Below are positions 1-64,000 of a stretch of DNA of 64,000 bases, piece after piece (positions within the stretch are counted from its first letter, which is position 1; the number at the start of each line of letters is the position of its first letter). A program made the translations under genes and the position numbers. The notes beneath the pieces were generated by a model. That model was given only the letters and a program-made list of their open reading frames with translations. It was not told the origin of the DNA and did not search any database. This stretch comes from an uncultured Candidatus Saccharibacteria bacterium (GTDB lineage Bacteria > Patescibacteriota > Minisyncoccia > Phycocordibacterales > UBA9973): assembly GCA_964634365.1 (NCBI GenBank), contig CAZWJU010000002.1:167150-231149 (forward strand). The letters run 5' to 3'.

Positions 1-955
1 GCCTATGGTCGCTCGTGCAACCGGCTTGCCCAATAAAAACTTTTCTCACTTCCCCGCTTATGCAGTTTATAGAGAGGCATCGTGTTCCGCACGAAGGTTT
101 TTTACCTGCCATTGTTGTTTGGTCGATAAGATTTTATCTGTGGTTGGAAGACACAGAAATTTCTTATTGGGCTATGGGAGCAGATATCTCCCGTCGCCCT
201 TAATCCCAATAGTCAGCCCATGATAACGTCTTTATGACGGATCAAGGATTGAATCACTTTCCTTGTGGAAAGCTAGCTAGGATTTATAACCTTCTTACCA
301 GATGGCACTGGTCCGCTTCTTTTCCCTATCGAAGGGAGATTACCAGAAATGGCAACCACGCTACTTCCGGTAATCTCACTTCGATTTAAAGGGGATTTAT
401 GATTTCAGACAAATGACACTGGCTAACTCCACAATTAAATTATTTAGTGAGTGCGTGTGTCATTTACCTTCATCAAACTTCTGGAGATAGTATAGCAGAT
501 TCAAATTTATTTGTCAAGTATTTTTGCCTAATTTATAAAAATACTTATATTTACCAATGTTTATTGTGTCATTGTATTATGACATTTATATTTTTATTTT
601 GCTAAATAAAGGTTTTTATTGTCTTATTTGCTTGACAAATGTATTTGTATTTGCTATACTCTTTGCATAATTGTTATTTATGTATGACTAACTGCCACAC
701 TCGCGCTGATTTAGCGCCCGTATCGTTCGACAAAAACGTTAATCCCCGTATCCGAGGAAAAACGTAATGTCCATTCGAAGGCCCTGCAAAAAAGAATGTA
801 AAAATCCAAAAGCAGAGCCGTTGTTGATCTATGGGTGACTAAATTTTTGAGGAGGATACTGAAACCTAAAAGGTCCCTCAGTCCTCCTCACCCCCAGGGG
901 GTTTGGTCTACTCATTCAATGTTTTTTGTAGTCATGCGTGAATACAAAAAACATT

Positions 956-988
956 GAAAAAGCCGCTCAATACGAGCGGTCTTTTTAT
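956..988. terminator. GC hairpin (gccgctc..gagcggt) flanked by A-run/T-run, bidirectional intrinsic terminator just downstream of the minus-strand TrmB-like gene
   Basis: Inverted repeat followed by ctttttattt on plus strand and preceded by gaaaaa; located 14 nt after stop of 1002..1772(-). Confidence 0.5.
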
Positions 989-1001
989 TTGTTGTGATAT
1001 C

Positions 1002-1772
1002 CTACCTATTTTTCTTGTCTTTTTCTTCTGCCTCTATCCCCTTTATAGCTAGTCTAAACAAAGTTTTCATAGTATCTGCAAAATCTTTGCTTTTTATATA
1101 TATAGCCGAAAGACTATTTGACAGTGTGTGTATATGCACCCTATCTGCATACAAACCAATCTCACAAGACACATTGTAGTCTTTTGAATCTAGTCTATAA
1201 CGATTCGATGTATTGTCTGATTGATACACTTCATCTTTTGAAGAGTATATAGAAGTAAGCTTGATATTGTTTTTTATGCGGTTTTCTTTTGCTGCCTGCT
1301 GCTCCTTTTCAGAAAACACATCTTTCACTAGGTCGCGAGGGTATATAAGATAAGCATCTTTGTCTTTGTCACCGGCCTGAAAATAATCCCCGACTGATTT
1401 TAGTATCCCCTCTCTGCCTTCATATATCTTCACAATAGGCTTCTCTCCGGTCTGTATAGAAGCACCTTTTAATCTAGGAATTACTTCGTCGAGCAACTTT
1501 TCTTGCTCCATAAGAGAATTTTGCTTGTTTTTTATAAAAGTAATCAGTCTTTCAGGTGGTTCGGCTTGGTATCTAGCCTTTTTACCACTATCAACCTCAA
1601 TAACAAGGTCTTTTTTGATTAATTGTTCTAAAACTGGGTATATAGTGGTTCTGTTTATGAGTGTTAACTTAGAAAGATCAATAACCGAAGCACTCTCTAC
1701 TGTTAGTAGCTTTTGGTATATTTCAGCTTCTTTTTCGGATAGGCCAATATCTTCTAGAAATTGTTGAATCAT
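1002..1772 (-). CDS. TrmB-family (sugar-specific) transcriptional regulator, N-terminal wHTH
   Basis: N-terminus MIQQFLEDIGLSEKEAEIYQKLL...IDLSKLTLINRTTIYPVLEQLIKKDLV matches TrmB HTH architecture; three paralogous ORFs in window share this N-terminal pattern. Confidence 0.55.
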   Translation of the reverse strand: MIQQFLEDIGLSEKEAEIYQKLLTVESASVIDLSKLTLINRTTIYPVLEQLIKKDLVIEVDSGKKARYQAEPPERLITFIKNKQNSLMEQEKLLDEVIPRLKGASIQTGEKPIVKIYEGREGILKSVGDYFQAGDKDKDAYLIYPRDLVKDVFSEKEQQAAKENRIKNNIKLTSIYSSKDEVYQSDNTSNRYRLDSKDYNVSCEIGLYADRVHIHTLSNSLSAIYIKSKDFADTMKTLFRLAIKGIEAEEKDKKNR

Positions 1773-1936
1773 GTTAATAAAATTGTATCACAATATGATG
1801 TTTTTCTTAAAAACCCTTTGCCTATTGCACATTTTTGGGGGTTGGCTATACTTAATTCAAGCGTATAAAGACCCCTCATGGAAAAGGGGTCGTAAAGCGG
1901 GTCGTATTACCACTTAGTTACCACTACAAACTAAAT

Positions 1937-2209
1937 ATGAATAAACAAGCTCTAGTAGAATGGGTTCACGGAAAAATCGGAGGCACAAAAGTGCAAGCTG
2001 AAGAAATCGTGGACGGATTGATAGATGCAATCATCGGTACTTTGAAAAAAGGCGGTGAAGTTTCAATAGCAGGTTTGGGTATTTTCTCAGTTAAAGATCG
2101 TGCAGCTCGTATGGCTCGCAATCCAAAAACTGGAGAACAAGTGAAGGTAGCTGCAACACGTGTTCCAAAATTCCGTGCTGCAAAAGCTTTCAAAGACGCA
2201 GTTAAATAA
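1937..2209 (+). CDS. hup: HU family nucleoid DNA-binding protein
   Basis: 90 aa; MNKQALVE...[41 protein letters not shown] is the classic HU/IHF fold signature. Confidence 0.85.
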   Translation: [90 protein letters not shown]

Positions 2210-2213
2210 TTTT

Positions 2214-2335
2214 CCCCTGCCTGCCGGCAGGCAGGTCTCGAAATTATATATGTATATAAAAAGAAAAACTCGGTCCTATCCCCGAGTTTTTCTTTTTATA
2301 AAAAAACCTCTGGATTACCAGAGGTTTTTATTTTA
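2214..2335 (+). terminator. Three consecutive hairpins after hup: a GC palindrome (cctgcctgccggcaggcagg) and two T-tailed hairpins at 2265-2292 and 2305-2333
   Basis: Perfect inverted repeats each followed by T-runs immediately after the hup stop codon. Confidence 0.6.
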
Positions 2336-2555
2336 TTTTCCGATATTTTTTTGTGACTCTCTTACTTCTGGAGAAGGTTTTTGAGAAAACTTTTCTCTCT
2401 CTTCCCCTTCTGTCTTTATTTTTGTAACAGGTCTACCTGCTTTTTCAAATTCTTCTTGGCCTTTACTCAAAGTATTAAATAAAGAAAAGTACTTTCTATC
2501 CATATTTTGAATTATACACCCAAAAGAAAATCCACCATTTTAAATGGTGGATAAT

Positions 2556-3542
2556 TCAATAGCCAATATCTTCGTATAAAGTAGAGAAGACAACAGAATA
2601 GAACATCTGTTTATACGATCCCCCTAGTTCCAAATGAGCCTCTCGCTCGAACGAGCCTCTTCTGATGTATTCCAATCCATATGCATCACTCCAGGTCTGA
2701 TTGTCAGCATAAGACAAGAAAGATCGTAACGACACAAGCCTAGAGTTGAACATTCCATATATATATTTTGACAGAGAAGTTGCGGGTTTATCCTTGAACT
2801 GCTTTGCATGCCCTAGCTCTTCTAAAAAAAGATCAGGATTCCATGTATAACAATAATATCTATTGTTTTTCAAAGAATCTGTATTCCTTTCAAGTAATTT
2901 AGCTAAAAATATTCTATTGTTTAGTGGATCGTAGAAAGCATCGGCGTATTGCATTGGAAAAGAGTTTGAATTTGGGCAGTATTTCAATTTTGGCGCACCA
3001 AGTGAGAGATATACCTTCCATATGGTTTGATAGGTTGCTGTACTATTCAGACTATCTGGAGCAAAGTAAAATCTTTTTTCTATATCAATACCTTTACCCA
3101 GAAGATGTATATCAAATTCTTGATATGACATAGATTCAATTTCTTCTATAACACTTTGTACACTGTCTCTTATAGAAACTCTAGTACGAAAAGCTGTTTC
3201 AAGTCTACTTAATGTATCTTGATAAAATTGCATCACTTTCCACTCTCTGCTTATATCCTCTTTTCCAGCATAATAATTTACAATCATATCTGTTTCTTTG
3301 TCGCCACTTGTATAATTTGAAGCGTCTGGGGAAAGCAAGCTAAATGTTTCAACAGATAAATCATACTCCCCTCTCTCAAACAAAAAACCATACAAGGCGA
3401 TCGAGATCCAAACCGCAAAAAATAATGCAGTGAAGACTAGCGACGTACGCCAAAAGATTCTATAAATCCTGTTGGCTAGAGCACTCCAAAAAAGTAATTT
3501 CGGGAAATTAGATTTATAATTCCAAAAGCTTTTATATTCCAT
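2556..3542 (-). CDS. Hypothetical membrane-anchored protein (N-terminal TM helix, large extracytoplasmic domain)
   Basis: 328-aa ORF, hydrophobic N-terminal segment LVFTALFFAVWISIALYGFLF; terminator hairpin (atccaccatttaaaatggtggat) right after stop at 2529-2555; no family recognised. Confidence 0.45.
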   Translation of the reverse strand: MEYKSFWNYKSNFPKLLFWSALANRIYRIFWRTSLVFTALFFAVWISIALYGFLFERGEYDLSVETFSLLSPDASNYTSGDKETDMIVNYYAGKEDISREWKVMQFYQDTLSRLETAFRTRVSIRDSVQSVIEEIESMSYQEFDIHLLGKGIDIEKRFYFAPDSLNSTATYQTIWKVYLSLGAPKLKYCPNSNSFPMQYADAFYDPLNNRIFLAKLLERNTDSLKNNRYYCYTWNPDLFLEELGHAKQFKDKPATSLSKYIYGMFNSRLVSLRSFLSYADNQTWSDAYGLEYIRRGSFEREAHLELGGSYKQMFYSVVFSTLYEDIGY

Positions 3543-3622
3543 CGAACAAGTATTTGATTCTTTTTACTCCTATAAAAAGAAAATTGCAAGCAATAAAAAA
3601 ACCACTTTTGTAAGTGGTTTTT

Positions 3623-3979
3623 TTATTTATTTTCGTTCGGATTGTGTGGCGGGTTTGAGTTTGGCTCTTTACTTTGTTCCCCGGGGATAATTCTTTGATC
3701 ATCTTCTTTTGGATTACCCTCTGGGTCAATTTCTTCTGGAAAATCTTCTTCTGGATTTTCTTGTTCAATTTTCTTTTTTTCTTCCAAAAGTCTTTTCTTT
3801 ATATTTAAAATAGATTCTTGTTCTTTTTGAAAATCACCTCTTGGTTTATCACGCCGAGCATTGAAAAGCTCTTCTCCTTCTGGAGGATTTTCTGGCTTAA
3901 AATCACTTCGATTCTTTATACCTTTATCTTTATCATCTCCCCCATTTCTCCAAGGCGGAATCCACTCTTTAAAATTCAT
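3623..3979 (-). CDS. Hypothetical low-complexity charged protein (K/E/D/P-rich)
   Basis: 118-aa ORF followed by intrinsic terminator at 3598-3622 (aaccacttttgtaagtggtt); overlapping 78-aa ORF in other frame judged less likely. Confidence 0.35.
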   Translation of the reverse strand: MNFKEWIPPWRNGGDDKDKGIKNRSDFKPENPPEGEELFNARRDKPRGDFQKEQESILNIKKRLLEEKKKIEQENPEEDFPEEIDPEGNPKEDDQRIIPGEQSKEPNSNPPHNPNENK

Positions 3980-4058
3980 AAATAGATTATATCAGAAAAA
4001 TGAATAATCGCTTTTTCGCAAATACCATTTGGGTATTTGGATATATTTTTAATGCTGG

Positions 4059-4253
4059 GTCGGGGTGCCGGGTGAGCCGTGTGAGGGAACCCTGTGGGTG
4101 GACGGCGCAAGACCTTTTGAGATATCTTTACGAATATTTGAAGTAAAGTATCCAAAAGGTGTACAGGTTCTGTAAGAACTCGAACCCAGAGTCGCCTCTA
4201 TAATGATCCTCGAATACCGTTTATATACCTGGAGGTTGTTCTTAAAAGTTTTG
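4059..4253 (-). repeat. tRNA-Pro trailer element: degenerate direct copy of tRNA-Pro 3' half (aggcgactctgggttcgagttc) plus exact 14-nt copy of the tRNA 3' end (gtcggggtgccggg at 4059-4072), with a 70% GC segment in between
   Basis: Direct sequence comparison with tRNA-Pro at 4254-4326; spurious 114-aa ORF 4049..4393 overlies it. Confidence 0.6.
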
Positions 4254-4326
4254 TCGGGGTGCCGGGATTCGAACCCGGAGTCGCCTGTTCCCAAAACAGG
4301 AATGTTAGCCGTTACACTACACCCCG
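4254..4326 (-). tRNA. tRNA-Pro (anticodon TGG), no encoded CCA
   Basis: Reverse complement folds as cggggtg/caccccg acceptor, anticodon stem cctgt/acagg with loop tttggga, T-arm ccggg-ttcgaat-cccgg; 73 nt. Confidence 0.8.
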
Positions 4327-4418
4327 ACAAAACTTTCAAAATACATAACTTACACAAAACTAGCTTGTAGGGCTCAGTATAGCCGAGATACATATAATCT
4401 TCAAGTTTTTTATAAATT

Positions 4419-4595
4419 GTGCGGGATAGGAGAATCGGTCACAAATAATTTTTATTACATAAAATTTTCGCGACCCCGACTCAGCGACAAGCACTCGCTT
4501 CGCTCGTCTTGTATACCGCCTCCGTCTTTCGATTCCCCTACCGCACTAAAACACAAAAGCCCGAACACTAACATGTCCGAACTTTGTGTTTTATG
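4419..4595 (-). repeat. tRNA-Gly(GCC) trailer element: hairpin, inverted tRNA-3'-like fragment (gtctttcgattcccctaccgcac on plus strand at 4520-4545), GAGTCGGGGTCGC core (plus strand 4470-4484 as reverse complement), ending in a 19-nt direct copy of the tRNA 3' end (4419-4437)
   Basis: gtgcgggataggagaatcg occurs at 4419-4437 and again as the genuine tRNA 3' end at 4596-4614. Confidence 0.6.
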
Positions 4596-4666
4596 TGCGG
4601 GATAGGAGAATCGAACTCCTGTCTCATCCTTGGCAAGGACGTGTTCTACCACTAAACCAATCCCGC
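4596..4666 (-). tRNA. tRNA-Gly (anticodon GCC), no encoded CCA
   Basis: Reverse complement: gcgggat acceptor, anticodon loop ttgccaa, T-arm ggagttcgattctcc, 3' atcccgc + discriminator A. Confidence 0.75.
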
Positions 4667-4715
4667 ATATTCTTTGTACCTTGCGATATTAACATTGAAA
4701 TCGATTTTGTGCAAA

Positions 4716-4746
4716 AGAAAAACCCTGAAAATCAGGGTTTAGTTTT
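4716..4746. terminator. Intrinsic terminator hairpin aaaccctga-aaa-tcagggttt with flanking T-run
   Basis: Perfect 9-bp inverted repeat, immediately 3' of 4748..5170(-). Confidence 0.6.
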
Positions 4747-4747
4747 T

Positions 4748-5170
4748 TTAGGCGAAGGCCTCTTCGTTTGCGAGCATAAAGAGCCTCTCTACCCACTCGG
4801 TGTATTTACCGAGTATAAAAAAGGTCAGGAGCGCAAGCACGAGCTCGATTGCCACACACTGCGTGTGTGGAAGCATTTCACGCTTGTACTTGGATGTAAG
4901 CTCTGAGCGAATGTTTGCTGCAACCTCACAAAGAGGATTATTTTCCCTTCTGTGCATTACTGCGCTCACAGCTTTTGAAAAATGAAACGAATAGTGAAAA
5001 TCGTTTTTAGAAACCCCCTCCAGAGCTTCTTCAATCCCCTTGGCCAAGGCTTTAAATTCCTTGTCATGATTTGCATCGCCAAGATTTTTGATTTCAACGA
5101 TTTTGTTTATCAGAAACGTCGTGAGCTCCTGAAAATGCCGTTTCCCGGCTTCTTGTTTTTCTACTCGCAT
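4748..5170 (-). CDS. Hypothetical protein
   Basis: 140-aa ORF with terminator right after stop; no recognisable family. Confidence 0.4.
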   Translation of the reverse strand: MRVEKQEAGKRHFQELTTFLINKIVEIKNLGDANHDKEFKALAKGIEEALEGVSKNDFHYSFHFSKAVSAVMHRRENNPLCEVAANIRSELTSKYKREMLPHTQCVAIELVLALLTFFILGKYTEWVERLFMLANEEAFA

Positions 5171-5273
5171 AAAGTGGTTTTGGGTTATTTAATTTGTTTA
5201 AAGAACATATAAAATATTACACCTGTGTTTTTATTTTGACAAGTATTTTTATTTGTTGAGTTTTGTAAAATAG

Positions 5274-5648
5274 CTAAATTATATTTTCAATAACCTTAAC
5301 TTTGGCTTTTTTGTTTACATTATCCAAAAGGACACATACCAAGTCTATTTGCCACTCTATGTCCTTTATATTCTTCTCATGTAAATATGTTGATATTGTC
5401 CTTTGTAATTTGACCAATTTAAATTGATTCATGTTTTCTTCTGGTCTTATTGTAGAATTGAAGCTCATAGACTTAACTTCTATAAAATAAATCGCTTTAT
5501 TCTTTTTTGCGATAATATCTATTTCGCCAAGTCTTCTTGTGTAATTTCTTTCAATTATTTCAAAACCATGTTTCATGAGAAACATACAAGCGATCTCCTC
5601 GCCCAATTCTCCTTTCTTTTGAGATTTTGAAGTAAAAACCTTAGGCAT
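5274..5648 (-). CDS. yraN: YraN-family (UPF0102) predicted endonuclease
   Basis: GELGEEIACMFLMKHGFEIIERNYTRRLGEIDIIAKKNKAIYFIEVKS matches the YraN core (G.E.A...L...G..I..RN....GEID.IA.....F.EVK). Confidence 0.7.
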   Translation of the reverse strand: MPKVFTSKSQKKGELGEEIACMFLMKHGFEIIERNYTRRLGEIDIIAKKNKAIYFIEVKSMSFNSTIRPEENMNQFKLVKLQRTISTYLHEKNIKDIEWQIDLVCVLLDNVNKKAKVKVIENII

Positions 5649-5768
5649 GTTTCATATGAAACTAATAATTTATGTAAAAATGATTATATTTTAGTTACAC
5701 GTGCAACTTTTCTAATAAAAAACCACTTGTTTCATGTGTAACTATTTAAATATGTTTCACGTGAAACA
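5647..5768. promoter_or_regulatory. Array of four related palindromic sites (half-site GTTTCA / GTTACA): gtttcatatgaaac, gttacacgtgcaac, gtttcatgtgtaac, atgtttcacgtgaaacat; the first overlaps the yraN start codon
   Basis: Perfect 14-bp and 18-bp palindromes read directly; spacing about 40, 35 and 25 bp in the AT-rich leader between yraN and the tRNA cluster. Confidence 0.45.
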
Positions 5769-5992
5769 TATTTTTATATAGGACATGAGTTTTCCACCTA
5801 AAAACTACTAAAATTCTACAAACCATTGAAAAATAAGGATATTTTATTGAAAAAAGACTGTGGATAAATACACAACTTGATGTCCTTTATAAACAATATA
5901 CACGCCTTTATCCACATATCATTGAAAAATAAAGTTTTTTTGTGTATAAAAGGACATTTAAACCTGCTGAACAACAGATACTTTACCTAAAT

Positions 5993-6117
5993 GTGCATCC
6001 GGAGGGATTCGAATATTACATATTCAGGTATTTTTCGCTTTTGTTGCACAAAAGATCGAAAAATCTTTCGAATACCCCCCCCCGCAAGCAAAGAAGTTTG
6101 CTTGCTCGTATGCACCA
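5993..6117 (-). pseudogene. Interrupted tRNA-like locus: 3' end shares ccggagggattcgaa with the neighbouring tRNA-Arg; T-loop appears split by a ~62-nt insertion with duplicated tattcgaa, preceded by a run of 9 G and a gcaagca/tgcttgc stem
   Basis: Reverse complement ...gcggggggggg tattcgaa agattttt...atgtaata ttcgaatccctccggatgcac; acceptor pairs gcatacg/cggatgc with one mismatch. Either an intron-containing tRNA or a decayed duplicate. Confidence 0.3.
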
Positions 6118-6120
6118 ATG

Positions 6121-6192
6121 TGCACCCGGAGGGATTCGAACCCCCAACAACGGTTCCGAAGACCGGTATGATATCCATTTCACTACGGGTGC
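6121..6192 (-). tRNA. tRNA-Arg (anticodon TCG read from loop cttcgga), no encoded CCA
   Basis: Reverse complement gcacccg-ta-gtga..tcat-a-ccggt-cttcgga-accgt-tgtt-ggggg-ttcgaat-ccctc-cgggtgc-a; 72 nt; one 27-43 mismatch. Confidence 0.6.
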
Positions 6193-6270
6193 AGTAAAAT
6201 CAGTATAAGCTTTATATAATAAATTGCAAAATAAGGTTTTCCTGATATAATCCATTTTATATTAATAATC

Positions 6271-6341
6271 GCGGGATTAGTTAAATGGTATAACTTCAGT
6301 TTTCCAAACTGAAATCAAGGGTTCGATTCCCTTATCCCGCA
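6271..6341 (+). tRNA. tRNA-Gly (anticodon TCC; alternative register would give CCA), no encoded CCA
   Basis: gcgggat-ta-gtta-aatggta-taac-t-tcagt-tttccaa-actga-aatc-aaggg-ttcgatt-ccctt-atcccgc-a; shares acceptor stem with tRNA-Gly(GCC). Confidence 0.65.
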
Positions 6342-6470
6342 CAAATAATTTTATAGGGATAGTGAGCAAACTGCTTTGCTCACGGAAGGGAATCGAAAGA
6401 CTTTTCCATACAAGCGAAGCGAGACGGAAAAGTACCTGGCTATGTAATAGCCGATTCCCTTATCCCGCAC
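6342..6470 (+). repeat. tRNA-Gly(TCC) trailer element: inverted partial copy of the tRNA 3' end with embedded hairpin (gtgagcaaaCTGCtttgctcac), GCGAAGCGAG motif, ending with a 20-nt direct copy of the tRNA 3' end (6451-6470) 10 nt upstream of the cca start
   Basis: ccgattcccttatcccgcac at 6451-6470 versus tRNA 3' end ttcgattcccttatcccgcac at 6321-6341; gggaatcgaaagac and atacaagcgaagcgag shared with the Gly(GCC) trailer. Confidence 0.6.
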
Positions 6471-6480
6471 AAAATGCTCT

Positions 6481-7959
6481 ATGAGCAAAACACACGAAAT
6501 TAAAAAAGAATCCATACCTACTGAGATATTGGATATATTGAAAACTCTTGAAAGTTCTGGGTTTGAGGCTTTTATCGTAGGTGGCTGTGTTCGTGACTTA
6601 CTACTAAATCGTAAACCAAAAGATTGGGATATAACAACAAATGCAATACCAGAAGAAATAATACCTTTGTATGAAAAAACAGTTTACGAAAATACCTTTG
6701 GTACCGTTGCTGTAATACTAGAAGATAGTGAAGATAAAACACTTAGACAAATAGAGATAACTCCTTATAGAACAGAAGGGAAGTATTCTGACAAAAGACA
6801 CCCGGATACAGTGTCCTTTAGTAAAGATATAAAAGATGATTTAGCCAGAAGAGACTTTACGGTAAATGCTCTTGCCTACAACCCCTCTAGAAGTCAATTA
6901 ATTGACCTTTTTGAGGGTATAAAGGACATAGAGGTCAAAACTATAAGGACAGTCGGCAATCCTTCTGACAGGTTCTCTGAAGACGCTTTACGCATGATCA
7001 GGGCGATTCGTTTTTCTTGTGAACTTGGTTTTGCTGTGGATAACGAAACACTTCAGGCAATTGTGGAAAACGCACAAAATATTTCAGAAATTTCTACAGA
7101 AAGAATTAGAGACGAATTTGTAAAAATAATAATGTCCAAAGAGCCGGTGATAGGTGTTGCTATGCTCCAAAAAACTGGGATGCTTAAATACATAATCCCA
7201 GAACTAGAAGAGGGTATAGGGTGTGAACAGGGAGGTGCGCACAAATACAATGTATATGAGCACTTACTCCAGGCACTCCAACACTCTGCTGACAAAAACT
7301 GGCCACTAGAGATCAGACTCTCAGCGCTCTTTCACGATATCGGTAAGCCAAAAACTCGAAGAAAGGGAGTCAAGAAGGCGTATACATTCTATGGGCACGA
7401 AGTTGTTGGAGCAAGGATGGTTAAGGTGATTATGGAGAGACTAAAGTTCCCGAAAGATACAAGCGAGCTAGTGACAAAGCTAGTAAGACAACACATGTTC
7501 TTCTCTGACACAGAACAAATATCACTTTCTGCTGTACGAAGAATTGTGCGGAATGTAGGAGTGGAAAATATTTGGACACTTATGAATGTGCGTGAGTGTG
7601 ATCGTGTGGGAATGGCAAAAGTAGAAGCTCCATATCGATTGCGTAAATATCATGCAATGATCGAGGAGGTTCTGCGTGATCCGATATCTGTTTCGCAACT
7701 TGTGGTAGATGGAAATATTTTGATGGGTGAACTCAATGTGAAGCCCGGACCTCGCATGGGCTGGATACTAAACTCACTTCTAGAAGAAGTGCTCGATGAC
7801 CCAGCAAAAAATACTCGCGAGTATCTGGATAAAAGAGTAGGGGAACTGAACGAGTTGGAAGATAAAAGTTTGAAATTGTTAGCTGACAAAGCTAAGCAAA
7901 CAAAAGATGAACTAGAGGAAAAAGAGATCGAGGAATTACACAAGAAGCATAGAGTATAA
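6481..7959 (+). CDS. cca: CCA-adding tRNA nucleotidyltransferase (class II pol-beta NTase + HD domain)
   Basis: N-terminal GGCVRDLLL..KDWDITT nucleotidyltransferase motif, RDFTVNA, C-terminal HD (FHDIGKP); needed because none of the tRNA genes encode CCA. Confidence 0.8.
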   Translation: MSKTHEIKKESIPTEILDILKTLESSGFEAFIVGGCVRDLLLNRKPKDWDITTNAIPEEIIPLYEKTVYENTFGTVAVILEDSEDKTLRQIEITPYRTEGKYSDKRHPDTVSFSKDIKDDLARRDFTVNALAYNPSRSQLIDLFEGIKDIEVKTIRTVGNPSDRFSEDALRMIRAIRFSCELGFAVDNETLQAIVENAQNISEISTERIRDEFVKIIMSKEPVIGVAMLQKTGMLKYIIPELEEGIGCEQGGAHKYNVYEHLLQALQHSADKNWPLEIRLSALFHDIGKPKTRRKGVKKAYTFYGHEVVGARMVKVIMERLKFPKDTSELVTKLVRQHMFFSDTEQISLSAVRRIVRNVGVENIWTLMNVRECDRVGMAKVEAPYRLRKYHAMIEEVLRDPISVSQLVVDGNILMGELNVKPGPRMGWILNSLLEEVLDDPAKNTREYLDKRVGELNELEDKSLKLLADKAKQTKDELEEKEIEELHKKHRV

Positions 7960-7965
7960 AATAAA

Positions 7966-7992
7966 TAAAACGAGCCAATTGGCTCGTTTTTG
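7966..7992. terminator. Bidirectional intrinsic terminator aaacgagccaattggctcgttt
   Basis: Perfect 9-bp stem with A-run upstream and T-run downstream, between convergent cca and 7994..8293(-). Confidence 0.7.
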
Positions 7993-7993
7993 T

Positions 7994-8293
7994 TTATTGT
8001 TTGCGATTGAAATAAAATATATCTCCATCGAAAAAGTAAGTTCTTTGATTTAACAGGACATAAGGCACTCTCTCCTCGTCTATTTTGTTCCCCATTTTAC
8101 TTAAAATACAAATATCCAAGTTTTTATTTGTATTTTCAATTAAGCAAAAAGATTGAGTGAAGGGAAAAGAAGAATGTCTTTTAAGTCTATTTTTAATATT
8201 TTTAAACTGCTCTTCACTAATCGGCAAATTGCCTTCGATACAATTTAAAATGTTTGTAAAATTCATATCTGACTTTAAAATAAATTTTTCCAT
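7994..8293 (-). CDS. Hypothetical protein
   Basis: 99-aa ORF, no recognised family. Confidence 0.35.
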   Translation of the reverse strand: MEKFILKSDMNFTNILNCIEGNLPISEEQFKNIKNRLKRHSSFPFTQSFCLIENTNKNLDICILSKMGNKIDEERVPYVLLNQRTYFFDGDIFYFNRKQ

Positions 8294-8339
8294 ATACTGT
8301 TTTTTTGAAAAATAACATATATATATGCGTGTGTCAATA

Positions 8340-8528
8340 TCATATAAAAATAAAAAGCGCTCCGGGGGAGCGCTTTTGGTTCAAAGCCTTCACTACTTTG
8401 ATCGAAAGTAACACTGTTGCAGTCTGTGCCACAATCAATAAAACATAGGCAAGATTTTGATAACCCATAATAGCTACTACAATAGTTAAACAAGCTATTG
8501 TAGTAGCAGTAATTCTCAACGCTTTCAT
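8340..8528 (-). CDS. Possible small membrane protein (62 aa); C-terminal codons overlap a terminator hairpin
   Basis: Hydrophobic ORF; hairpin aaaagcgctccgggggagcgctttt at 8355-8384, near-duplicate of the hairpin at 8611-8640. Confidence 0.25.
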   Translation of the reverse strand: MKALRITATTIACLTIVVAIMGYQNLAYVLLIVAQTATVLLSIKVVKALNQKRSPGALFIFI

Positions 8529-8610
8529 TGTACTTATTTTAAATTTAAAATATCACTATATTTCTTTCTTGTCAAGTTAAAGCTGGTTTCTGATTACAAA
8601 AATACAAATA

Positions 8611-8640
8611 AAAAAACGCTCTCTTGGGAGCGCTTTTGGG
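8611..8640. terminator. Intrinsic terminator aaacgctctcttgggagcgcttt downstream of the 8649..9905 gene
   Basis: Inverted repeat with flanking A/T runs; paralogous to the hairpin at 8355-8384. Confidence 0.6.
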
Positions 8641-8648
8641 CGGACGCT

Positions 8649-9905
8649 TTATATTTTTATGAAAGAAAAAACTTTTCCTTCGATAAGAATATAATATGTT
8701 CCTGCCGGTATACTGAGACAATCAAAAACTTTTCTATTATCAACTTCATTGACCATCAAATATATCTCTTCTGACAAAGAAAATATTCTGATGTTTTTTC
8801 CGGCTCCATTTTCGATGACAAGAAATTCTGTTACAGGATTTGGAAAAATCCTAACTTCACTTTCTGATAAATCTTCTATTCCGTCTTCGTAACAAGAGGG
8901 GAGCGAAATGATTCCTGGAGAATGGATGTCTGCTCCATACGTGAAAGACCCGCCTACATAGACAAAGTCTTCATTTGCAGATAGCGAATATCCATTTCCA
9001 TCGAGCCCTCGATCAGTCTGAACAATCTCTTTTGTGGAGCGTTCAAACATTGCGAAGTTTTCAGCATCGCAATTACCGAAATTTGTAAAACTCCCAACAG
9101 TAAAGACGAAACAATCTGTTGCCTCGATCGCAAGGATATTTCCATCACTTGAAAATATGGAGTCCATATCTCCATCGTCCTTGAATTCAGATAAAATCCC
9201 GTATTCCGACGGAGGAGAAAAACTGGTAGAGGAAACATATATCCTGTCTCCTCCATCTGCCCAAGAAATAAAATATTCTCCCTCGGGAAACACATATTTT
9301 ACTTCCCAAACAGAGTCTTCTAATTCTAGTATTTTTTCTTCTCCAAAATCATTTGTAACACAATATTTTTTATCACCCGAGACAACAAACGAAACCAGGC
9401 TTTCTGTTTCTGGAGAGATAAGCGAGCCCATTTCTCCTGTTGCTGGAATAAAAAAGTGGATCAACGAAGGGGACAGTGTATCGGCAATATAAATTCCTGA
9501 TCTAAAAATAAATATTGTGTCTTCTTTGATCAAAAGATCGGAAATACCTTCTGATTTGCAAACAATATTCCAAGAGCAGGATTCTTCCATTTCCAGAATG
9601 TATTTACTTTCGGTATAGAAATAAAACTTATTGCCATAAGCGACACCGTGAGCTATCTCACCAAGTGAATCGGGAAGCGGACAAGTAAGCCAGTTTTCAA
9701 AAAATAAATCCCCAAAAACGACAGGATCGCCAGCGGAAGATGTCCGACCAACACATAGATTGTTCCCATCTAAACTAACAACAGAAACATAGTCGCCGGA
9801 TTCTTGATCTGGTAGATAATTACTCTCCCAAACAGGGATAAAATTTTGTGCATTTACTGTGCAACAGAAAAACACAGAAAATAAAATTAGTATAAGTTTT
9901 TTCAT
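8649..9905 (-). CDS. Secreted protein with N-terminal signal peptide and C-terminal T9SS-type (Por_Secre_tail-like) sorting domain
   Basis: MKKLILILFSVFFCCTVNAQN signal peptide; C-terminus VRIFPNPVTEFLVIEN...IPAGTYYILIEGKVFSFIKI resembles the ~80-aa T9SS CTD motif (PNP..l.i...G.Y.v.v). Confidence 0.5.
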   Translation of the reverse strand: MKKLILILFSVFFCCTVNAQNFIPVWESNYLPDQESGDYVSVVSLDGNNLCVGRTSSAGDPVVFGDLFFENWLTCPLPDSLGEIAHGVAYGNKFYFYTESKYILEMEESCSWNIVCKSEGISDLLIKEDTIFIFRSGIYIADTLSPSLIHFFIPATGEMGSLISPETESLVSFVVSGDKKYCVTNDFGEEKILELEDSVWEVKYVFPEGEYFISWADGGDRIYVSSTSFSPPSEYGILSEFKDDGDMDSIFSSDGNILAIEATDCFVFTVGSFTNFGNCDAENFAMFERSTKEIVQTDRGLDGNGYSLSANEDFVYVGGSFTYGADIHSPGIISLPSCYEDGIEDLSESEVRIFPNPVTEFLVIENGAGKNIRIFSLSEEIYLMVNEVDNRKVFDCLSIPAGTYYILIEGKVFSFIKI

Positions 9906-9978
9906 ATCAAAGTGCTTTGCAGTGTATTATCTCACACAAAAAATAAAAAACTCTGCTGTGTGCAGAGTTTTGGTAAAA

Positions 9979-10140
9979 TTAAACGTATCTTTTGTTGGGA
10001 GTGGATTTAATGACTAAAACAAATCCAGCAATAACCGCTATTCCGAAAACTATTCCTGAATAAATAAAATTTCCTGTAACTGCTGATGCAGTAAATCCGG
10101 ATACAGCAAGAACGCTAATTGAGATAACAATTTTTTTCAT
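9979..10140 (-). CDS. Small (53 aa) hydrophobic protein MKKIVISISVLAVSGFTASAVTGNFIYSGIVFGIAVIAGFVLVIKSTPNKRYV, absent from the ORF track (<60 aa)
   Basis: Hand translation of the minus strand; ATG at 10138-10140, TAA at 9979-9981; terminator hairpin aaactctgcTGTGtgcagagttt at 9945-9970 just downstream. Confidence 0.35.
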   Translation of the reverse strand: MKKIVISISVLAVSGFTASAVTGNFIYSGIVFGIAVIAGFVLVIKSTPNKRYV

Positions 10141-10305
10141 TATTTGATTTTTTTGAGTTAAATAAAAAGTTTAAATTTTAGTGAGATAGGCAAACCGTAT
10201 AGTCATAGCCTATCTGCCATATATGACGTATGAAACAGTATTTTGTGACAAAGGCAAAATAGCCTTATAAAACAAAGTAAAAAGGATGCAAAATGCATCC
10301 TTTGT

Positions 10306-11190
10306 TTAAAATCTTTTAAACAATCTTCTCTTTGGTAAAACTGCGACAAGGGGTGCTGTATGATGTATGTATTTATCTATAGAAACAGGTTTGAGTCCTG
10401 GCTCTGTATAACATACTTCTATTTCACAAACCTCTTGTGGTGATATGTACAATAAAGCAAGTGTTGTATCAACTTTTTCCAACAAAGATTTTCTAATTGC
10501 TAAAAGTTCTTCTTTTGTAAAAGACTTACCAAAACATCTTTTCTGATGTGCTGGGCTAGCATAAACACTGTCGGACAAAACTTGATCTATGTCGTACATA
10601 TTTCTTTCGGTTAATCCAAATTTTTCCATCAATACAGGATCTATAAAGCGTATACCGTCTGAGCGCCTGCCTCTGGTATAAAAACCAGGGTGTGGATTTT
10701 TAGGATCGTTTGGATACCAACACGCAGCACTTGCGTGCGATATTATATTTTTATCTATAATATCTGGGTATTTTCTTTTCAGAGAGTCATTCAACCATCT
10801 ACCTGCTTTTATTTGCATATCGGTAAGTGGCTCATCAAAATACCCAACGTATTCAATGCCTATAAAAAATCGTGACAAGCTAGTGTCTCCTTCATAATAC
10901 GAATCACCCGCATGATCAGCCGCCCGCCAATCGTCGCATATAAGTTCAATACGCCCAGCGCGATTGATCAAATAATTTGTCATCGGAGGACCGTAGTTTA
11001 TACACTGAAGCCAGGTACGACATCCAGGCCAGTCACCTTGGGTATCGTGATTGATTATGCCTATAGTCTTTTCTCTGGGAGGGGTTTCGTCGTTAAACCT
11101 ACTGCGCTCATCATGAATTACAAAAGTGTCTTGTGAGTAAAGTGGTAGCAATAAAACTACACACATTACACAAAAAAAGATTTTTTTCAT
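10306..11190 (-). CDS. N-acetylmuramoyl-L-alanine amidase (Amidase_2 / PGRP-like), secreted; likely start at internal Met (MKKIFFCVM...), frame extends to 11226
   Basis: HDTQGDW...NYLINRAGRIE...AADHAG motifs of zinc amidase_2; signal peptide after second Met; terminator hairpin at 10279-10304. Confidence 0.65.
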   Translation of the reverse strand: MKKIFFCVMCVVLLLPLYSQDTFVIHDERSRFNDETPPREKTIGIINHDTQGDWPGCRTWLQCINYGPPMTNYLINRAGRIELICDDWRAADHAGDSYYEGDTSLSRFFIGIEYVGYFDEPLTDMQIKAGRWLNDSLKRKYPDIIDKNIISHASAACWYPNDPKNPHPGFYTRGRRSDGIRFIDPVLMEKFGLTERNMYDIDQVLSDSVYASPAHQKRCFGKSFTKEELLAIRKSLLEKVDTTLALLYISPQEVCEIEVCYTEPGLKPVSIDKYIHHTAPLVAVLPKRRLFKRF

Positions 11191-11274
11191 ATATGTAGTT
11201 TTAAATGTACTAATTCTAGTGTACAAAATAATTTTATAAAAAGAAAAGACCCGCTAATGGGGTCTTTGGTGTTT

Positions 11275-11727
11275 TTAGTTTGTTATTGTTTTTATTTCAT
11301 CTTCTTTTGGTTTTAGATTTGTGTAGACCAAAAGCATGAATATATAAACATAAATAGATAGAAACACAACAACAATTGCGGCGTTTGCCACGCTTACGTC
11401 AGATGAAAAAAAACTAATGTTTTGCGCATCTGGATATATCTTGTAAACCAAAAAACCAACAGAATTCAAAACAATAAACCACAAAAAGAAGCTGGCGATA
11501 GTTAAAAAACCTAACTTTCTGAAATTTTTTTTCTTTGATACATCGTCAGTATCTCTTTCTTTTAAAGTCAGAGAGCGTTTGGTGTGTACAAACCATAGAG
11601 AATACAAAACCGAAGATACAATTAAAATCGGCATCGATTCTATGGGCGAGAAAAACAACGCCGCAAAAATCAAGCAAATGACCGTCTGCCAAACAGGTAG
11701 GGTAAAGATAAAAAAACTTTTATTCAT
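11275..11727 (-). CDS. Hypothetical multi-pass membrane protein
   Basis: 150-aa ORF with 4 hydrophobic segments; terminator aagacccgctaatggggtctt at 11247-11272. Confidence 0.4.
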   Translation of the reverse strand: MNKSFFIFTLPVWQTVICLIFAALFFSPIESMPILIVSSVLYSLWFVHTKRSLTLKERDTDDVSKKKNFRKLGFLTIASFFLWFIVLNSVGFLVYKIYPDAQNISFFSSDVSVANAAIVVVFLSIYVYIFMLLVYTNLKPKEDEIKTITN

Positions 11728-11796
11728 ACGTATGCGATTTTAAAATGAACAATTAGATGAGACTAAAATATAACCTGAAAAATACCCTTTGTCAAA

Positions 11797-12561
11797 TTAC
11801 TCAATAGAATCCCACATAAATTGAAATAGCGTCAGGAACGTATTTGCGATATCAGTGTTTTCAATAATCGTGGTGACCATAGCATCTTTGTTTTTAACAG
11901 AAGTTATACTAACCTTGCCTTTGTAAATCAAGATGTAAGCTGGCAAGACAAATTTATCTTTTGGGATTATTTTACGAGTTATATTACGCTCCATATCATG
12001 CGAATACACAACACTAGACATATGCTCTAGTTTTGGAGTTAAGACGTACGACCTAATACCAGCTTGCGATTGTTTCTTTAGTTGTTCGCTTATGAGTGTG
12101 CGAAGCTCTTTGTTTTCGTGGTCGTAGAGAGATCTGAAAACAAATACTTCTTTTACGTTTTTCAAAATATCTGAATAGGTTTCTCTTATACCATCGAAAC
12201 CTTCAAAGAATTTTACATGCGGACGAGAATGTAGAGTGTTGAAGTCGCTTACAAGATGTTCTATTACTTTTCCATAGGCTAGGCTCGCTTCATCTGCGAG
12301 AAGTTTTTTCTCTTCAGCAACTCTTTTGATACTTTCTGGATGTTTTGCTCTCCATAACGCAACCTTTCCTATGTTTTCTACTTTTTCACACAAGCCGATA
12401 GCAGTGAGTTGGTCTAGCACATAGTAAGTAAGCTCTCTACCTACTCCAGCATTTTTAGAAATATTACGAACAGGTAAAAGAGGGGACGAGAGGAGCACTT
12501 CATATATAAGAGCCTGCTCTCGGGTTAATCCTATGCGAATTAGTTCATTTGTGTAGTTCAT
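11797..12561 (-). CDS. TrmB-family transcriptional regulator
   Basis: N-terminus IRIGLTREQALIYEVLLSSP...ISKNAGVGRELTYYVLDQLTAIGL is the same wHTH architecture as 1002..1772. Confidence 0.55.
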   Translation of the reverse strand: MNYTNELIRIGLTREQALIYEVLLSSPLLPVRNISKNAGVGRELTYYVLDQLTAIGLCEKVENIGKVALWRAKHPESIKRVAEEKKLLADEASLAYGKVIEHLVSDFNTLHSRPHVKFFEGFDGIRETYSDILKNVKEVFVFRSLYDHENKELRTLISEQLKKQSQAGIRSYVLTPKLEHMSSVVYSHDMERNITRKIIPKDKFVLPAYILIYKGKVSITSVKNKDAMVTTIIENTDIANTFLTLFQFMWDSIE

Positions 12562-12726
12562 ATTGTAAAATCTTATTTACAATTTAATACTATTAAAATG
12601 CATGTATTTTGTCAATAAGTAAAGGCTTATATACTTGTTAGCAAAAAAACGTAAAAAATCTATTACATTTTATATTTATAACCTGTATAGTCAGGATAGA
12701 TTCATTTCATTTAAAACAAAATAACT

Positions 12727-12957
12727 ATGGAAGTAATATTTACACAGAAAATCTCAAATTGTATTGACTGCCCATTTCATAAAGTTTTACCGGACCCTGA
12801 TCCAGACGACTGGTTCTGTGACGACGATATGAAAGTGGTTTGCACAAAAAAAGAAAACAAAGAAATCACTTGTGCATGCAGACCTTACAATCTAAGAAAA
12901 GAATCTGAGGTACCAACATGGTGCCCGCTAACTGAAACCGAAAAACAAGAAAAATGA
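12727..12957 (+). CDS. Small Cys-rich protein (7 Cys; CIDCP...C..C...CAC...C), possible zinc ribbon; stop overlaps start of downstream HD gene (ATGA)
   Basis: 76-aa ORF, 4-bp overlap with 12954..13592 suggests translational coupling. Confidence 0.4.
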   Translation: MEVIFTQKISNCIDCPFHKVLPDPDPDDWFCDDDMKVVCTKKENKEITCACRPYNLRKESEVPTWCPLTETEKQEK

Positions 12958-13592
12958 AAGAAAATAGAAACACATTTATTGAAAGACTGAAAAGACATGG
13001 TGCGAGTAGTTCTGATATGGACATGATTATGCTTGCATATGATATATCCAAAGAAGCCCACAGAACTCATACTCGTGATAGCGGTGAAAGATATTTTGAA
13101 CATCCTAGAGCTCTCGTGATTATCGCTCTTGATGAACTTAACTGGTACGACAGAGATGTAATATGTGCATTGTTCTTGCACGATGCAGGGGAGGACTCTC
13201 CGATATTTGGGAACAGAAGTATTGGATGGGAAAATTTTGTAAGGACTGCAAAATATCGTATCGGTAGAATGTTCAACGAAAATATTGCGGCGATAGTGAT
13301 AGCACTTACAAAACCAGAGGTTGATGGTATTCTATTTTTCTCCAAAAAAGAAACCACTGAGTACTATCTGTCGAATATTGTAAAAAGAGAAAAAGTTATT
13401 CGCTGCAAAGGCATAGACAGACTTCACAATCTTCGAACACTGCCAAATTGTACTGCAAAAAAGATTACGAGGATGATCATAGAAACTGAGGAGAAATACA
13501 TTCCCTTGTTTGGTACAAACAATGAAGAAATCGATGTGTTAATCATGCAAAAAATTAACACTGAGTTGGAAAATCTTCATCAGTTAGTATAG
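12954..13592 (+). CDS. HD-domain protein related to RelA/SpoT N-terminal (p)ppGpp hydrolase domain (small alarmone hydrolase-like)
   Basis: ERYFEHPRALVIIALDEL....ICALFLHDAGEDS parallels the SpoT HD signature (G.PY..HP..VA.IL......D...I.AALLHD..EDT); terminator aaacccgcaaatatttgcgggttt at 13594-13620. Confidence 0.55.
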   Translation: MKENRNTFIERLKRHGASSSDMDMIMLAYDISKEAHRTHTRDSGERYFEHPRALVIIALDELNWYDRDVICALFLHDAGEDSPIFGNRSIGWENFVRTAKYRIGRMFNENIAAIVIALTKPEVDGILFFSKKETTEYYLSNIVKREKVIRCKGIDRLHNLRTLPNCTAKKITRMIIETEEKYIPLFGTNNEEIDVLIMQKINTELENLHQLV

Positions 13593-13622
13593 TAAAACCC
13601 GCAAATATTTGCGGGTTTATTT

Positions 13623-14405
13623 TTATATAATTTTGTGCAAGTTTTGTTTGAACTCCTCGAACGTAATGTCCTCAAAACGGACAGAGTATGCCCAATCTAT
13701 GACTCTCTCGGGCCAAGACATTATTGTTTTTAAAGACTCGAAAGGATCTTGAAATATCTTTCTTGCACCACTGGTTAGAAAAACCTCTCCTGTTATAGAA
13801 GCTTTTTCTAAAGTTTTAAGAAACTTTAATTGCTCAGAGTGAATAAACCCGAACGGAGTTAGCAGTGAACCATTGCGCTCTCGATTGAATTCATCAACCA
13901 ATCCCATAGTTGCCCACAGCCAATATTCTGGACCTTTTCCGATAGATGCTATATCAGCATCTTGGACTATGCATACCCACAGGTCTGAAGACTTACCATG
14001 TGCAGAAAATTTAGTTGAGAGTATTAAGTCTCGGATTCTCTGCTGAGCAATTCTGGTAGGCACTCCACAGATTTTAAAATCTTCTTTTGATAGGGCGCTC
14101 ATCATACGGGTAGCTGCACGCTCCTCGTCGTTTGGACGATGTACTCCACGATGATCTGCGTCGTGAAAAAGTAGAGCAAGGGCAATTGTGTTGATCTCTT
14201 CTCGATTACATCCACAAGCTTCTGCGATCAGAATCCCACTCTCGGTCACACCAAGTGCATGACCAAATCCATGATATGGATTTGGTATAGCAGACTTTTG
14301 GGCTTTGTTGATAATATCAATTGAAATATCTGTATGCTCTAAAATAAATTTAATTTTTTCTTCGTTTGCACGAATGCGAAAATATTTTACTTCTTTTGTT
14401 TGCAT
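13623..14405 (-). CDS. HD-superfamily metal-dependent phosphohydrolase, function unknown
   Basis: HGFGHALGV ... LLFHDADH motifs (H..H...HD...D). Confidence 0.55.
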   Translation of the reverse strand: MQTKEVKYFRIRANEEKIKFILEHTDISIDIINKAQKSAIPNPYHGFGHALGVTESGILIAEACGCNREEINTIALALLFHDADHRGVHRPNDEERAATRMMSALSKEDFKICGVPTRIAQQRIRDLILSTKFSAHGKSSDLWVCIVQDADIASIGKGPEYWLWATMGLVDEFNRERNGSLLTPFGFIHSEQLKFLKTLEKASITGEVFLTSGARKIFQDPFESLKTIMSWPERVIDWAYSVRFEDITFEEFKQNLHKII

Positions 14406-14460
14406 GTTTTACGATTCTTTTTTGAAAGTAGCATTTTGAATACAAAATTGCAAAAGTTAA

Positions 14461-14487
14461 ACCCTCGGCAAATGTCGAGGGTTGTAT
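14461..14487. terminator. Hairpin aaccctcggcaaatgtcgagggtt between convergent genes
   Basis: 8-bp perfect stem, T-run follows on plus strand. Confidence 0.55.
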
Positions 14488-14490
14488 ATT

Positions 14491-15027
14491 TTAAGCTGCT
14501 GCTCTTTTTTTAATCACATTTTCAATTGGCACCAGCCAAGAATTGTCTTCTGCGATCAGTTTTTTAACTGCATCGAGAACCTCAGTCCCTTGAGTTATTG
14601 TTACAAGTGGGTGAGTATCCAGCTCTTCAATCAGGAAATCTTCTTTGCTCTCAGTGTTCATAGAACTCCCTGCGAGCCCTAAGATATCGACAGCAACTTC
14701 TTCGTCTTGTTTTTTCTTGCTCTCCTCGTACCAAGCATCGCGCTTGTTTTTTGTGTCCTGGTGAATAGAATCTCCTACATACTCAAGATACAAATAATCG
14801 ATCTCAACTTGCTCTAAATAAGAGAGCTTGTTGATGATGGTGGGGTATATGTGCATACCCAGAATATTTTTGAAATTTCTTTTATCCTTCTCAAGTTCTT
14901 TGACTTGAAAATTTTGCTCTTCGCGCCGATCTGTCCGATCTTTTTGTCGAGCAAAAAATTTACTTAGCTCGCGGTAAATTTCTTTACCACCCGCACCATA
15001 CTTCAACCAATCAAAATCAAAAAGCAT
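14491..15027 (-). CDS. Hypothetical protein, possible C-terminal CBS-like domain
   Basis: 178-aa ORF; C-terminus HPLVTITQGTEVLDAVKKLIAEDNSWLVPIEN is CBS-like. Confidence 0.4.
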   Translation of the reverse strand: MLFDFDWLKYGAGGKEIYRELSKFFARQKDRTDRREEQNFQVKELEKDKRNFKNILGMHIYPTIINKLSYLEQVEIDYLYLEYVGDSIHQDTKNKRDAWYEESKKKQDEEVAVDILGLAGSSMNTESKEDFLIEELDTHPLVTITQGTEVLDAVKKLIAEDNSWLVPIENVIKKRAAA

Positions 15028-15096
15028 ATATTATGTTTAATATGTTAAATGAACTATGTACACAATAGCACATTTTTTGTATAAAGTCAAATATAT

Positions 15097-15894
15097 TTAG
15101 TCTTTGATTTCCAGGAGAATAGGGCAGTGATCGGACCCGATTTGTTCAGATAAAATCTGGGATTTGGTGATTTTTGAGGTAAGTTTTTTGGATGTAAAAA
15201 AGTAATCTATGCGCCAACCTATATTTCTTGCGCGTGCGGCTGCAAAGTGACTCCACCAAGTATAGTGACCACCATCTTTTGTAAAAATACGAAAAGCATC
15301 TACAAATCCAGAGGAGATTATGTTATCTATTCCGCTTCTTTCCTCGTCGGTAAAACCTTTCTTGCCGATATTTTCTTTTGGACGAGCTAGATCTAGGGGA
15401 GTGTGTGCAACATTTAAGTCCCCACAAAAAATAACAGGCTTTTGCTTTTCCAAACTCAAAACATATTCTAGAAATGCCTTGTCCCACTTTTTGTATCTGA
15501 GTGGAATTCGTGACAGATCATCTTTAGAATTTGGAGTATATACTGTAACAACAAAAAATTTCTTAAATTCTAGCGCTATTAAACGACCCTCAGTATTTGG
15601 GTCACCGTATTTATCTTTCAAGGTAGAGTATTTTTTTACGATTTCTTTTGGGATATCTAGTAGGACTTTTTCGGGTTTTATTTTTGAAAAAATTGCTGTT
15701 CCACTATAGCCTGGGCGTTTTGCAGAATTCCAATACTCTTCATACTCAGGCAGATCAACTTCTGACTGATGCTCTTCTGCTTTTGTTTCTTGTAAACAAA
15801 CTATGTCTGGATTGTACTTTTTTATAAAAGGAACAAAAAGACCCTTTTTATGTACCGATCGTATTCCGTTTACATTCCATGAAATTATTTTCAT
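15097..15894 (-). CDS. xth: Exodeoxyribonuclease III / AP endonuclease (EEP family); start at internal Met (MKIISWNVNG), frame extends to 15990
   Basis: MKIISWNVNGIRS...CLQETK...GDLNV...SDHCP are canonical Xth/ExoIII motifs. Confidence 0.85.
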   Translation of the reverse strand: MKIISWNVNGIRSVHKKGLFVPFIKKYNPDIVCLQETKAEEHQSEVDLPEYEEYWNSAKRPGYSGTAIFSKIKPEKVLLDIPKEIVKKYSTLKDKYGDPNTEGRLIALEFKKFFVVTVYTPNSKDDLSRIPLRYKKWDKAFLEYVLSLEKQKPVIFCGDLNVAHTPLDLARPKENIGKKGFTDEERSGIDNIISSGFVDAFRIFTKDGGHYTWWSHFAAARARNIGWRIDYFFTSKKLTSKITKSQILSEQIGSDHCPILLEIKD

Positions 15895-16177
15895 AAAAGC
15901 ATTATAACAATATAAAGCATTTGACAAAAAAACTTCTTTGGAATAATATCTCTGCCAAGGGTTATTTAAAGGGTATTGTTTTACGCACAAGGTATCAGCT
16001 TGATTTGGGTTTCGCTACCTTATCTCTGGCTGAGTACGCCTGTATGTTCGCTCCCGAAGCGTTCGTGCTGGTCAAGATGACCTTGTAACACAGAAACTCC
16101 TCCGAGTCTGTGACGTAAACAATTAGGATTGGGTTCGCAAGAACTCAATCCTTTTTATTTCAAAAAATATTTTGAAA

Positions 16178-16250
16178 GCGAAGGTAGCTCAGTTGGCAGA
16201 GCATCGGTCTCCAAAACCGAGGGTCGTGGGTTCGAGTCCCACCTTTCGCG
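16178..16250 (+). tRNA. tRNA-Trp (anticodon CCA), no encoded CCA
   Basis: gcgaagg-ta-gctc-agttggca-gagc-a-tcggt-ctccaaa-accga-gggtc-gtggg-ttcgagt-cccac-ctttcgc-g; 73 nt. Confidence 0.8.
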
Positions 16251-16253
16251 CGA

Positions 16254-16290
16254 AACCTGAAACATTTTGTTTCAGGTTTTTATTTTTTAC
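16254..16290 (+). terminator. Long hairpin aaacctgaaaca-tttt-gtttcaggttt followed by T-run, terminator of the tRNA-Trp transcript
   Basis: 12-bp perfect inverted repeat directly after the tRNA. Confidence 0.7.
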
Positions 16291-16927
16291 GAAAAATAGT
16301 TACTAGATAAGCTAGATTTTCGCGACCTTTTATATAATCGATTTTTTTATGCTCTAGTGTGGCGCTATCTCTAAAAAGATTGATTAGTTCATCTGGTGTA
16401 AAGAAGTGGTACAAGACGCCCTCGTTTTTAAAATCTCCATTTAAATCTTTTTTTGGGTTCCATTTTAGGTATTTGTCTGTTTCTCTAGATAGTAATACTA
16501 ATAAAAAGTATCCTCCACTTTTTAAAACTCTCAGGGATTCTCGTATATAAGTCGGCCAATCATTTTTATCTAAATGCTGGAGCAGTCCGAAATCTACAAC
16601 ACCATCAAAACTATTGTCTGCAAAAGGAATATCTAAAACATCTCCTTCTATAAATCGAATCTTGTCAGATATTTTATTTATTTTTATTTCGTCATTGTTT
16701 TTTTGAACTATATCTTTTACATACTCAAGCCCAATAACTCTAAAACCTAAATTTACTAGCTCAAAAGGAAATCTTCCACGACCACTGCCGAGGTCTAGTA
16801 TCATAGCGTTTGGTGCTAGGTAGGGCAGGAGGTCTTTGCCTTTTAGTTCATATGGGGTATGAGTCCAAATATCAGAACCTGTTCTGTATGCACGTTCAAA
16901 ATATTCTTTTTGTGTTTTGTAATCCAT
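16280..16927 (-). CDS. Class I SAM-dependent methyltransferase
   Basis: ILDLGSGRGRF (motif I GxGxG) and downstream acidic motif II; 215 aa. Confidence 0.65.
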   Translation of the reverse strand: MDYKTQKEYFERAYRTGSDIWTHTPYELKGKDLLPYLAPNAMILDLGSGRGRFPFELVNLGFRVIGLEYVKDIVQKNNDEIKINKISDKIRFIEGDVLDIPFADNSFDGVVDFGLLQHLDKNDWPTYIRESLRVLKSGGYFLLVLLSRETDKYLKWNPKKDLNGDFKNEGVLYHFFTPDELINLFRDSATLEHKKIDYIKGRENLAYLVTIFRKK

Positions 16928-16952
16928 TGTCTTATATCATACAACATTAAAT

Positions 16953-17867
16953 TTATTTCTTTGAATGAAATTTTTTATGAACATCGCGAAGCTGCTTGTC
17001 GGTAACATGGGTATATATCTGAGTAGTAGCAATATTTGCATGCCCTAACATCATCTGTACAGAACGTATGTCTGCACCGTTTGAAAGCAGGTCAGTTGCA
17101 AAAGAGTGGCGTATTACATGCGGAGTAACTTTTTTAGAGATACCGGCTTTAATTGCATAGTGTTTTACGATTCTCTCGATTGATCTTTGTGTTAGCCGAC
17201 CACCGCTTTGGCCTTTGTTTCTTGCATGCTGAACAAACATTGGTTCGTCTGTGTCAGTACGCTTTTTCAAATAATCACGAATAGCAGATTTTGCGGAATC
17301 TGATAAAAAAACCACACGAACCTTTTCACCCTTTCCACGAATTGAAAACTCATCTTTAGATAAATCTAAATCTCGATTTAGAGAACACAACTCGGATAAA
17401 CGCAATCCTGTTGAGAAAAATAATTCTAATATAGCTCTATCTCGCAATGATTTTAAATCATCTTTGTCTGGAGCTTTCAGTAGGCGATTTAATTCTTCGA
17501 CAGTTATCAGGTCTAGATGTCTCTCTTTTATTTTAGCGAGCTCTATCGCATCTGGAGAGATTGCTTGTATACCTCGCTTCATTAGATATTTTAAAAACCT
17601 GCGAAGAGCGATTAGGTAGTAGTTTTGAGTGTTTTTCTTCATTGTGGCACTAGACTGTCCACGTACATGTATCCCTGGCTGCCTGTTTAAATACAATCTG
17701 TATTCACGAATTGAATCGTCGGTTATATCTTTTAGACTGTCAGATTTTATAAACTCAAAAAAACGAGACAGGTACCTATCATAATTTGAAACTGTATTGA
17801 GACTTGCTCCACGTTCAATTTCCATGTATTCCAAAAATTGACGTTTTAGATTTTGAACCTCTGACAT
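16953..17867 (-). CDS. xerC: Tyrosine site-specific recombinase XerC/XerD family
   Basis: C-terminal HVIRHSFATDLLSNGADIRSVQMMLGHANIATTQIYTHV contains the R..H..R..Y catalytic box II. Confidence 0.8.
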   Translation of the reverse strand: MSEVQNLKRQFLEYMEIERGASLNTVSNYDRYLSRFFEFIKSDSLKDITDDSIREYRLYLNRQPGIHVRGQSSATMKKNTQNYYLIALRRFLKYLMKRGIQAISPDAIELAKIKERHLDLITVEELNRLLKAPDKDDLKSLRDRAILELFFSTGLRLSELCSLNRDLDLSKDEFSIRGKGEKVRVVFLSDSAKSAIRDYLKKRTDTDEPMFVQHARNKGQSGGRLTQRSIERIVKHYAIKAGISKKVTPHVIRHSFATDLLSNGADIRSVQMMLGHANIATTQIYTHVTDKQLRDVHKKFHSKK

Positions 17868-18224
17868 ATGCCAAATTATAGCATTTTTGACTTTTGTAGA
17901 CTTTTCGTATTTAATGAAGAAAAGTTTTTTATGAAAAAGATATTTTATTTTATTTTTGATTGGCTATTTCTGATTGTTCGGTTTACTATACGTGCAATAA
18001 AGGGAGTACTCATATTGTCTTTGTTTATCTATCCAATATACCTACTTTTAGATTACTTTGGGTGGATTTCCGGTGTAAGCATATCTATTGTTGCGGTTTT
18101 GATATCCATTTTAGTGACCGCTCGGAAAAGGAACTCATGGAGAGATATAGGACTTGCCTTGATTTTTATAGGGCAAATAATCTTCATGGATGTAAGTGCC
18201 TACGAAGACACCGAAACAGCCTAA
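17868..18224 (+). CDS. Hypothetical membrane protein
   Basis: 118-aa hydrophobic ORF; terminator gcccccgacaacgtcgggggc at 18235-18258. Confidence 0.35.
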   Translation: MPNYSIFDFCRLFVFNEEKFFMKKIFYFIFDWLFLIVRFTIRAIKGVLILSLFIYPIYLLLDYFGWISGVSISIVAVLISILVTARKRNSWRDIGLALIFIGQIIFMDVSAYEDTETA

Positions 18225-18295
18225 AATAAGCCAAAAGCCCCCGACAACGTCGGGGGCTTGCAATTTGTAGATAAATATGCTACTATATATGCACA

Positions 18296-18556
18296 ATGCT
18301 TACAGTAAAGAAAAAACAAACAGTTATAAAGAAGAGCCAGGTTCATGATAAAGACACTGGTTCACCAGAAGTGCAGATAGCTATCCTATCGGCTTCTATT
18401 GACGAACTTACAACTCATCTTAAAAAACACAAAAAAGATGACCATTCAAGACGAGGACTTATAAAGATGGTTGGCGATCGAAGATCACACCTAAAATACC
18501 TCGAGAAGAAAGATAAGACACGTCACGCTGCAGCTGTTAAAAAAATCAAAGAATAA
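18296..18556 (+). CDS. rpsO: 30S ribosomal protein S15
   Basis: [48 protein letters not shown] matches universal S15 signature; terminator at 18560-18594. Confidence 0.9.
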
Positions 18557-18685
18557 AAAAATATCACTCGAGCAATCGAGTGATATTTTTTATAAACTCT
18601 CTTTTTTTATATATTTTGTTACACTTAGGGAGAGGTAGGCATTTTTATAATATTTATTAGTTAAAAATTTTTCAAAATAAACTAT

Positions 18686-19213
18686 ATGGCAGTTATTAAA
18701 CACCCAGAACAGCGCGTAGCGGTATTTATTGATACTCAAAACTTATATCACAGCGCCAAAAATCTATACAAAGCTAGGGTAAACTTTGGAGCAATCCTAA
18801 AAGACGCAGTGGCAGGTCGCAAACTAGTACGTGCAATAGCGTACGTTATAAACACAGAAGCAGGTGATGAAAAAAACTTTTTCGATGCACTTACTAAAAT
18901 GGGAATCGAAACTAAAACTAAAGACCTTCAAGTTTTTGTTGATGGAGCAAAAAAAGGTGACTGGGACGTAGGACTTGCTGTTGATGCGATCACTATGGCA
19001 ACAAAACTTGATGCGGTAATAATCGTATCAGGAGATGGAGACTATGTACCACTTGTAGAATATCTACAAATACACTCCGGTGTACAAGTAGAAGTAGTAT
19101 CTTTTGGTAAGTCTTCTTCTATGAAACTAAAAGAAGCTGTAGATGACTTTATGGATCTTTCAGAAAATCCTAGAAAATATCTTATCGGCGGTTTAGGAAA
19201 ACAGAGAAGATAG
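18686..19213 (+). CDS. NYN-domain (LabA/YacP-like) predicted ribonuclease
   Basis: VAVFIDTQNLY...IIVSGDGDYVPLVEYL typical of NYN/PIN-like domain. Confidence 0.6.
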   Translation: MAVIKHPEQRVAVFIDTQNLYHSAKNLYKARVNFGAILKDAVAGRKLVRAIAYVINTEAGDEKNFFDALTKMGIETKTKDLQVFVDGAKKGDWDVGLAVDAITMATKLDAVIIVSGDGDYVPLVEYLQIHSGVQVEVVSFGKSSSMKLKEAVDDFMDLSENPRKYLIGGLGKQRR

Positions 19214-19359
19214 GAACAAAAGCTCCAGAGATGGGGCTTTTGTTTTTTATAAAAGTTTTGCTAGTCTAAAGATATTACGAACTAATAATAGGTCTCTAAA
19301 CATGTAGTAATGGAAGCTGGGCGTGCTTACATACTAAAGTTTAGAGATTCTAAACAAAT

Positions 19360-21519
19360 ATGTACAAAAAAGAATATATATTGGAGATTGCAGGGAGAAA
19401 AATTACAGCAATATTTTCAGACCTAGCAGATCAAGCACATGGATCAGTAATGCTAAAGTGCGAAGATACTGTAGTTTTAGCAACTGCAGTTATGAGTAAA
19501 GATGGAAAAAATAATCCAGGATTTTTTAACCTAACGGTTGAATACTTAGAGAAATTTTATGCATCTGGTCAAATACTAGGAAGTCAATTTACTCGCCGCG
19601 AAGGAAAGCCGTCCGACAAGGCAATACTTGCATCACGTGTTATAGATCGTACAATCCGTCCACTTTTCTCTCATCATATTAAAAACGCAGTTCAAGTAAT
19701 CGTGACTGTTATTGCAGTTGGAAAAGCAGACCCGACAATACTTGGAGTAAACGCGGCTTCTCTTGCCATAGCAACATCAGATATTCCATGGCGTGGACCT
19801 GTTGGATGTGTACATATCGGAAAACCAAAGGGTGAGAGTGCTGTTGATGTCGATTTGTATATAGCACCAGACGGAGAATCTAAATACGATCTAGACCTGA
19901 CTGTGTGCGGTCGTGATGGACACATCACAATGATCGAAGCTATGGCAAGCGAGATAGTCGAAGGGGAACTGGGCGATGCTTTTGATTTAGCTATGAAACA
20001 CATAACAGAGATAGAAAATTTTCAGAAAAAAATTGTATCTGAAATCGGCAAGGAAAAGAAAGTATTCGAAGAGCCTGTTGTTCCACAAGAAATAAAAGAT
20101 TTGTTTCACACTGAAATAGGACCAAAGATGGAGGGTAGTCTTTTCAATAAAGATAGCAAGAAAACAATTCACGAACTTGAAGATGCTTGGATAAAAATAC
20201 TTGATGACAAGTACGGCACAAGTGATGAAAACAAAGAAACTGTATCAATAGCAAAAGATTATTTTTCTGACAAAGTTGACCAGGAGTTACATAGAGGAGC
20301 TATAGAGGACAACAAGCGCGCTGATGGAAGAGCGATGGGTGAAGTTAGACCCCTATTTTGTGAAGCAGGTGGCGTGTCTAGTGTGTTACACGGAACAGGA
20401 ATATTTTATAGAGGAGAAACTCATGTTCTTTCTGTTCTAACACTCGGAGGACCAGAAGATACTTTTGTTCAAGATGGAATGGAAGTAAAAGGGGAGAAGC
20501 GCTTCATGCATCACTACAATTTTCCTCCATACTCAGCTGGTGAAACAGGAAGACTTGGTGGAATAAACCGCCGTGAAATGGGACATGGATTTTTAGCAGA
20601 AAAAGCACTTACGCCAGTTATTCCAAATAAAATGGATTTTCCATATACAATACGCGTTGTTTCTGAATCTATGGCTTCAAACGGATCAACCTCACAGGCT
20701 TCGATTTGTGCATCTTCAATAGCACTTATGGACGGAGGCGTGCCAATATCTTCACCAGTTGCTGGTATAGCAATGGGATTAATGTTATCTGAAAAAGATA
20801 AAACAAAATACAAAATTTTAACTGACATACAAGGACCGGAAGATCATTATGGAGATATGGATTTCAAGGTAGCAGGAACTAAAAACGGTATTACAGCTAT
20901 TCAGCTTGATATAAAACTAGATGGAGTGCCCGTGCAAATACTAAAAGAAGCTGTTAAAGAATCTAGAGTTGCACATCAAACAATATTGGCAGAAATAAAT
21001 AAGACGATTGAAAAACCAAGAGGAGATATTTCACCAAATGCACCAAAAATATTAGTAATAAAAATAAACCCTGATCAAATAGGTATGGTGATTGGATCTG
21101 GAGGAAAAACAGTAAACAAAATTCGAGAAGAAACAGGAGCTGAGATCACAATAGAAGATGATGGAACTGTATTTTTAACTGGTAAAAATGGTGGCGCAGA
21201 AAAAGCTCGAGATATTATTGAATCAATGACTCATGAATATGTTGTCGGTGAAATGTTTACTGCAAAAATTGTTAAGATAATCGAAGTTGGAGCAATAGCA
21301 GAATTCAACAATGGTGGAGCAGAGGGTTTGATACATATATCCGAAATTGCACCTTTCCGAGTAAGTAAGGTTACTGATGTTTTGAAAGAAGGTATGGAGG
21401 TTCCAATAAAAATCGTCGGCGTAGACAAAGAGCGTGGACGCATCAGTCTATCAATCAAAGAAGCTGATAGAAACTTTATAAATAATCCATATCCACCTGT
21501 AGAACCTCAAAAACAATAA
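19360..21519 (+). CDS. pnp: Polynucleotide phosphorylase (two RNase PH domains, KH, S1)
   Basis: 719 aa; FTRREGKPSDKAILASRVIDRTIRPLF, second PH domain, KH (GSGGKTVNKIREETGAEI) and S1 (GEMFTAKIVKIIEVGAIAEF) all recognisable; terminator at 21528-21558. Confidence 0.95.
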   Translation: MYKKEYILEIAGRKITAIFSDLADQAHGSVMLKCEDTVVLATAVMSKDGKNNPGFFNLTVEYLEKFYASGQILGSQFTRREGKPSDKAILASRVIDRTIRPLFSHHIKNAVQVIVTVIAVGKADPTILGVNAASLAIATSDIPWRGPVGCVHIGKPKGESAVDVDLYIAPDGESKYDLDLTVCGRDGHITMIEAMASEIVEGELGDAFDLAMKHITEIENFQKKIVSEIGKEKKVFEEPVVPQEIKDLFHTEIGPKMEGSLFNKDSKKTIHELEDAWIKILDDKYGTSDENKETVSIAKDYFSDKVDQELHRGAIEDNKRADGRAMGEVRPLFCEAGGVSSVLHGTGIFYRGETHVLSVLTLGGPEDTFVQDGMEVKGEKRFMHHYNFPPYSAGETGRLGGINRREMGHGFLAEKALTPVIPNKMDFPYTIRVVSESMASNGSTSQASICASSIALMDGGVPISSPVAGIAMGLMLSEKDKTKYKILTDIQGPEDHYGDMDFKVAGTKNGITAIQLDIKLDGVPVQILKEAVKESRVAHQTILAEINKTIEKPRGDISPNAPKILVIKINPDQIGMVIGSGGKTVNKIREETGAEITIEDDGTVFLTGKNGGAEKARDIIESMTHEYVVGEMFTAKIVKIIEVGAIAEFNNGGAEGLIHISEIAPFRVSKVTDVLKEGMEVPIKIVGVDKERGRISLSIKEADRNFINNPYPPVEPQKQ

Positions 21520-21591
21520 ACGTTCAATTTAAAAAATCAGACCCTTGGTCTGATTTTTTAAATTGAATAAAATAAGATAAAATTAAACATA

Positions 21592-22503
21592 ATGGAACCA
21601 AATCCAATAAACATAAAAAATGATTCAAATACCGAACCTGTAAAAACAAGTCCTTATTCGGATCTAAAAACAATCAGAACTTACGCAAGCGATATGGCAA
21701 AAGCCTTAAGCGACCAACAAGGATCTGTTATAAAAATCGCCATGGCTGAACATAAAAAGAAAGAGTCTGATTTTGAAAATATTTCTCCTGCTTCTAAGAA
21801 GAATATAAAACTAATTGTGGGGAGCGTGATTATGATACTTATTGGGGCTGGTGTTATATCTTATGTATTTTTGAATAAAAAAAATGATGTTGTGGTTGTA
21901 GACAAAAAACCAGTTATTTTGTCTCTTATAGTTTCTGAATTAACAGAAGAGATAAAAGTTGAGGATATTTTAACACCAAAACAGTTTTCTGACTCTGTTC
22001 TTGTATTGAAAGAAAGAGAGAATGGAGACGGGGTTCTTAATATAATTTTTACAACACCAACAGAAACAGGCAGTAGATTTATAACAGTAGAAGAACTTTT
22101 AGAAAAGATTGATGCTGATGTCAGTGGATATTTTGTTAGATCTCTAACAAACAATTATATGTTTGGATTAAATACAAAAGATAATGTAAGTGAGTTTTTT
22201 ATGGTTTTAAAAACAACTTCTCGAGAAACATCTTTAGCTGGTATGCTTGAGTGGGAAAACAAGATGTTTGATAATTTTTATGGAATACTGGGTATAACCC
22301 CAAACACAGAAAATAATTATCTTTTTTCTGAAAAATTTAGTGATATTGTGATTGAAAATCGAGACGCTAGGGTGCTATACGACAAAGAGGGTAAGCCGGT
22401 GATTGTGTATATTTTTATAGATGCTGGAACAATACTAATAACAGAGTCCTTTGAAACCATAAATGAGGTAATAGACAGATTAAATGCTAGTATTGATAGG
22501 TAG
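21592..22503 (+). CDS. Hypothetical membrane-anchored protein
   Basis: 303 aa, one TM (LIVGSVIMILIGAGVISYVFL). Confidence 0.4.
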   Translation: MEPNPINIKNDSNTEPVKTSPYSDLKTIRTYASDMAKALSDQQGSVIKIAMAEHKKKESDFENISPASKKNIKLIVGSVIMILIGAGVISYVFLNKKNDVVVVDKKPVILSLIVSELTEEIKVEDILTPKQFSDSVLVLKERENGDGVLNIIFTTPTETGSRFITVEELLEKIDADVSGYFVRSLTNNYMFGLNTKDNVSEFFMVLKTTSRETSLAGMLEWENKMFDNFYGILGITPNTENNYLFSEKFSDIVIENRDARVLYDKEGKPVIVYIFIDAGTILITESFETINEVIDRLNASIDR

Positions 22504-22546
22504 GTTGATTTGCTATTAAATTTAAGCATGTTATTATACGCTCACC

Positions 22547-22903
22547 ATGAAAATAGATATGAAAAACTTTGAGGAAAAATTAAAAGCAGAAAAAACAACT
22601 CTTTTGGAAGAGCTTAAGGGTTTGGGTGCTATAAGAAACCCAGAAACAAATGACTGGGATGCTATCCCAGAAGAATCTGTGCCTGAAGCAGATGAAAATG
22701 ACCGCGCAGATAGAGCAGAGGACTACGAAGAAAGAACAGCTCTAGTAAATGCACTCGAAAGTAGACTAAATGATGTTGAGGGTGCTCTAGAAAAAATAGG
22801 TAAAAATAGTTTTGGTAAATGTGAGGTTTGTGGAGAAGATATAGAAGAAGAAAGACTTGAAGCAAACGCAGCTGCTCCAACATGCATAAAACATATGAAC
22901 TAA
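22547..22903 (+). CDS. dksA: DksA/TraR-family C4 zinc-finger protein
   Basis: C-terminal CEVCGEDIEEERLEANAAAPTCIKH is the TraR/DksA C4 finger; acidic coiled-coil N-terminus; terminator aaccgccacagaaggcggtt at 22908-22938. Confidence 0.65.
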   Translation: MKIDMKNFEEKLKAEKTTLLEELKGLGAIRNPETNDWDAIPEESVPEADENDRADRAEDYEERTALVNALESRLNDVEGALEKIGKNSFGKCEVCGEDIEEERLEANAAAPTCIKHMN

Positions 22904-22973
22904 TAAAACAAAAAACCGCCACAGAAGGCGGTTTTTTGTTTACTTTTTCAAAAAAGAAAACTAAAATTAGTAG

Positions 22974-24503
22974 ATGTCCTTTGCGCGTGTATACACAGCA
23001 CAAATAAATTTGCTCAGTGGTCAACTAGTAAATGTAGAAGTTGATATATCAACTGGCCTTTATGCTTTTTCAATTGTTGGATTACCAGACAAAGCAGTAG
23101 AAGAAGCGCGTGATCGTGTAAGCTCGGCTATAAAAAATTCTGGCTTTACATCTCCTAAAAGTAAAAATCAAAAAATTGTAGTTTCTCTTTCTCCTGCAGA
23201 CACCAAAAAGGAAGGTTCTTTTTTTGATATTGCGATAGCTCTCGGCTATCTTTTGGCAAACGAGGAAATATCTTTCGATGTAGGTAAGAAAATATTCCTC
23301 GGAGAACTTTCTTTAAATGGAGATGTTTTACCTATTAGAGGGGCTCTACCACTTGCTATGCTCGCAAAATCCGAAGGTTTTAGTGAGTTGTATTTACCAA
23401 AAGAAAATGCAAAAGAAGCAGCCTTAATTGAGGGTGTTGATATATATGGAGTATCCACCTTGAAAGAGCTTGTTACACATCTTACAGATAAAAACATATC
23501 TATAATAAAAGAACCGAAAACTCTTATTGAAGATATGGGAGACGAAACTTTTGTTGACCTTGCTGACATAAAAGGTCAGGAGAGTGCAAAGAGAGGCTTG
23601 GAAATTGCAGCTAGTGGTGGACACAACATAGCAATGTATGGACCACCAGGAACTGGTAAAACAATGCTTGCTAGAGCTTTTAGATCACTACTACCTAGTC
23701 TTTCGGTGGCTGAAGCATTAGAAATAACTAGTATATATTCTATTGCAGGAAATTTAAAAACACCTGTAATAACAAAAGTGCCTTTTCGTTCACCACACCA
23801 TACATCTTCTTATGTATCAGTTATTGGAGGTGGTGCGTTTCCTAAACCAGGAGAGGTTACACTTGCTCACAGAGGAATTCTTTTCTTGGACGAATTCCCT
23901 GAGTTCGATAAAAGGGTTATAGAATCCCTGAGACAGCCTTTGGAAGATAATTTTGTTTCTATATCTAGAGCAAAAGGAACAGCTCTTTTTCCTTCAAATT
24001 TTATACTTATTGCTGCTATGAATCCTTGTCCGTGTGGTTTTAGAGGCTCAAAAAATAAAGCTTGTGTATGCACAGCAGGTGATATATCTAGGTATCAAAG
24101 AAAATTATCTGGCCCAATAATGGATCGTGTTGATATTTGGGTTGAAGTAGGGAATATTGAATATGAAAAACTTAATGAAAAAAACACCACTTCAGAAAAT
24201 ACAAAATCAGTTTTAAACAGAATAAAAAAAGCTAGAGAAAAACAAGTTTCTAGATTTGAAAATACTCAAGGTAAGATTCTTAGAAATTCTGATATGCCAG
24301 CAAAAGATATACCAAAATATATAGAATTATCAAAAGAAACAGAAGATGTATTAAACCAAGCTGCAGCAAAATTAAATTTATCAGCCCGCGCATATCACAG
24401 AGTATTGAAACTTGCTCGAACGATAGCAGACTTGAGTGATAGTGAAAAAATAGAAACAAAACATATCCTAGAGGCGATACAATATAGGCCCAGAATAACA
24501 TAA
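22974..24503 (+). CDS. yifB: YifB/ComM family Mg-chelatase-like AAA+ ATPase
   Basis: Lon-like N-domain, Walker A GPPGTGKTMLA, ILFLDEFPEF Walker B, C-terminal Mg_chelatase_C. Confidence 0.85.
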   Translation: MSFARVYTAQINLLSGQLVNVEVDISTGLYAFSIVGLPDKAVEEARDRVSSAIKNSGFTSPKSKNQKIVVSLSPADTKKEGSFFDIAIALGYLLANEEISFDVGKKIFLGELSLNGDVLPIRGALPLAMLAKSEGFSELYLPKENAKEAALIEGVDIYGVSTLKELVTHLTDKNISIIKEPKTLIEDMGDETFVDLADIKGQESAKRGLEIAASGGHNIAMYGPPGTGKTMLARAFRSLLPSLSVAEALEITSIYSIAGNLKTPVITKVPFRSPHHTSSYVSVIGGGAFPKPGEVTLAHRGILFLDEFPEFDKRVIESLRQPLEDNFVSISRAKGTALFPSNFILIAAMNPCPCGFRGSKNKACVCTAGDISRYQRKLSGPIMDRVDIWVEVGNIEYEKLNEKNTTSENTKSVLNRIKKAREKQVSRFENTQGKILRNSDMPAKDIPKYIELSKETEDVLNQAAAKLNLSARAYHRVLKLARTIADLSDSEKIETKHILEAIQYRPRIT

Positions 24504-24538
24504 AACACCCCCAATTCAGGAGGTGTTTTAGTTATATG

Positions 24539-25009
24539 CTATATGTTTCCAATGTATTTTATTACCACTCTTCTATCTTGACCAAAACCGGTTGATTCTG
24601 TTTTTATATCTGTTTTGTTTTCTAAAAAAGTATGGATGATACGTCTATCAAAAGAGCTCATTGGGTCTATTTCTACGTTTGATTTAAAGTATCTAGCTCT
24701 TTCAGCCATCATATGAGCTATTGTTTTTAAATTTTCTATCCTATTTTTTTGATAATCATTTACATCTATTAAAACATTTAGGAGTGTTTGATTTTCTGGG
24801 TTTTTGGATTCTATTATTTTTCTAAAAATATAATTTAAAGCTTTTAGTGTTTCACCATCTTTTCCTATTAAAAGGTGTGATTCTTTTGATTTTATTTTAA
24901 ACCAATATGAACCAGACTGATCATCGAGATGAAAATCTATTTCATCTACAGAAATATTGGTTAATTTTACGATTTCTTCTACTATTAATTTTAAATCATC
25001 TGGTTTCAT
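24539..25009 (-). CDS. khpB: Jag/KhpB (KH + R3H RNA-binding protein)
   Basis: C-terminal R3H SFDRRIIHTFLEN...; conserved position downstream of yidC. Confidence 0.7.
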   Translation of the reverse strand: MKPDDLKLIVEEIVKLTNISVDEIDFHLDDQSGSYWFKIKSKESHLLIGKDGETLKALNYIFRKIIESKNPENQTLLNVLIDVNDYQKNRIENLKTIAHMMAERARYFKSNVEIDPMSSFDRRIIHTFLENKTDIKTESTGFGQDRRVVIKYIGNI

Positions 25010-25012
25010 GTT

Positions 25013-25744
25013 TTATAACTTTAGAAAACTTTCTTTTTTTATTAATCCAGCTTTTGATCTAATTATAAGCTCTTGAATTATTGTAATTATGTTACTAGTA
25101 ACCCAGTAAAGAGCTATCGCTGCAGATACGCTATATGCTACAAAGGCCACAAAAAATGGTAGGATGTATTTCATTTGAAATTGCATACTTTTTGCTAGCT
25201 GACCTTTGAAAGATAAGTCATTTGGATCTGCCGGTTTTATCATAGATGTGCTTATTTTCATTTGTATAAATTGTGTAAGACCAGCTAAAATCGCAAAAAT
25301 AATACTCTTTTCTTCTAGATTTATACCTAAAAACATTGTTGATAGATTTTCTGGTATGTGAACAAAAGAATAAAGTATTCCTGTGTTAGATTCTATTCCT
25401 CTTAAAAAAACTTGGTAAAGAGCTATGATTATTGGTAGTTGTATTAATATAACTAAACAACTAGAAAAAGGGTTTACATTATTTTTTTTATATAATTCTA
25501 GTGTTTTTTTAGATTGTTCTGTTTTATCTGGATAATCTTTCTTTATTTTTTCTATATCATCATTTAGTGCGTATATTTTTGCCTGACTTAATATAGATTT
25601 TTTTGTAAGAGGGAACATTAGTATTTTTACTATTAATGTGAGGGTTATAACAGCAAGTCCAATACCCCCAAAAGTACCTGTAAAAAATACGAGCGCATTA
25701 TATAGTGGCTCATAAAAAATAGTTGTCCAAATATTTGATAGCAT
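25013..25744 (-). CDS. yidC: Membrane protein insertase YidC (short form)
   Basis: 243 aa, 5 TM, conserved LNDD..K.......LYKKNNVNP and PFFVAFVAY motifs; synteny with yidD/rnpA/rpmH. Confidence 0.8.
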   Translation of the reverse strand: MLSNIWTTIFYEPLYNALVFFTGTFGGIGLAVITLTLIVKILMFPLTKKSILSQAKIYALNDDIEKIKKDYPDKTEQSKKTLELYKKNNVNPFSSCLVILIQLPIIIALYQVFLRGIESNTGILYSFVHIPENLSTMFLGINLEEKSIIFAILAGLTQFIQMKISTSMIKPADPNDLSFKGQLAKSMQFQMKYILPFFVAFVAYSVSAAIALYWVTSNIITIIQELIIRSKAGLIKKESFLKL

Positions 25745-25783
25745 TAATCAATTGTATCTATAAACCCTGAAATTGCAATCTAT

Positions 25784-26044
25784 TTAAGGAACCGGATCGA
25801 AGTGGTTTTTTTGCCAAGGATGGCAGCGTAGTATGCGTTTTATGCCCAAAAAAGAACCTTTTATAAATCCATACTTGATAATGGCAATTCTTGTATATTC
25901 AGAGCAAGTAGGGGTAAAAACACAAACAGGCCTGTTAATTAAGCCTATTTTATGGGGTATCCCTGTGTCTGGAGATATGTATTTTTGATAAAAATCAATA
26001 ATTATATTGATGATTTTATCTTTATTTTGCTTTTTTAAGCCCAT
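25784..26044 (-). CDS. yidD: Membrane protein insertion efficiency factor YidD
   Basis: C.F.PTCS.Y......kyG motif ([19 protein letters not shown]). Confidence 0.8.
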
Positions 26045-26351
26045 TTATAAGGGTTTTTTCAATATCATCTAGTAAAATTTGGTGTTTTTCTGGTATTCCA
26101 CTTTTTATAAACACAACTATCTCTTTGTTTAAAAAGTCTTTATTTTTAGGCCTTAAATGGTGATATATAACTCTTTTTATCTTATTTCGGTCAACAGCCC
26201 TTGAAGCAACCTTTTTGGATACAACAATAGCTATTTTAGGCTTTAAATTAAGGCTATTTTTAATAGTTATCCTGTTATAAAGACCAAAAAAACCTGATTT
26301 TTCCTTGAAAATAGGGGATTTTTTAGAGATCTTTTGAGATTTAGGAAACAT
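26022..26351 (-). CDS. rnpA: RNase P protein component
   Basis: 109 aa basic protein, RNR-like motif ([17 protein letters not shown]); conserved rpmH-rnpA linkage. Confidence 0.75.
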
Positions 26352-26356
26352 TACTG

Positions 26357-26491
26357 TTATACAGTTAGTTTTGCTCTGCCTTTTTGACGTCTTCGGGTAA
26401 GGACTTTTTTGCCGTTTTTTGACTTTATTCTATTTCGAAAACCGTGAGTTTTGGCTCTCTTTTTCTTCTTTGGTTGGTATGTTTGTGACAT
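26357..26491 (-). CDS. rpmH: 50S ribosomal protein L34 (44 aa: [44 protein letters not shown])
   Basis: Hand-translated from minus strand; not in ORF track (<60 aa); near-identical to universal L34 consensus. Confidence 0.85.
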
Positions 26492-26638
26492 GCCTTGCAT
26501 CATACATTAAAAGGCTGTTTTGGGCAAGATTTTGTATTGTTTTTTTATAAAATATTATTAACAGTTTATACACAATTGTATTTTTATTTTAGGTCTTTTT
26601 ATTATCAATCTGTAGACTATAATGAGTTAACTAAACTT

Positions 26639-27985
26639 ATGATGGAAAACAAACAACTTTGGGAAACATGCTTATCTGAGATTGAACAGTCTGTTTCTAG
26701 GGCAAATTTCAGTACATGGTTTAAAAATACTTCTATTACTAAACAAGATTCTGGAACCGCTTATATTGGTGTCCCAAATGAATTCGTAAAAGATTGGCTT
26801 TTCAATAAATATCACAAGTTAATACTTAAAACTCTTATGAATCATTCAGAAAATGTTCGTGGTATTGAGTTTGTTATAGTAAAACATGATATAAGGCAAA
26901 AAATAGAAGATATAGAGCAGAAATCAATCTTAAACAAAGAACTGCCTCTGGCTGATCTATATATAAACAAAGAAGATAATCTTAATCCAAGATATATATT
27001 TGATGGATTTATTGTTGGAGGGTTCAATGAACTAGCTTTTGCAGCCTCACAAGCTATTGTAAGCAAGCCTGGAACAAGTTATAACCCATTTTTCGTATAT
27101 GGAGGTACAGGACTTGGTAAAACGCATTTAATCCAAGCAATAGGTAATACTATTAAAACAAAATACCCAGAAAAAAGGGTGCATTATATAACTCTTGAAA
27201 AATTTGCTACTGATCTAATAAACTCTTTTCAAACAAATAAAGCCAATTCATTTAAAGAAAAGTATAGAAAATACGATGTTTTGATTATTGATGATATCCA
27301 GTTTGTAGGGAAGATGGAAAAAACTCAAGAAGAACTTTTTCATACATTTAATACTTTTTATGAAAATAATAAACAAATAATATTTTCATCAGACAAACAC
27401 CCTAATTATATCCCGGGATTAGAAGACCGTATGAAGTCTAGATTTCAAGCTGGAATGATTATAGATATAGGCGAACCTGAATATGAATCTAGATTAGCTA
27501 TACTTAAAGCTAAAGTAAAAGAGCAGGGTGTACCTATAAACGATGATGTTGTTGATTTTATAGCTTCTTCTATAAATGGATCTATTCGTGAACTTGAAGG
27601 TAGTCTAAATGCTATAGTTTGCCAAACTAGATTGAAAAATAAAGAGATTTCTTTAACAGAGGCAAAGAATTTGATTAAAAACAATATTAGACCAAAGAAA
27701 AGTGTCTCTATAGACGAAGTGGTTAAAGTAGTTGCTCAGTTTTATAATATAGATGAATCTACTGTATACGAAAAAACACGTAGAAAAGAGATTGTTAAAA
27801 CGAGACAAATGATAATGTACCTTCTTCGTGAAGATTTTAACGTTTCATATCCATTGATAGGTCAAAAACTAGGTGGAAAAGATCACACAACAGTTATACA
27901 TTCTTTCTTGAAGATAAAAGACGATCTAAAAACAAACCAAACATTGGCGCAGGAATTAGAACAGATAAGAGTTATGTTTAAATAA
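26639..27985 (+). CDS. dnaA: Chromosomal replication initiator DnaA (start at MMENKQLWE; the ORF-track N-terminal 48 codons are likely non-coding leader)
   Basis: Walker A GGTGLGKTHL, DnaA signature ...DDIQF, sensor, C-terminal HTH (VKTRQMIMYLLRE...DHTTV). Confidence 0.95.
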   Translation: MMENKQLWETCLSEIEQSVSRANFSTWFKNTSITKQDSGTAYIGVPNEFVKDWLFNKYHKLILKTLMNHSENVRGIEFVIVKHDIRQKIEDIEQKSILNKELPLADLYINKEDNLNPRYIFDGFIVGGFNELAFAASQAIVSKPGTSYNPFFVYGGTGLGKTHLIQAIGNTIKTKYPEKRVHYITLEKFATDLINSFQTNKANSFKEKYRKYDVLIIDDIQFVGKMEKTQEELFHTFNTFYENNKQIIFSSDKHPNYIPGLEDRMKSRFQAGMIIDIGEPEYESRLAILKAKVKEQGVPINDDVVDFIASSINGSIRELEGSLNAIVCQTRLKNKEISLTEAKNLIKNNIRPKKSVSIDEVVKVVAQFYNIDESTVYEKTRRKEIVKTRQMIMYLLREDFNVSYPLIGQKLGGKDHTTVIHSFLKIKDDLKTNQTLAQELEQIRVMFK

Positions 27986-28194
27986 TGTTAATAACTGTTT
28001 AAAACGTGTAGATAAAAATATGATAAATAAATTAAAAACTCAATTTATTTTTATAAACACAAGATTAAACATAAAAATTATATTTTAAATATGATAAATA
28101 AATTAAAAATAACTTTATATATCAAGATTAAATATAGATATCCACATATCCACAGGGCTAATATAAGTATTTAATTAAATAAAAAGAAAATACT
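27986..28194. promoter_or_regulatory. oriC candidate: AT-rich dnaA-dnaN spacer with two tandem DnaA-box-like 9-mers (ATATCCACA at 28138-28155) and a 22-bp direct repeat AATATGATAAATAAATTAAAAA x2 (28018-28040, 28089-28111)
   Basis: Read directly from sequence; canonical position between dnaA and dnaN. Confidence 0.6.
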
Positions 28195-29292
28195 ATGAAT
28201 ATAAATACTACTGCAAAAAAAATAAAACAAGCTATAAACTTTACAGAAAAGATAACTGGTAAAAATCTAACATTACCTATTCTAAGTTCTATTCTCATTA
28301 TAGCTTCAGGTAAAACTCTTAAATTTAGATCAACAAACCTAAATCTAGGTATAGAAGTTGATATACCAGTAAAAGTAGTGAAAGACGGTGTTGTGGCTGT
28401 AAGAGGGGACGTTTTATCTCAAATATTTTCAACAATACAAGACAATGAAGATATAGAACTAAAACAAGAAAATGATAACTTATTGATAGTAACTAAAAAC
28501 AATCAGCTGTTAATAAAATCTAATTCTTATGAAGATTTTCCAACAATACCAGTTGTTTCTGGTGATAAACATATATTGAATTCAAAAAAAATAGTAGAAG
28601 GTATAAAATCAGTAGTTTATAGCTGTTCTATATCAGAAATAAAACCAGAAATGGCTAGTGTTTACATATATTCTGATGATGGAAATCTAGTTTTTGTAGC
28701 TACAGATTCATTTAGACTTGCAGAGAAAAAAATCAAATCAAAACATAGTACAGATTTTTCACCAATATTGATCCCTTTTAAAAATATAAATGAAATATTA
28801 AGGATATTAGAATCAACCTCTGAAGATATAGAGTGTGTAACCAGTAAAAATCAAATATCTTTCATGTTTGATGGTATATACATAACATCAAGGTTAATAG
28901 ATGGTGTTTTCCCAGATTATAAACAAATAATACCTAAAAATTTTACAACCGAAGTTGTTTTACTAAGACAAGATTTTTTAAATGCTTTAAAAATATCTAA
29001 TATATTTTCAGATAAATTTAATCAAATAACTTTCAATATAGACCCAAAAAGTAAAACATGTGAATTAAACGCTAGAAACAATGATATAGGGGAAAATAAA
29101 ACAAAAATTGACGCAACAATAGAAGGTGAACCAATTTCAATGAGCTTCAACTACAAGTATATTATCGATTGTTTTCAATCTATAAATCAAGATAGTCTAA
29201 CTTTAAAATTTAACGGCTCAAACAAACCGCTAATCATAAAAGGTGGTAGTGATCAAACATTTATATATTTAGTTATGCCTATGAATAGATAA
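28195..29292 (+). CDS. dnaN: DNA polymerase III beta sliding clamp
   Basis: 365 aa, three-domain clamp pattern; position after dnaA. Confidence 0.9.
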   Translation: MNINTTAKKIKQAINFTEKITGKNLTLPILSSILIIASGKTLKFRSTNLNLGIEVDIPVKVVKDGVVAVRGDVLSQIFSTIQDNEDIELKQENDNLLIVTKNNQLLIKSNSYEDFPTIPVVSGDKHILNSKKIVEGIKSVVYSCSISEIKPEMASVYIYSDDGNLVFVATDSFRLAEKKIKSKHSTDFSPILIPFKNINEILRILESTSEDIECVTSKNQISFMFDGIYITSRLIDGVFPDYKQIIPKNFTTEVVLLRQDFLNALKISNIFSDKFNQITFNIDPKSKTCELNARNNDIGENKTKIDATIEGEPISMSFNYKYIIDCFQSINQDSLTLKFNGSNKPLIIKGGSDQTFIYLVMPMNR

Positions 29293-29294
29293 AA

Positions 29295-29555
29295 ATGTTC
29301 AATAATATTGAAAATTTTCTACTAAAAAGATTAAACCCAGCAATAGCGCACAATAATTTTTTAGTTAATATATCTCTGATAATTAAAAAAAATACAAATA
29401 TTGATATTTCTGAGAGAAAATTAAAAATAATAAATAAAACTTTATTTATTAAAACTAATCCAATAAGAAAACAAGAAATTTTACTTAAAAAAGATAAAAT
29501 AATCTTAGATATTAAGGATTTAAATTATAAAACAGATATTGATAATATAGCCTAA
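29295..29555 (+). CDS. Questionable small ORF (86 aa, low complexity, AT-rich)
   Basis: Only ORF-track support; overlaps 3' end of the convergent PBP gene. Confidence 0.2.
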   Translation: MFNNIENFLLKRLNPAIAHNNFLVNISLIIKKNTNIDISERKLKIINKTLFIKTNPIRKQEILLKKDKIILDIKDLNYKTDIDNIA

Positions 29556-32065
29556 TTTATATCTATATTGATAGATATATTTTTTTTATTGTATACAGTA
29601 TCGTAAACTATTGCATTTAAAGTATGATTTCCTTTTGAAATGTTACTTTCTGAAGGTATAAATACAAAGTCTTTTGCATTACTAGTTCCTAAAAATATAT
29701 TGTCTACAAATATATCAAATTTTTGAAAAGGATATGTACCATCATAGTCTAGATTTACACTGAGTGGTAAAGTTTGAGAATACTGCACTCCATTTTTAGG
29801 ATTTGAAAAAGAAACATCAGGAATATTATTTTCTGTGTGAATATTGTCGTAAGTCGTTGGTATTTCATCTATAGAAACACTGTTGTATAGATATTTATTT
29901 TTCATCCACCAATCCTGCACTGTTGTTTCCCAGCGTAAATACTGTGAATCATCACTAGGATTTGCTGGAATAGGACCTCTTGGGTTATTTTTATTTACCC
30001 AATGAAGTATGTCGTGTACATTTGTAACAACTATTTCTTTTCTTGTTTCTGGTGGAGTAAAATCAGTAGCAAGCTTACCAGAAATAGTATCTATTACATA
30101 GCTTTCTCCTCCCATCCACTCTCCTCTTAGTATTGGTTTTAGTATATTTGGATCATTTTCTATAATAGGTTTTTCAAAATCTTCTTGAGGGATTGCTTTT
30201 AGTGCTATATTCATAAATTCATTCCACATTGGGCCAGATATAGAAGAACCTTTTTTCATAGGCTTATTATCATTGTTTCCTGACCAAACACCAACAACTA
30301 CAGATGGAGTATATCCAATCAACCAAGCATCTTTATTATTGTTTGTAGTTCCTGTTTTTGCTGCTACTTCATATCCAGGGAATACCATAAATGAATTTGA
30401 TCCAAAGAGTGGAGTTCTAGCCACATTGTCTGCCAATATATCTGAAATAGTTAAAGCTACATTACTATCTAGAGCATTTGTTGGGTTTTCTTTGAATTCT
30501 TCCAGTACTTGCCCATCATGGTCTTCTATTTTCAATACTCCATTATAAGGATTTCTAATGCCTTTATTTGCAAAAACACTATAACTAGAAACCATATCAA
30601 GCAAACTAACTTCTCCACCTCCAAGTACAAGGGTTAAACCATAAACACTTGCATCTGATAGTGTTGTTATTCCCATAGTTCTAGCTGTTGCTATAGAGTC
30701 TTGTACGCCTGCTAAATATAAAAGCTTAACAGATGTGACGTTTCTAGATTGCCCCAAAGAATTTCTTAGATTTATAGGACCAACATATTTACCATCATAG
30801 TTTTCAGGGCTATAACAATCATCCTGGCTGTTTCCAGGTAAAGCTACACCATAAGCATTACAACCACCCTGAAACTCAGTAGGAACATCAAATAAAACAG
30901 TATTTGCAGTATAGCCCTCTTTTAGTGCTGTGGCATATACAAAGGGTTTAAATGATGATCCTGGCTGTCTCTCGGCTGTTGCTATATTGAAGTTTCCATC
31001 TATCTCTTTATCAAAATAATCTCTAGAACCAACCATAACCAGTATTTGTCCTGTTTTTGGATCTATTGCAACCATACTTGCGTTACTTGCGTTCCAATCT
31101 ACTTCATTTTTTAAAGCATTTCTTTTTACTATTTCCTCAGCTTGTTCTTGTAGTGAATAATCCAAAGTAGTAATAACTTTTAACCCTCCGTTTTCTACAG
31201 CATCTTGCCCATATTGTTCTTCCAAGTACTCTTTTATAAAGAAAACAAAATGAGGAGCTTTTATACCCTTACCTTCTACAGTCTTAAATTCAACAACCTC
31301 TGCTTTTGCTGTTTGGTATGTCACCTCGTCAATCATCCCAATTTCTAACATTCTGGATAGGACTGTGTTTTTTCTATCGTCTAACTTATCTCTATGCTGA
31401 CCAAAAGGTGAGTAATATGTAGGTGCTTTTGGTATTGCAGCCAAGTAGGCCGCTTCTGCTAAAGTTAAATCTATTGGGTTTTTGTTGAAAAATGTTTTTG
31501 AAGCTTCTTGTACACCGTAAATACTTCCTCCATAAGGTGCGTCATTTAGATAAACAGCAAGTATTTCATCTTTACTCATAACCCCATCTAGTTTTATAGC
31601 CAAAATCCATTCTTTGAATTTTCTAGTTATTGTTTTTTCAGTAGTAAGTAGAGTATTTTTAATTACTTGTTGAGTTATAGTAGAGCCACCTTGTGAAAAA
31701 TCTCCACTAAAAATATTTGCAATAATTGCTCGAACAATAGAAGTTGGTCTAATACCATTGTGTTCATAAAAAGAAGAATCTTCTATTGCAATTGTTGCGT
31801 TTTTTATATTTTCACCCATTTGCTCATAAGGTATAACTGTACGTCTGAAATCCTGATGAACATCATAAAGCAAAACCTCACCTGTTCTATCGTATATTTT
31901 GGTCGAACGAGCAATCTTACGCTCTTCAAAAGATTTAAAATCTGGTAGCTCTATAGTAGATAGCCAAACAGCTCCAATAGAGCAAAAAAGCACAAAAAAT
32001 GTCCCAACAATAAATAAAATACTTCTTTTTTTATGATTCATATGGAGTTTATTCATATTTAGCAA
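29552..32065 (-). CDS. mrcA: Class A penicillin-binding protein (PBP1A: GT51 transglycosylase + transpeptidase) with C-terminal extension
   Basis: GT51 motifs (EDSSFYEHNGI, GGSTITQQ), transpeptidase SSFKP active-site motif (SxxK), SXN and KTG(T) motifs; N-terminal TM. Confidence 0.85.
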   Translation of the reverse strand: MLNMNKLHMNHKKRSILFIVGTFFVLFCSIGAVWLSTIELPDFKSFEERKIARSTKIYDRTGEVLLYDVHQDFRRTVIPYEQMGENIKNATIAIEDSSFYEHNGIRPTSIVRAIIANIFSGDFSQGGSTITQQVIKNTLLTTEKTITRKFKEWILAIKLDGVMSKDEILAVYLNDAPYGGSIYGVQEASKTFFNKNPIDLTLAEAAYLAAIPKAPTYYSPFGQHRDKLDDRKNTVLSRMLEIGMIDEVTYQTAKAEVVEFKTVEGKGIKAPHFVFFIKEYLEEQYGQDAVENGGLKVITTLDYSLQEQAEEIVKRNALKNEVDWNASNASMVAIDPKTGQILVMVGSRDYFDKEIDGNFNIATAERQPGSSFKPFVYATALKEGYTANTVLFDVPTEFQGGCNAYGVALPGNSQDDCYSPENYDGKYVGPINLRNSLGQSRNVTSVKLLYLAGVQDSIATARTMGITTLSDASVYGLTLVLGGGEVSLLDMVSSYSVFANKGIRNPYNGVLKIEDHDGQVLEEFKENPTNALDSNVALTISDILADNVARTPLFGSNSFMVFPGYEVAAKTGTTNNNKDAWLIGYTPSVVVGVWSGNNDNKPMKKGSSISGPMWNEFMNIALKAIPQEDFEKPIIENDPNILKPILRGEWMGGESYVIDTISGKLATDFTPPETRKEIVVTNVHDILHWVNKNNPRGPIPANPSDDSQYLRWETTVQDWWMKNKYLYNSVSIDEIPTTYDNIHTENNIPDVSFSNPKNGVQYSQTLPLSVNLDYDGTYPFQKFDIFVDNIFLGTSNAKDFVFIPSESNISKGNHTLNAIVYDTVYNKKNISINIDIN

Positions 32066-32125
32066 TCATAACACAATATCCATATACATAAAGACATAAA
32101 ACCACAAATATGCTAAAGTGTTCTT

Positions 32126-33334
32126 ATGAAAGTTATAGTAGATGAAGCAAAAATAGATGAAATATTGAGCCGTGGAGTTCATGAAGTTTTTACAAAAGAA
32201 GAACTAAAAAAGAAGCTAATGAGCGGCAAACAATTGCATATAAAACTCGGTACAGATGTAACCGGAGCTTTTTTGCATCTTGGACACTCTGTTTTACATA
32301 GAAAAGTTAGAGATTTTCAAGAGCTTGGACATAAAGTAACTTTGATAGTGGGTGATTTCACAACCCTAGTTGGAGATCATTCTGACAAGGTTGATATGAG
32401 AGCTGATATAACAGAAGATCAGATAAAGAAAAACCAAAAAGGTTGGGAGAAACAATTCTATAAAACAATAATTAAAAAATCTTCAAAGATAAAGAAAAAT
32501 TCAGAGTGGCTTAAAAAACTTACATTTAAAGATGTTTTGAATCTAACAAAGCAATTTACTGTTTCTCAGATGTTAGATAGAGAAACTTTTCTACTAAGAT
32601 ATAACTCTGGGAAACCAATTGGTTTAGATGAGTTTCTATACCCACTAATGCAAGGCTATGATTCTGTTGCTATAAAATGCGATGTAGAAATTGGAGCAAC
32701 AGACCAAACCTTCAATCTTTTGGCCGGAAGAAGGCTTATGGAAGCATTTTCTATAAAACCACAGTCTGCTTTGGTTATGAAACTTTTAGTTGGTAGCGAT
32801 GGAAGACCGATGGGGAAGAGTTTGCAAAATTTTATTGCAATAAGCGAAGACCCAAACGAAATGTACGGTAAAATAATGTCTATCGTCGATTCTGTAATAT
32901 TTGAATATTTCGAGCTTGTAACAAGAGTTCCTATGCAAAAAATAGAAGAAATGAAAAAAGCTGTTTCAAACGGCGAAAACCCAATGATATACAAAAAGAT
33001 ATTGGCAAAAGAAATAGTTGGTTTTTACCACGGAGAAGATTCTGCAAAAAAAGCCGAAGAAGCTTTTGAAAATACTTTTAGTAAAGGCGAAATTCCAGAA
33101 GATATCAAAAAAGTAACTGTAAAAATAAAAATGCCTCTTGTTGATATTTTGATTAAAAACGGTATGGTTTCTTCTAAATCAGAATTCAGAAGACTGGTAG
33201 AAGAGGGCGCAATAAAACTTCATGTAAACATGGAAGAAAAGAAAATAATAGACCCAAATACTCTAATAGAAGGCGATGGAGCTATAAAAATTGGTAAAAA
33301 AAGGTTTATACATATAACTGTTCAGAAAAAATAA
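32126..33334 (+). CDS. tyrS: Tyrosyl-tRNA synthetase (class I, C-terminal S4 domain)
   Basis: HLGH (HIGH) motif, KMGKS-like (PMGKSLQN), C-terminal S4 EFRRLVEEGAIKL; terminator aacccactttgtgggtt at 33337-33360. Confidence 0.8.
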   Translation: MKVIVDEAKIDEILSRGVHEVFTKEELKKKLMSGKQLHIKLGTDVTGAFLHLGHSVLHRKVRDFQELGHKVTLIVGDFTTLVGDHSDKVDMRADITEDQIKKNQKGWEKQFYKTIIKKSSKIKKNSEWLKKLTFKDVLNLTKQFTVSQMLDRETFLLRYNSGKPIGLDEFLYPLMQGYDSVAIKCDVEIGATDQTFNLLAGRRLMEAFSIKPQSALVMKLLVGSDGRPMGKSLQNFIAISEDPNEMYGKIMSIVDSVIFEYFELVTRVPMQKIEEMKKAVSNGENPMIYKKILAKEIVGFYHGEDSAKKAEEAFENTFSKGEIPEDIKKVTVKIKMPLVDILIKNGMVSSKSEFRRLVEEGAIKLHVNMEEKKIIDPNTLIEGDGAIKIGKKRFIHITVQKK

Positions 33335-33362
33335 AAAACCCACTTTGTGGGTTTTTTATTTT

Positions 33363-33518
33363 TTAATATGATTCGTCTTCATCTTCTCCGTCTTCTCCAT
33401 CTTCTTCTGCAATAACGTCATCTATAGATAAAAGATCTTCATCTAAAGCGTCGTCTCCATCTAGAGCTTCAAGAAGGTCTTCTTCGTTTAAATCCTTATC
33501 TTCTTCTTCGTTGTACAT
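33363..33518 (-). CDS. Possible small highly acidic protein (51 aa: MYNEEEDKDLNEEDLLEALDGDDALDEDLLSIDDVIAEEDGEDGEDEDESY)
   Basis: Hand translation of minus strand; absent from ORF track; codon-level periodicity of GAA/GAT repeats. Confidence 0.3.
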   Translation of the reverse strand: MYNEEEDKDLNEEDLLEALDGDDALDEDLLSIDDVIAEEDGEDGEDEDESY

Positions 33519-33630
33519 GTACGATTAATTTAAATTTATAAATTAGATCACACTGTTTTGTGTGCCTCAGGTATTTTTATCAAATGCACTTTATATTTGC
33601 AAGAAAAAAAGCCCTTTTTTGTGGATAACT

Positions 33631-34113
33631 TTATCTATTTTTATACTTGATTGTTGCAGATAGGGTAAGTGCTATCGCTATAGCATCTACTTCGTCATCT
33701 TTCATTTTTTTTGCGCCTAAATCTATTAGCTTAGGAACCATTTTGGCCACATCGTTTTTTGTTGCTTTTCCAAAACCTGCTGCTGCCATCTTTATTTCCA
33801 TGGGTGTAAATTCATAAATTGGAACTTTGGCTTTTTGTGATTCGTATAATATAACCCCACGTGCCTCTGCTACGTTCATGGCTGTTTTTTGGTTTACGGT
33901 CATGTATAATTTTTCGATACTTGTATAATCCGGTTTGTATTTTTCTATACACAAAGATATTTTTTTTCCGATCATAAAAAGTCTTTCCGCGAAAGAATCT
34001 TTTTTGTTTGTTTCAAAACACTCAGAATACACTAAAGTTTCTTTCCCTTTTTCGCCTTTGTCTACTATAGCTATTCCCAGTCGATCAAACCCAGGATCTA
34101 TTCCAAGTATTCT
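33631..34113 (-). CDS. ruvC: Holliday junction resolvase RuvC (start at MRILGIDPG; frame extends to 34152)
   Basis: ILGIDPGFDRLGIAIV catalytic Asp motif and C-terminal DAIAIAL. Confidence 0.85.
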   Translation of the reverse strand, partial: RILGIDPGFDRLGIAIVDKGEKGKETLVYSECFETNKKDSFAERLFMIGKKISLCIEKYKPDYTSIEKLYMTVNQKTAMNVAEARGVILYESQKAKVPIYEFTPMEIKMAAAGFGKATKNDVAKMVPKLIDLGAKKMKDDEVDAIAIALTLSATIKYKNR

Positions 34114-34345
34114 CATGTATAGATTATGATTTATTAATATTAATTTTACCAATTGACAATAAAAGCATCTCTTGTTAGATTACATACCGAAATGTTTTTA
34201 TGGGGATCCTTCGGCCAAAGCTCCTGTAAAAAGGTGTGGAGGCTGAAGGTTTTAAAATAAATTCTGATAGTATTTATCAGAAAAACTTTGTTCTTTTCAT
34301 ACTTGAACAAAATGGGGGTTTCCTGGAAACGGGAAGCCCCCTATT

Positions 34346-35374
34346 TTATTTTTCTAATTCTTTGTATTCAAAACTCAAATGCTCATAGGCTTTTTTTGTT
34401 ACAACTCTCCCTCTCGGTGTTCTATCAAGCAAACCTCTTTGTATTAAATACGGCTCCACAACATCTTCTATGGTCGCCTCCTCTTCGCTTGTTGCTGCTG
34501 CAATAGTGTTTAGTCCAACAGGTCCACCTTCAAATTTTTCTATAATAGTAGTTAGTATAGATCTGTCTACTTCAGACAATCCAAGCTCGTCTATTCCAAG
34601 TAGAGAAAGAGCCAAGAATACGGTTTTTTTATCTAAATCTTTTTTGTGTACTTGAGCATAGTCTCGAACTCTTTTCAGAAAATAGTTTGCAGTACGTGGA
34701 GTAAATCTACTTCTTTTTGCAATTTCAGATACAGCTTCTCCCTCCAGTTCTACACCAAGAATTTTTGCAGATCTATTTATGATTTTTGATATCTCTTCTT
34801 CTTTGTAAAATTCTAGACGAAAAGTTCCTCCAGAAAATCTTGATCTAAGTGGAGCAGAAAGTAGTGCTATACGAGTTGTCGCTGCGATAAGTGTAAATGC
34901 AGGTAGGTCTAGTTGAATAGTTCTAGCTGAAGGTCCTTTGCCTATAATAATATCTAGAATCCCACTCTCCATTGCTGGATACAGAACTTCCTCAACCATT
35001 TTATTTAGTCTATGTATTTCGTCTATAAACAAAATATCTCCAGAAGAAAGGTTTGTTAATATAGAAGCTAGATCACCAACTTTTTCTATGGCCGGACCAG
35101 ATGTGATTTTTATCTGTCTGTTTGTTTCCTTGGCTATTAGATGGGCGAGAGTAGTTTTTCCAAGACCTGGTGGACCATAAAACAATATATGTTCTGCGGG
35201 GTGATTTCTCTCCTTTGCTGCGGTGAGTAATATACGCAAGTTTTCCTTGATTTGCTCTTGGCCGACGTACTCTTCCCATGTTTGTGGGCGCAAAGTTAGA
35301 TCAAGCCTAGTATCTGTATTTTCTCTCTTTTCTTCCATGTGGTAAGTATAACCCATACTGCCGGTAGTTGACAA
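34346..35374 (-). CDS. ruvB: Holliday junction branch-migration helicase RuvB
   Basis: [13 protein letters not shown], Walker [22 protein letters not shown], winged-helix C-terminus. Confidence 0.95.
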
Positions 35375-35734
35375 AAAAATTCTAATATGCTAAGATGTGT
35401 TTAGTTGTAACGACCTCGGTCGTGCAGGAAACATATAAAAGCCAACAAAATATAGGGCTTTTTATTTTTGCACTATTTTCCACACAATGTCCACAAGACG
35501 ATATTTTTTACGTCTAGGCAAGTGCAAAAGTATACGTATACTTATAAAGCGATCAGTTACTAAAGAGGACATAAATCTCTAAGCAATCAGATGAATTTCT
35601 ATATGTATTTGCGTAGGACGTTCTGGTACTATTTATAGACCACTGGGGCTATCCTTCAAAAATATGTTACTTACTAGGCCTAGCCTTTTAAGGATTGTTT
35701 AGAGATTTATGTTTTTTTTGTTTTAAAATAAAAA

Positions 35735-35770
35735 TCTAAAACCCGTCTCTGGCGGGGTTTATTTTTCTAA
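35735..35770. terminator. Hairpin aacccgtctctggcggggtt with flanking A/T runs
   Basis: Inverted repeat in long non-coding region. Confidence 0.4.
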
Positions 35771-35799
35771 TCGTTACTTTTTCAAAAAACAACTCACTT

Positions 35800-35889
35800 A
35801 ATAGTGTTTCAAAAGACACGAAAATTTACTGCTATAAATTTTCTTTGTTTCGCGCCGTCGCACTACACAGAGTCTTTTGAAACACTATT
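35800..35889. repeat. Hairpin element 1: perfect 18-bp inverted repeat AATAGTGTTTCAAAAGAC / GTCTTTTGAAACACTATT enclosing a 54-nt GC-richer loop (..cgcgccgtcgcac..)
   Basis: Read directly; lies in 750-bp gene-free region. Confidence 0.6.
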
Positions 35890-35954
35890 TGCGTTCGTCT
35901 AGATATGTAAATCTACAAGGCAAAGTTAGGCTCCAAGAATTCTAAATACACCAA

Positions 35955-36046
35955 TCCATACTTTTAAAAAGCCTAACGGAACGCGTCGGCGTGAGTTTGA
36001 GGGATTTTTCAGCAGAAAAATACCCGTGCTTTTTAAAAGTTATGGA
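35955..36046. repeat. Hairpin element 2: 18-bp near-perfect inverted repeat TCCATACTTTTAAAAAGC / GCTTTTTAAAAGTTATGGA enclosing a 55-nt loop (..cgcgtcggcgtga..)
   Basis: Read directly; same architecture and similar loop motif as element 1. Confidence 0.6.
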
Positions 36047-36129
36047 TAAAATAAAGTTTTCCGGAAACTGGGCTATGAGTTACTGCGAACTTAATATGGG
36101 TTACAAAAAATAAAAACCCTTACGGGTTT

Positions 36130-37827
36130 CTATTCTTCATCAAGTTCTACAACACTCTTCACCTCAGACAAACTTGTTACTCCCATTAGTACTTTTACAA
36201 TTCCGTCTTCTTTCATATCGAGCGTGCCTTGTGCATGTGCAGTTCTTTTTATTTCTCGTTCACTTGGATTTTCTGGGATGATTTTTTCAATCGATTCATC
36301 GGTTTGGATTGCTTCAAATATTCCCATTCGTCCCTTGTATCCTGTACCGTTACAAGCCGGGCATCCAACAGCGCTCCATATTTTTAGAGTTTGATTTGGA
36401 TCTACGTTTACCTCTTCAACTATTTTATTTTCGTTTTTTATACCAGTTAAAATTTTTCTCATTACAACTTCATCTTCCTTTGATATTTCTTGTTCTTTTT
36501 TACATTCGTTGCAAAGTTTTCTTACAAGTCTTTGTGCTATAGACAAACGTAGCGCTGACACAAGTATTTTTGGATTTACTTCCAAGTCTATAAGACGAGG
36601 GATCACACCTCCTGCATTGTTTGTGTGAAGCGTCGAGAAAACCAAGTGCCCAGTCAACGCACTTTCTACTGCAATCTTTGCAGTTTCAGAATCGCGTATT
36701 TCTCCGACCATTATCACATCTGGGTCTTGGCGGAGCGCGCTACGCAAACCTTCTAGGAAAGAATAATTTTTTTCTACTTGTGTTTGTGTGATACCTGCAA
36801 GGTGGTATTCTATTGGGTCTTCGATTGTGATTATTTTCAATTCACTTGAATATATTTTACGCAAAAATGCGTACAGTGTTGTGGTTTTACCCGAACCAGT
36901 CGGACCTGTGATAAGTATAAGTCCGTTTGGTTTTGCTATTTCAGCTTCCATAACTGATAAAAGTTTTTTTGGAATACCCATCTCGTCTAGATTTACTTGA
37001 ATTGATTTTGGATCTAGAATTCTCATCACGATTGATTCGCCATATGCTCCTGGTATTACAGATACACGCATAGATATTTCAGTTCCGTCTGATTGGTAAA
37101 TACTAAATCTTCCATCTTGCGCCACACTTTTTATTACAAGTTTTAAACCAGAAACAAGTTTAATACGAGAGTTTACGAGTTTGTAAGTTTCGTGTGGGAA
37201 GGTAAGTATGTTTTGTAGCACACCATCTAGTCTAAAACGCACCTGAACATTGTCCTCGCCTGGTTCTATATGAATATCAGATGCTTTTATAGCAATAGCT
37301 CCACCGAGTATTATTTCTAGCATGTGAGATAGTTTGTGTGTTTTACTGTCGCTCGCAACTTCTTCTACAGTTTTTGCTACATCGTCTATGCTATGGATTT
37401 TTTGTGCGATATCTAAAAGTGCTTCACTGGATATATCTAAGCCACCAGCCTTTGAAGCAGAAGCAAAAGATATTTCTCCATATCTAGACCAAGCCTTCTC
37501 TAAAGAGGCAAGAGAAGCCATATATAGAATCGGATTGTAGTTTTGGCTTTTTATATCTTCAAGTACTTGTGTTAAGTCTTCTCGGACAGGGGATCTAACT
37601 GCGATATGTAGATTTTTACCAAGCACCTTGAAAGGGGCGATCTCTACAGCTTTAGCAGTTTTTTCAGGTACGATACGAAGCGCTTCGTTTTCAATAGTTG
37701 TACTAGATAGATCAATATAGGGGATATTGTATTTTGCAGCAGACAGAATACGAACCAAGTCCTCTTCTTCTTGGTATTTTAAGTCCTCGAGACGCTTTTT
37801 TTGTTTATCCTCATCAAATTGGATCAT
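36130..37827 (-). CDS. pilB: Type IV pilus / type II secretion assembly ATPase (GspE/PilB family); probable start at MIQFDEDKQ (frame extends to 37905)
   Basis: Walker A GPTGSGKTTT, Asp box, His box, C-terminal zinc tetracysteine (CNECKK..CPACNGTG); terminator aaaccc ttac gggttt at 36108-36133. Confidence 0.85.
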   Translation of the reverse strand: MIQFDEDKQKKRLEDLKYQEEEDLVRILSAAKYNIPYIDLSSTTIENEALRIVPEKTAKAVEIAPFKVLGKNLHIAVRSPVREDLTQVLEDIKSQNYNPILYMASLASLEKAWSRYGEISFASASKAGGLDISSEALLDIAQKIHSIDDVAKTVEEVASDSKTHKLSHMLEIILGGAIAIKASDIHIEPGEDNVQVRFRLDGVLQNILTFPHETYKLVNSRIKLVSGLKLVIKSVAQDGRFSIYQSDGTEISMRVSVIPGAYGESIVMRILDPKSIQVNLDEMGIPKKLLSVMEAEIAKPNGLILITGPTGSGKTTTLYAFLRKIYSSELKIITIEDPIEYHLAGITQTQVEKNYSFLEGLRSALRQDPDVIMVGEIRDSETAKIAVESALTGHLVFSTLHTNNAGGVIPRLIDLEVNPKILVSALRLSIAQRLVRKLCNECKKEQEISKEDEVVMRKILTGIKNENKIVEEVNVDPNQTLKIWSAVGCPACNGTGYKGRMGIFEAIQTDESIEKIIPENPSEREIKRTAHAQGTLDMKEDGIVKVLMGVTSLSEVKSVVELDEE

Positions 37828-37999
37828 TACCTTAAATAATACAATGAAATATCTAAAATAAGAAGAAAAACAAGGGGATTTTGGATTAAAGAACTTGCCC
37901 AGCACTAAGCATACTTTGCGCTTAGTGCTGGGTTGACAATAATGCTTAAATGTGATAAGATAAAGAAAAATATTCCGTAAATCCTAAAATCCGATTGAT

Positions 38000-39001
38000 A
38001 TGAAAAAAATACTGTTCATCTTAGTTTTATTGCAAATTATTACTACCTCCGCCTTTGGGCAGGATGGTAAACCCATTCTGAAATCAGAGTGGTGCGGGAA
38101 AATTACTGGTGACCAGTATGTCACCGCAATTGAAAACGGAGACCCTGACGGGATCTTCAACTGTACAACCACAGAGCTCAAAAAAACCTTTAAGGATGTT
38201 TTGAATTGGGATATTGAGCACAAGTGGAAAGATCAAAATTTAAACCCTATTGTAACTGATCAAGATTTGTACTCATCTTTAAGAGCTTGTTTTTCTGGTT
38301 TATCAGACGCCAGCTTTAAAAAAGGCGAAAGATTAATTGGTTATGTGGCCGAAGATGGAACAATCAAGTTCAAGGCATTCCGATCTAATTATGCCGGAGA
38401 AGAAAGTTACAAGTATAGTGGTTTTGATATTTGGTCACAGTGGTGTGGTAATCCGTTCGCTGACTTGGCTTTTTTGGGAAGCACAGGCACTGTTAAAAAA
38501 GATGCCGTTGTTGCAAGTGCAAATGGTCAGCCGATCATCATAAACAACTATGTTTATGCCGGCAACAATAATGGTAATGGTAACGGTGGAGACGCATTGG
38601 CGCTCAGCACCGCGCCAGCTGCAGATAATGCAGTAGATGCGTCAGTGCCTGCGCCGGTTGTTTATCAGCCGCCTGCACCACGCTATGATCCACCTGCGCA
38701 AGTTGTTTACCAACAACCACAACAACCGGTTGTTTATCAAACAGGTCCTGCGCCATCAAGCGGAGGGGATTGCCCTGAGTGTAAGAAGGGTGTACCTGCA
38801 TGGGTTCCGGTTGCAACTGCGGCCGGTGGGGTTGTGTTAGGGTATTTCCTGAACGAATGGATCGGAAACGGTTCTTCAGGAGGAACCTACTACGGAACTC
38901 CAACGGGATATCCTGTTGATGTCAATGGTGGAAACCCTGTTGGCCCTGGTGGTCCAGTAGACATACCGGGTGGCCCTGTGGACATCTCAGGTGGTGGATG
39001 A
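38000..39001 (+). CDS. Secreted hypothetical protein with signal peptide and Pro/Gly/Gln-rich C-terminal region
   Basis: MKKILFILVLLQIITTSAFG signal; C-terminal PAPVVYQPPAPRYDPPAQVVYQQPQQPVVYQ repeats; terminator at 39008-39040. Confidence 0.5.
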   Translation: MKKILFILVLLQIITTSAFGQDGKPILKSEWCGKITGDQYVTAIENGDPDGIFNCTTTELKKTFKDVLNWDIEHKWKDQNLNPIVTDQDLYSSLRACFSGLSDASFKKGERLIGYVAEDGTIKFKAFRSNYAGEESYKYSGFDIWSQWCGNPFADLAFLGSTGTVKKDAVVASANGQPIIINNYVYAGNNNGNGNGGDALALSTAPAADNAVDASVPAPVVYQPPAPRYDPPAQVVYQQPQQPVVYQTGPAPSSGGDCPECKKGVPAWVPVATAAGGVVLGYFLNEWIGNGSSGGTYYGTPTGYPVDVNGGNPVGPGGPVDIPGGPVDISGGG

Positions 39002-39235
39002 TTTGCAATGTTTTTGTACGACCTCGAAGTCGGGGTCGTACTACTTTTTTAGTTCTTGATTTTGGTTTATGCTAGAATCGAGGCCTAAAACATGTAGTTA
39101 TAAGTAGTTTAATATAGATCTCCTATTAGATCCTCCCATATACGGGTGGGTGGGGACTTAATTGACTTTTAAGCTAAAATGTTGTATAATACATATTATT
39201 AGTTGTCATTTATTAGAGATTAAAAAACAAATTTT

Positions 39236-41470
39236 ATGAAAAACTTTATTAAAAAAATCGCATACACATTTTCTTTCCTAGCCTTTGTTGGTTTAGGATT
39301 TACAGCGCTTCCTACAGAGGCTGCTGCTTTTGTGGCGTTCAACAACGATCCACAAGACTATGCTACTTTCCGTGGCATGAACGTTTCAGACTATCCAAAC
39401 GGTACAAACTGGATATCTACAACAGTATCAGCTGATGCTGGTGAAACAATATCTTTCGATATTTATTACCACAACACTGGTAACACAACAGCAAACAATG
39501 TGAAGCTTAAGGTGTCTCCAGAATCTACTGGAACAGGTACATCACACACTTTCACGGGTAGCATATCTGCTGATGGATACGGAGGTCTTTCAGACTCTGT
39601 AAGTGTGTCTCTTTCTAGTTCTCAATCTCTAACATACATCGACAACTCTGCTACTTGGTTTCCAAACCAAACAACTACTGGTTCTGCAATAAGTGATTCA
39701 AGTCTATTCTCAAGTGGAATAAACATCGGTTCAGTTGCACCAGGATGGTCTAGTCAAGGACACCTACGTGTTCAATTCAAAGTAAGTGGAACTACTGATG
39801 TTGCACAATGTGATGACAACGAAGACAACGATGGCGACGGATATACAGATATGGATGACCCAAGTTGTTCAAGTCCAAGTGACGACTCAGAATCTCCATA
39901 TGACGGAGGAGGTGATGATGCTAGTGCTCCTAGTGTAAGCACTCTTTCAGCTGATGATGTAGACGATAACTCTGCAACACTACGTGGTAGTGCTGATGCA
40001 AACGGAGACAGTATAAACAACTGTTGGTTTGAATGGGGTACAAACGATGCAATCGGTGATCTAGATAACACAGAAGATGTTTCATGTTCTATTCCAGATG
40101 ATTCTACTGAAGACTTTTCTGAAAATATATCTGGTCTATCTGACAATGAAGACTATTACTACCGCGCTTGTGCAGAAAACGGCGAAGGTACAGATTGTGG
40201 AGATATTGTTCATTTTGAAACAAATTCTACAGACACAGGTTCTGATCAAGAGCCAGATGTTACAACACTTTCAGAAGACAATGTTGATGAAGACTCTGCA
40301 ACACTTCGAGGAGAAGTTGATGCAAACGATGATTCAGTAAACTCATGTTGGTTTGAATGGGGTACAAACGATGCAATCGATGACCTCGATGAAACAGAAA
40401 ATGTTTCTTGTTCAATCTCAAGTGGAGATACAGAAGAATTTTCTGAGACTATAAACGGTCTAGATGATAACCAAGATTACTACTACCGCGCTTGTGCAGA
40501 GAGTGACATAGGAGAAGACTGTGGATCTATCATGAGTTTCACTACAGATAGTGACAACAATGATGATACAGATTTTGATTATTCAGACGTAACAGTTTCT
40601 ACTGTTAGTGCTACATCTATAACACAAACATCTGCAACACTTTCTGGATTTGTTTACAACACATCAAACGATAATCCTACAGGATGGTTTGAATACGGAC
40701 CAACAACTTACATGGGTCTATACTCATCACAGCAATTACTTGGTACAAATTCAACACTCTCTTACTTCAACACTGTTACAGGTTTAGTTGCTAACACAAC
40801 TTACTATTACAGAGCTGTAGTTCGCGCAGATGATGGAACCCTAAAGTATGGACAAGTTCTAACATTTAGAACACTTTCATACTCAGTTCCAGTGGTTCCA
40901 GTTGTTATCAATACAGGTACAACTATATCTACAGGTACAGGTAATGGAGACATCATGCTTACTATAGACTCTAGATATGAAAATGTTTATATGGGAGATA
41001 TAGTAGATTACACACTTATCTACAAAAATATAAGTGGAAAGACACTTCAAAACGCTACGCTTCGTGTTCTGTTCCCACAAAATATTAACTTCAGAAATTC
41101 TTCAATAGGTGATTACTCACTTGCTGACCACGCTCTAACAATTCAACTCGGTACACTCATTCCAAATCAGACCGGTACGTTCTATATTCAAGGGGTTGTC
41201 GCAAATAGTGCAAAACTAGGTGAGCTACTCGTTACAACTGCAAGTTTAGTTTACACTGACCCTAAGGGTGCTCAGCAAGAAGCTATTGCATACGAGATGA
41301 ATCGTGTTTCTACAAGTAGAAACCCACTTCTGGGTTTAGCATTCTTCTCAGGTCTTGGATTCTTCCCGAATACACTACTTGGATGGTTGCTACTCATACT
41401 TGTGATATTCGCACTAGTTTATCTAGCTCGTAGAATATATACACGTAGACCAACACCAAATTTCAACTAA
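39236..41470 (+). CDS. Large acidic cell-surface protein: signal peptide, two ~120-aa internal repeats, DUF11-like beta domain, C-terminal TM anchor
   Basis: Repeat CWFEWGTNDAI(G/D)DLD(N/E)TE(D/N)VSCSI...DYYYRACAE..G.DCG occurs twice; C-terminus LLGWLLLILVIFALVYLARRIY; terminator aaacccactctagagagtgggttt at 41482-41510. Confidence 0.55.
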   Translation: MKNFIKKIAYTFSFLAFVGLGFTALPTEAAAFVAFNNDPQDYATFRGMNVSDYPNGTNWISTTVSADAGETISFDIYYHNTGNTTANNVKLKVSPESTGTGTSHTFTGSISADGYGGLSDSVSVSLSSSQSLTYIDNSATWFPNQTTTGSAISDSSLFSSGINIGSVAPGWSSQGHLRVQFKVSGTTDVAQCDDNEDNDGDGYTDMDDPSCSSPSDDSESPYDGGGDDASAPSVSTLSADDVDDNSATLRGSADANGDSINNCWFEWGTNDAIGDLDNTEDVSCSIPDDSTEDFSENISGLSDNEDYYYRACAENGEGTDCGDIVHFETNSTDTGSDQEPDVTTLSEDNVDEDSATLRGEVDANDDSVNSCWFEWGTNDAIDDLDETENVSCSISSGDTEEFSETINGLDDNQDYYYRACAESDIGEDCGSIMSFTTDSDNNDDTDFDYSDVTVSTVSATSITQTSATLSGFVYNTSNDNPTGWFEYGPTTYMGLYSSQQLLGTNSTLSYFNTVTGLVANTTYYYRAVVRADDGTLKYGQVLTFRTLSYSVPVVPVVINTGTTISTGTGNGDIMLTIDSRYENVYMGDIVDYTLIYKNISGKTLQNATLRVLFPQNINFRNSSIGDYSLADHALTIQLGTLIPNQTGTFYIQGVVANSAKLGELLVTTASLVYTDPKGAQQEAIAYEMNRVSTSRNPLLGLAFFSGLGFFPNTLLGWLLLILVIFALVYLARRIYTRRPTPNFN

Positions 41471-41500
41471 AGAAGTAAACAACAAAACCCACTCTAGAGA

Positions 41501-41989
41501 GTGGGTTTTGTTTATGCTAGAATCCGTCATATGAAAAGAGTGTTTGAGATAAATGAAATCGATAGTGTTGTAAAAGAATTGCTAAATGCAATTTCTGTAC
41601 CAAAAGATTCTGCGACCGTGATCGCTCTCTCTGGTGATTTGGGTGCGGGCAAAACTACTCTTACTCAAAATATTGCTTTGGTTTGTGGAATAAACGAACA
41701 AGTTCTTTCTCCAACTTTTGTTCTAATGCGAATCTACAAGATAGATGAAAAAAATAGTCAAAAAATATTTGGTTTCAAATACGAACACCTAATACATATC
41801 GACGCATATAGAATAGAAAAAGAAAAAGAACTTCTGACTTTAGGTTGGGAAGAAATGTTAAAAGAGAAAAAGAATTTGATTTTGATCGAGTGGCCAGAGA
41901 AGGTGAGTGGACTAGTTCCTAAAAACGCAATTTCAGTAAAACTAAAACACAAGGGAGAAAAAATAAGAGAAATCGAGGTTTCAAAGTAA
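41501..41989 (+). CDS. tsaE: tRNA t6A37 biosynthesis ATPase TsaE (YjeE); likely start at MKRVFEIN (41531)
   Basis: P-loop LSGDLGAGKTTLTQ and SPTFVLMRIY..HIDAYRIE motifs typical of TsaE. Confidence 0.75.
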   Translation: MGFVYARIRHMKRVFEINEIDSVVKELLNAISVPKDSATVIALSGDLGAGKTTLTQNIALVCGINEQVLSPTFVLMRIYKIDEKNSQKIFGFKYEHLIHIDAYRIEKEKELLTLGWEEMLKEKKNLILIEWPEKVSGLVPKNAISVKLKHKGEKIREIEVSK

Positions 41990-42020
41990 TAGGTATTTTA
42001 GTGATATAATTGGCTTACAA

Positions 42021-44408
42021 ATGCCAAAAAAATCTGAAAATTTAAACAAAAATAAGCTTGTTTTGCTTGATACGCACGCTATTATTCACCGTGCTTACCA
42101 CGCCCTCCCAGACTTCGCCTCTTCAAAAGGAGAGCCTACAGGGGCAATATATGGCCTTCTGACCATGCTTTTAAAGATAATTACAGATATTAAGCCGGAT
42201 TATATTGTGGCCTGCTATGACTTGCCTGAAAAGACTTTTCGACATATTGCCTACGAGCACTACAAAGCTGGACGTGTAAAAGCCGATGATGCGCTGGTGG
42301 TCCAGCTAAATAGTTCAAGAAAAATATTTGAGGCACTTTCTATTCCTATGTATGACTCTCCAGGTTTTGAGGCTGATGATATGCTCGGCACCATAACCGA
42401 GAATTTGAAGAAGAACAAAGATGTAGATATTGTTATAGCTTCAGGTGATATGGACACGCTACAGCTTGTAGATGACAAGAGAGTTCAAGTTTTTACTTTG
42501 AAAAAAGGTATCAACGATACAATTTTATACGACGAAGAAAAGGTTCTAGAAAGGTTTGGTTTCCGTCCTGAATTTTTGCCAGACTACAAAGGTCTGCGTG
42601 GTGACCCGTCTGACAACATAATCGGGATCAAGGGTATTGGAGAAAAAACCGCAGAAATTTTAATTCAAAAATTCGGTACTTTAGAGAAAATGTACAAAGA
42701 GATCAAGAAAGATCCGCTTTGTATAAAAAATGCTGGCCTGTCAGATAGAATCTCTGAGCTTATTAAAAACGGTGAAGAAGAAGCGATTTTTTCTAAAACA
42801 CTAGCTACAATCAGACGCGATGCCCCAATAGATTTCAATCTCCCAGAAAAAAAGTTTTTAGAATCTGTAAATATAGAATCAGTAGAAGAGCTTTTGCGTG
42901 ACTTTGAATTCAAATCTCTAATGAATCGCGTGCGTTCAGTTTTAGGTGGTGCAGAAAATACAAATATTCCCGGCAAAAACATAACAGAGAGTATTTCAAA
43001 AGAGGAAGAAGAAAAAATCAGGATTGCTTTTTGGTTGTTGAATTCAGAAGTTGCCGATGCAAACTTTGAAGACATACTTTCATACGGAGGAGCCAAGAAT
43101 TTTTCTGAAGCTAAAAAAAATATAATTGATAAAATTGAAAAAGAAAATCTCGGTTATGTTTATGAAAAAATTGAACTGTCGATTATACCCATAATCAGAA
43201 AAATGGAAGAGTATGGTGTTCTTGTAGATACTTCATATTTGAAAAAATTATCAGAAAAATATCACACCGAACTCAAAAAACAAGAAGCTTCTATATGGGA
43301 GGATGCTGGGCATGAGTTCAATATAAACTCTCCAAAACAGCTTGGCGTAGTGCTTTTTGATGAAATGAAGCTTGTTCCAGAAACTGGTCGGATGAAAAAA
43401 ACTGCAGGAGGAGCTCGCTCGACAAAGGAGTCTGAGCTTGAAAAACTGCGCGGTTCCAGTCCTATAATAGATAAAATATTTTTATATCGCGAACTACAAA
43501 AACTACTCTCAACTTATATAGATGTGATACCAACACTTGTCGGTAGTGATAGTAGACTACATGCTCACTTTAAACAAAACGGTGCAGCAACAGGCAGATT
43601 TTCTTCACAAGATCCAAACTTACAAAACATACCAACAAAAACAGAGCTTGGTAAAAATATCAGAAATTCTTTTGTAGCACCAAAAGGACATAGCTTGATG
43701 TCTTTTGATTATTCACAAATTGAGCTCCGACTCGCGGCGCTTATGTCCGGAGATGAATATTTGCGAAATGTTTTCGTAGAAGGTCGCGATGTTCACTCTG
43801 CTGTTGCGATGAGGGTTTTTGATGTAAATGAAAAAGATGTGACAGCAGAAATGCGTAGACGTGCAAAGGTGATAAACTTCGGAATACTTTACGGCATGGG
43901 AGTGCTCGCATTAAAACAAAATCTTGGCACAGACAGAGCAGAAGCTCAAAAATTTTACGATAGTTATTTTGAAGAATTTCCAACAATACGCGGATATTTG
44001 GATTCTGTTATTGCACAAGCAAAAGAAAAAGGATATACAGAAACCCTTTTTGGTCGCAGAAGATATTTTCCAGGACTTAGATCAAAAATTCCTTTTATAA
44101 AAGCTATGGCTGAACGCATGGCTATAAATGCACCTCTTCAGGGTACAGCTGCAGATATAATCAAGATTGCAATTAAAAATTCACATGAGGCACTAAAAAA
44201 TGCTGGGTTGCTTGATGGGTGCCACCTCATACTTCAGGTTCATGATGAGTTGGTGTACGAAGTCAAAGAAGAGTATGTAGAAAAAGCCAAGAGTGTTGTG
44301 GTAGAAGCAATGAAAAATGTTATTCCATCTGAATTTATAAAAGATAAAAAACCTGTTCCACTAGATGTACATATATCTGTTGGCAAGAATTGGGGGGAGA
44401 TGAAATAG
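42021..44408 (+). CDS. polA: DNA polymerase I (5'-3' exonuclease + family A polymerase)
   Basis: N-terminal FEN/5'-nuclease motifs, polymerase motifs A (DYSQIELR), B (RRRAKVINFGILYG), C (QVHDELV). Confidence 0.95.
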   Translation: MPKKSENLNKNKLVLLDTHAIIHRAYHALPDFASSKGEPTGAIYGLLTMLLKIITDIKPDYIVACYDLPEKTFRHIAYEHYKAGRVKADDALVVQLNSSRKIFEALSIPMYDSPGFEADDMLGTITENLKKNKDVDIVIASGDMDTLQLVDDKRVQVFTLKKGINDTILYDEEKVLERFGFRPEFLPDYKGLRGDPSDNIIGIKGIGEKTAEILIQKFGTLEKMYKEIKKDPLCIKNAGLSDRISELIKNGEEEAIFSKTLATIRRDAPIDFNLPEKKFLESVNIESVEELLRDFEFKSLMNRVRSVLGGAENTNIPGKNITESISKEEEEKIRIAFWLLNSEVADANFEDILSYGGAKNFSEAKKNIIDKIEKENLGYVYEKIELSIIPIIRKMEEYGVLVDTSYLKKLSEKYHTELKKQEASIWEDAGHEFNINSPKQLGVVLFDEMKLVPETGRMKKTAGGARSTKESELEKLRGSSPIIDKIFLYRELQKLLSTYIDVIPTLVGSDSRLHAHFKQNGAATGRFSSQDPNLQNIPTKTELGKNIRNSFVAPKGHSLMSFDYSQIELRLAALMSGDEYLRNVFVEGRDVHSAVAMRVFDVNEKDVTAEMRRRAKVINFGILYGMGVLALKQNLGTDRAEAQKFYDSYFEEFPTIRGYLDSVIAQAKEKGYTETLFGRRRYFPGLRSKIPFIKAMAERMAINAPLQGTAADIIKIAIKNSHEALKNAGLLDGCHLILQVHDELVYEVKEEYVEKAKSVVVEAMKNVIPSEFIKDKKPVPLDVHISVGKNWGEMK

Positions 44409-44453
44409 TCCCAAGACTCTTCACAAAATTGCTACCCGTGCTACACTTTTTTT

Positions 44454-44924
44454 ATGAACAAAAATAAAACACCAAAAACAGTTCACGAGATACTGGCCCA
44501 CTCATACATCACATACTTCACAGCTCTGGTTTTGGGTCTTATTTTGGACTATTTGTACCCGCTTAGAGTTATGTCTGAAACGCTTGTTTCACTAGGGCCA
44601 CTACTGCTTATACTGGCAACTGTGCTTATATTCTGGTCTCAAAAGACATCTGACAGAACAAAAAAACACAGACTTGATCCAGAAAATCTAACAGCAAAAG
44701 AGTTTCGAAAGGGTCCGTATGTATATCTCAGAAGCCCTACACACCTTGGGCTAGCGCTGTTAGTTTTAGGTTTTGGATTTCTATCAAACTCTGTGATTAT
44801 TGTCTGTGCTTCAATGGTTACTTTTCTTGCAACAAGATATATTTTTGTTGTTAAAGAAGAAAAATATCTCGAGAAAAAATACGGCAAAGCGTATGAAGAT
44901 TATAAAAAAACTGTTAGATTTTAA
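44454..44924 (+). CDS. Isoprenylcysteine carboxyl methyltransferase (ICMT/PEMT-like) family membrane protein
   Basis: 4 TM; C-terminal ...GPYVYLRSPTHLG....EEKYLEKKYGKAYEDYKKTV matches ICMT-family C-terminal signature. Confidence 0.55.
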   Translation: MNKNKTPKTVHEILAHSYITYFTALVLGLILDYLYPLRVMSETLVSLGPLLLILATVLIFWSQKTSDRTKKHRLDPENLTAKEFRKGPYVYLRSPTHLGLALLVLGFGFLSNSVIIVCASMVTFLATRYIFVVKEEKYLEKKYGKAYEDYKKTVRF

Positions 44925-44926
44925 AT

Positions 44927-45649
44927 ATGCTTTATGTTTTTTATGGTAACGATATAGAAAAACGCACAAAATCTCTTGAGCGTTTTTTAGATAAAACAAA
45001 GAAAGATGGTTTTATAGTTAATTTGTTGGACAGCAGTCTAGACGAAGGATTTTTAGCTTCATCAATAGACAGCGTCAATCTATTTGGCGAAAAAACAGCT
45101 TTTGTATTGAGACACACAATAGACGAAGAGAGTGAGAGCTCTTTTGTTTTGGATAATATTTCTAAAATGTCTAAATCAGACAATCTTTTTATTATAGTAG
45201 AGACCGATATAAAGAAATCTGTGCTCAAAGAATTTGAATCCGAAAAAGCAGAAATAGAATTTTTTAAAACAGACAAGAAAGACAAAGAAAGGCCAGCAAT
45301 CTTCTCTCTGACTGATAGTTTTGGGAATAAAGACAAGAAAAACGCTTGGATTATATTTAGAAAAATGCGAGATGATAGCATATCCCCAGACGAAATAATA
45401 CCTATGCTATTTTGGTCTATTAAAAATGCGCTTTTGGTGTATAAGCAAAATCAGAACAATCTCAGTAAAGATAGTACAAAATTAGCACCATTTGTTTATG
45501 GAAAAGCTTCTAATATGGCAAAAAAGTTTACAGACCTAGAATTGTCATCTTTTTTAGAGTCACTAAACGACATGTATCACAATGCGAGGAGTGGGAAAAG
45601 GGATTTAGATAAGGATTTGGAGCTATTTATACTAAAAGCATTGGCATAA
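44927..45649 (+). CDS. Hypothetical; possibly DNA polymerase III delta subunit-like
   Basis: N-terminus MLYVFYGNDIEKRTKSL resembles HolA start; weak. Confidence 0.3.
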   Translation: MLYVFYGNDIEKRTKSLERFLDKTKKDGFIVNLLDSSLDEGFLASSIDSVNLFGEKTAFVLRHTIDEESESSFVLDNISKMSKSDNLFIIVETDIKKSVLKEFESEKAEIEFFKTDKKDKERPAIFSLTDSFGNKDKKNAWIIFRKMRDDSISPDEIIPMLFWSIKNALLVYKQNQNNLSKDSTKLAPFVYGKASNMAKKFTDLELSSFLESLNDMYHNARSGKRDLDKDLELFILKALA

Positions 45650-45876
45650 AAATAAAAAAAGGGTCTCGTGTATGGCGCGTAACCTTTACGCAACATGCAT
45701 GAGACCCTTTCTCCTATCCTAAAGAACAGAAAACCTGTGATTTATACGGATAATAATAATTTCCGTACATAATGAACTGTTTCGATATTTTTTTGCTATC
45801 CCTTAAATATATTCCCTAAATGGGTTACCTGGGGTGCAATTTTTTATGTGCTCTCCCTATATTGTACAACAGTATT

Positions 45877-46434
45877 TTATTGTTGCACTGTGTTTGTTGT
45901 GGATAAGTCAGATCCACCTTGTTTTTTAAGCGTAAAATACACACCGAAGAGTCCAATAAATAGGAACATTGCCATTAGTGGTATTGTTGAAAATCCAAAT
46001 GTAAATACGAATCTTTGTGTGCATGACACAGCAGCAGGGCAAGGTATGGGATTAAAATTCGTATAGGTGATGATTATGTGATACAGAGAGAATATACTTC
46101 CGATTATAGTTAGAGCTAGGTTTATTTGAGATACTAAAAATCTTGGGTATTTTTTTACCATAGCAAGTCCAAACAATACAACCTGAGGATATATGAAAAT
46201 TCTTTGATACCAACACAGAACACATGGTGGGTATTTGTATACATCTGAGTATATAAGACTCATTGCAACAGCACCCAGTGTAATCAAGAATCCGATCAGG
46301 TATGCTTTTTTTGAAATTAGGGCACCAAAAGCTGTTTGTTTCTTTGAAAAAGCCAAATAAATAGCCACTAGGCCAAATACCCCTATAAATATAGAGCCAA
46401 TAGTCGCCAATATGTTGAATATTTCTATAGACAT
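45877..46434 (-). CDS. dsbB: Disulfide bond formation protein B-like membrane oxidoreductase
   Basis: 4 TM; PCVLCWYQRI matches the DsbB CxxC..QR motif; second Cys pair (CPAAVSC) in later loop. Confidence 0.6.
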   Translation of the reverse strand: MSIEIFNILATIGSIFIGVFGLVAIYLAFSKKQTAFGALISKKAYLIGFLITLGAVAMSLIYSDVYKYPPCVLCWYQRIFIYPQVVLFGLAMVKKYPRFLVSQINLALTIIGSIFSLYHIIITYTNFNPIPCPAAVSCTQRFVFTFGFSTIPLMAMFLFIGLFGVYFTLKKQGGSDLSTTNTVQQ

Positions 46435-46438
46435 ATTT

Positions 46439-46831
46439 TTAGTTTGGAGCTACGCAACCAGATTTTTCTGCCAGTGTAGATAGTGGTATTTCTCCACTAA
46501 GTCTCGATCCATCTGTAAATTCCCAAGTAGGGTAACCTTCTATTTTGTTATCTATACACACCTGTAGTTGGTCTTTTCCGTCTGTAGTAGAGCATTCTAT
46601 ATAAGGAAGAAGCTTAGATGCAGATCTTCCGAACATCTGTTTTTGTTTTTGGCAGTGGGGGCACCAAAAAGTACCATAAAACTTAACCCCATTATCTTTT
46701 AAACACTGAGCTAGTGTTTCCTGTGGAGTAGGGACTTTTATTGAATTCTTTGATTTTATAAAAAAGCTTGTAAAACCTAGTATTAAAATACCAAATATTA
46801 CAGCTAAGATTATTTTTGTTTTTGGTTTCAT
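46439..46831 (-). CDS. Thioredoxin-fold thiol-disulfide oxidoreductase (WCPHC active site), secreted/membrane-anchored partner of DsbB-like protein
   Basis: YGTFWCPHCQKQK motif; N-terminal TM; 4-nt spacing to dsbB-like gene. Confidence 0.65.
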   Translation of the reverse strand: MKPKTKIILAVIFGILILGFTSFFIKSKNSIKVPTPQETLAQCLKDNGVKFYGTFWCPHCQKQKQMFGRSASKLLPYIECSTTDGKDQLQVCIDNKIEGYPTWEFTDGSRLSGEIPLSTLAEKSGCVAPN

Positions 46832-46930
46832 ATATTTATTTGTAACATATCTATATTTTTTTAAAAAGCATTTTTTGTGTAAATATATTTGCCGAAAAGC
46901 TATAAATATGTTATTTTCAATGAGTTAAAT

Positions 46931-47003
46931 CCTCCCGTAGCTCAGTCGGTAGAGCAGCTCCCTTTTAAGGAGAGGGTCGTAGGTTCGATTCCTACCGGGA
47001 GGA
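46931..47003 (+). tRNA. tRNA-Lys (anticodon TTT), no encoded CCA
   Basis: cctcccg-ta-gctc-agtcggta-gagc-a-gctcc-cttttaa-ggaga-gggtc-gtagg-ttcgatt-cctac-cgggagg-a. Confidence 0.7.
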
Positions 47004-47180
47004 CAAGGTCGAAAAAGTGGACTGCTCCACTTTTGAGTACACTTGTCCTAGACGGAAACATGTTTCGTTAGCAGACGAAACAGTTGAGTCGGGGTCGCAG
47101 AAAAATACGAGCGGCGGCGAGTATTTTATCTGTGACGACACATTCACTCTTAAATAAGGAAAGATTCCTACCAAGATAAT
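47004..47180 (+). repeat. tRNA-Lys trailer element: hairpin aaaagtggaCTGCtccactttt, core GAGTCGGGGTCGC (47086-47098) ...ACGAGCGGCGGCGAGTA..TGTGACGACA, ending with a 10-nt copy of the tRNA 3' region (gattcctacc, 47163-47172)
   Basis: Aligned by eye with the element after tRNA-Arg(GCG) (53146-53300) and after tRNA-Gly(GCC). Confidence 0.55.
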
Positions 47181-47192
47181 GTAAAATACTCC

Positions 47193-47669
47193 ATGATAGT
47201 CTTAGACTTCTTGATTTTTAAACAAATAGGTTTTTTTACACCACTTGTTCAAATATTTTTGATTATTTTTCTATTTCTATTTACCCTAATAACACAAAGA
47301 AGGCAGTTTAAAGAAACTGGATTTACTTGGGGGAAATATCCTTGGCGAATTTCTACATTCCTTTCTAGTGCCTACGAAGAAATAATATTTAGAGGAATTG
47401 TATTGTTTGGATTGATGTACGCACTTCCAATATTTTGGTCAGTAGTCATATCTTCCGTGTTGTTCGGTCTTTGGCATATAAAAAATTATAAGTGGCAATC
47501 TAAAAAAGATACAATATATCAAGTTCTATACACAGGAATTATTTTTGGTCCCATAGCTTGCGTGATTACTTTATGGACAGGGACTATATGGATGGCTGTT
47601 ATTTTACACTACGCTCACAATTTATTAATTAGCATATTCAATAAATATTTAATCCGCTATGAACAATAA
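47193..47669 (+). CDS. CPBP-family intramembrane metalloprotease (CAAX protease / Abi)
   Basis: EEIIFRG motif 1, FGLWH motif 2, HYAHN motif 3. Confidence 0.7.
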   Translation: MIVLDFLIFKQIGFFTPLVQIFLIIFLFLFTLITQRRQFKETGFTWGKYPWRISTFLSSAYEEIIFRGIVLFGLMYALPIFWSVVISSVLFGLWHIKNYKWQSKKDTIYQVLYTGIIFGPIACVITLWTGTIWMAVILHYAHNLLISIFNKYLIRYEQ

Positions 47670-48129
47670 AATCCTAATCCTAGACAATATTCGAAGCGCG
47701 GAAAACGTCGGCGCTATTTTTCGTACTGCGGACGCTGTGGGTATAGATGAAATAATCCTCTGTGGTACTACGCCTGACCCAATAGATCGTTTTGGTAGAC
47801 CAAACCCTAAAGTCGCAAAGTCTGCTCTCGGTGCAGAGAAAACTGTTCTCTGGCGACACACAAGCGATACTCTGTCCGAAGTAGAGAATCTTAAAAAATA
47901 TGGATACCAAATAATCGCGATTGAGATTGCAGAAAATTCAATTGATTATAAAAAAGTTGTACCGGCTGAAAAAGTAGTTTTCATACTCGGCTCTGAAACT
48001 CTAGGCATATCAAAAAGTATTTTAGACATATCCGACATGATCGCTGAAATTCCAATGCAGGGCGAAAAAGAATCTCTGAATGTTTCAGTTTCTACTGGAA
48101 TTGCATTATTTAGAATGCTTGGGGTCTAA
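47659..48129 (+). CDS. trmH: SpoU/TrmH-family RNA 2'-O-methyltransferase (SPOUT)
   Basis: ILILDNIRSAENVGAIFRTADAVG, ILGSETLGIS, ...IPMQG..ESLNVSVSTGIALF motifs. Confidence 0.75.
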   Translation: MNNKILILDNIRSAENVGAIFRTADAVGIDEIILCGTTPDPIDRFGRPNPKVAKSALGAEKTVLWRHTSDTLSEVENLKKYGYQIIAIEIAENSIDYKKVVPAEKVVFILGSETLGISKSILDISDMIAEIPMQGEKESLNVSVSTGIALFRMLGV

Positions 48130-48692
48130 TAGAATTCTAAAGTTCTAAAAATAGAAAATGCAGTGTTTTGAACACTAGGATTTAGGTTGTATCCAGATAT
48201 TGAAAATTTTTCTAGAGCTGGTGTGCGATCAATAAACATACCTGTTGTATTTCCTAAAAATCCTGTAGGTTTGATCATTGTCGCATAGTATCCACTAACA
48301 GTTTCGTGAGTAAAAGTATGTCTGTCGTCTGTTGTCGGAACTGGAATCGTAGCATATGGTCCGTATTCAAAAAACAGAACAGTGTTTCCGTTTGTAAATT
48401 CTCCTCTGTATGAATTCCAAACACTAGAGTCAGATTCATTGAATGCCCAATCTGTCGGCATAGCTACAGAAAAATATTTTGTTGAAACAGATTTCCACCC
48501 AGCTGGAGTATTTGGATTTAGTGCTGTGTTGTCTGGTCCATATATTTCGCCCGTATCAAGAGGGGAAGGTGGCTTTATAAAAGGTTTGTCGTTTTCTGGG
48601 TCGTATCTTTCTGGTCCGCCACTAATAAACCAAGCCAAAAAAAGCACTGCTAGTAGGCTACCAAACCATTTTAATTCTTTCATTCCGTCCAT
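48126..48692 (-). CDS. Hypothetical secreted/membrane-anchored protein
   Basis: 188 aa with N-terminal hydrophobic segment. Confidence 0.4.
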   Translation of the reverse strand: MDGMKELKWFGSLLAVLFLAWFISGGPERYDPENDKPFIKPPSPLDTGEIYGPDNTALNPNTPAGWKSVSTKYFSVAMPTDWAFNESDSSVWNSYRGEFTNGNTVLFFEYGPYATIPVPTTDDRHTFTHETVSGYYATMIKPTGFLGNTTGMFIDRTPALEKFSISGYNLNPSVQNTAFSIFRTLEFY

Positions 48693-48697
48693 GTTTT

Positions 48698-49633
48698 TTA
48701 ATTATACACTTTTTGGTGTTTTGTACAGAAGTGAGCTGATCGTCCGCCAGTAACTATGCGCTCTATTTTTCCAGAACATTTTTTCTTGCCACATGTTTCA
48801 CCTTTTTTTCTATAAACATTGTGATGGTGATGAAAAGTACCCTTCTTGCCATCTGTATTTCTATAGTCACTTGTAGAATCTCCCCCGAAATCTATACCCT
48901 TCTTTAACACTTCTTTCATTGCGCCATAAAGCTGTTTCATTTGTTTTTTGGGTATTTTTGATACAACAGAAACTGGATGAATACCAGAGAGCCATAGCAT
49001 TTCATCAGAATAAATATTACCAATACCTGAAATCACCAATTGGTCCATCAAAACTTGTTTTATTTTTCCTTTTGGTTTCATACCAAGTGTTTCAATAAAC
49101 TTTTCAAATGTGAAACCACTCTCTAGTGGCTCTGGTCCAAGTTTTCCAAGATGACTTTTTGTGTGTATATCTTCTGTATTTACAATTTTTACTGTGCCAA
49201 ATTTTCTAGCATCGCAGAAAACCAAATGTTTACCATTTGAAAGTGAAAAAACAACATGAATAAATTTGTTGTATGAATCAGATAATGCCAAATTTTTTTC
49301 GCTTTCATCTGGAGACCAAGAATTTTTCTTTTTATCGTATTTGTATTTTCCGATCATCAGATGTCCGGTCATCTTCAGGTGTACTAAAATCGTATTTTCT
49401 CCAGTTATGTTTATGAGAATATTTTTTGCGCGACGTTCGGCTTTTATAAATTTTTGCCCAGCAACCTTTTTCTTGAACTCTTTGAAATAGGGAAGGTATT
49501 TTATTGTATGAACAAAGTCTTTGCGTGTAACTTTGTTTGTAGGCAAATCACTCCAAACATCTGTGATTGTAAGTTTTGGTAGGGCTTTGTTTAGACCGTT
49601 TGTTGTTGTTTGTACTTCAGGTAGCTCGGGCAT
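48698..49633 (-). CDS. mutM: Formamidopyrimidine-DNA glycosylase (Fpg/Nei family); start at MPELPEV (frame extends to 49690)
   Basis: N-terminal PELPEVQ catalytic Pro/Glu, H2TH, C-terminal zinc finger C..C...C..C. Confidence 0.8.
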   Translation of the reverse strand: MPELPEVQTTTNGLNKALPKLTITDVWSDLPTNKVTRKDFVHTIKYLPYFKEFKKKVAGQKFIKAERRAKNILINITGENTILVHLKMTGHLMIGKYKYDKKKNSWSPDESEKNLALSDSYNKFIHVVFSLSNGKHLVFCDARKFGTVKIVNTEDIHTKSHLGKLGPEPLESGFTFEKFIETLGMKPKGKIKQVLMDQLVISGIGNIYSDEMLWLSGIHPVSVVSKIPKKQMKQLYGAMKEVLKKGIDFGGDSTSDYRNTDGKKGTFHHHHNVYRKKGETCGKKKCSGKIERIVTGGRSAHFCTKHQKVYN

Positions 49634-49716
49634 ATAGATTAGGTTATATGGAAAAGGGGGTAGGTGCAAGTCTATTTGACTAAATTTCATTTAGCTGTTA
49701 TAGTAAAAAGAAAAAT

Positions 49717-49983
49717 ATGAAAAGCACTTTTATACTTATTTGGAAGCTTGTTTGTATAGGGTTCAAAAATGGTTCTGGTCAAATTTCAAAGGAAGAATTG
49801 TTGTATCAAAATGCACAAGTATTTATAAGATCCAAAGCCGCCACGGACTATGATGCAGTTAAGGCAATAAAAGATTGTTTAGACAATAAAAATATACCAG
49901 ATAAAAAAATTGATGAGCTTGTAGAATTATTTATAAAAGAAAGACCTAGTGCTACAAATAACTTAATAAATTTTTCAAAATAA
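49717..49983 (+). CDS. Hypothetical small protein
   Basis: 88-aa ORF; terminator aaacgactccgatgagtcgttt at 49990-50012. Confidence 0.35.
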   Translation: MKSTFILIWKLVCIGFKNGSGQISKEELLYQNAQVFIRSKAATDYDAVKAIKDCLDNKNIPDKKIDELVELFIKERPSATNNLINFSK

Positions 49984-50010
49984 ATTTAAAAACGACTCCG
50001 ATGAGTCGTT

Positions 50011-50589
50011 TTATTTTTTTCCTAAAATTTTTAGAGCCTCTTTTATGCGAGCACTTGTGCCGACAATAGTATTGTCGATTTCTTTTAGTGCGTCACGAGC
50101 TTCGTTCTGTGAGTAGCCGAGAGATTTGAGTGCTTCGACAACATCACTTTCTGCGCGCAACATTCCTGGAGTATCGCCTGCGTTTACATGAGCGCGCAAT
50201 TTATCTCTCAGTTCAATCACAATTTTCTCGGCAGTCTTTCGTCCGATTCCAGAAACTTTTGTTAGATACGATGTATCGCCTGAGCCGATGGCTTGCCTCA
50301 GTGTGTCTATAGTAGTAGCTGAGAGTACTCCGAGTGCTGACTTTGGTCCTATACCAGACACAGATAGTAGCATCTCAAAGAAATCATGCTCCTCGGAGCT
50401 TATAAAGCCATATAAGTCTAGTGCGTCCTCTCGTACTGAAAGATATGTGTATAGGGCCACAGAGTCTTTTTTGGTCACAATAGAGAGTGTTTCTGGGGAG
50501 CAGTATATTCTGTATCCGACACCTTTTACGTCCAAAATAACCCACTTTTCGCTCGCTTCTATTACGTCGCCTTCTAGTCTTGCAATCAT
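50011..50589 (-). CDS. ruvA: Holliday junction DNA helicase RuvA
   Basis: OB-fold N-terminus MIARLEG.V, two HhH motifs (GIGPKSA, VSGIGRKTAEKI), C-terminal domain III. Confidence 0.9.
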   Translation of the reverse strand: MIARLEGDVIEASEKWVILDVKGVGYRIYCSPETLSIVTKKDSVALYTYLSVREDALDLYGFISSEEHDFFEMLLSVSGIGPKSALGVLSATTIDTLRQAIGSGDTSYLTKVSGIGRKTAEKIVIELRDKLRAHVNAGDTPGMLRAESDVVEALKSLGYSQNEARDALKEIDNTIVGTSARIKEALKILGKK

Positions 50590-50645
50590 TTTTACAGTAT
50601 AACTTACGAATCTCTTTTTTAAAATGAGACATAAACCTGTATACT

Positions 50646-52196
50646 TTGTGTATGGAAAAAAATGAAAGTCTAGTTTTAAATCAAAAAACCGTAGAAAATC
50701 CTGAGGAAAATATTTTCTCTGAAATCAAACACAACCTCCTGCGAATATATAGTCTATTGAATAACCCAGAAACAATCACTTCAGAAAAAATATCTGAAAC
50801 AACACTAGAGATAGAAAAAGCAGTGGATGCTATATATAGTTTGGATATAAAAATAATTTTGGAAGATCAGAATTTTCGAATGGAGATTATTCGATATATA
50901 AATTCGATATATTCTCAGATACCAACTTTTGGATATTCGCCAGACTATGACAAGAATCTAGAAGATATATACAGAAACATAGGGCATGTCGTGTACAAGC
51001 TTCAAGAAGATCTTTATAAAAATCAGGATAGATATGATTTGGATAAGATAGATATCGAATTGGGTCGCATTAAGAATCCTGTTTTAATAGCCAACGATCT
51101 TTTTTTATTTTTCTCGTTGATTGAGAGATACGGTGGAGGCATGTCCAATTATATGGATTTAGCAGAAAAAGCACTTTTCAATTCTAGAGACAATATATCC
51201 GTCGCTTTTTCAAGATATAGTGTTGAGCCAGACGGAACAGCTTTTTTACTTGTTAGAATTTATCAAAAAGCAGAGAGTGATGCAAAAGAAAAAATAGATG
51301 CTTTTCTAGAGGAAGAAATAAAAAAGGGTAACTATACAACATTTGAAGACATACTAAAAAGTGAGCGCAGGACTGCTGTTGAGAAGAAGTGTTTTGAATT
51401 GCTCAACAATCTTTTTGTAAAAGAATTTGGAATTACCAAGAAAAATTTTGCTGAAGGATTGAACTATCAAGATGGTATTATAAAAAAGAACTTACTCGCG
51501 ATGAATTTCATTGAAAATATTCATCCAGGTGGAGTTAGAGAGCTAAATGAAAAATACAACATACACGAATTTAGAAGGTATTCATTTGATATGCTCGTAT
51601 CTCAGCTTGAGCATCAAGACGACCAGCTTCCATATGGTCTTGTGATATTCCCGCGCTCTGACCACAATGGAGCTTTTGATAAAATAGGTGGCAGTATCTA
51701 CAATGTTTTTCGAGATACAAAAGACAAGCTTTTGCTTCGAATTTATGAGGCATCTAGCAAATATGATATTGCACGCATCTTTTTAGAATGTGATAAAAAA
51801 TACGGAGAAGAAAATAAAATCTCATATCTTATTTTAGGTGGACACGGACAACGCGAGCTTTTGAACTTAGGGTCTCATGTCGCTAGGCATGTTGGAGAGT
51901 CAAACAAAAATTATATTTTTAAACATGATTTTTTAGGAAAGGGGGTAAAAAAATCTGAAAAGTTTTTTGTTGAAAAACCAACCATAGCACTCATATCTTG
52001 TTCTACAGGAGAAGACAATGGATTGATCGATAATTTCTCAAAAACATACAACGCAGAAGTGGTCGCACCAAAGATCCCAACAAGCGTTAGAGATATAAAA
52101 GCTAAATTTGATAAATCTGGGCAGGTTCACTTTGATATAGAGTGGACAGACGAAGGTGCAAATAGTTTGCGTGTAGGAGGGGAAAAGGTTTCCTAA
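50646..52196 (+). CDS. Large hypothetical protein (516 aa), no recognisable domain
   Basis: Uninterrupted ORF; C-terminal half contains ILGGHGQ and ISCSTGED motifs that could be a nucleotide/hydrolase fold. Confidence 0.45.
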   Translation: MCMEKNESLVLNQKTVENPEENIFSEIKHNLLRIYSLLNNPETITSEKISETTLEIEKAVDAIYSLDIKIILEDQNFRMEIIRYINSIYSQIPTFGYSPDYDKNLEDIYRNIGHVVYKLQEDLYKNQDRYDLDKIDIELGRIKNPVLIANDLFLFFSLIERYGGGMSNYMDLAEKALFNSRDNISVAFSRYSVEPDGTAFLLVRIYQKAESDAKEKIDAFLEEEIKKGNYTTFEDILKSERRTAVEKKCFELLNNLFVKEFGITKKNFAEGLNYQDGIIKKNLLAMNFIENIHPGGVRELNEKYNIHEFRRYSFDMLVSQLEHQDDQLPYGLVIFPRSDHNGAFDKIGGSIYNVFRDTKDKLLLRIYEASSKYDIARIFLECDKKYGEENKISYLILGGHGQRELLNLGSHVARHVGESNKNYIFKHDFLGKGVKKSEKFFVEKPTIALISCSTGEDNGLIDNFSKTYNAEVVAPKIPTSVRDIKAKFDKSGQVHFDIEWTDEGANSLRVGGEKVS

Positions 52197-52394
52197 TCCC
52201 CCTGCCCAGTTAGAGAATACTTTTTCTAATACAAATCAACAGAATATAAGAAGTGGCTCGATTGAGTGGTTTCTCTAACAGGGTTTACAAAATAGGATTT
52301 TTTGCTATAGTAGTAAGACAAGAAAAGTGTTGTGTCTCAATACTCTCTTGGGAAAAATCCCCGGAAAATTAATTGAATAATATCTAAGTAAAAT

Positions 52395-52646
52395 ATGCCA
52401 ATTACAAAATCAGCAAAAAAAGCACTTCGTGGTTCAGAGCGCAAAAAGGTTATAAACGACCGCCGCACAAAGATCATGAAAGACACAATCAAGCGCGTTG
52501 AAAAGCTAGCAAAGGAAAACAAGTCCGATGCAAAGAAAATGCTCCCGAGCGCATATGCAGCAATCGACAAAGCTATGAAGCGCGGTGTTATCAAGAAAAA
52601 CAACGCTTCTCGCAAGAAAGCTCGTCTATCTAAAATCACAAAATAA
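52395..52646 (+). CDS. rpsT: 30S ribosomal protein S20
   Basis: MPITKSAKKALRGSERKKVINDRRTKIMKDTIKRV...KAMKRGVIKKNNASRKK; terminator aactccacgaaagtggggtt at 52653-52675. Confidence 0.9.
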   Translation: MPITKSAKKALRGSERKKVINDRRTKIMKDTIKRVEKLAKENKSDAKKMLPSAYAAIDKAMKRGVIKKNNASRKKARLSKITK

Positions 52647-52741
52647 ACAAAAAACTCCACGAAAGTGGGGTTTTTTGTTGTATAGCCGAAAACTTGTTTT
52701 TACGATACACTAAGGAAGTTAATATTAAGCTAAATAAAAAA

Positions 52742-53002
52742 ATGCCATTAATCAATTTTTACGGAGAAGAGTGCCCACATTGCCAACATATGCATACTGT
52801 AGTCGAAAAACTCGAGAAAGAAGAGGGGATAAAAGTAGAAAAGATGGAAGTCTGGCACAACAAGGAAAATTTAAAGAAACTTGAAGACCTCGACAAGGGT
52901 GTGTGTGGTGGAGTGCCGTTTTTCATAAATACAGAAACAGGCAAGACTATTTGTGGCGAAGCTGAGTACGAAGCTCTAAAATCTTGGGCAAAAGGGGAAT
53001 AA
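52742..53002 (+). CDS. Small thioredoxin/glutaredoxin-like protein (CPHC active site); start at MPLINFYGEECPHC (frame begins 52694)
   Basis: ECPHCQ...GVPFF pattern typical of glutaredoxin-like YruB/NrdH fold; terminator aacacccatctcgggtgtt at 53008-53031. Confidence 0.6.
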   Translation: MPLINFYGEECPHCQHMHTVVEKLEKEEGIKVEKMEVWHNKENLKKLEDLDKGVCGGVPFFINTETGKTICGEAEYEALKSWAKGE

Positions 53003-53073
53003 AAATAAAAACACCCATCTCGGGTGTTTTTATTTACAAAATCCTTAAAATACAGTATATTTCAATCTGCTAC

Positions 53074-53145
53074 GGCCCCGTAGTTCAACGGATAGAATGC
53101 AAGATTGCGGATCTTGTGATCCAAGTTCGATTCTTGGCGGGGTCA
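53074..53145 (+). tRNA. tRNA-Arg (anticodon GCG as read; loop ttgcgga), no encoded CCA
   Basis: ggccccg-ta-gttc-aacggata-gaat-g-caaga-ttgcgga-tcttg-tgat-ccaag-ttcgatt-cttgg-cggggtc-a; 72 nt. Confidence 0.6.
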
Positions 53146-53420
53146 CATATAAGAAAAAGACTGGACTGCTCCAGCCTTTTTCTTATATGTGACGGGCGCA
53201 GTGATGTTTTATTAGAGAACAAAACCACGAGCCGGGGTCGAGAAATTTTGCGAGTGGCGACGAGTAAAATATTCGTGACCACAAGGTGGTATAATGAGCA
53301 GACTTAGTAACTTGTGACCACATTAAATCTCTATGTGACGACAAGAAATTGTTTGTAGCCACACTACTAAAAGTCGCGATAAATTTCCATCAGGAAATTT
53401 ACTTGTGATCATACCTAAAA
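53146..53420 (+). repeat. tRNA-Arg trailer element expanded into an iteron-like array: 16-bp-stem hairpin with loop actggaCTGCtccagc (53146-53193), core GAGCCGGGGTCG (53229-53240)...GCGAGTGGCGACGAGTA, then 5-6 copies of (T)TGTGAC(N)ACA-like sites
   Basis: Sites read at 53180(tatgtgacggg), 53271(ttcgtgaccaca), 53311(cttgtgaccaca), 53332(tatgtgacgaca), 53356(ttgtagccaca), 53401(cttgtgatcata); followed by an AT-rich stretch to 53610. Confidence 0.55.
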
Positions 53421-53614
53421 ATACCAAAAGGTGTTTTTTAGATCTATACCTTGTAGAATATATAATATTGACTTAATATTATATTTATGCTATAATTCTA
53501 AAATAGCTCTTTAAACTATATTGATTTGCATCAATATTTATTGAGTTTTCTTGGTTTCTTATTAGGGGATTCAAGATGACTCAGTAAATATTTAAATTTA
53601 AATCAATATAAAAC

Positions 53615-54103
53615 ATGGGATACGAATTAAGAAAGGTGCCGGCAAGTTGGGAGCACCCAAAAAATGAAAAAGGTAATTACATACCACTTTTTGGTGGTAG
53701 TTACTCAAAATATTCAAAACACTTTGATATCCGCAGAGAAATGTGGAACAAAGGTTTTGATTTAAGTACGAATATTATAGAAGGAAAAATCGTAAATAAC
53801 TGGATTCCTAAAGATAAAGATAATACAGATTCTTTTGAGGACTGGTGGGATGGAGAAAAAAGAACGCCGGTAGACTATATGCCGGATTGGACTGAAGCTG
53901 AGCTCACGCATTTTCAAATGTATGAGAACGTTACAGAAGGAACGCCAATTTCTCCGGTTTTTGAAAAACCTGAAGACCTTGCTCATTGGTTGGGATTGAA
54001 TCTTGATAATAATTTATATCCATATACACAAGCTGAATGGCTTGTGATAATTAAAAAACCTGATGACCCCTCAACAAGTTTGATAATCCCCATCCAAACT
54101 TGA
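53615..54103 (+). CDS. Hypothetical protein
   Basis: 162-aa ORF, Trp-rich, no family recognised; terminator aaggcttcataacgaagcctt at 54135-54160. Confidence 0.4.
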   Translation: MGYELRKVPASWEHPKNEKGNYIPLFGGSYSKYSKHFDIRREMWNKGFDLSTNIIEGKIVNNWIPKDKDNTDSFEDWWDGEKRTPVDYMPDWTEAELTHFQMYENVTEGTPISPVFEKPEDLAHWLGLNLDNNLYPYTQAEWLVIIKKPDDPSTSLIIPIQT

Positions 54104-54159
54104 TGTGCTCAAAATTAAATTAAATATTTTTATAAAAAGGCTTCATAACGAAGCCTTTT

Positions 54160-54633
54160 CTAAAACCCCAACACATCCAATATCTTATGAAGTCCTGGTT
54201 CGTGGAGCTCTTCTTCTTTCATGTATTTCAATAAAAATTCTTTTAGTCCGTCGGTGTCTACGTTTTCAGGTATAAGTATTGTGATATGTGGGAGTATTGT
54301 TCGGTCTATGTGGATTATGAGTTCATTATGAGATTCGTGCTCACCGATCCAAAATGCTTTTATTTTATGGTAAGGGAAAAAGTAACTTCCAATACGGATA
54401 CCTTTTTCATTTATAGTATAAGTTACTAAATCTGGTTTTTTTACACTAAAAATAGCGATACTTATACTTGCAAGTAAAATGAAAATTCCAAAAAGATAAT
54501 TTTTGAAAACAAAAGATGCAATACATGTAGAGATTGCAATAATACCAAGTGCCCAATACCAATCTACTTTTCTTTCTCGGTATTCATATTCAAGTGCTTG
54601 CCAGGTTGCACTGATCTTGCCCTGTTCGTCCAT
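54160..54633 (-). CDS. Hypothetical membrane protein (2 TM then soluble domain)
   Basis: 157-aa ORF. Confidence 0.4.
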   Translation of the reverse strand: MDEQGKISATWQALEYEYRERKVDWYWALGIIAISTCIASFVFKNYLFGIFILLASISIAIFSVKKPDLVTYTINEKGIRIGSYFFPYHKIKAFWIGEHESHNELIIHIDRTILPHITILIPENVDTDGLKEFLLKYMKEEELHEPGLHKILDVLGF

Positions 54634-54697
54634 ATGTAAACTTTACCATGAACTTGTTTTAAAAAACATAATCCCCCGATAGATTCGGGGGATTTCT

Positions 54698-55519
54698 TTA
54701 TGTGGTTTTTTTTATTTTTATAAAACCGATTTTTTCTAGGAAAAGCATCCAGTGATAATACATATCGTACTGGCCTTCAGTACCGAAGTTTGGACTGCTT
54801 GGATATTTGTGGTGGTCGTTGTGATACGATTCTCCGCCCATCAATATATCGTGCTCAAAAAGATTTTTCGATGAATCTCCGGTTTCGTGCGGAGCATCAC
54901 CGTATTTGTGAGCAAACCAATTTATCATAACTCCATGCAGTGGGCCCATTATGAAATGGATTAGCAAGAGTGGATAGCACCAAAGTGGGGGATCTATAGA
55001 GATGTATATAAATATATATATCCCCATCCAAGTCAGTCTACACCACCATGAGCTCGCAAATTTATCAAAGCTTTCCCACTCGGGAACATTTTCTTTGAAC
55101 TTTTCATCTACTCTATATTTTCCAGACCCTATGTCACTGTAGTAGACTTTTGTCCTCCACATAAGCTGGAAAAGTCCCCAGGGTCCATGGAACATATCTG
55201 CTGGGTGAGGGTCCGCCGGGCTATCTGAATATGCATGATGGAGTCTGTGTAACAGTCCATATATGTAAGCTGATAGATACGATGGACCCATCAGTATAAA
55301 CGCAAGTATCCAAAAAGCTTTTTCAACTCTCGAGCTCATTTGGATTTGCCCGTGAGCCGAATACCGATGCATAAATATACTCTGTATTCCCAAAGATAGG
55401 TACCAGTGACACACCAGTAGTACCAGTATGATGGGTGGTACGTACAGTAAGGCTGCTGCCACAAGAACTAAAACTATTCCGTATAGGATTATCTTTTTCA
55501 AATCTCTCATTGTGTACAA
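54698..55519 (-). CDS. Membrane fatty-acid desaturase family protein (three His boxes)
   Basis: HRYSAH, HRLHH, HNDHH histidine boxes in the canonical order with intervening TM segments; terminator aatcccccgatagattcgggggatt at 54670-54697. Confidence 0.6.
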   Translation of the reverse strand: MYTMRDLKKIILYGIVLVLVAAALLYVPPIILVLLVCHWYLSLGIQSIFMHRYSAHGQIQMSSRVEKAFWILAFILMGPSYLSAYIYGLLHRLHHAYSDSPADPHPADMFHGPWGLFQLMWRTKVYYSDIGSGKYRVDEKFKENVPEWESFDKFASSWWCRLTWMGIYIFIYISIDPPLWCYPLLLIHFIMGPLHGVMINWFAHKYGDAPHETGDSSKNLFEHDILMGGESYHNDHHKYPSSPNFGTEGQYDMYYHWMLFLEKIGFIKIKKTT

Positions 55520-55583
55520 ATTTGAGATTAGTCTAGCACAAGATAAACAAAAATCCCCTGTTTTTAGTCAGGGGATTTTTGTT

Positions 55584-56336
55584 TTATTCAAATGATTTTT
55601 TTAGTTCTACGCGTGCTGTTTCTAGTGAGCTTTTGAATTGTTCTTGGACAATTTTCATCTTTTCAGAAGTTTGTGTTTCGTAGATTTCGATAGAAGTTTT
55701 AGGATCTTGAGATTTGATTGTATTTTTTAGATTTTCTCTAGCTTGCTCCATCGCAGACTTTAGATTTTCACGAATATCTCTAGTTGAAACATCGTTTTCA
55801 CATTGGGCACTGATATCACTGATAGCAGAGTTCACACTAGCTTTGAATTCGTCTACAGCGCTCCCAGCTATTTCGTTTCTGTTCTCCATAGCAGTGTTTA
55901 TGTTTGATCTATAGTCTTTTATGATCTCGTCTATCGCTACTCTGCGAACCTCAAGTGCGTTTTTTACTGATGTTTCATAGTTTGCGATAGCTTGTCTCTG
56001 TGCATCTGTTGTTGCTTTTGTATTTAGACTAGCGATTTGGGTTGATAGTACTGTATCAGCTTCGAGTCTTTTTGCTTCGCGCTTTGCGTCTATTTCAGCC
56101 CACTTGCTACCAAGATCAGTCATACGGTTTTCTTTTTTTGTTTCAAACATTGTTTCACGCTCAGTGATTTTACTAGATATCTTTGCGTCTATTTCGTTCC
56201 ACTCAGAGCAAAAAATACTTGCTCTATCAAAAGGGCTTGCAGCAAAAGTTTGTGTAGCAAAAAACAATGCAAACAAACTCAATATTGTAATGTTTATTTT
56301 ATATATTTTCTTCATAAAATGGTTGATTAAAATCAC
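55584..56336 (-). CDS. Secreted coiled-coil protein, hypothetical
   Basis: Signal peptide ILSLFALFFATQTFA; remainder heptad-like alpha-helical; terminator aaatcccctgtttttagtcaggggattt at 55549-55580. Confidence 0.45.
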   Translation of the reverse strand: MILINHFMKKIYKINITILSLFALFFATQTFAASPFDRASIFCSEWNEIDAKISSKITERETMFETKKENRMTDLGSKWAEIDAKREAKRLEADTVLSTQIASLNTKATTDAQRQAIANYETSVKNALEVRRVAIDEIIKDYRSNINTAMENRNEIAGSAVDEFKASVNSAISDISAQCENDVSTRDIRENLKSAMEQARENLKNTIKSQDPKTSIEIYETQTSEKMKIVQEQFKSSLETARVELKKSFE

Positions 56337-56793
56337 TCGTAATATCGCTTTCTGCTACTGCTAAGACAAAAGATCCTTCCTCTGCAAATAAATCCGAGTC
56401 ATCTTCAATACTATACAGTGAATCTTCGATTATGACAATAGGCTCTTTGATCTGTGTAGGTAGTGCAACCTTTTGTGTGTGCTGGTATTCTGGTAGCAAT
56501 ACAAGTGTTAAAAGTAGTGCGCTTGGTACAAGTATCATGCCCATCTTCCACCAAGAAGTTTTAACCGGCTGGCGTGCATCCACATAAACCTTTTTGCTTT
56601 TAGGTATTTGCCCCAAGATTGAGTTCAGTACTTCTTTTGGAGCTATGACAGATTTTTCTTTTAATCGAGCGGATTCAAAGAAGGATACTAGGCTATCTAT
56701 ATTTTCATCGTGGCTGTTTTCCAAAGAAAATACCTCATTTAGTTCTTTTTCTAAATCAAGGTCTCTTATTTTGTTTTTATTTATATTTTTCAT
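56299..56793 (-). CDS. Putative anti-sigma factor (single-pass membrane protein encoded immediately downstream of, and overlapping, the ECF sigma gene)
   Basis: Position and topology only (cytoplasmic N-domain, TM WWKMGMILVPSALLLTLVLL, extracytoplasmic C-domain); 4-bp overlap with sigma gene. Confidence 0.4.
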   Translation of the reverse strand: MKNINKNKIRDLDLEKELNEVFSLENSHDENIDSLVSFFESARLKEKSVIAPKEVLNSILGQIPKSKKVYVDARQPVKTSWWKMGMILVPSALLLTLVLLPEYQHTQKVALPTQIKEPIVIIEDSLYSIEDDSDLFAEEGSFVLAVAESDITSDFNQPFYEENI

Positions 56794-57356
56794 TTGTTTT
56801 TATTTAAATTTTCTTTGAGTATTTTTAGTGCTCGCGATTGAAGTTGTCTTATCGCATCTTCTCTTTTATTTAAGACTGTAGAGATTTCTTTGTAAGACAT
56901 GTCATGTATAAATCTCATGGTGACCACTTCTCGCTGTTCTTCGGTTAGATTTTGCATAGCTTTTTCGACTGATGCGAATTCTATTTGTGTGTCTATCGTC
57001 TCCTCGATCCCAGTCTCTTCCGAGGGTATTTCTGGCATCTCTTCGCTGTCTAAGATATACAGATCTTTTTTCTTCCTTCGGTAATCTATCAAGGTGTTTC
57101 TAGCTACTGTATAGAAGTAAGCCAGAGGCTCGTTTTTAGATACCTCTACCGTGTCCAAGGATTTGTAAACTTTCAGAAACACAGTTTGAGACAGGTCGGA
57201 AGCTTCGTCTTTATCTTTAAGTCTAAAGTATAAATATCGATATATAGGAGTATAAAAAAGCTCATAGAGCTTACCGTACGCATCATTATTTCCAGCTTTT
57301 GCTAGCTCTATTAGTTGTTTTGGGTCCATATTTTCACCTATCGATATATCTCTCAT
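56790..57356 (-). CDS. sigE: RNA polymerase sigma-70 factor, ECF subfamily
   Basis: Region 2 (YRYLYFRLKDKDEASDLSQTVFLKVY) and region 4 HTH (MSYKEISTVLNKREDAIRQLQSRALKIL). Confidence 0.8.
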   Translation of the reverse strand: MRDISIGENMDPKQLIELAKAGNNDAYGKLYELFYTPIYRYLYFRLKDKDEASDLSQTVFLKVYKSLDTVEVSKNEPLAYFYTVARNTLIDYRRKKKDLYILDSEEMPEIPSEETGIEETIDTQIEFASVEKAMQNLTEEQREVVTMRFIHDMSYKEISTVLNKREDAIRQLQSRALKILKENLNKNK

Positions 57357-57427
57357 ATATAACGTATAGTATAGCTTTTTGTGATTTTTCCGCCAAAAGA
57401 AAATAGAGGCACTCGGCCTCTATGTGT

Positions 57428-57997
57428 TTAAATCCCCAATATTTCTTGCCAGTTATCCATATCCCACCTGATACGTTTGTTTTCGGTCAGATGACGGTTG
57501 TAGGACGTGTCGTAGACTATATGTTCCCATATAGGCACCTCTCGGAGTCCGGTGATGTCTGGTCTGTCGTCAATCAGCATATCTCCGCCCACAATAGTCT
57601 TGTCATAGGCATAGGTAACTTTTTTCGTATATTTTTTACCGAGATACTTTTCGATCCATTCATGCTTTTCAGAAAGCGAGTGCCCAGCATAGTGGAGCGG
57701 GGTGGTGCAGAGCATAATTTCATGCCCGCGACTCTCGATTAATTTTATAGCTTCAATGCTACCTGGGATTGGTTTGAGTTTTTTGAAGAACTCTTTTTGG
57801 TAATATATTGAGATTATTTGTTGCCTCAGCTCTTCTGGGAAGTTGTCTTCCAGAAAATAATTTAACCTGTCTTTCAATTTGTCTTTGTGTTCTGGAGGAC
57901 AAATTTTTTCCCATATTTCTAAAAAACCTGTTTCAAAATCCGCCAACACTCCGTCCTGATCAATCAGATATAATTTCAAGTGTTTGTGTATGTACAT
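57428..57997 (-). CDS. 5'(3')-deoxyribonucleotidase (HAD superfamily, NT5C-like)
   Basis: LYLIDQDGVLADFETGFL (DxDGVLADFE motif I), LIDDRPDITG, WEH match cytosolic/mitochondrial 5'(3')-deoxyribonucleotidase family. Confidence 0.7.
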   Translation of the reverse strand: MYIHKHLKLYLIDQDGVLADFETGFLEIWEKICPPEHKDKLKDRLNYFLEDNFPEELRQQIISIYYQKEFFKKLKPIPGSIEAIKLIESRGHEIMLCTTPLHYAGHSLSEKHEWIEKYLGKKYTKKVTYAYDKTIVGGDMLIDDRPDITGLREVPIWEHIVYDTSYNRHLTENKRIRWDMDNWQEILGI

Positions 57998-58066
57998 ACG
58001 TATTTATTTGTCTGCACATTACCACAGAATATAGAAAAATCAAATCCACCCAAATGGGTGGATTAT

Positions 58067-58585
58067 TTATTTACAAAACGACTTAAACAACTCAATTAAT
58101 TCTTTTTTTCGGTTTTCATTAAGAGAGGAGAGTTTATAATCACTTTTCGGAGAAAATCTATCCCAAGGTTTGCCTGTTACCATAAGTGTATATGTAAGAT
58201 TTTCGAGTGGTCTTACATAATGCCAGCCATCAGGATCAATCATTTCATATTCATCACCTTCATTTAATACAATCGTGCAAGCTATAGGCGGGTATTCTTC
58301 ACCCTTACCATAGCCAACCCCCATTTCATATCTTCCCTTAAGTATTTTCATTCCACTAGGCCAAGGATGTGGATGATAGAGAACTTCTTCGCGTGTACAT
58401 GGATGAATCGCGTGGAGTGATATCCGGAAATCCTCGAATTCAGTCCAGAGTCTTTCCACATATGGATGCTCATAATTTACAAATAAACTTTTCCATAATT
58501 CTGGTTTATCCAGAAGGGAAGGTAATATTTTTTCAATTTTTTCCAAAAGATTAATGTAATCTCCAGTTTCTTTTTTAGTTTTCAT
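58067..58585 (-). CDS. Hypothetical protein, possibly cupin-like; start uncertain (frame extends to 58696)
   Basis: HPHPWPSG...H motifs suggestive of a metal-binding beta-barrel; weak. Confidence 0.35.
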   Translation of the reverse strand: MKTKKETGDYINLLEKIEKILPSLLDKPELWKSLFVNYEHPYVERLWTEFEDFRISLHAIHPCTREEVLYHPHPWPSGMKILKGRYEMGVGYGKGEEYPPIACTIVLNEGDEYEMIDPDGWHYVRPLENLTYTLMVTGKPWDRFSPKSDYKLSSLNENRKKELIELFKSFCK

Positions 58586-58652
58586 AATACTTTTTCTTTT
58601 AGTATGTGCTTCTTTACAAATATGTACAAAATGTCGTACAATTACGACAACA

Positions 58653-59438
58653 ATGGATAAAAGAAAAGAAATTCTAATAGAGCTTGGACTTGGCAACCAT
58701 GAGGCACTCGTATACAGTGCTCTCTTGGAAGAGTCTTCTTGCGGTGCAACAAAACTTTCTAAAAAGGTAGGGCTAGCGCGAAGCAGTGTCTATACAACCC
58801 TTTCTGGTCTTATAAGTAAGGGTCTAGTGGGCGAGAAGAAGAGTGGTAGTACAACTGAATTTAAGGCAGGCTCAATTGAGGCATTAGAAACATATCTTGA
58901 AAAACAAAAAGCCAATTCTATAAGAAAATTAAATATATTATCTAGTTCAAAAAGCCTCTTAAAAATTGAAAAGATCGAACTAGATGAAAGTAAGCCCGAA
59001 ATAATTACTTTCTCAGGTGTAGATGGTCTCAAGCGTATTTACTTACAAATGCTTCGAGATGCAAAATCAGGAGATGAGCTTTTAATGATACGTGATGAAT
59101 TTGTATGGAATAGTAAATGGAGATTTATTTTTGAGCCACAGTGGCATATACGTGTAAGAAAAATCAGAAAAGAAAAAAATATTAAAGCAAAATTACTTGT
59201 GAACAACTCTAAGATCGAAAAATCTAAACAAAATTTTTATAAATCACGCAGGAGTACAACATTTAGATTTTTATCAAAAGATTTATGTTTGGAAAATTAT
59301 GCTGAATATATAATTGGTAATACTATGTGCGTACTATCCACGGAAAAAGATAATCCAGTAGGAATTTTTATCCGAAACAAGACTATGGCTAAAAATTCCG
59401 CTAGAATTTTTGAAAATATCTGGAAAAATTCTAAATAG
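58653..59438 (+). CDS. TrmB-family transcriptional regulator
   Basis: ILIELGLGNHEALVYSALLEESSCGATKLSKKVGLARSSVYTTLSGLISKGLV wHTH. Confidence 0.55.
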   Translation: MDKRKEILIELGLGNHEALVYSALLEESSCGATKLSKKVGLARSSVYTTLSGLISKGLVGEKKSGSTTEFKAGSIEALETYLEKQKANSIRKLNILSSSKSLLKIEKIELDESKPEIITFSGVDGLKRIYLQMLRDAKSGDELLMIRDEFVWNSKWRFIFEPQWHIRVRKIRKEKNIKAKLLVNNSKIEKSKQNFYKSRRSTTFRFLSKDLCLENYAEYIIGNTMCVLSTEKDNPVGIFIRNKTMAKNSARIFENIWKNSK

Positions 59439-59440
59439 TT

Positions 59441-60235
59441 TTATTTTGCATGGGGTTTGGATGCACCCCAGAGGCCTTCGAAAACTGCACGCATTGTGTT
59501 TGCGTGCTCAGCTGAAGATATAAGGACTGCGTAGCACTCTTTCATAGAAGATACATACAAAGTAGAGTTGTCGAATATAAATATAGTAGTACTGAATTTG
59601 TCCTTCATAACACTCGGAAGTATTTGTACATCTGCAGCTTTTTCATAATATTTTTTAAAAATAGATTTCTCTATCTCACGTTCCCAGAGATTGCGTGTAT
59701 GGATATTGCGCTTTATTCTTTCCTCTACGAAACTTTTTACAAACTCCCCGCCGATATCCCAAAAAAAGTTTTTTGATGGTGCTATACAAAATATCTCCTT
59801 TTCTTTTACATACATTGTATCCATCACGACACGTTTGATAGCCTCTCTCCCTTCAAAGAATGAAACTTGAGGTTTTGTATTTTTGTCACTTTGTTTTTTT
59901 GACAGTAGAGGGGCAAGTTCTCCGATTTTTTCTGTGAGCATCATTGCTTCACTCTCTCGTTCGCGAGCTATAGCTACGAGACGTTCTGTGGGGGAGAGTG
60001 TAAAACCAGAATCATTTTCTTTTTTTGATTTTGAGATCAAACCTCTTTTTTCAAGAGAAGAAAGCGCATAGTAGACTGTTGGGCGCTTCATCTTGGTCAC
60101 CTTCAGTAAATCTCTGGCGCTGGTAGAACCGGCAACCATACTCAAATACACGGTAGTTTCGGACTCCGACAGACCAAGTTCTTTTAGATATTTTTCTGGG
60201 TCAATCATAGTTGTATAACGGTTATTATACAGCAT
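59441..60235 (-). CDS. TrmB-family transcriptional regulator
   Basis: LKELGLSESETTVYLSMVAGSTSARDLLKVTKMKRPTVYYALSSLEKRGLI wHTH; convergent with the other paralog. Confidence 0.55.
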   Translation of the reverse strand: MLYNNRYTTMIDPEKYLKELGLSESETTVYLSMVAGSTSARDLLKVTKMKRPTVYYALSSLEKRGLISKSKKENDSGFTLSPTERLVAIARERESEAMMLTEKIGELAPLLSKKQSDKNTKPQVSFFEGREAIKRVVMDTMYVKEKEIFCIAPSKNFFWDIGGEFVKSFVEERIKRNIHTRNLWEREIEKSIFKKYYEKAADVQILPSVMKDKFSTTIFIFDNSTLYVSSMKECYAVLISSAEHANTMRAVFEGLWGASKPHAK

Positions 60236-60292
60236 TGTACAGATTTTGGCAAAGGGTTAGATTGGTAATAAAGATACTTAAAAATTAAATAT

Positions 60293-60895
60293 ATGAAACG
60301 CAAACCCATTGGTCTTACTGGAAATATCGGTTGTGGCAAGAGTACTGTTGCAGATTTTCTTAGAAAAAACGGCGCTATTGTTTTGGATATGGATTCTATG
60401 GCAAAGGAAATACTTTTCTCTTTACCAAAAGATTTTGTAAATCAAAAACTCGGAGCAGATGTGTTTTCTGAAAATAAGCTTGATACAAAAAAAGTAGCAC
60501 AGATTATTTTCAGTGACACAGGGAAGAGAAGAACACTAGAAGATATTGTCCACCCAAAGTTATGGGGAAAAATCGACAAGGTGATTGAATCTGTCGATAA
60601 CGAAACTCTAATATTTGTAGAGTCTGCAATTCTGTATGAAAAAGGTAGCGATAAAAACTGCGAACTTACTGTCGCTGTAACGTGTCCTAAAGATGTTCAA
60701 ATAAAAAGACTTTTAGATAAACGCGGTATGGCACTATCTGATATAGAGGCAAGAATTGCAACACAAATACCCAATAAGGAAAAAGAAAAAATGGCGCAGT
60801 TTGTTGTGTCGACTGACTGTGACTTATTCGAGTTAGAGGAAAGAGTAAAAACTTTATTTTTACAAATCAAAAACAAACAAGGAGGTAAAAAATGA
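60293..60895 (+). CDS. coaE: Dephospho-CoA kinase
   Basis: IGLTGNIGCGKSTVA P-loop and overall CoaE length. Confidence 0.85.
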   Translation: MKRKPIGLTGNIGCGKSTVADFLRKNGAIVLDMDSMAKEILFSLPKDFVNQKLGADVFSENKLDTKKVAQIIFSDTGKRRTLEDIVHPKLWGKIDKVIESVDNETLIFVESAILYEKGSDKNCELTVAVTCPKDVQIKRLLDKRGMALSDIEARIATQIPNKEKEKMAQFVVSTDCDLFELEERVKTLFLQIKNKQGGKK

Positions 60896-61992
60896 AAAAG
60901 GCAATTTATACCGGAACTTTTGATCCGCCTACGCTTGGTCACGAATGGGTGATAGATCAATCAAGAAAAATTTTTCACAAAGTAATTGTGGTAATTGCAA
61001 TAAATTCTGAAAAGAAAACCATGTTCACAATAGACGAACGCAAAGCAATGCTTTTATCTATTACAAAAAATATGGAAAATGTCAGTATAGAGATTTGTTC
61101 CGATAAATTTATTGCAAATTTTGCAAAAGAGTTGGGTGCAGAATATGTAGTTCGTGGAGTACGAAGTAATCAAGACTTGGAATATGAAACCCTAATCCAA
61201 GAAGTAAACAGGAAGATCAACCCAAACTTACAACACGTGTATCTGGTCCCGCCTGCAAGTCTTGCTCACACGAGTTCATCTCTTGCAAAAGGTCTTGTTG
61301 GGCCAGAGGGGTGGGAAGGAGCGGTTAGTGAATACGTTTCGCACTCAGTTCTAGCAAGGCTAAAAGCTAAATTTGGCAAGAAAAGTAATTTGTGGAAAGC
61401 GCTGGAGGGGAGAAATGCGTCTGGGAGTGAAATAGAATTCTGGGATATGCTCAAATCCCCATACTATGAAACAGGGCGCTTCTATCACAACATGGACCAT
61501 ATAAATTCTATGCTTTGTGAAGTGGAAGATATAAAAAGATTTCTAATTGACCCGGAGGCAGTTGAGCTTGCAATATGGTTTCATGACAGAGTGTACGATA
61601 CAAAGGCGCTAGACAATGAACTAAAGAGTGCAGATGAAGGCTTTGAGATTATGAAAAAGTTTGGCTTATCAGAATTTTTCTGCAAATACATTCATCATTT
61701 TGTGCTCGTAACTGATCACAAAACTGTTCCACTCAATACTGATGAAAAATATATTGCTGACATAGATCTTGCGATCCTTGGAAAAGATACCGAGGAATTT
61801 GATGAATATGAAAAAAATATTCGCAAGGAATACTCTTGGGTTCCAGAGGAAACTTATCGTATTGAGCGCAAGAAAGTGCTTCAGTATTTTCTGAAAAGGG
61901 AATATATATACCACACTGAATATTTCATGGGTAAGTATGAAACAAAAGCTCGCGAAAATCTAAAGCGATCAATCGAAGTTCTTTCTAAGTAA
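60892..61992 (+). CDS. coaD: Phosphopantetheine adenylyltransferase fused to a C-terminal HD-superfamily domain
   Basis: N-terminal AIYTGTFDPPTLGHEWVI (T/HxGH nucleotidyltransferase motif) through ~aa 160; C-terminal 200 aa with YHNMDH...WFHDRVYD (HD-like); 4-bp overlap with coaE; terminator aaaccccgcaatcgcggggttt at 61996-62020. Confidence 0.7.
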   Translation: MKKAIYTGTFDPPTLGHEWVIDQSRKIFHKVIVVIAINSEKKTMFTIDERKAMLLSITKNMENVSIEICSDKFIANFAKELGAEYVVRGVRSNQDLEYETLIQEVNRKINPNLQHVYLVPPASLAHTSSSLAKGLVGPEGWEGAVSEYVSHSVLARLKAKFGKKSNLWKALEGRNASGSEIEFWDMLKSPYYETGRFYHNMDHINSMLCEVEDIKRFLIDPEAVELAIWFHDRVYDTKALDNELKSADEGFEIMKKFGLSEFFCKYIHHFVLVTDHKTVPLNTDEKYIADIDLAILGKDTEEFDEYEKNIRKEYSWVPEETYRIERKKVLQYFLKREYIYHTEYFMGKYETKARENLKRSIEVLSK

Positions 61993-62025
61993 AAACAAAC
62001 CCCGCAATCGCGGGGTTTTAATTTT

Positions 62026-62700
62026 TTATTTTAACAAGAATCTGAGAGTAGAAACTAGACGAATCTTTTTATATTCAGGAGAGCCTGGGTCTTTGTCTGT
62101 AATATCAAACACTCCCTGGTTGCCGCGAGTCACACTTCCTACTCGACTACCTGCATTTTTAGCGAATTGTGAAGCTGTATCACGAGCATTTTTTATAGCC
62201 TCAGCAAGCATTTCTGGTTTTATACTGTTCAAATCTGAGAATTCAAATGAAATATAATTTTGGCTCAATACTACACCGTCTTTTACTAAAAGCAGAGTTT
62301 CATTTGAAGCTGATTTAGCCAAATCTACTTTTTTTGTGTATATAGCCACCTGGCTTGTTGAGTTGTATCTAAAAGCCGCATCTTTGTATGTATCTTGATA
62401 TATATTTACAGGTGCAACATTGATCTCAGATTCCTCAAATCCTTTCTCGACAAGAAACTTCTTTATTGTGGTTATGTTTTCTTCTATATCAGAATAAAGC
62501 GTGTCTACATTGTTTGACTTTACTTCAAAGCTCATAGACCAAATAGCCGTGTCTGCTTTTACGATTCTTTCTGATAGGCCCTTTACCTCAACATATGACC
62601 CTTGTTTGGAAAAATTGTGTGCAGCAAAAAAGAATACGAGAGAGAATATTACCAGAGCTCCGCTCAATATTAGTACCCAATTGTTTTTTAGTGTTTCCAT
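62026..62700 (-). CDS. SIMPL/BP26-family (DUF541) periplasmic protein with N-terminal TM/signal anchor
   Basis: C-terminal LAEAIKNARDTASQFAKNAGSRVGSV resembles SIMPL family signature. Confidence 0.5.
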   Translation of the reverse strand: METLKNNWVLILSGALVIFSLVFFFAAHNFSKQGSYVEVKGLSERIVKADTAIWSMSFEVKSNNVDTLYSDIEENITTIKKFLVEKGFEESEINVAPVNIYQDTYKDAAFRYNSTSQVAIYTKKVDLAKSASNETLLLVKDGVVLSQNYISFEFSDLNSIKPEMLAEAIKNARDTASQFAKNAGSRVGSVTRGNQGVFDITDKDPGSPEYKKIRLVSTLRFLLK

Positions 62701-62753
62701 ACTTTATATTATAGCACCAACACAGTATTGGGTCACCAACAGAAGGTGTGTAT

Positions 62754-63761
62754 TTATTCAGAAATTTTTTGCAGAAGCATTGTTGAATTATTCATAATAT
62801 ACATATTGTAACGTTCGGTTTTTAGTAGTTCAGAGACAGATTTTACCCAAGCGGATTTTCTGACTTCGAATTTTTCTGCTCTATCGAACATCTCGTGTCC
62901 ATCTCTTTTAAAATCTAGAAGAAATAATGGGTGGATTCTAAGTATTCCATTTACAGCTAGTAGATGATCTATGTTTTTGAACATATTTTCTATATCTTTT
63001 GCTGTTTCAAGATACATAGGTACAGACCATGTCGCCCATATCTCGTCAGCTTTTTCTATTCCAAAATTTTTTAATTCTTCACTTTCTGCTTCGAGGACAA
63101 TAGAGCGGTAATTTTTTCTTTGATTTTTGTCTTTATCTTCAAATTTTATAAATGAATCAATATTTACAATAGAAGATGGTTTTATGTCAGATTCTAAAAT
63201 CAGGTCGTTTATGGAATCCCCACCCCCGAGTAAAATAATCTTTTTGTTATCGAGGATTTTTCTCAAAAGTTCTTTTCTGTGTTCTTTGCTTAAACAATCT
63301 AAATCAAACAAGCTTTCAATCAACGGCGGTTTTTTACCTGGAACTTTTTTTGAAAAATCTCTATTGATTTCTGTTCTATCAAAATATTCTTCTCGATTTT
63401 GAATTTTATCTAGATCGTCTATCGGATTAGACATTTGATCTATAGACTGATTTAAGTGTCTCAATTCCTGATTTAAAAGAAGCACGGGCATTCTTTCTGG
63501 TGTTCTAGATTCTATTTTTTTAACTTCCTCCCAAATCAATGGCTCTATGATATCCCAATCAGCTACTAGCTCCTTCTCGTCTTTTCCGCTCAGATTTATC
63601 TTACTGAAAAGCACGCTAGAAGAAATATTTTCGACCACTCTATACAAATACATCTCAGAATTTTCATAAGGGAGTGATGTTATATTTTTGGACCACCAAT
63701 AATCCTTGTTTTCTGGTTTGGGTGTTTTATTTTTTGGGGTATCTTTGCCGAATTCATTCAT
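62754..63761 (-). CDS. Hypothetical protein, possible Rossmann-fold (ILLGGGDS) enzyme
   Basis: 335-aa ORF; GGGD motif reminiscent of spermidine-synthase-like folds, not conclusive. Confidence 0.35.
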   Translation of the reverse strand: MNEFGKDTPKNKTPKPENKDYWWSKNITSLPYENSEMYLYRVVENISSSVLFSKINLSGKDEKELVADWDIIEPLIWEEVKKIESRTPERMPVLLLNQELRHLNQSIDQMSNPIDDLDKIQNREEYFDRTEINRDFSKKVPGKKPPLIESLFDLDCLSKEHRKELLRKILDNKKIILLGGGDSINDLILESDIKPSSIVNIDSFIKFEDKDKNQRKNYRSIVLEAESEELKNFGIEKADEIWATWSVPMYLETAKDIENMFKNIDHLLAVNGILRIHPLFLLDFKRDGHEMFDRAEKFEVRKSAWVKSVSELLKTERYNMYIMNNSTMLLQKISE

Positions 63762-63820
63762 AATAGTATTTTTATCATACTATATTGTAATAGTCCCGTC
63801 ATTTTGCTATTATGCCCTTG

Positions 63821-64000
63821 CATATACGTAAGTATATTGGAGGCGTGGCTGAGTGGAATAAATATAAACTGCTTTATATTTATTCCGAAGGAGGACAACC
63901 ACTTAGCCACGCTTCCCAAAGGGCGACAATACGTAAGTATATTGGAGGCGTGGCTGAGTGGAATAAATATAAACTGCTTTATATTTATTCCGAAGGAGGA
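63821..64000. repeat. Tandem direct repeat (period ~104 nt, at least 1.7 copies, truncated by window end); each unit contains nested inverted repeats GGAGGCGTGGCTGAGTGG / CCACTTAGCCACGCTTCC around a perfect palindrome AATAAATATAAA-CTGC-TTTATATTTATT
   Basis: 63821-63897 is identical to 63925-64000 over at least 76 nt. Confidence 0.6.

Follow-up and report, generated by a model that had tools for sequence, protein, structure and literature searches.

Six of the seven tRNA genes in the window, the 64,000-nucleotide stretch of DNA analysed here, are followed by a short trailer of a common kind. The trailers belong to a large and apparently undescribed family of structured modules in Paceibacteria (CPR bacteria). 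They are best read as non-autonomous, RNA-like cassettes that recombine at the tRNA end, and not as relic att sites. In this reading, to which we assign a probability of about one half, they are protein-less units that are mobile both horizontally and within genomes, and that nest in the 3' ends of tRNA and tmRNA genes of Paceibacteria/Nomurabacteria.

Read along the tRNA-sense strand, each cassette consists of an optional hairpin with a T-run, a segment termed A', a structured core, and a terminal repeat termed DR2. A' is the exact Watson-Crick reverse complement of the tRNA 3' end and is often split, its acceptor part and T-arm part being separated by a conserved hairpin, P2. The core is one of at least three conserved, covarying structured types. 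DR2 repeats the tRNA sequence directly, beginning at T-loop position 56/57 and ending 0-4 nt beyond the discriminator. The whole cassette measures about 90-190 nt and is non-coding; the tRNA upstream is intact, and the downstream gene retains its original junction. The features in the window are as follows.

4059-4072, minus strand: exact 14-nt copy of tRNA-Pro, comprising the T-stem 3' strand, the acceptor 3' strand, the discriminator and a C
4073-4179, plus strand (opposite to tRNA-Pro): type-3 core between the halves of the displaced tRNA-Pro 3' copy
4180-4197, minus strand: displaced tRNA-Pro copy (17/18), from the variable region through the T-stem 5' strand to the start of the T-loop
4254-4326, minus strand: tRNA-Pro(TGG), whose 3' end provides one copy of the 14-nt repeat (4253-4266)
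4418-4437, minus strand: DR2 of the Gly(GCC) element (20 nt), identical to tRNA positions 56-73 followed by CA
4438-4527, minus strand: type-2 core of the Gly(GCC) element, GACGGAG ... GAGTCGGGGTCG (4471-4482) ... A/T hairpin ... GTGAC
4528-4546, minus strand: A' of the Gly(GCC) element, the reverse complement of the tRNA 3' end, sense GTGCGGTAGGGGAATCGAA
4547-4593, minus strand: spacer hairpin directly 3' of tRNA-Gly(GCC), AAAACACAAA...TTTGTGTTTT, from the repeat pair and the fold
4596-4666, minus strand: tRNA-Gly(GCC); its last 18 nt and 2 nt of trailer (4594-4613) form the repeat copy DR1
5992-6119, minus strand: complete type-1 element behind tRNA-Arg(TCG) (6121-6192), 109.3 bits with the type-1 model
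6348-6473, plus strand: complete type-1 element behind tRNA-Gly(TCC) (6271-6341), 125.6 bits with the type-1 model
47005-47172, plus strand: degenerate type-2 trailer behind the tRNA at 46931-47003, with GAGTCGGGGTCG at 47086-47097
53147-53330, plus strand: type-2 trailer behind tRNA-Arg(GCG) (53074-53145), with GAGCCGGGGTCG at 53229-53240

A first-pass annotation of this DNA had reported displaced tRNA 3' ends behind tRNA-Pro and tRNA-Gly(GCC). Both repeats described for tRNA-Pro are present: the exact 14-nt copy of the 3' end, GTCGGGGTGCCGGG, occurs at 4059-4072 and 4253-4266, and the degenerate copy of the variable arm and T-arm at 4180-4197 is identical to 4269-4286 at 17 of 18 positions. 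The 14-mer lies inside a 25-nt repeat family with a start-to-start spacing of 194. The core of this trailer has CGCAAGACCTT ... AAGGTGTACAGNNTCTGTAAG in common with the related loci L068, L138 and L001, and L001 carries this core in the sense orientation; the type-1 model matches the trailer weakly (plus strand, 4075-4199, E=0.23). Behind tRNA-Gly(GCC), a 19-nt repeat had been placed 177 nt away. The displaced copy exists and is exact (TGTGCGGGATAGGAGAATCG at 4418-4437 and 4594-4613), but it is 20 nt long and the spacing is 176. The inverted tRNA-3'-like fragment noted between the copies proved to be the A' of the element, at 4528-4546. In the predicted fold, the two strands of the spacer-hairpin stem run on into A (the 3' end of the tRNA) and into A', respectively. 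The type-2 core gives a weak match to the type-1 model (E=0.005).

The same repeat architecture, missed earlier, is found behind tRNA-Arg(TCG) and tRNA-Gly(TCC), and a degenerate form of it behind the tRNA at 46931 and tRNA-Arg(GCG). In the Arg(TCG) element, DR2 (5990-6013) is identical to 6117-6140 at 23 of 24 positions. The Gly(TCC) repeat is 22 nt long (6324-6345 and, as DR2, 6452-6473), A' is divided into 6355-6361 and 6386-6397 with P2 at 6362-6383, and the start codon of cca lies 7 nt beyond the end of DR2 (6473). The trailer at 47005-47172 retains only a 10-nt repeat remnant (47163-47172), and beyond the Arg(GCG) trailer more GTGAC(C/G)ACA-type units extend up to about 53420.

Trailers of this type also occur elsewhere, and the repeat family suggested by the first-pass annotation therefore survives the refuting test set there. 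A covariance model of type 1 detected 55 copies in 81 sources (the window and 80 related Paceibacteria/Nomurabacteria species genomes), and a stringent pattern search of metagenomes added at least 123 further type-1 copies. Among the 123 listed metagenomic copies, 107 lie at most 300 nt downstream of a same-strand tRNA, with 16 amino acids covered, and two are preceded by a tmRNA. The duplicated 3' ends recur in related genomes: in the window and 80 related loci, 31 of 258 tRNAs have a downstream copy of their own 3' end of at least 14 nt, while an upstream control of equal size gave one such copy for the same 258 tRNAs. By our own arithmetic, comparing a 34-nt query with 450 nt of flank would give ∼3e-5 exact matches of 14 nt or longer by chance.

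Aligned with one another, the trailers are homologous across different tRNAs and share covarying helices. In the type-1 alignment, 96.9% of cells are paired, compared to 70% after shuffling and 40-51% when slid, and double changes occur in 24 of 24 pairs (score 0.662 against 0.19). The P4 closing pair of 129 distinct elements is A-T in 70, G-C in 57, G-T in 1 and A-C in 1. Among the type-2 sequences, 10 have GC and 7 have AU at one pair, and a G.U pair is invariant (18/18). The strand that folds is the tRNA-sense strand. On this strand G.U exceeds A.C by 47:23 (p=0.006), which, together with the invariant G.U of type 2, points to RNA rather than to a DNA intermediate. Searches with Rfam 15, whose families include group I/II introns, ribozymes, tmRNA and Y-like RNAs, matched tRNA and tmRNA alone at gathering score, and no credible family was found at E<=10 in window positions 3950-4750 and 5950-6500. 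Hammerhead and other small ribozyme cores were rejected, as the junction sequences, judged by eye, do not fit.

Each A' and each DR2 matches its own tRNA. In 43 of 54 copies, the first nucleotide of DR2 corresponds to tRNA position 56 or 57; the length of DR2 has a mode of 19 nt and is mostly 17-22, within a full range from 3-7 nt, found among type-2 repeats, to 31 nt, and the right repeat boundary is variable. In 60 of 107 listed metagenomic copies, DR2 agrees with its own tRNA over 14 nt or more, and matches to other tRNAs reach 13 nt at most. At non-Watson-Crick pairs of the tRNA (mostly G.U), A' gives the Watson-Crick partner of the 3' strand in 48 of 55 cases and copies the 5' strand in one. 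A' is thus a templated complement and not a copy of the tRNA 5' strand. Of 83 positions with a diverged DR2, A' is complementary to the tRNA version at 77 and to the DR2 version at 2, so A' and DR2 track the tRNA independently; selection for pairing between A' and DR2 was not seen, with no compensation at these 83 informative positions. A degenerate tandem duplicate of the tRNA was also discarded, because A' complements the T-loop and discriminator and follows the 3'-strand complement at non-Watson-Crick positions. No A' left over from a different tRNA, as a sign of a fresh jump, was found, and low scores reflect conserved 1-nt bulges. Termini read by eye show no terminal inverted repeats, left or right.

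A hairpin with a T-run separates tRNA and element in 61 of 105 metagenomic copies among the matches listed (about 60%). Forms with a short spacer and no terminator keep DR2; forms with a long spacer and a terminator keep the acceptor part of A'. The idea that the two copies simply age neutrally was rejected, since DR2 identity and A' complementarity are not positively correlated and differ by architecture. The opposite conservation patterns of the two architectures are not explained by simple neutral decay.

Occupancy is patchy. Elements occur at the orthologous tRNA of relatives in 10 of 68 cases for Arg-tcg, 8/67 for Gly-gcc, 19/54 for Pro-tgg and 15/54 for Gly-tcc (12-35%). Related genomes differ by exactly one module and one 17-22-nt repeat, some with aligned flanks 99-100% identical. 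For the window itself, a look-up of contigs from the same strain yielded short pieces of about 1.5 kb only. Between L107 and L192, the difference is one type-2 element plus one 18-nt repeat, and between L066 and L059 it is a 101-nt gap with a 22-nt overlap and flanks 98.6-100% identical; L030/L033, L015/L054, L208/L145 and L027/L021 are further exact presence/absence pairs with overlapping junctions. A variant at the 5' end of tRNA-Ser, whose 19-nt repeat takes in 7 nt of non-tRNA upstream flank, is polymorphic between L111 and L191, on contigs 99-100% identical. The repeat in L068 takes in 12 nt of downstream flank. Tandem stacks are found in L107, L068 and L016, and many copies are truncated, nested or inverted. 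Ser-tRNA elements share a P5 variant, which favours tRNA-specific lineages. The Arg-tcg elements of the window, L045, L046 and L072 share a derived bulge, with a perfect or near-perfect DR2, although L045 and L046 have cca proteins with no more than 66-67% identity to that of the window; this conservation would suit a host-level RNA function equally well. Cassettes are gained or lost as exact units, stack in tandem, decay, and form tRNA-specific lineages. Insertion and deletion between repeats look alike in presence/absence data alone. Among the explanations offered by the first-pass annotation, a miniature tRNA-targeting element family fits best, given the patchy occupancy, the precise repeat-bounded presence and absence, and the stacking and decay.

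The elements encode no protein. There is no ORF inside the elements, inside P4 or between half-elements, and neither an autonomous nor a split version was found. The only recombinase encoded in the window, a Xer-like tyrosine recombinase (16953-17867), lies at least 10 kb from the trailers, the window ORFs include no transposase or cas1, and no recombinase or transposase tied to the elements was found. Pattern scans of IMG/VR for a phage or attP copy gave no matches or only chance ones, in DNA that was coding or rich in GC, and neither free or circular copies nor copies on plasmids or phages were found.

Relic att sites of successive integrations, as the first-pass annotation had envisaged, would be leftovers of ordinary kilobase-sized integrative islands or prophages that entered at tRNA genes and were then excised or deleted, with decayed island DNA between the repeats. 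tRNA and tmRNA genes are classical integrase targets, and the cassettes share with tRNA-integrating islands and prophages, which tyrosine or serine recombinases insert, the tRNA/tmRNA 3' target, the regenerated tRNA, repeat-exact gain and loss, and a displaced copy that starts in the T-loop, as is typical of the class, and stands as a direct repeat at the distal end of the insert. The larger islands that the annotation had proposed to look for do exist at such tRNAs in the clade: an 8.7-kb island with a large serine recombinase at tRNA-Asn in L184, and a 3-kb island with an OLD-family nuclease in L016. However, both lie between the tRNA and a pre-existing small element and have their own distinct end motif, and they are therefore independent insertions upstream of the elements; a link between the two was rejected. 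Unlike islands, the cassettes cluster at ∼90-190 nt instead of kilobases and have no protein cargo. As the annotation had observed, the repeat-bounded segments hold no integrase gene, nor a remnant of one, and no ORF fits inside them. Their inter-repeat DNA is not unrelated from one tRNA site to the next, nor randomly decayed, but forms a conserved family of >170 copies with covarying helices and an internal reverse complement of the att sequence fitted to each tRNA, which att relics leave unexplained. Because the segments are homologous, covary and carry this reverse complement, the relic reading is not supported; it is largely refuted by the conserved structure, and we consider it very improbable. 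A MITE-like transposon seems unlikely as well. Here, in a cut-and-paste or replicative mode, a transposase or Cas1-like integrase acting in trans would make staggered cuts ∼19-20 bp apart at tRNA gene ends, leaving a long target-site duplication; copies would survive only where the duplication reaches the gene end, and A' would later be perfected by intrastrand template switching (quasi-palindrome correction). The prevailing repeat lengths agree with this, as do the flanks duplicated at tRNA-Ser and in L068, the two orientations of the core in a T-loop (the Pro trailer of the window versus L001 and L068), and the strict Watson-Crick complementarity of A' even at G.U sites. The cassettes resemble MITEs, REPINs and CIMEs in being small, non-coding, multi-copy and patchy, with decayed copies and an enzyme presumably in trans. 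In contrast to these, they lack terminal inverted repeats, a short fixed target duplication (the repeats span 3-7 to 31 nt, with a variable right boundary) and REP-type GTAG palindromes, and they sit strictly at tRNA/tmRNA ends with tRNA-specific flanks. Fresh transposition should sometimes leave an A' that matches a foreign tRNA, yet this is never seen, and neither transposase nor cas1 is present in the window. Casposons extend over kilobases and carry cas1, polB and terminal inverted repeats; their Cas1 integrase generates a target duplication of about 14-15 bp at tRNA 3' ends. The cassettes share a long duplication comprising the tRNA gene 3' end, but have neither these genes and termini nor the kb size, and their modal duplication is 19 nt.

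The first-pass annotation also suggested a structured RNA made with the tRNA, a proposal that is partly supported. In this view the cassette would primarily be a cis-element or a gene for an accessory RNA, transcribed by read-through from the promoter of the tRNA, with mobility secondary and exchange by recombination. The 5' part of the RNA would be antisense to the last ∼20 nt of the tRNA and its 3' part would repeat these up to the RNase Z site; the RNA could fold on itself, with A'/DR2 stems closing a P2-P5 domain, or swap partners with the tRNA 3' end. The RNA might serve in 3'-end processing or punctuation for a downstream mRNA, in protection or quality control of the precursor, or as a decoy or antisense for factors acting on tRNA 3' ends. 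This is consistent with the orientation of every copy with its tRNA, within tens of nucleotides, with the strong covariation and conserved junction nucleotides, and with the excess of G.U and the invariant type-2 G.U on the sense strand. DR2 ends at the discriminator plus 0-4 nt, which coincides with the processing site. The gene downstream often has the same orientation and begins within a few nucleotides of DR2, as cca does in the window, and in L003 cca comes directly after the tRNA. That DR2 and A' each track the tRNA and not each other, that predicted MFE folds of tRNA plus trailer use A/A' and tRNA 5' strand/DR2 pairing, and that elements are kept across genomes with such diverged cca proteins, also argue for it. 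On the other hand, with only 12-35% of orthologous tRNAs occupied the element is dispensable, and the spacer hairpin and T-run of about 60% of listed metagenomic copies imply that most transcription should end before the element. The truncated, nested or inverted copies and the non-tRNA flank duplicated by the 5'-end variant likewise count against it. Nor is tRNA identity mimicked: the G3.U70 of tRNA-Ala becomes A-U. mascRNA, plant-mitochondrial t-elements and viral TLS are comparable as RNA structures coupled to tRNA-type ends, but the cassettes have no T-loop or elbow mimic, the T-loop being replaced by the core, and identity pairs are lost, with 48 of 55 non-Watson-Crick pairs turned into Watson-Crick pairs. 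Overall, an accessory RNA is possible but well short of probable. A literature search found no description of these trailers; the nearest match was the group I introns that Patescibacteria tRNA genes host at position 35/36 (PMC13011429). These too are extra RNA elements hosted by tRNA genes, but the cassettes lie outside the anticodon loop, a complete canonical tRNA that needs no splicing precedes every element, and no group I model matched.

For mobile cassettes, we infer that insertion and excision would proceed by recombination within the repeated tRNA end, used as an att-like site. One route would employ a trans-acting site-specific recombinase on a small circular, probably single-stranded, intermediate, in which the A'/DR2 stem would rebuild a double-stranded copy of the tRNA gene end; this model gives the observed order tRNA-A / spacer / A' / core / A. 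In CTX-phi attP(+), recombined by XerCD, and in integron attC sites, which measure roughly 60-140 nt, a single strand folds and inverted segments rebuild a target-like duplex. The cassettes are similar in size, in their strand-specific fold and in a stem that would reproduce the tRNA-gene-end duplex, a likeness that is one of resemblance only; their target is the tRNA gene end and not dif or attI, and they contain neither a cassette ORF nor a phage genome. Alternatively, the cassettes may be taken up as DNA and recombine homologously, the tRNA serving as left arm and DR2 as right arm. In the simplest view, the mobilising factor would recognise the conserved core, or the core would be a small RNA cargo. 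For A' and DR2 to fit each tRNA species so closely, the cassettes must either have persisted as tRNA-specific lineages for a long time or undergo a copying step.

More tentatively, and with odds well below even, the cassettes may constitute a class of guide-bearing, protein-less mobile RNA or ssDNA, A' being a ∼20-nt guide for the tRNA gene end, DR2 the matching donor or attachment half, and the covarying core a handle for a host or trans-acting enzyme. If true, this would be nucleic-acid-guided integration aimed at the most conserved genes of the cell. An equally novel alternative, at the same doubtful level, is that of accessory RNAs standing in for the tRNA 3' end, which would pair with the 3' end of their own tRNA and could act as a repair template, a decoy or a processing switch.

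The cassettes represent structured, conserved non-coding DNA that is annotated in no database, yet lies behind most tRNAs of the window and occurs in streamlined genomes. Extrapolated genome-wide at the density of the window, their share of the DNA could be about 1%. Assemblies seem to break at tRNA loci on account of the repeats, which can also mislead predictors of islands and att sites. If the cassettes are RNAs, they would form a new and abundant class tied to tRNA maturation; unusual RNA biology is already known from this phylum. If they are mobile, they would be the smallest known elements to land in tRNA and tmRNA genes, protein-less and with a built-in complement of the target, and would bear on how nucleic acid can encode target specificity.

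Displaced copies of tRNA 3′ ends lie behind the following two genes of the window.

4254-4326, minus strand: tRNA-Pro(TGG) (ARAGORN, Rfam)
4596-4666, minus strand: tRNA-Gly(GCC) (ARAGORN, Rfam)

The first-pass annotation had described an exact 14-nt copy of the tRNA-Pro 3′ end and a degenerate copy of its variable/T-arm, and a repeat finder recovered both, the former at 4059-4072 (identical to 4253-4266) and the latter at 4180-4197 (17/18). The exact 3′-end repeat reported for tRNA-Gly(GCC) is also present, but as a 20-mer (4418-4437 and 4594-4613) at a spacing of 176, not as 19 nt at 177; the inverted tRNA-3′-like fragment of this trailer was located at 4528-4546. A k-mer scan uncovered the like arrangement behind tRNA-Arg(TCG) (5990-6013 versus 6117-6140, 23/24 identical) and tRNA-Gly(TCC) (22 nt, 6324-6345 and 6452-6473, inverted piece at 6386-6397), and in degenerate form at the tRNA at 46931 and tRNA-Arg(GCG). 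tRNA-Trp is the only window tRNA without a trailer. Across the window and 80 related loci, 14 nt or more of the 3′ terminus recur downstream for 31 of 258 tRNAs, against 1 in the upstream control, and the downstream copies are therefore beyond chance.

ARAGORN calls the tRNA at 46931-47004 (plus strand) a tRNA-Stop with anticodon TTA. With the stem GCUCC/GGAGA the anticodon loop is CUUUUAA, the canonical tRNA-Lys(UUU) loop, and the suppressor call probably reflects a register slip of one base rather than recoding. None of the seven window tRNA genes encodes CCA; the post-discriminator base is C in all seven, usually followed by A. Relatives of the window's cca gene place the host in Candidatus Nomurabacteria/Paceibacterota (CPR), and the DNA is cellular; its gene products include PNPase, PBP1, DnaA/DnaN, RuvABC, Pol I and the CCA-adding enzyme. 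dnaA and dnaN occupy 26495-29292, GC content is lowest in the window (24.7%) at 28-30 kb (28001-30000), and a replication origin probably lies inside the window. Four paralogous TrmB-like HTH regulators (~255 aa) occur in these 64 kb.

4253, 4595, 6120, 6342, 16251, 47004, 53146: tRNA 3′ flanks
6481-7959: CCA-adding enzyme gene (cca), directly behind one tRNA/element unit
1002-1772, 11797-12561, 58653-59438, 59441-60235: TrmB-like HTH regulators

The trailers are homologous to one another by alignment. Read on the tRNA-sense strand, they often begin with a hairpin and T-run; the hairpin stem runs on outward, on one side into A, the 3′ terminus of the tRNA itself, and on the other into the complement of A. 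Next come A′, which reverse-complements the tRNA 3′ end, a structured core, and finally DR2, in which that 3′ end is repeated directly. Within A′, a conserved hairpin, P2 (GCAAACUKCUUUGC), splits the acceptor and T-arm parts. Three core types were distinguished.

Type 1: CGAAAGRC, P4, GYACCUG, P5; window Arg-TCG and Gly-TCC
Type 2: GRCGGAG, hairpin, GAGYCRGGGUCG, A/U hairpin, GUGAC; window Gly-GCC, the tRNA at 46931 and Arg-GCG
Type 3: CGCAAGACCUU ... AAGGUGUACAGNNUCUGUAAG; window Pro

The Pro trailer is a rearranged family member, in which the two halves of a displaced 34-nt tRNA-Pro 3′ copy enclose a core that lies on the opposite strand; in L001, the closest relative (cca protein 84% identical), the same core stands in sense orientation behind its own tRNA-Pro. 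Behind the type-2 core of tRNA-Arg(GCG) (53260-53430, plus strand), about five ynGTGAC(C/G)ACA units, for example cgtgaccacaagg, ttgtgaccacatt, tatgtgacgacaag, tgtagccacact and ttgtgatcatacc, resemble the 3′ end of a type-2 module repeated several times. A type-1 subvariant found in many loci (e.g. L006, L040, L058, L078, L107, L116, L139) has a conserved 14-nt insert, AAGYGTACTCRCGG, directly after the CGAT of DR2, and its DR2 is shortened to the T-stem strand. In L107 one DR2 also has a P5-like mini-hairpin inserted behind its CGA, and nested insertions appear to concentrate in the T-loop remnant.

RNAalifold supported P2-P5 in 20 type-1 copies, with double changes at 17 of 24 pairs. A covariance model built from these copies found 55 in the 81 sources; 96.9% of cells in that alignment pair (70% when shuffled, 40-51% when slid), a figure that leans upward because the alignment was fitted to the model, and compensatory change occurs at 24/24 pairs. 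The P4 closing pair in 129 distinct elements (A-T 70, G-C 57, G-T 1, A-C 1), an independent and pattern-neutral test of the structure, agrees with the model alignment. Type 2 has a long-range covarying pair, GC in 10 and AU in 7. The structure is thus under selection. G.U exceeds A.C on the tRNA-sense strand (47 versus 23, p=0.006) and one type-2 G.U pair is invariant in 18/18 sequences, which identifies this as the folding strand; RNA is the natural reading of the folded molecule, sense single-stranded DNA being the alternative.

In metagenomes, a stringent type-1 pattern gave at least 120 loci holding at least 123 elements. Among the matches listed, 107 of 123 elements have a tRNA on their own strand no more than 300 nt upstream (16 amino acids), two follow tmRNA genes, and most of the remainder are at contig ends. 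Both A′ and DR2 of the tmRNA elements fit the tmRNA 3′ end.

L128 10211-10594, minus strand: type-1 element behind tmRNA
L209 3910-4306, plus strand: type-1 element behind tmRNA

In 60 of the 107 listed elements, DR2 agrees for 14 nt or more with the tRNA to which the element belongs, the longest match to a different tRNA being 13 nt, and A′ shows the mirror pattern. DR2 starts at tRNA position 56 or 57 in 43/54 cases and ends 0-4 nt past the discriminator (modal length 19). At tRNA stem pairs that are not Watson-Crick (mostly G.U), A′ complements the 3′ strand by Watson-Crick rules in 48/55 and copies the 5′ strand in 1/55 (15 versus 1 in the T-stem subset, which is free of placement bias), so the element is not a decayed tandem tRNA. 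Nor is tRNA identity preserved, G3.U70 of tRNA-Ala becoming A-U. At 83 positions DR2 has come to differ from the tRNA; A′ pairs with the tRNA version at 77 of them and with the DR2 version at 2: each tracks the tRNA, not the other. Two architectures contrast in these copies, and simple ageing does not account for the difference.

Short spacer without terminator (n=44): DR2 at least 17/18 in 70%; acceptor part of A′ weak, mean 4.4/8
Long spacer with hairpin and T-run (n=61): DR2 at least 17/18 in 25%; acceptor part of A′ perfect (8/8) in 52%

Only 12-35% of orthologous Arg, Gly and Pro tRNAs in 80 related species carry an element, and in L003 cca directly follows tRNA-Gly with none between. An all-against-all comparison turned up tRNA-adjacent indels with flanks that overlap by 13-34 nt in the empty genome, an overlap that marks the repeat. 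L107 corresponds to L192 with one type-2 element and one 18-nt repeat added; a 101-nt gap separates L066 from L059, where the flanks (98.6-100% identical) overlap by 22 nt. At tRNA-Ser 5′ ends, a related module copies the first 12-16 nt of the tRNA, followed by a P2-like hairpin, the core and the real tRNA. It is present or absent as 126 nt between the 99-100% identical contigs L111 and L191, with a 19-nt repeat of which 7 nt are non-tRNA flank.

L111 520-680 (versus L191): tRNA-Ser 5′ module
L151 4330-4600: tRNA-Ser 5′ modules, tandem
L225 500-720: tRNA-Ser 5′ module

Elements are stacked in L107, L068 and L016, and truncated and inverted copies occur. A P5 variant is private to the Ser-tRNA elements and suggests tRNA-specific lineages. 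The slots of Gly-TCC, Gly-GCC and Arg-TCG differ in position and orientation between window 4250-6480 and L001 4700-7400, and upstream of cca in relatives (Arg<- ->Gly) alternates with (Gly<- ->Arg), a pattern suggestive of inversions between tRNA/element units. Between L176 (9190-9290) and L202, contigs ~99% identical, the differing segment consists of repeated palindromes (CAGCCACAGGTCSGACCTGTGGCTG), another small palindromic insertion family, in place of the 5′ portion of a type-1 element, the second of a tandem.

The reading we favour, with a probability of roughly 0.5, is that the trailers are mobile but non-autonomous cassettes, with the repeated tRNA end as their site of recombination. 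A small circle of spacer, A′, core and A would recombine with the tRNA gene inside A; this model reproduces the observed element order exactly, and would account for the strict Watson-Crick match of A′ to its target and for the way in which A′ as well as DR2 follows the tRNA. Alternatively, homologous recombination after DNA uptake could use the tRNA and DR2 as its two arms. We infer the enzyme and the intermediate, as well as any RNA product. A transposon with a long target duplication is unlikely and fits less well than a mobile cassette or an accessory RNA; the window encodes no transposase, its only recombinase being Xer-like (16953-17867), and no ORF-bearing version of the element was found. 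IMG/VR pattern scans found no copies either. Relic att sites would leave repeated tRNA ends as well, yet they fit less well than the same two readings and are very improbable. A link to the kb-sized islands that occupy the same tRNAs was rejected: these inserted independently, each between the tRNA and a pre-existing element.

L184 88-8720: integrase-type island, 8.7 kb; large serine recombinase, D12 methyltransferase, DUF6997, DUF4238
L016 4560-7110: integrase-type island; OLD-family nuclease and HTH protein

The L184 island and the sites at L145 ~12600 and L172 ~1235 end in a common motif, ATAGGTTCTAACYTYG, then the last ~8 nt of the tRNA, which looks like an attR side; the L016 island ends in a related sequence, GTTCGAACTTCC...

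The main rival, an accessory RNA co-transcribed with the tRNA, is possible at lower odds. The selected structure and its folding strand are consistent with it. No Rfam family matches the trailers, and literature searches returned only the group I introns that Patescibacteria tRNAs host at position 35/36 (PMC13011429). The mobile-cassette and accessory-RNA readings are compatible, since an RNA gene could itself be mobile as a cassette.

Follow-up and report, generated by a model that had tools for sequence, protein, structure and literature searches.

The DNA analysed here, a 64-kb stretch referred to as the window, contains a yraN gene whose 5' end and leader carry five related sites, designated P0 to P4 (Table 1). 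Judged from its sequence, the host is a Paceibacteria-like Patescibacterium (CPR), and homologs of YraN are found in Paceibacteria, Nomurabacteria and Minisyncoccia (Patescibacteria, CPR). The ORFs of the window look intact under code 11. ARAGORN called a tRNA-Stop with anticodon tta at 46931-47004. According to the Rfam tRNA alignment, the anticodon loop is CUUUUAA and the anticodon UUU (tRNA-Lys), and a register artefact probably explains the suppressor call.

Table 1. Coordinates of the yraN-associated sites and of neighbouring and origin-related features in the window.
Feature	Position	Strand	Remarks
yraN (UPF0102, predicted PD-(D/E)xK-type nuclease)	5274..5648	-	Pfam PF02021, E = 9e-20
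P0, intragenic parS-like site GTTTCATGAGAAAC	5570..5583	.	inside yraN; sense strand reads GTTTCTCATGAAAC
P1, parS-like site GTTTCATATGAAAC	5649..5662	.	abuts yraN start codon (complement 5646-5648)
P2, parS variant GTTACACGTGCAAC	5694..5707	.	one mismatch to 14-bp core with N
P3, parS variant GTTTCATGTGTAAC	5729..5742	.	yraN sense strand reads GTTACACATGAAAC
P4, consensus parS TGTTTCACGTGAAACA	5753..5768	.	16/16 match to published consensus TGTTNCACGTGAAACA
P4 14-bp core GTTTCACGTGAAAC	5754-5767		
Conserved GTCCTATA(T/A)A block	5775..5784	-	directly upstream of P4
Conserved DnaA-box block	5859..5949	-	perfect DnaA boxes
Block element TTATACACA	5941-5949		
Block element TGTGGATAA	5908-5916		sense reading
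Block element TTTATAAAGGACA	5881-5892		
Second perfect DnaA box TTATCCACA	5859-5867		
tRNA-Arg	6120-6192	-	nearest tRNA gene
tRNA-Gly(tcc)	6271-6342		
dnaA	26495-27985	+	Pfam Bac_DnaA
dnaA-dnaN spacer	27986-28194		extremely AT-rich; near-consensus DnaA boxes at 28007, 28138, 28146
dnaN	28195-29292	+	Pfam DNA_pol3_beta

P1 to P4 are present where the earlier note had described four palindromic operator-like sites, to which P0 within yraN is added as a fifth. P4 is embedded in a perfect palindrome of 26 bp (5748-5773). The starts of P1, P2, P3 and P4 are 45, 35 and 25 bp apart, and P1 to P3 have two to three mismatches to the 16-mer. P3 differs at one position from GTTNCACGTGAAAC, and P1 has two central mismatches, with CATATG for CACGTG. 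P0 spans yraN codons 22-27, starting 65 nt past the A of the ATG, and has two mismatches to the 14-bp core with N. When up to two mismatches to the 14-mer were allowed, the 64 kb yielded five matches, all of them inside 5570-5767 (200 bp). First-order Markov simulations gave a null expectation of 0.26 matches per window, and two matches within 200 bp occurred in none of 300 simulations; as simulated matches were rare and never paired within this distance, a chance origin of the cluster is excluded.

The tRNA-Arg gene lies upstream of and co-directional with yraN, and only tRNA-Gly(tcc) and cca are divergent from it. The 'divergent tRNA cluster' which the earlier note considered a possible second target of regulation thus applies to the latter two and fails for the nearest tRNA gene. 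The 3' end of tRNA-Arg(tcg) and its flank (6117-6140) recur as a 24-nt stretch with 96% identity at 5990-6013, 127 bp downstream of the real gene. Between the two lie a C8 run and one GCAAGCAAA...TTTGCTTGC hairpin, and the copy resembles a scar left by integration or rearrangement at this tRNA gene. Furthermore, tRNA gene order and orientation around yraN differ between the window and one of the relatives described below (L002).

The GTCCTATAAA block just upstream of P4 is a likely candidate for the -10 element of the yraN promoter, and the corresponding GTCCTATA(T/A)A block occurs 17-22 bp before the main parS in five other loci (L010, L008, L118, L084 and L116). Scans for sigma-70 promoters and terminators gave nothing convincing at the sites. 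Two further motifs were considered and rejected: TGAAACATG as a general start-codon context, with only three occurrences in 64 kb, and TTATAAARGACA as a general promoter motif, with ten matches against 2.5 expected. Five of these ten (5360-6928) are no more than about 1.2 kb from the cluster, so the latter motif is local and not general.

Identity and genomic context of the sites

A full-text literature string search with GTTTCACGTGAAAC returned only ParB/parS literature, and the pan-bacterial parS centromere, tGTTNCACGTGAAACa, has this sequence as its core. LexA, PrfA/Crp, CopY/BlaI (TACAnnTGTA), Rex and PadR motifs had been considered as well and were dropped once the string search identified parS. 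The chromosomal parS consensus TGTTNCACGTGAAACA, given in a review table for B. subtilis and C. glutamicum, is in use from Bacillus to Caulobacter, and parS is listed there as GTTTCACGTGAAAC for M. smegmatis and as TGTTTCACGTGAAACA for H. neptunium (PMC7022226). The sites of the window are the same 16-bp inverted repeat as the chromosomal parS of B. subtilis (Spo0J), Caulobacter crescentus, Hyphomonas neptunium and Mycobacterium smegmatis; P4 is identical to the H. neptunium site, and its core to that of M. smegmatis. Proximity to the origin, the presence of several copies and degeneracy at the N position are also shared with these systems. In contrast to them, the window packs four to five sites into 200 bp with a spacing of 25-79 bp, and the cluster is fixed at the 5' end of yraN instead of lying beside parAB.

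The dnaA and dnaN genes lie 20.7 kb from P4, which makes the cluster origin-proximal, as expected of parS; the window also encodes yidC and jag. The spacer between dnaA and dnaN contains a duplicated ATGATAAATAAATTAAAAA unit, and its DnaA boxes comprise one TGTAGATAA and two copies of ATATCCACA that overlap by one base. By its sequence this spacer is the probable oriC and, at 22 kb from the cluster, a better candidate than the DnaA boxes near P4, of which two are perfect and one has a single mismatch, at 92-195 bp from P4. A GC skew scan of the window did not locate the origin; skew tracks gene orientation.

The pattern GTTTCACGTGAAAC-N8-16-GTTACA was scanned in 185,579 species-representative genomes and gave at least 120 matches, 120 of which were listed. 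The 8-kb slice includes parA and/or parB in 47 of the 120 matches listed, all of them outside the CPR, and the pattern thus marks ParABS loci in ordinary bacteria. By comparison, yraN is present in 20 of the 120 matches listed, all labelled CPR or without a label. The two gene sets never occurred together among the matches listed, and in the slices none of the 20 yraN-linked loci has parAB beside the cluster.

In CPR loci the sites are located at yraN and are usually flanked by cca and tRNA genes on their opposite side; the parS-yraN arrangement was also found in Saccharibacteria-labelled loci. Those CPR loci that derive from the pattern have a perfect core by construction, and the distance from their consensus site to the yraN ATG downstream is 4-120 bp. 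The commonest start-to-start distance of adjacent sites in CPR loci is 23-27 bp, and some loci contain 6-12 sites. Altogether, 28 CPR loci (243 kb) contain 146 sites, where about one would be expected. One Parcubacteria contig (JAZDPK010000010.1; locus L111, 509-1190) carries a tandem array of 12 parS cores, ten perfect and two with one mismatch, repeated about every 62 bp. The array resembles F sopC-type plasmid centromeres but uses the chromosomal parS sequence.

Conservation, half-site variation and alternative explanations

For an unbiased sample, relatives were fetched on YraN identity alone (56-98%). The closest (L004, 98%) retains all sites, and its P2 is a perfect palindrome, GTTACACGTGTAAC. 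At 72-73% identity, L002, L005 and L006 contain ATGTTTCACGTGAAACAT, followed by GTTACACATGAAAC at 24 bp and at 59 bp, and a further copy abuts the yraN ATG. L007 (79%), in which the contig ends within the locus, has only the two ATG-proximal sites. More distant relatives contain GTTTCACGTGAAAC and GTTACACATGTAAC (L008, 65-66%), GTTTCACGTGAAAC and GTTACATGTGTAAC (L009, 63%), three sites (L010, 63%) or one-mismatch versions (L132, 56%). The 14-bp core of P4 is perfect in L002, L008, L009 and L010 and one base off in L132. In L004, L002, L008, L009, L010 and L132, the main site is followed by another after 24-28 bp; this second site is the P3 sequence itself, 24-25 bp past the main site, in L002 and L010, and of the GTTACA type, 26-28 bp past it, in L009 and L008. 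The 35-bp spacing of P2 and P3 is the same in L002. L002/L005/L006 and L007 also have a parS-like site immediately next to the ATG; in L010 and L008 such a site is 3-12 bp away from the ATG. The sites are thus conserved upstream of yraN orthologs, and the objection that the earlier note held against its own reading, a tract without such conservation, does not apply.

Several relatives encode an extra gene between the cluster and yraN, which is a 201-aa SAM methyltransferase in L002 (3382-3987), L005 and L006 and a NUDIX hydrolase in L008 (4499-4996). The methyltransferase ATG is directly preceded by a parS-like site, which is the positional counterpart of P2, and another such site precedes the yraN ATG (by 12 bp in L008). 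The slot behaves, as far as its sequence indicates, like a gene cassette bounded by parS-like sites. In the window it comprises only 31 bp (5663-5693), the gene having been lost or never present.

The intragenic site is conserved as well: 11 other lineages, with YraN identities as low as 47%, have the P0 sequence GTTTCTCATGAAAC at an unchanged offset of +65. Leu24 is encoded by CTC in 12 of 18 lineages and by CTT in the remaining six, and never by TTA, TTG, CTA or CTG, which together make up 64% of leucine codon usage in the genome, compared with 8% for CTC. Likewise, codon 22 ends in G in 16 of 18 lineages while the amino acid varies (M, R, K, T, V); where it is lysine, all seven codons are AAG, in a genome that uses AAA for 80% of its lysines. 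This pattern at both codons indicates that selection acts on the DNA itself, and the 5' end of yraN thus appears to be part of the site cluster.

Half-site variation was assessed in the 117 non-perfect sites among the 146 sites of the 28 CPR loci. Changes at pair 4/11 were one-sided in 60 cases and compensated in seven, and those at the central pair 7/8 one-sided in 57 and compensated in ten. The half-site derived in this way reads G-T-T-(T>A>C)-C-A-(C>T), and its variable position corresponds to the N of the published consensus. Such mostly one-sided changes are typical of two half-sites read by a dimeric protein and not of a conserved RNA stem. The dimeric regulator proposed in the earlier note accordingly holds up in part: the sites appear to fit a dimeric helix-turn-helix protein, but the regulator, which the note regarded as unknown, is not, as the motif is the canonical ParB-binding parS.

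Three other explanations for the sites were considered. The earlier note pointed to TrmB-type regulators, and the window indeed encodes four TrmB-family helix-turn-helix paralogs of about 255-264 aa (1002-1772, 11797-12561, 58653-59438 and 59441-60235), two of which are neighbours in a convergent, tail-to-tail arrangement. An operator array of a dedicated transcription factor, such as one of these paralogs, that represses yraN could account for sites that overlap the yraN leader and start codon and are kept upstream of yraN orthologs, and one TrmB-family gene lies about 3.5 kb off in both the window and L002. However, nothing points to TrmB, and no link between the paralogs and the palindromes was found. 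TrmB-family genes are absent from the flanks of L008, L009 and L132, with none consistently adjacent, and known TrmB operators (TACT-N7-8-GAGTA; TATCAC-N5-GTGATA) look different from the motif. Moreover, the motif is identical to the universal parS, which in ordinary bacteria of other phyla is found beside parAB, and a private motif is unlikely to be identical across Paceibacteria-like genomes, Saccharibacteria-labelled genomes and Firmicutes. With neither a regulon-private motif nor a regulator gene linked across relatives, we consider a dedicated operator array very improbable.

Only slightly less improbable is that P4 alone functions as parS and that P0 to P3 are decaying duplicates or chance half-site relics. 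These four sites do have one to two mismatches in the 14-bp core, and P3, P1 and P0 depart from the central CACGTG, but relics would hardly account for a second site kept 24-28 bp past the main site down to 63% YraN identity, for P0 being kept at synonymous positions in 18 lineages, or for the large excess of sites in CPR loci over expectation. Least credible of all are RNA or DNA hairpins, either as a terminator after the upstream tRNA-Arg or as structures of the yraN 5'-UTR. The perfect palindrome around P4 is followed by a T-rich run on the + strand, and the sites do lie in the probable yraN leader; yet compensatory changes are few, and the commonest variants, for example GTTACACATGAAAC, break pairing. 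In addition, the scan for terminators (a GC-rich stem with a U-run) found none in 5649-5800, and Rfam identified only tRNAs in 3500-7000.

We conclude that P4 and its variants P3, P2, P1 and P0 in all likelihood form a multi-site chromosomal centromere with one consensus parS. The sites match the parS repeat, occur in the 64 kb in few copies and above chance expectation, are clustered, conserved and close to the origin, and vary between half-sites in the manner of protein-binding sites. This places a known type of element at the locus and replaces the reading of an unknown regulator with a known system.

The DnaA-box block and the search for ParB

Upstream of the cluster, the conserved DnaA-box block has the layout TGTGGATAA-N~16-TTTATAAAAGACA, with 17 bp between the DnaA box and TATAAA; in many cases an inverted arm, GTCCTTTATACACA, comes before it. 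Besides the window, the block was identified in L002 (3108-3198), L008, L009, L010, L132 and most pattern-derived CPR loci. In most CPR loci the main parS is preceded, at 118-162 bp, by the TGTGGATAA DnaA box in perfect form or with one mismatch; the distance is 85 bp in L113, and the box was not found in L047, L119 and L129. The block may function as a DnaA-controlled promoter or as a DnaA-titrating site or box cluster, and together with parS it seems, from its distribution, to constitute a module characteristic of CPR. This region of the window also contains a 42-nt direct repeat (76% identical) with a period of 96 bp (5815-5856 vs. 5911-5952), which includes CATTGAAAAATAA; one of its copies adjoins a perfect DnaA box.

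No ParA or ParB was identified in the 64-kb window by Pfam searches of 60 window ORFs. Likewise, an HMM built from 41 ParB sequences found no ParB in six-frame ORFs of the window and the 28 CPR loci (about 250 kb), and tblastn with B. subtilis Spo0J and Soj queries found neither ParB nor ParA. A metagenome scan with a ParB alignment gave no CPR-like locus among the best 80. ParB is also not mentioned in the supplements of the Minisyncoccus paper or in the main text of the Parcubacteria paper. The cultured Saccharibacterium Southlakia epibionticum, by the account of its genome and Tn-seq data, encodes adjacent ParA (SEML1_0183) and ParB (SEML1_0184; PF02195 and PF17762) proteins, and both genes were scored as essential or growth-defective (PMC10633639); for the superphylum, this is the sole direct evidence that was found. 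As Saccharibacteria-labelled loci have the same parS-yraN arrangement, we infer that ParB is very likely encoded in this genome too.

Predicted function and implications for Patescibacteria

By analogy with the ParABS literature, ParB dimers would recognise every 16-bp inverted repeat via their helix-turn-helix domains, nucleating at P4, the presumed high-affinity site, and more weakly at the variants. P1 and P0 may be bound weakly or not at all, given that each has two mismatches in the CACGTG core read by ParB. Binding to parS would lead to CTP-dependent closure of the ParB clamp, and closed clamps would slide to flanking DNA and form a partition complex in the neighbourhood of yraN and the tRNA genes. 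This complex would then be moved by ParA and/or load SMC on the origin region 21 kb away. Chromosome segregation and SMC loading, and not dedicated repression of yraN, would thus be the primary role of the sites. Since they span the leader from the likely -10 element to the ATG, the ATG itself and the first 30 codons, ParB occupancy would probably lower yraN transcription as a by-product.

Effects and arrangements of this kind have precedents. In Streptococcus pneumoniae, parS sites lie near promoters and ParB represses adjacent genes, and the F plasmid centromere sopC consists of 12 tandem 43-bp repeats. As in sopC, multiple closely spaced ParB sites are predicted here to make up one centromere, but they are irregularly spaced variants of chromosomal parS and not identical tandem units. 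In Pseudomonas aeruginosa, ParB at parS3/parS4 next to promoters has been described to repress adjacent genes (PMC5521831), and binding of ParB to degenerate and half-parS sites, as inferred here for the variants, has been reported (PMC5521831, PMC5961200, PMC10419367). Compared with P. aeruginosa and S. pneumoniae, the sites of the window cover the leader, start codon and first codons of a single gene, and the arrangement at yraN is conserved across a whole superphylum, while its regulatory effect is putative.

In the literature searched, no description of parS or ParB biology in Patescibacteria was found, and the parS-yraN-DnaA-box arrangement in CPR is accordingly a small, possibly unreported finding. 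Its minor and possibly new elements are the CPR placement at yraN, the tight multi-site layout, the intragenic P0 and the linked DnaA-box block. A more far-reaching reading, which we regard as conceivable though doubtful, is that the centromere of Patescibacteria is a fixed composite module, separate from parAB and firmly joined to the start of yraN, which would comprise the promoter-like DnaA-box block, the consensus parS with a site 24-28 bp off and the intragenic P0. If so, occupancy by ParB, and perhaps by DnaA, would gate the YraN nuclease and keep its expression in step with replication and segregation; alternatively, YraN itself would act at the centromere or origin.

The multi-site parS reading marks an origin-proximal centromere in an uncultured Paceibacteria-like genome, and such a mark may help to orient and close CPR assemblies and to locate their origins. 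For YraN/UPF0102, a family of unknown function, it provides the hypothesis of a link to chromosome segregation or replication.

Follow-up and report, generated by a model that had tools for sequence, protein, structure and literature searches.

The tRNA-Arg(TCG) locus

The minus strand of the window (the whole 64,000-nucleotide stretch of DNA analysed here) carries a tRNA-Arg(TCG) gene followed directly by a 127-nt sequence, which a preliminary description had read as a second tRNA-like locus with its T-loop split by an insertion. The parts are as follows.

6202-6230, minus strand: putative sigma-70-like promoter for tRNA-Arg and its tail (consensus scan only)
6121-6192, minus strand: intact tRNA-Arg(TCG), CCA not encoded (ARAGORN, lower boundary 6120/6121; Rfam RF00005, 62.3 bits, full model)
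5993-6119, minus strand: short-type tail element behind tRNA-Arg, 127 nt (covariance model R1; fold; alignment with the Gly sibling)
6107-6113, minus strand: AS-acc, GCATACG, complement of the acceptor 3' strand (read from the sequence; helix P0a in the alignment test)
6084-6105, minus strand: hairpin 1, 9-bp stem GCAAGCAAA/TTTGCTTGC with CUUC tetraloop (alignment of 28 elements)
6067-6083, minus strand: AS-T, a G9 run (6083-6075) followed by TATTCGAA (complementarity)
6028-6065, minus strand: Pb, stem GATTTTTCG/CGAAAAAT(A)C with variable inner hairpin CTTTTG-TGCAA-CAAAAG (alignment)
6011-6025, minus strand: Pd, stem GAATA/TATTC, conserved pentaloop UGUAA, conserved ACCUG before the stem (alignment)
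5993-6013, minus strand: copy of tRNA-Arg nt 54-73 and the following C (TTCGAATCCCTCCGGATGCAC) (sequence comparison)

The tRNA is 72 nt long and complete (ARAGORN and Rfam), with position 6120 as the C after the discriminator. Divergent putative promoters of tRNA-Arg and the neighboring tRNA-Gly(TCC) match the consensus at 9/12 and 10/12 positions and are consensus matches only. The tail scores 107 bits (E = 1.8e-25) against R1, a covariance model of the family described below, and has a predicted folding energy of −45.3 kcal/mol (z = −4.8).

AS-acc pairs at 6/7 positions with the downstream copy (CGGATGC), and the T-A pair that it forms with the copy would become T.G with the tRNA itself. Hairpin 1 sits where the acceptor/T-stem junction (nt 65/66) would lie, and AS-T complements the T-stem 3' strand CCCTC (one G.U) and the T-loop TTCGAAT, in both tRNA-Arg and the copy. 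The 21-nt copy runs from the T-loop to the 3' end with one G-to-A difference (GGGUGCA in the tRNA, GGAUGCA in the copy); the 3 nt beyond it (ATT, 5992-5990) are repeated as well, and the repeat at 6013-5990 thus corresponds to tRNA-Arg from T54 to 4 nt past the discriminator, with 23/24 positions identical.

All sequence features of the preliminary description were recovered: ccggagggattcgaa lies at 5999-6013 and 6126-6140, the second locus does share the tRNA-Arg end, the G9 run is present, and an acceptor-like plus T-stem-like closing helix holds a large insert in the place of the T-loop. The gcaagca/tgcttgc stem (within 6105-6084) is also there, with A-U pairs that make it 9 bp with a CUUC tetraloop instead of the 7 bp and 8-nt loop reported. 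The sequence tattcgaa does occur twice (minus strand, 6015-6008 and 6074-6067), but the insert size of ~62 nt was approximate, the copies being 59 nt apart with 51 nt between them. Its reading as an 8-bp target-site duplication fails on alignment with the Gly sibling, which has no such duplication; the repeat appears because the T-loop sequence TTCGAA of tRNA-Arg is a palindrome. The 5' portion does not provide D and anticodon arms, because a hairpin conserved across all isotypes replaces them; the preliminary description had itself listed this outcome among those that would refute it.

A family of tRNA-linked tails

By its sequence, the odd stretch behind tRNA-Arg is a copy of a widespread family of small structured elements and not a broken or intron-containing tRNA. 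A 23-nt motif, GAAAARTACCTGNNTATGTAATA, has exactly two sites in the window (0 in 100 shuffles); together with the R1 score and the folding z-score of the Arg element, this lies far outside what chance would give. A genome scan found the motif of the family in at least 120 DNA stretches of other genomes, mostly Patescibacteria. Among the matches listed, 78 motif-bearing copies stand behind tRNAs of 17 isotypes, and others stand behind tmRNA genes. A tRNA of the same orientation stands immediately before 35/44 strong model matches, and one of opposite orientation before 0/44.

Elements of the family measure 105 to 190 nt, encode nothing, and share a layout of three parts. The first is an arm that complements the adjacent tRNA over nt 54-73 and that a conserved 9-bp hairpin (GCNAGCAAA-CUGC-UUUGCUNGC) splits at the acceptor/T-stem junction; among the matches listed, this hairpin stands where 17 isotypes would have their D and anticodon arms. 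The second is a conserved core, made of Pb and the UGUAA hairpin Pd in short forms and of P2 (with tandem G.A) and P3 (with an invariant G.U) in long forms. The third part, usually present, repeats tRNA nt 56-73 directly. The start of the copy lies at nt 54-57 in 40 to 60 of the 80 tRNA-linked elements analysed (among the matches listed) and in 4/4 type-A loci of the window. About one-quarter of members have a degenerate copy or no copy, another quarter or so have an imperfect one, and type-B tails have none. The direct repeat ranges from 17 to ~60 nt. Tandem arrays exist, many copies lie at contig ends, and of a pair of strains whose CCA enzyme is identical, one has and the other lacks a complete unit placed precisely at the 3' end of the tRNA. 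Comparison with related genomes placed a type-B tail behind the orthologous tRNA-Arg in four relatives and a short tail behind it here and in L105.

The family is widespread in CPR/Patescibacteria and apparently undescribed. Rfam at gathering thresholds returned only tRNAs over the whole window, with no family covering the tail element, and at E values up to 10 (subregions 5800-6700, 4040-4680, and 53050-53360) it added only meaningless hairpin/miRNA matches. A literature search that included the hairpin 1 sequence found no description of the elements.

Other tails in the window

A sibling element lies 150 nt from the Arg element, behind tRNA-Gly(TCC), and relatives lie behind most other tRNAs of the window, with long forms behind three of these; none of them figured in the preliminary description.

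6224-6251, plus strand: putative tRNA-Gly(TCC) promoter, divergent from the tRNA-Arg promoter (consensus scan)
6343-6470, plus strand: sibling short-type element behind tRNA-Gly(TCC) (6271-6341) (R1, 115.9 bits; alignment)
6354-6360, plus strand: AS-acc of the Gly(TCC) element
6362-6383, plus strand: hairpin 1 of the Gly(TCC) element
6386-6397, plus strand: AS-T of the Gly(TCC) element
6401-6407/6426-6432, plus strand: Pb of the Gly(TCC) element
6439-6451, plus strand: Pd of the Gly(TCC) element
6452-6470, plus strand: tRNA copy of the Gly(TCC) element
4420-4594, minus strand: long-type element behind tRNA-Gly(GCC) (4595-4666)
47005-47139, plus strand: type-B tail behind the tRNA at 46931-47004
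53147-53282, plus strand: type-B tail behind tRNA-Arg(GCG) (53074-53146), ending GTGACCAC

The Arg and Gly(TCC) copies both end ...GCA-C, as the tRNAs do, and an open reading frame (ORF) for a CCA-adding enzyme (Pfam domains) starts at 6481, downstream of the Gly(TCC) element, and extends to 7959. The Gly(GCC) element consists, in order, of a terminator-like trailer hairpin, an uninterrupted antisense arm (GTGCGGTAGGGGAATCG), a P2/P3 core, and the copy (4438-4420). In the type-B tail at 47005-47139, which has no 3' copy, a short antisense GTCCT is followed by a P2/P3 core that ends TGTGACGAC. Partial repeats of the GTGACCAC type continue past the tRNA-Arg(GCG) tail to ~53325. At the tRNA-Pro locus, partial self-copies (sense fragments of nt 41-58 and 60-73) surround an inverted short core, and the downstream copy keeps the flank CCCAGC, which in the relative L010 directly follows tRNA-Pro. 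Distant 3'-end copies, the mark of a larger island, were not found behind type-B tRNAs in the window; the few far 3'-end copies at other loci are explained by sister tRNAs.

The antisense arm follows its tRNA

Across the family, 712/800 positions between the arm and tRNA nt 56-65 are Watson-Crick; at nt 59-65 the proportion is 83 to 86%, compared with 55% for shuffled pairings, and this holds even where the copy is lost. For 19 tRNAs with a non-Watson-Crick T-stem pair, which separate the complement of the 3' strand from a copy of the 5' strand, the arm was the exact 3'-strand complement in 11/19 and equal to the 5' strand in 0/19, with 5'-strand similarity exceeding the complement in only 4/19. 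The arm also complements T-loop nt 59-60 (reading AATCGAA, AGTCGAA, or GCTCGAA according to the tRNA) without a TTCGA repeat, and where copies have diverged it tracks the tRNA and not the copy. Judged by this complementarity, the 5' arm genuinely complements the 3' strand of its own tRNA and does not copy the 5' strand, which argues against a decayed duplicate and against a T-loop split with target-site duplication. The trailer helix of every type-B tail has its start 5 nt within the 3' end of the tRNA, with which it covaries (GTGAC/GTCAC, GTCCT/AGGAC, GTGCA/TGCAC, and GTGCG/CGCAC).

Structure and covariation

The short type was tested on an alignment of 28 elements for helices P0a, P0b, hairpin 1, Pb, and Pd. 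Paired cells made up 84.5%, versus 34 to 50% with slid partners, none of 500 shuffles reached the observed values, and both sides had changed in 25/38 pairs. Hairpin 1 was paired in 99.6% of cells, with its three outer pairs covarying; Pb was paired in 95.4%, with double changes at 5/7 pairs; in Pd, 4/4 pairs covaried and the loop G, U, and A were invariant. The Pd pentaloop UGUAA, with these invariant bases, is compatible at the level of sequence with the U...A T-loop motif. P0a and P0b show double changes too, although the acceptor-like P0a is only 65% paired across the family.

In the long-type core, P3 has G.U at pair 5 in 43/45 copies while neighboring pairs covary, and its cells hold ~59 G.U and 0 A.C. 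This conserved G.U without A.C points to an RNA-level signal in the tRNA-sense strand. The strand signal comes from the long-type core only, because G.U is not enriched over A.C in the short type (43 versus 38) and the test there is uninformative. At the Arg and Gly loci, the minimum-free-energy fold of the tRNA plus tail joins the upstream 5' part of the tRNA to the downstream copy and is favored by 2.2 to 4.7 kcal/mol over the tRNA and tail folded separately.

Interpretation

Our preferred reading, held with somewhat less than even confidence, is that the Arg locus is a short-type member of the tail family that is co-transcribed with its tRNA, mimics and can pair with the tRNA 3' half, and turns over quickly. 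No terminator-like site separates tRNA-Arg or tRNA-Gly(TCC) from its own short element, and the tRNA promoter would drive a transcript that includes the tail. In it the tRNA would fold first and so leave the antisense arm to pair with the downstream copy, giving a self-contained acceptor/T-stem mimic in which the core replaces the T-loop. The enzymes that make tRNA ends (RNase P-type and RNase Z-type cuts, CCA addition) would probably excise this mimic, and excision would free the tRNA, a ~125-nt tail RNA, and, where the tail follows tRNA-Gly(TCC), the cca mRNA at its 5' end. The arm could alternatively pair with the 3' half of its own tRNA, and the precursor, with conformers 2.2 and 4.7 kcal/mol apart, would thus be nearly bistable. 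The T-loop sequence, near-universal and partly palindromic, may be where recombination or template switching installs and exchanges the module, which would explain the 3'-end direct repeat, the tandem arrays, and the fast turnover. Candidate roles for the tail RNA are 3'-end maturation or punctuation, action as a decoy, or its own persistence only.

Structures that resemble tRNAs and are cut out by tRNA enzymes include the mascRNA of MALAT1, the tRNA-like domain of tmRNA, and viral tRNA-like structures. The tail resembles them in its predicted acceptor/T-stem-like coaxial helix, its discriminator-like end base, its lack of CCA, and a placement that could let tRNA enzymes set the ends of neighboring RNAs. 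It differs from them in that the neighboring tRNA itself supplies the sequence of the helix, one hairpin replaces the D/anticodon domain, and a structured core of 60 to 110 nt replaces the T-loop.

Transcription, processing, and tRNA-like recognition of the tails are what we infer, and several observations sit uneasily with the preferred reading. Many long forms have a terminator-like hairpin between tRNA and tail, which would limit read-through. The 65% pairing of P0a and the loss or degeneration of the copy in about one-quarter of members are difficult to square with a tRNA-like 3' end being strictly required, and antisense complementarity could be maintained by DNA-level gene conversion in an inverted repeat, not by RNA function. 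Nor does this reading account for where hairpin 1 sits or for how arms are retargeted to new tRNAs.

It is possible, though unlikely, that the tails are selfish miniature DNA, that is, non-autonomous integrative or mobile elements that target tRNA and tmRNA genes in the T-loop region and supply a replacement 3' end. Their hairpins would then serve a recombinase from another locus as cruciform or single-stranded DNA, and the RNA would have no function. The preliminary suggestion of a relation to tRNA-targeted, mobile-like sequence was reasonable. Attachment sites of islands at tRNA and tmRNA genes have repeats with a mode of 20 to 25 bp and an attB that starts in the T-loop (Williams 2002 via 10.1101/2020.11.02.365908; PMC9897764). 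As far as those accounts go, the tails resemble the att duplications of islands, prophages, and integrative and conjugative elements in pairing a complete tRNA with a partial direct-repeat copy from the T-loop to the 3' end, in their use of tmRNA genes, and in strain-variable presence. Direct repeats that reach the 3' end, or run on through the whole terminator (L010, L012, L050, and L053), are an island signature; the strain-level gain or loss of one unit, the arrays, the many contig-end copies, the CCCAGC flank shared between tRNA-Pro and L010, and the inverted short core between tRNA-Pro fragments point the same way.

Unlike islands, the tails are 105 to 190 nt long without kilobase-scale cargo, have a conserved covarying structure and an arm antisense to the repeat, and vary in repeat length from ~17 to ~60 nt within one family. 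They lack an adjacent integrase, and no inverted core-binding site, as an attR should have, is present at the right junction. Clustering of ORFs from 120 neighborhoods (among the matches listed) yielded nothing beyond housekeeping genes plus syntenic cca and UPF0102, with no recurrent integrase, transposase, or reverse transcriptase, and a Pfam scan of 10 window ORFs (7 within ~5 kb of the Arg element) detected none of the three enzymes either. Megablast of positions 4000-12000 against phage records gave no match; 45 motif matches on IMG/VR viral contigs included 0 genuine copies (all phage coding sequence or chance) and no viral or circular form; and no autonomous long version with ORFs between tRNA and copy was found. 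Arms that differ with each tRNA leave no constant terminal repeats, the P3 G.U with 0 A.C cells points to tRNA-sense RNA, and all strong matches are co-oriented with a tRNA.

A more speculative proposal, to which we give only a small chance, is that the tails are a new tRNA- and tmRNA-specific element free of protein genes, which installs itself by copying its target and whose RNA mimics and pairs with the host tRNA. The tRNA 3' half would serve as the template for both the arm and the direct copy, either by fold-back and template switching at the palindromic T-loop or by an RNA-guided step. If true, this would be a retargetable, tRNA-specific mobility mechanism new to description.

We consider it quite improbable that the tails are self-cleaving or otherwise catalytic RNAs that make the tRNA 3' end, with the arm positioning the cleavage site, by analogy with theta ribozymes. 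These minimal HDV-like ribozymes adjoin phage tRNAs in gut Caudoviricetes and are proposed to act on the tRNA 3' trailer (PMC10879173), which gives the idea a precedent. The tails, too, are small structured RNAs directly beside tRNA genes on the same strand; they lie immediately 3' of genes that lack CCA, have invariant unpaired nucleotides and a conserved G.U, and in type B begin a covarying trailer helix 5 nt inside the tRNA. Against a catalytic role, no Rfam ribozyme family matched the three subregions even at E values up to 10, the covarying fold consists of nested hairpins (P0, hairpin 1, Pb, and Pd) and not of an HDV-like double pseudoknot, core motifs of hammerhead, twister, pistol, and hatchet ribozymes are absent on inspection, and short and long cores are unlike one another, which would be odd for a single catalytic fold. 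The tails further differ from theta ribozymes in lying in Patescibacteria chromosomes and in carrying a tRNA-specific antisense arm and a tRNA 3'-end copy.

The first alternative of the preliminary description, a tRNA intron, may be widened to a T-loop intron or 3'-half swap, in which the functional tRNA would comprise the upstream 5' part and the downstream copy, with ~127 nt removed or tolerated. The minimum-free-energy folds at the Arg and Gly loci are exactly this conformer, by 2.2 to 4.7 kcal/mol. We nonetheless think it very unlikely: the upstream tRNA is complete without splicing and therefore needs no intron, the copy is missing or degenerate in about one-quarter of members and missing from every type-B tail, arms keep to the tRNA sequence when the copy has diverged, and co-transcriptional folding and tRNA tertiary structure favor the ordinary tRNA. 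Predicted folds have continuous helices at both junctions, without a 3-4-3 bulge-helix-bulge, and Rfam detected no group I core in 5800-6700, 4040-4680, or 53050-53360. Group I introns of Patescibacteria tRNAs interrupt the anticodon loop (35/36), are complete group I ribozymes recognized by RF00028, and splice in vitro (PMC13011429). The tails share with them the phylum, the association with tRNA genes, and RNA-level structure, and differ in that the tRNA is uninterrupted, the 127-nt element lies downstream, and the RF00028 core is absent at E values up to 10.

The second alternative, a decaying tandem tRNA-Arg duplicate with its T-loop hit by a small insertion and an 8-bp target-site duplication, can claim the acceptor-like and T-stem-like segments, the two tattcgaa copies, and the real sense fragments around the tRNA-Pro core, but is hardly credible given the 11 exact complement matches versus 0 exact 5'-strand matches (n = 19), the complementarity to T-loop nt 59-60, the one hairpin in place of D and anticodon arms in 17 isotypes (among the matches listed), the Gly sibling without the duplication, and a direct repeat of 17 to ~60 nt.

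Other candidates were rejected. An element derived from a MITE or insertion sequence does not fit arms that change with each tRNA, a repeat of 17 to ~60 nt, and an 8-bp "duplication" that is a palindromic T-loop. Hammerhead, twister, pistol, and hairpin ribozymes lack their core motifs on reading the sequence, an HDV-like fold was set aside on the same reading with 0 Rfam HDV-family matches, and the core sequences do not fit an integron attC or dif-like site. IS200/IS605 or TnpB omega-RNA would come with TnpA/TnpB, which are absent, and without direct repeats; a retron would come with a reverse transcriptase, of which there is none; and an autoregulatory cca leader is contradicted by relatives that have a different tRNA or element, or none, before cca. 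Retroviral and LTR primer-binding sites are 18 nt complementary to a tRNA 3' end, and the tail has a similar stretch of ~18 to 20 nt that complements the tRNA from nt 56/58 to its 3' end. Its arm, unlike theirs, complements gene-encoded sequence including trailer bases, generally has no TGG for CCA (which rejects a priming site for mature tRNA), is interrupted by a hairpin, and has no associated reverse transcriptase.

Significance

Tail elements yield partial tRNA matches and so bear on annotation and assembly; the two Logan contigs with the cca gene of the window both begin inside the Gly-linked element. The organism is present in Logan runs SRR12487045 and SRR12486993. For mobile elements, the puzzle is a ~100-nt module without an enzyme gene that is retargeted to ~20 tRNAs and tmRNA. 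Should the family prove real and undescribed, an unannotated structured partner would accompany most tRNA genes across a large part of the bacterial tree (Patescibacteria together with some Elusimicrobia and others). A cis-encoded RNA that mimics or unfolds the 3' half of its own tRNA would offer a hypothesis for 3'-end maturation in reduced genomes, and one that may extend to the punctuation of tRNA-mRNA transcripts or to tRNA quality control.

The tail behind tRNA-Arg(TCG) is a member of a large, apparently undescribed class of structured tails linked to tRNA and tmRNA genes. The preliminary description had read it as a tRNA-like sequence whose T-loop carries an insert, and had proposed tRNA calling; ARAGORN returned a complete tRNA-Arg(TCG). 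The 3'-end repeat, G9 run, hairpin and paired octamers described there were each confirmed in the sequence, and an insert does separate the octamers, although it measures 51 nt and not ~62 nt.

6120/6121-6192, minus strand: tRNA-Arg(TCG), intact (ARAGORN and Rfam)
6013-5990, minus strand: repeat of tRNA-Arg, from T54 to 4 nt beyond the discriminator, with one G-to-A change
within 6105-6084, minus strand: gcaagca/tgcttgc hairpin
6083-6075, minus strand: G9 run
6074-6067 and 6015-6008, minus strand: two 'tattcgaa' octamers

Along the tRNA strand, the tRNA is followed by a trailer, an antisense acceptor segment, hairpin 1, an antisense T segment, a core, and the copy of the tRNA 3' end. The trailer is often a terminator-like hairpin whose helix extends into the tRNA 3' end. 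The segment upstream of hairpin 1 complements the acceptor 3' strand, the one after it complements the T-stem 3' strand plus T-loop (...NNTCGAA), and the copy spans tRNA nt 56/57-73, at times including the whole terminator. Short-type cores comprise Pb, then Pd with a YGUAR loop; long-type cores comprise P2 (3-bp base, bulged G, tandem G.A) and P3. In some short elements from other assemblies (L022, L053, L070, L076, and L097), the copy's T-loop has an extra mini-hairpin between CGA(T/A) and the T-stem 3' strand (for example, CGAT-AAGTGTACCCACGG-TCT).

Since tRNA-Arg is complete, a T-loop intron is unnecessary; no group I core is present in the family, whereas the tRNA introns published for Patescibacteria are ribozymes of group I that sit at position 35/36 (PMC13011429). 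Among 19 tRNAs with a non-Watson-Crick T-stem pair, 11 had an antisense arm that complements the 3' strand exactly and none had an arm identical to the 5' strand; the arm also complements T-loop nt 59-60 (reading AATCGAA, ATTCGAA, AGTCGAA, or GCTCGAA by tRNA). The element is thus neither a degraded tRNA duplicate nor an insertion-split T-loop. The 'tattcgaa' pair was rejected as a target duplication, since it arises from the T-loop of tRNA-Arg, TTCGAA, being a palindrome.

To assess an explicit structure, 28 short-type elements were aligned with MAFFT, without fitting to any structure. Paired cells amounted to 84.5%, versus 34-50% with partners slid by 1-3 columns, and 25 of 38 pairs had changes on both sides; these pairing and covariation values were reached in 0 of 500 shuffles. 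Hairpin 1 (99.6% paired), Pb (95%), and Pd (4/4 pairs covarying) owe nothing to tRNA sequence. The alignment also served to build a covariance model, which found exactly the two short elements in the window (116 and 107 bits), plus a weak inverted core at 4109-4179, and 127 matches in 100 other loci; at 60 bits or more, 35 of 44 matches lay directly behind a same-strand tRNA and none was on the opposite strand.

Species-representative genomes were scanned with hairpin 1 and the following TCGAA, which yielded at least 120 DNA stretches. Among the matches listed, most were from Patescibacteria of many classes, with some on Elusimicrobia or Proteobacteria MAG contigs; 78 motif copies lay 3-113 nt behind same-strand tRNAs of 17 isotypes, and ~50 tRNA-linked copies preceded a repeat of the 3' end of the same tRNA. 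Further listed copies stood behind tmRNA genes, as second units of tandem arrays, or alone. The tmRNA (ssrA) genes of five loci (L066, L077, L095, L119, and L121) carry the element type, with arms complementing ...CCCCCATCTCCACA and this 3' end repeated downstream. Many listed matches were at contig ends (many <200 nt away), and two independently assembled Logan contigs with cca (L001 and L002) start at an identical position within the Gly(TCC) element (window ~6428), consistent with the elements being assembly-breaking repeats. Compact high-GC versions, with P3 shortened to GGTCGCG-GTA-CGTGACC, occur in a Betaproteobacteria MAG (L012, 68% GC; behind tRNA-Glu, the direct repeat spanning the whole terminator) and a Burkholderiales MAG (L024); either the family reaches past Patescibacteria or these contigs are mis-binned. 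Campylobacterota matches have only the hairpin in common and apparently represent another repeat; in four such MAGs (L044, L055, L087, and L106), AAAGCAAACTGCTTTGCTTT is followed by ...TAGCTTCGAAACCG... away from tRNAs, and this hairpin module may move independently or have arisen by convergence.

Listing the sequence 3' of every tRNA shows structured tails to be the norm in this lineage; in the window, only tRNA-Trp has a plain terminator.

6271-6341, plus strand: tRNA-Gly(TCC), 150 nt from tRNA-Arg
6343-6470, plus strand: homologous element behind tRNA-Gly(TCC) (by comparison with the Arg element)
4594-4420, minus strand: long-form tail of tRNA-Gly(GCC) (from the tRNA 3' flanks)
behind tRNAs 46931-47004 and 53074-53146, plus strand: type-B tails, without 3' copy (from the tRNA 3' flanks)

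The Gly(TCC) element ends in an exact copy of its own tRNA nt 56-73 plus the next C. It shares with the Arg element a 23-nt motif found at only those two window sites (0/100 shuffles), and no Rfam family matched either element at E up to 10. Both type-B tails share the core GAGYCGGGGTCG...hairpin...GTGAC(C/G)AC. Distant 3'-end copies marking larger islands were absent from the window.

tRNA-Pro (4253-4326, minus strand) is followed by partial self-copies around a core. In the downstream region (4056-4252, minus strand), sense fragments of nt 41-58 (~4197-4180) and nt 60-73 (~4073-4060) flank the opposite-strand short-type core (4109-4179, plus strand; 16 bits, E = 0.03). The intact tRNA-Pro has no encoded CCA; after the downstream fragment comes CCAGCA, which includes an encoded CCA and matches the flank directly behind tRNA-Pro in the relative L010. 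ARAGORN called 46931-47004 (plus strand) a tRNA-Stop (anticodon TTA); the Rfam alignment, with loop CUUUUAA, gives anticodon UUU and four Watson-Crick stem pairs, so that tRNA-Lys(UUU) seems more likely than a suppressor. Window ORFs are normal under code 11. Octamer direct repeats behind type-B tails (window 53273-53325: GTGACCAC, GTGACCAC, GTGACGAC; relative L003 ~3600-3580: ATGACCAC) look like truncated 3' ends of more units.

The arm was Watson-Crick with tRNA nt 56-65 at 712 of 800 positions, and with the tRNA at 51 of 53 positions when the copy differed from it. At informative differences between copy and tRNA (nt 59-65), the arm followed the tRNA nine times and the copy never; arm-tRNA complementarity there was 83-86% with a good, poor, or no copy, versus 55% for shuffled pairings. 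The arm's relation to its own tRNA is thus primary and the copy dispensable. The acceptor part of the window Arg element is a counter-example, in which an arm T pairs with a copy A. In the minimum free energy fold of tRNA plus tail, the 5' half of the tRNA is paired to the copy, and its own 3' half to the arm; the advantage of this conformer over separate folding of tRNA and tail is only 2.2 and 4.7 kcal/mol, so the precursor is predicted to be nearly bistable. Transcription order and tRNA tertiary structure should favor the ordinary tRNA.

The window, with genes for PNPase, PBP1, PolA, and a CCA-adding enzyme, is bacterial chromosome. The nearest homologues of its CCA enzyme are labelled Pacebacteria, Nomurabacteria, or Paceibacterota, which therefore places the organism within CPR/Patescibacteria, and the order UPF0102-tRNAs-cca is kept at orthologous loci of relatives (CCA enzyme 72-87% identical). 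Because divergent sigma-70-like promoters lie between tRNA-Arg and tRNA-Gly(TCC), no terminator-like site separates tRNA from short tail at the Arg or Gly locus, and the Gly tail leads into the cca ORF (ATG at 6481, 10 nt beyond the copy), tRNA and short tail are likely co-transcribed here. Many long forms have a terminator-like trailer. Between the Arg tail and UPF0102 are two perfect, inverted DnaA-box nonamers (5859-5867 and 5908-5916; TGTGGATAA and TTATCCACA), of which TGTGGATAA recurs at the matching place in L006 and L105; they may mark a promoter regulated by DnaA or relate to an origin. In the window, cumulative GC skew is lowest at ~16-18 kb.

Tails differ between relatives. Orthologous tRNA-Arg(TCG) genes have type-B tails in L003, L006, L008, and L010 and short tails in the window and L105. 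The CCA enzymes of L010 and L011 are identical, yet L011 has an extra type-B unit (~135 nt) exactly after ...GGGTGCAC of tRNA-Arg. The positions of tRNA-Gly(GCC)/Gly(TCC) are exchanged between the window (4595-4666/6271-6341) and L003 (2004-2075/3881-3952), and likewise relative to L005, with flanking gene order kept; the arm/copy of the orthologous long tail changed along with them (GGGGAATCG/CGATTCTCC versus AGGGAATCG/CGATTCCCT). Local tRNA shuffling is frequent in this region, and L006 has an inverted Arg + Gly(GCC) pair.

A direct repeat from T-loop to 3' end, as in these tails, classically identifies elements that have integrated into tRNA/tmRNA genes (10.1101/2020.11.02.365908; PMC9897764), but the tails fail as such elements on size, content, junction structure, and integrase absence. 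The main rival to a reading as RNA is a selfish element acting purely as DNA. Genes for an integrase, transposase, or reverse transcriptase do not recur around the elements, and IMG/VR contigs contained no genuine copy. G.U is not enriched in the short type (43 cells versus 38 A.C). In the long-core P3, 43 of 45 copies have G.U at pair 5, pairs 3, 4, and 6-9 covary, and ~59 cells are G.U versus no A.C; such G.U pairs, which would be A.C mismatches on the other strand, argue for function as tRNA-sense RNA.

Theta ribozymes have only position in common with the tails (PMC10879173); with tRNA-like processing signals, the tails would share acceptor/T-stem mimicry, predicted here. No literature description or Rfam model of the family was found, an absence that is not proof of novelty. 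The original observation is real and more interesting than the preliminary description held, for other reasons: we propose as the best reading, with limited to moderate confidence, from sequence comparison and folding, that the tail is an RNA transcribed with its tRNA, that it would mimic and could pair with the 3' half of that tRNA, and that it would be installed and exchanged at the T-loop.
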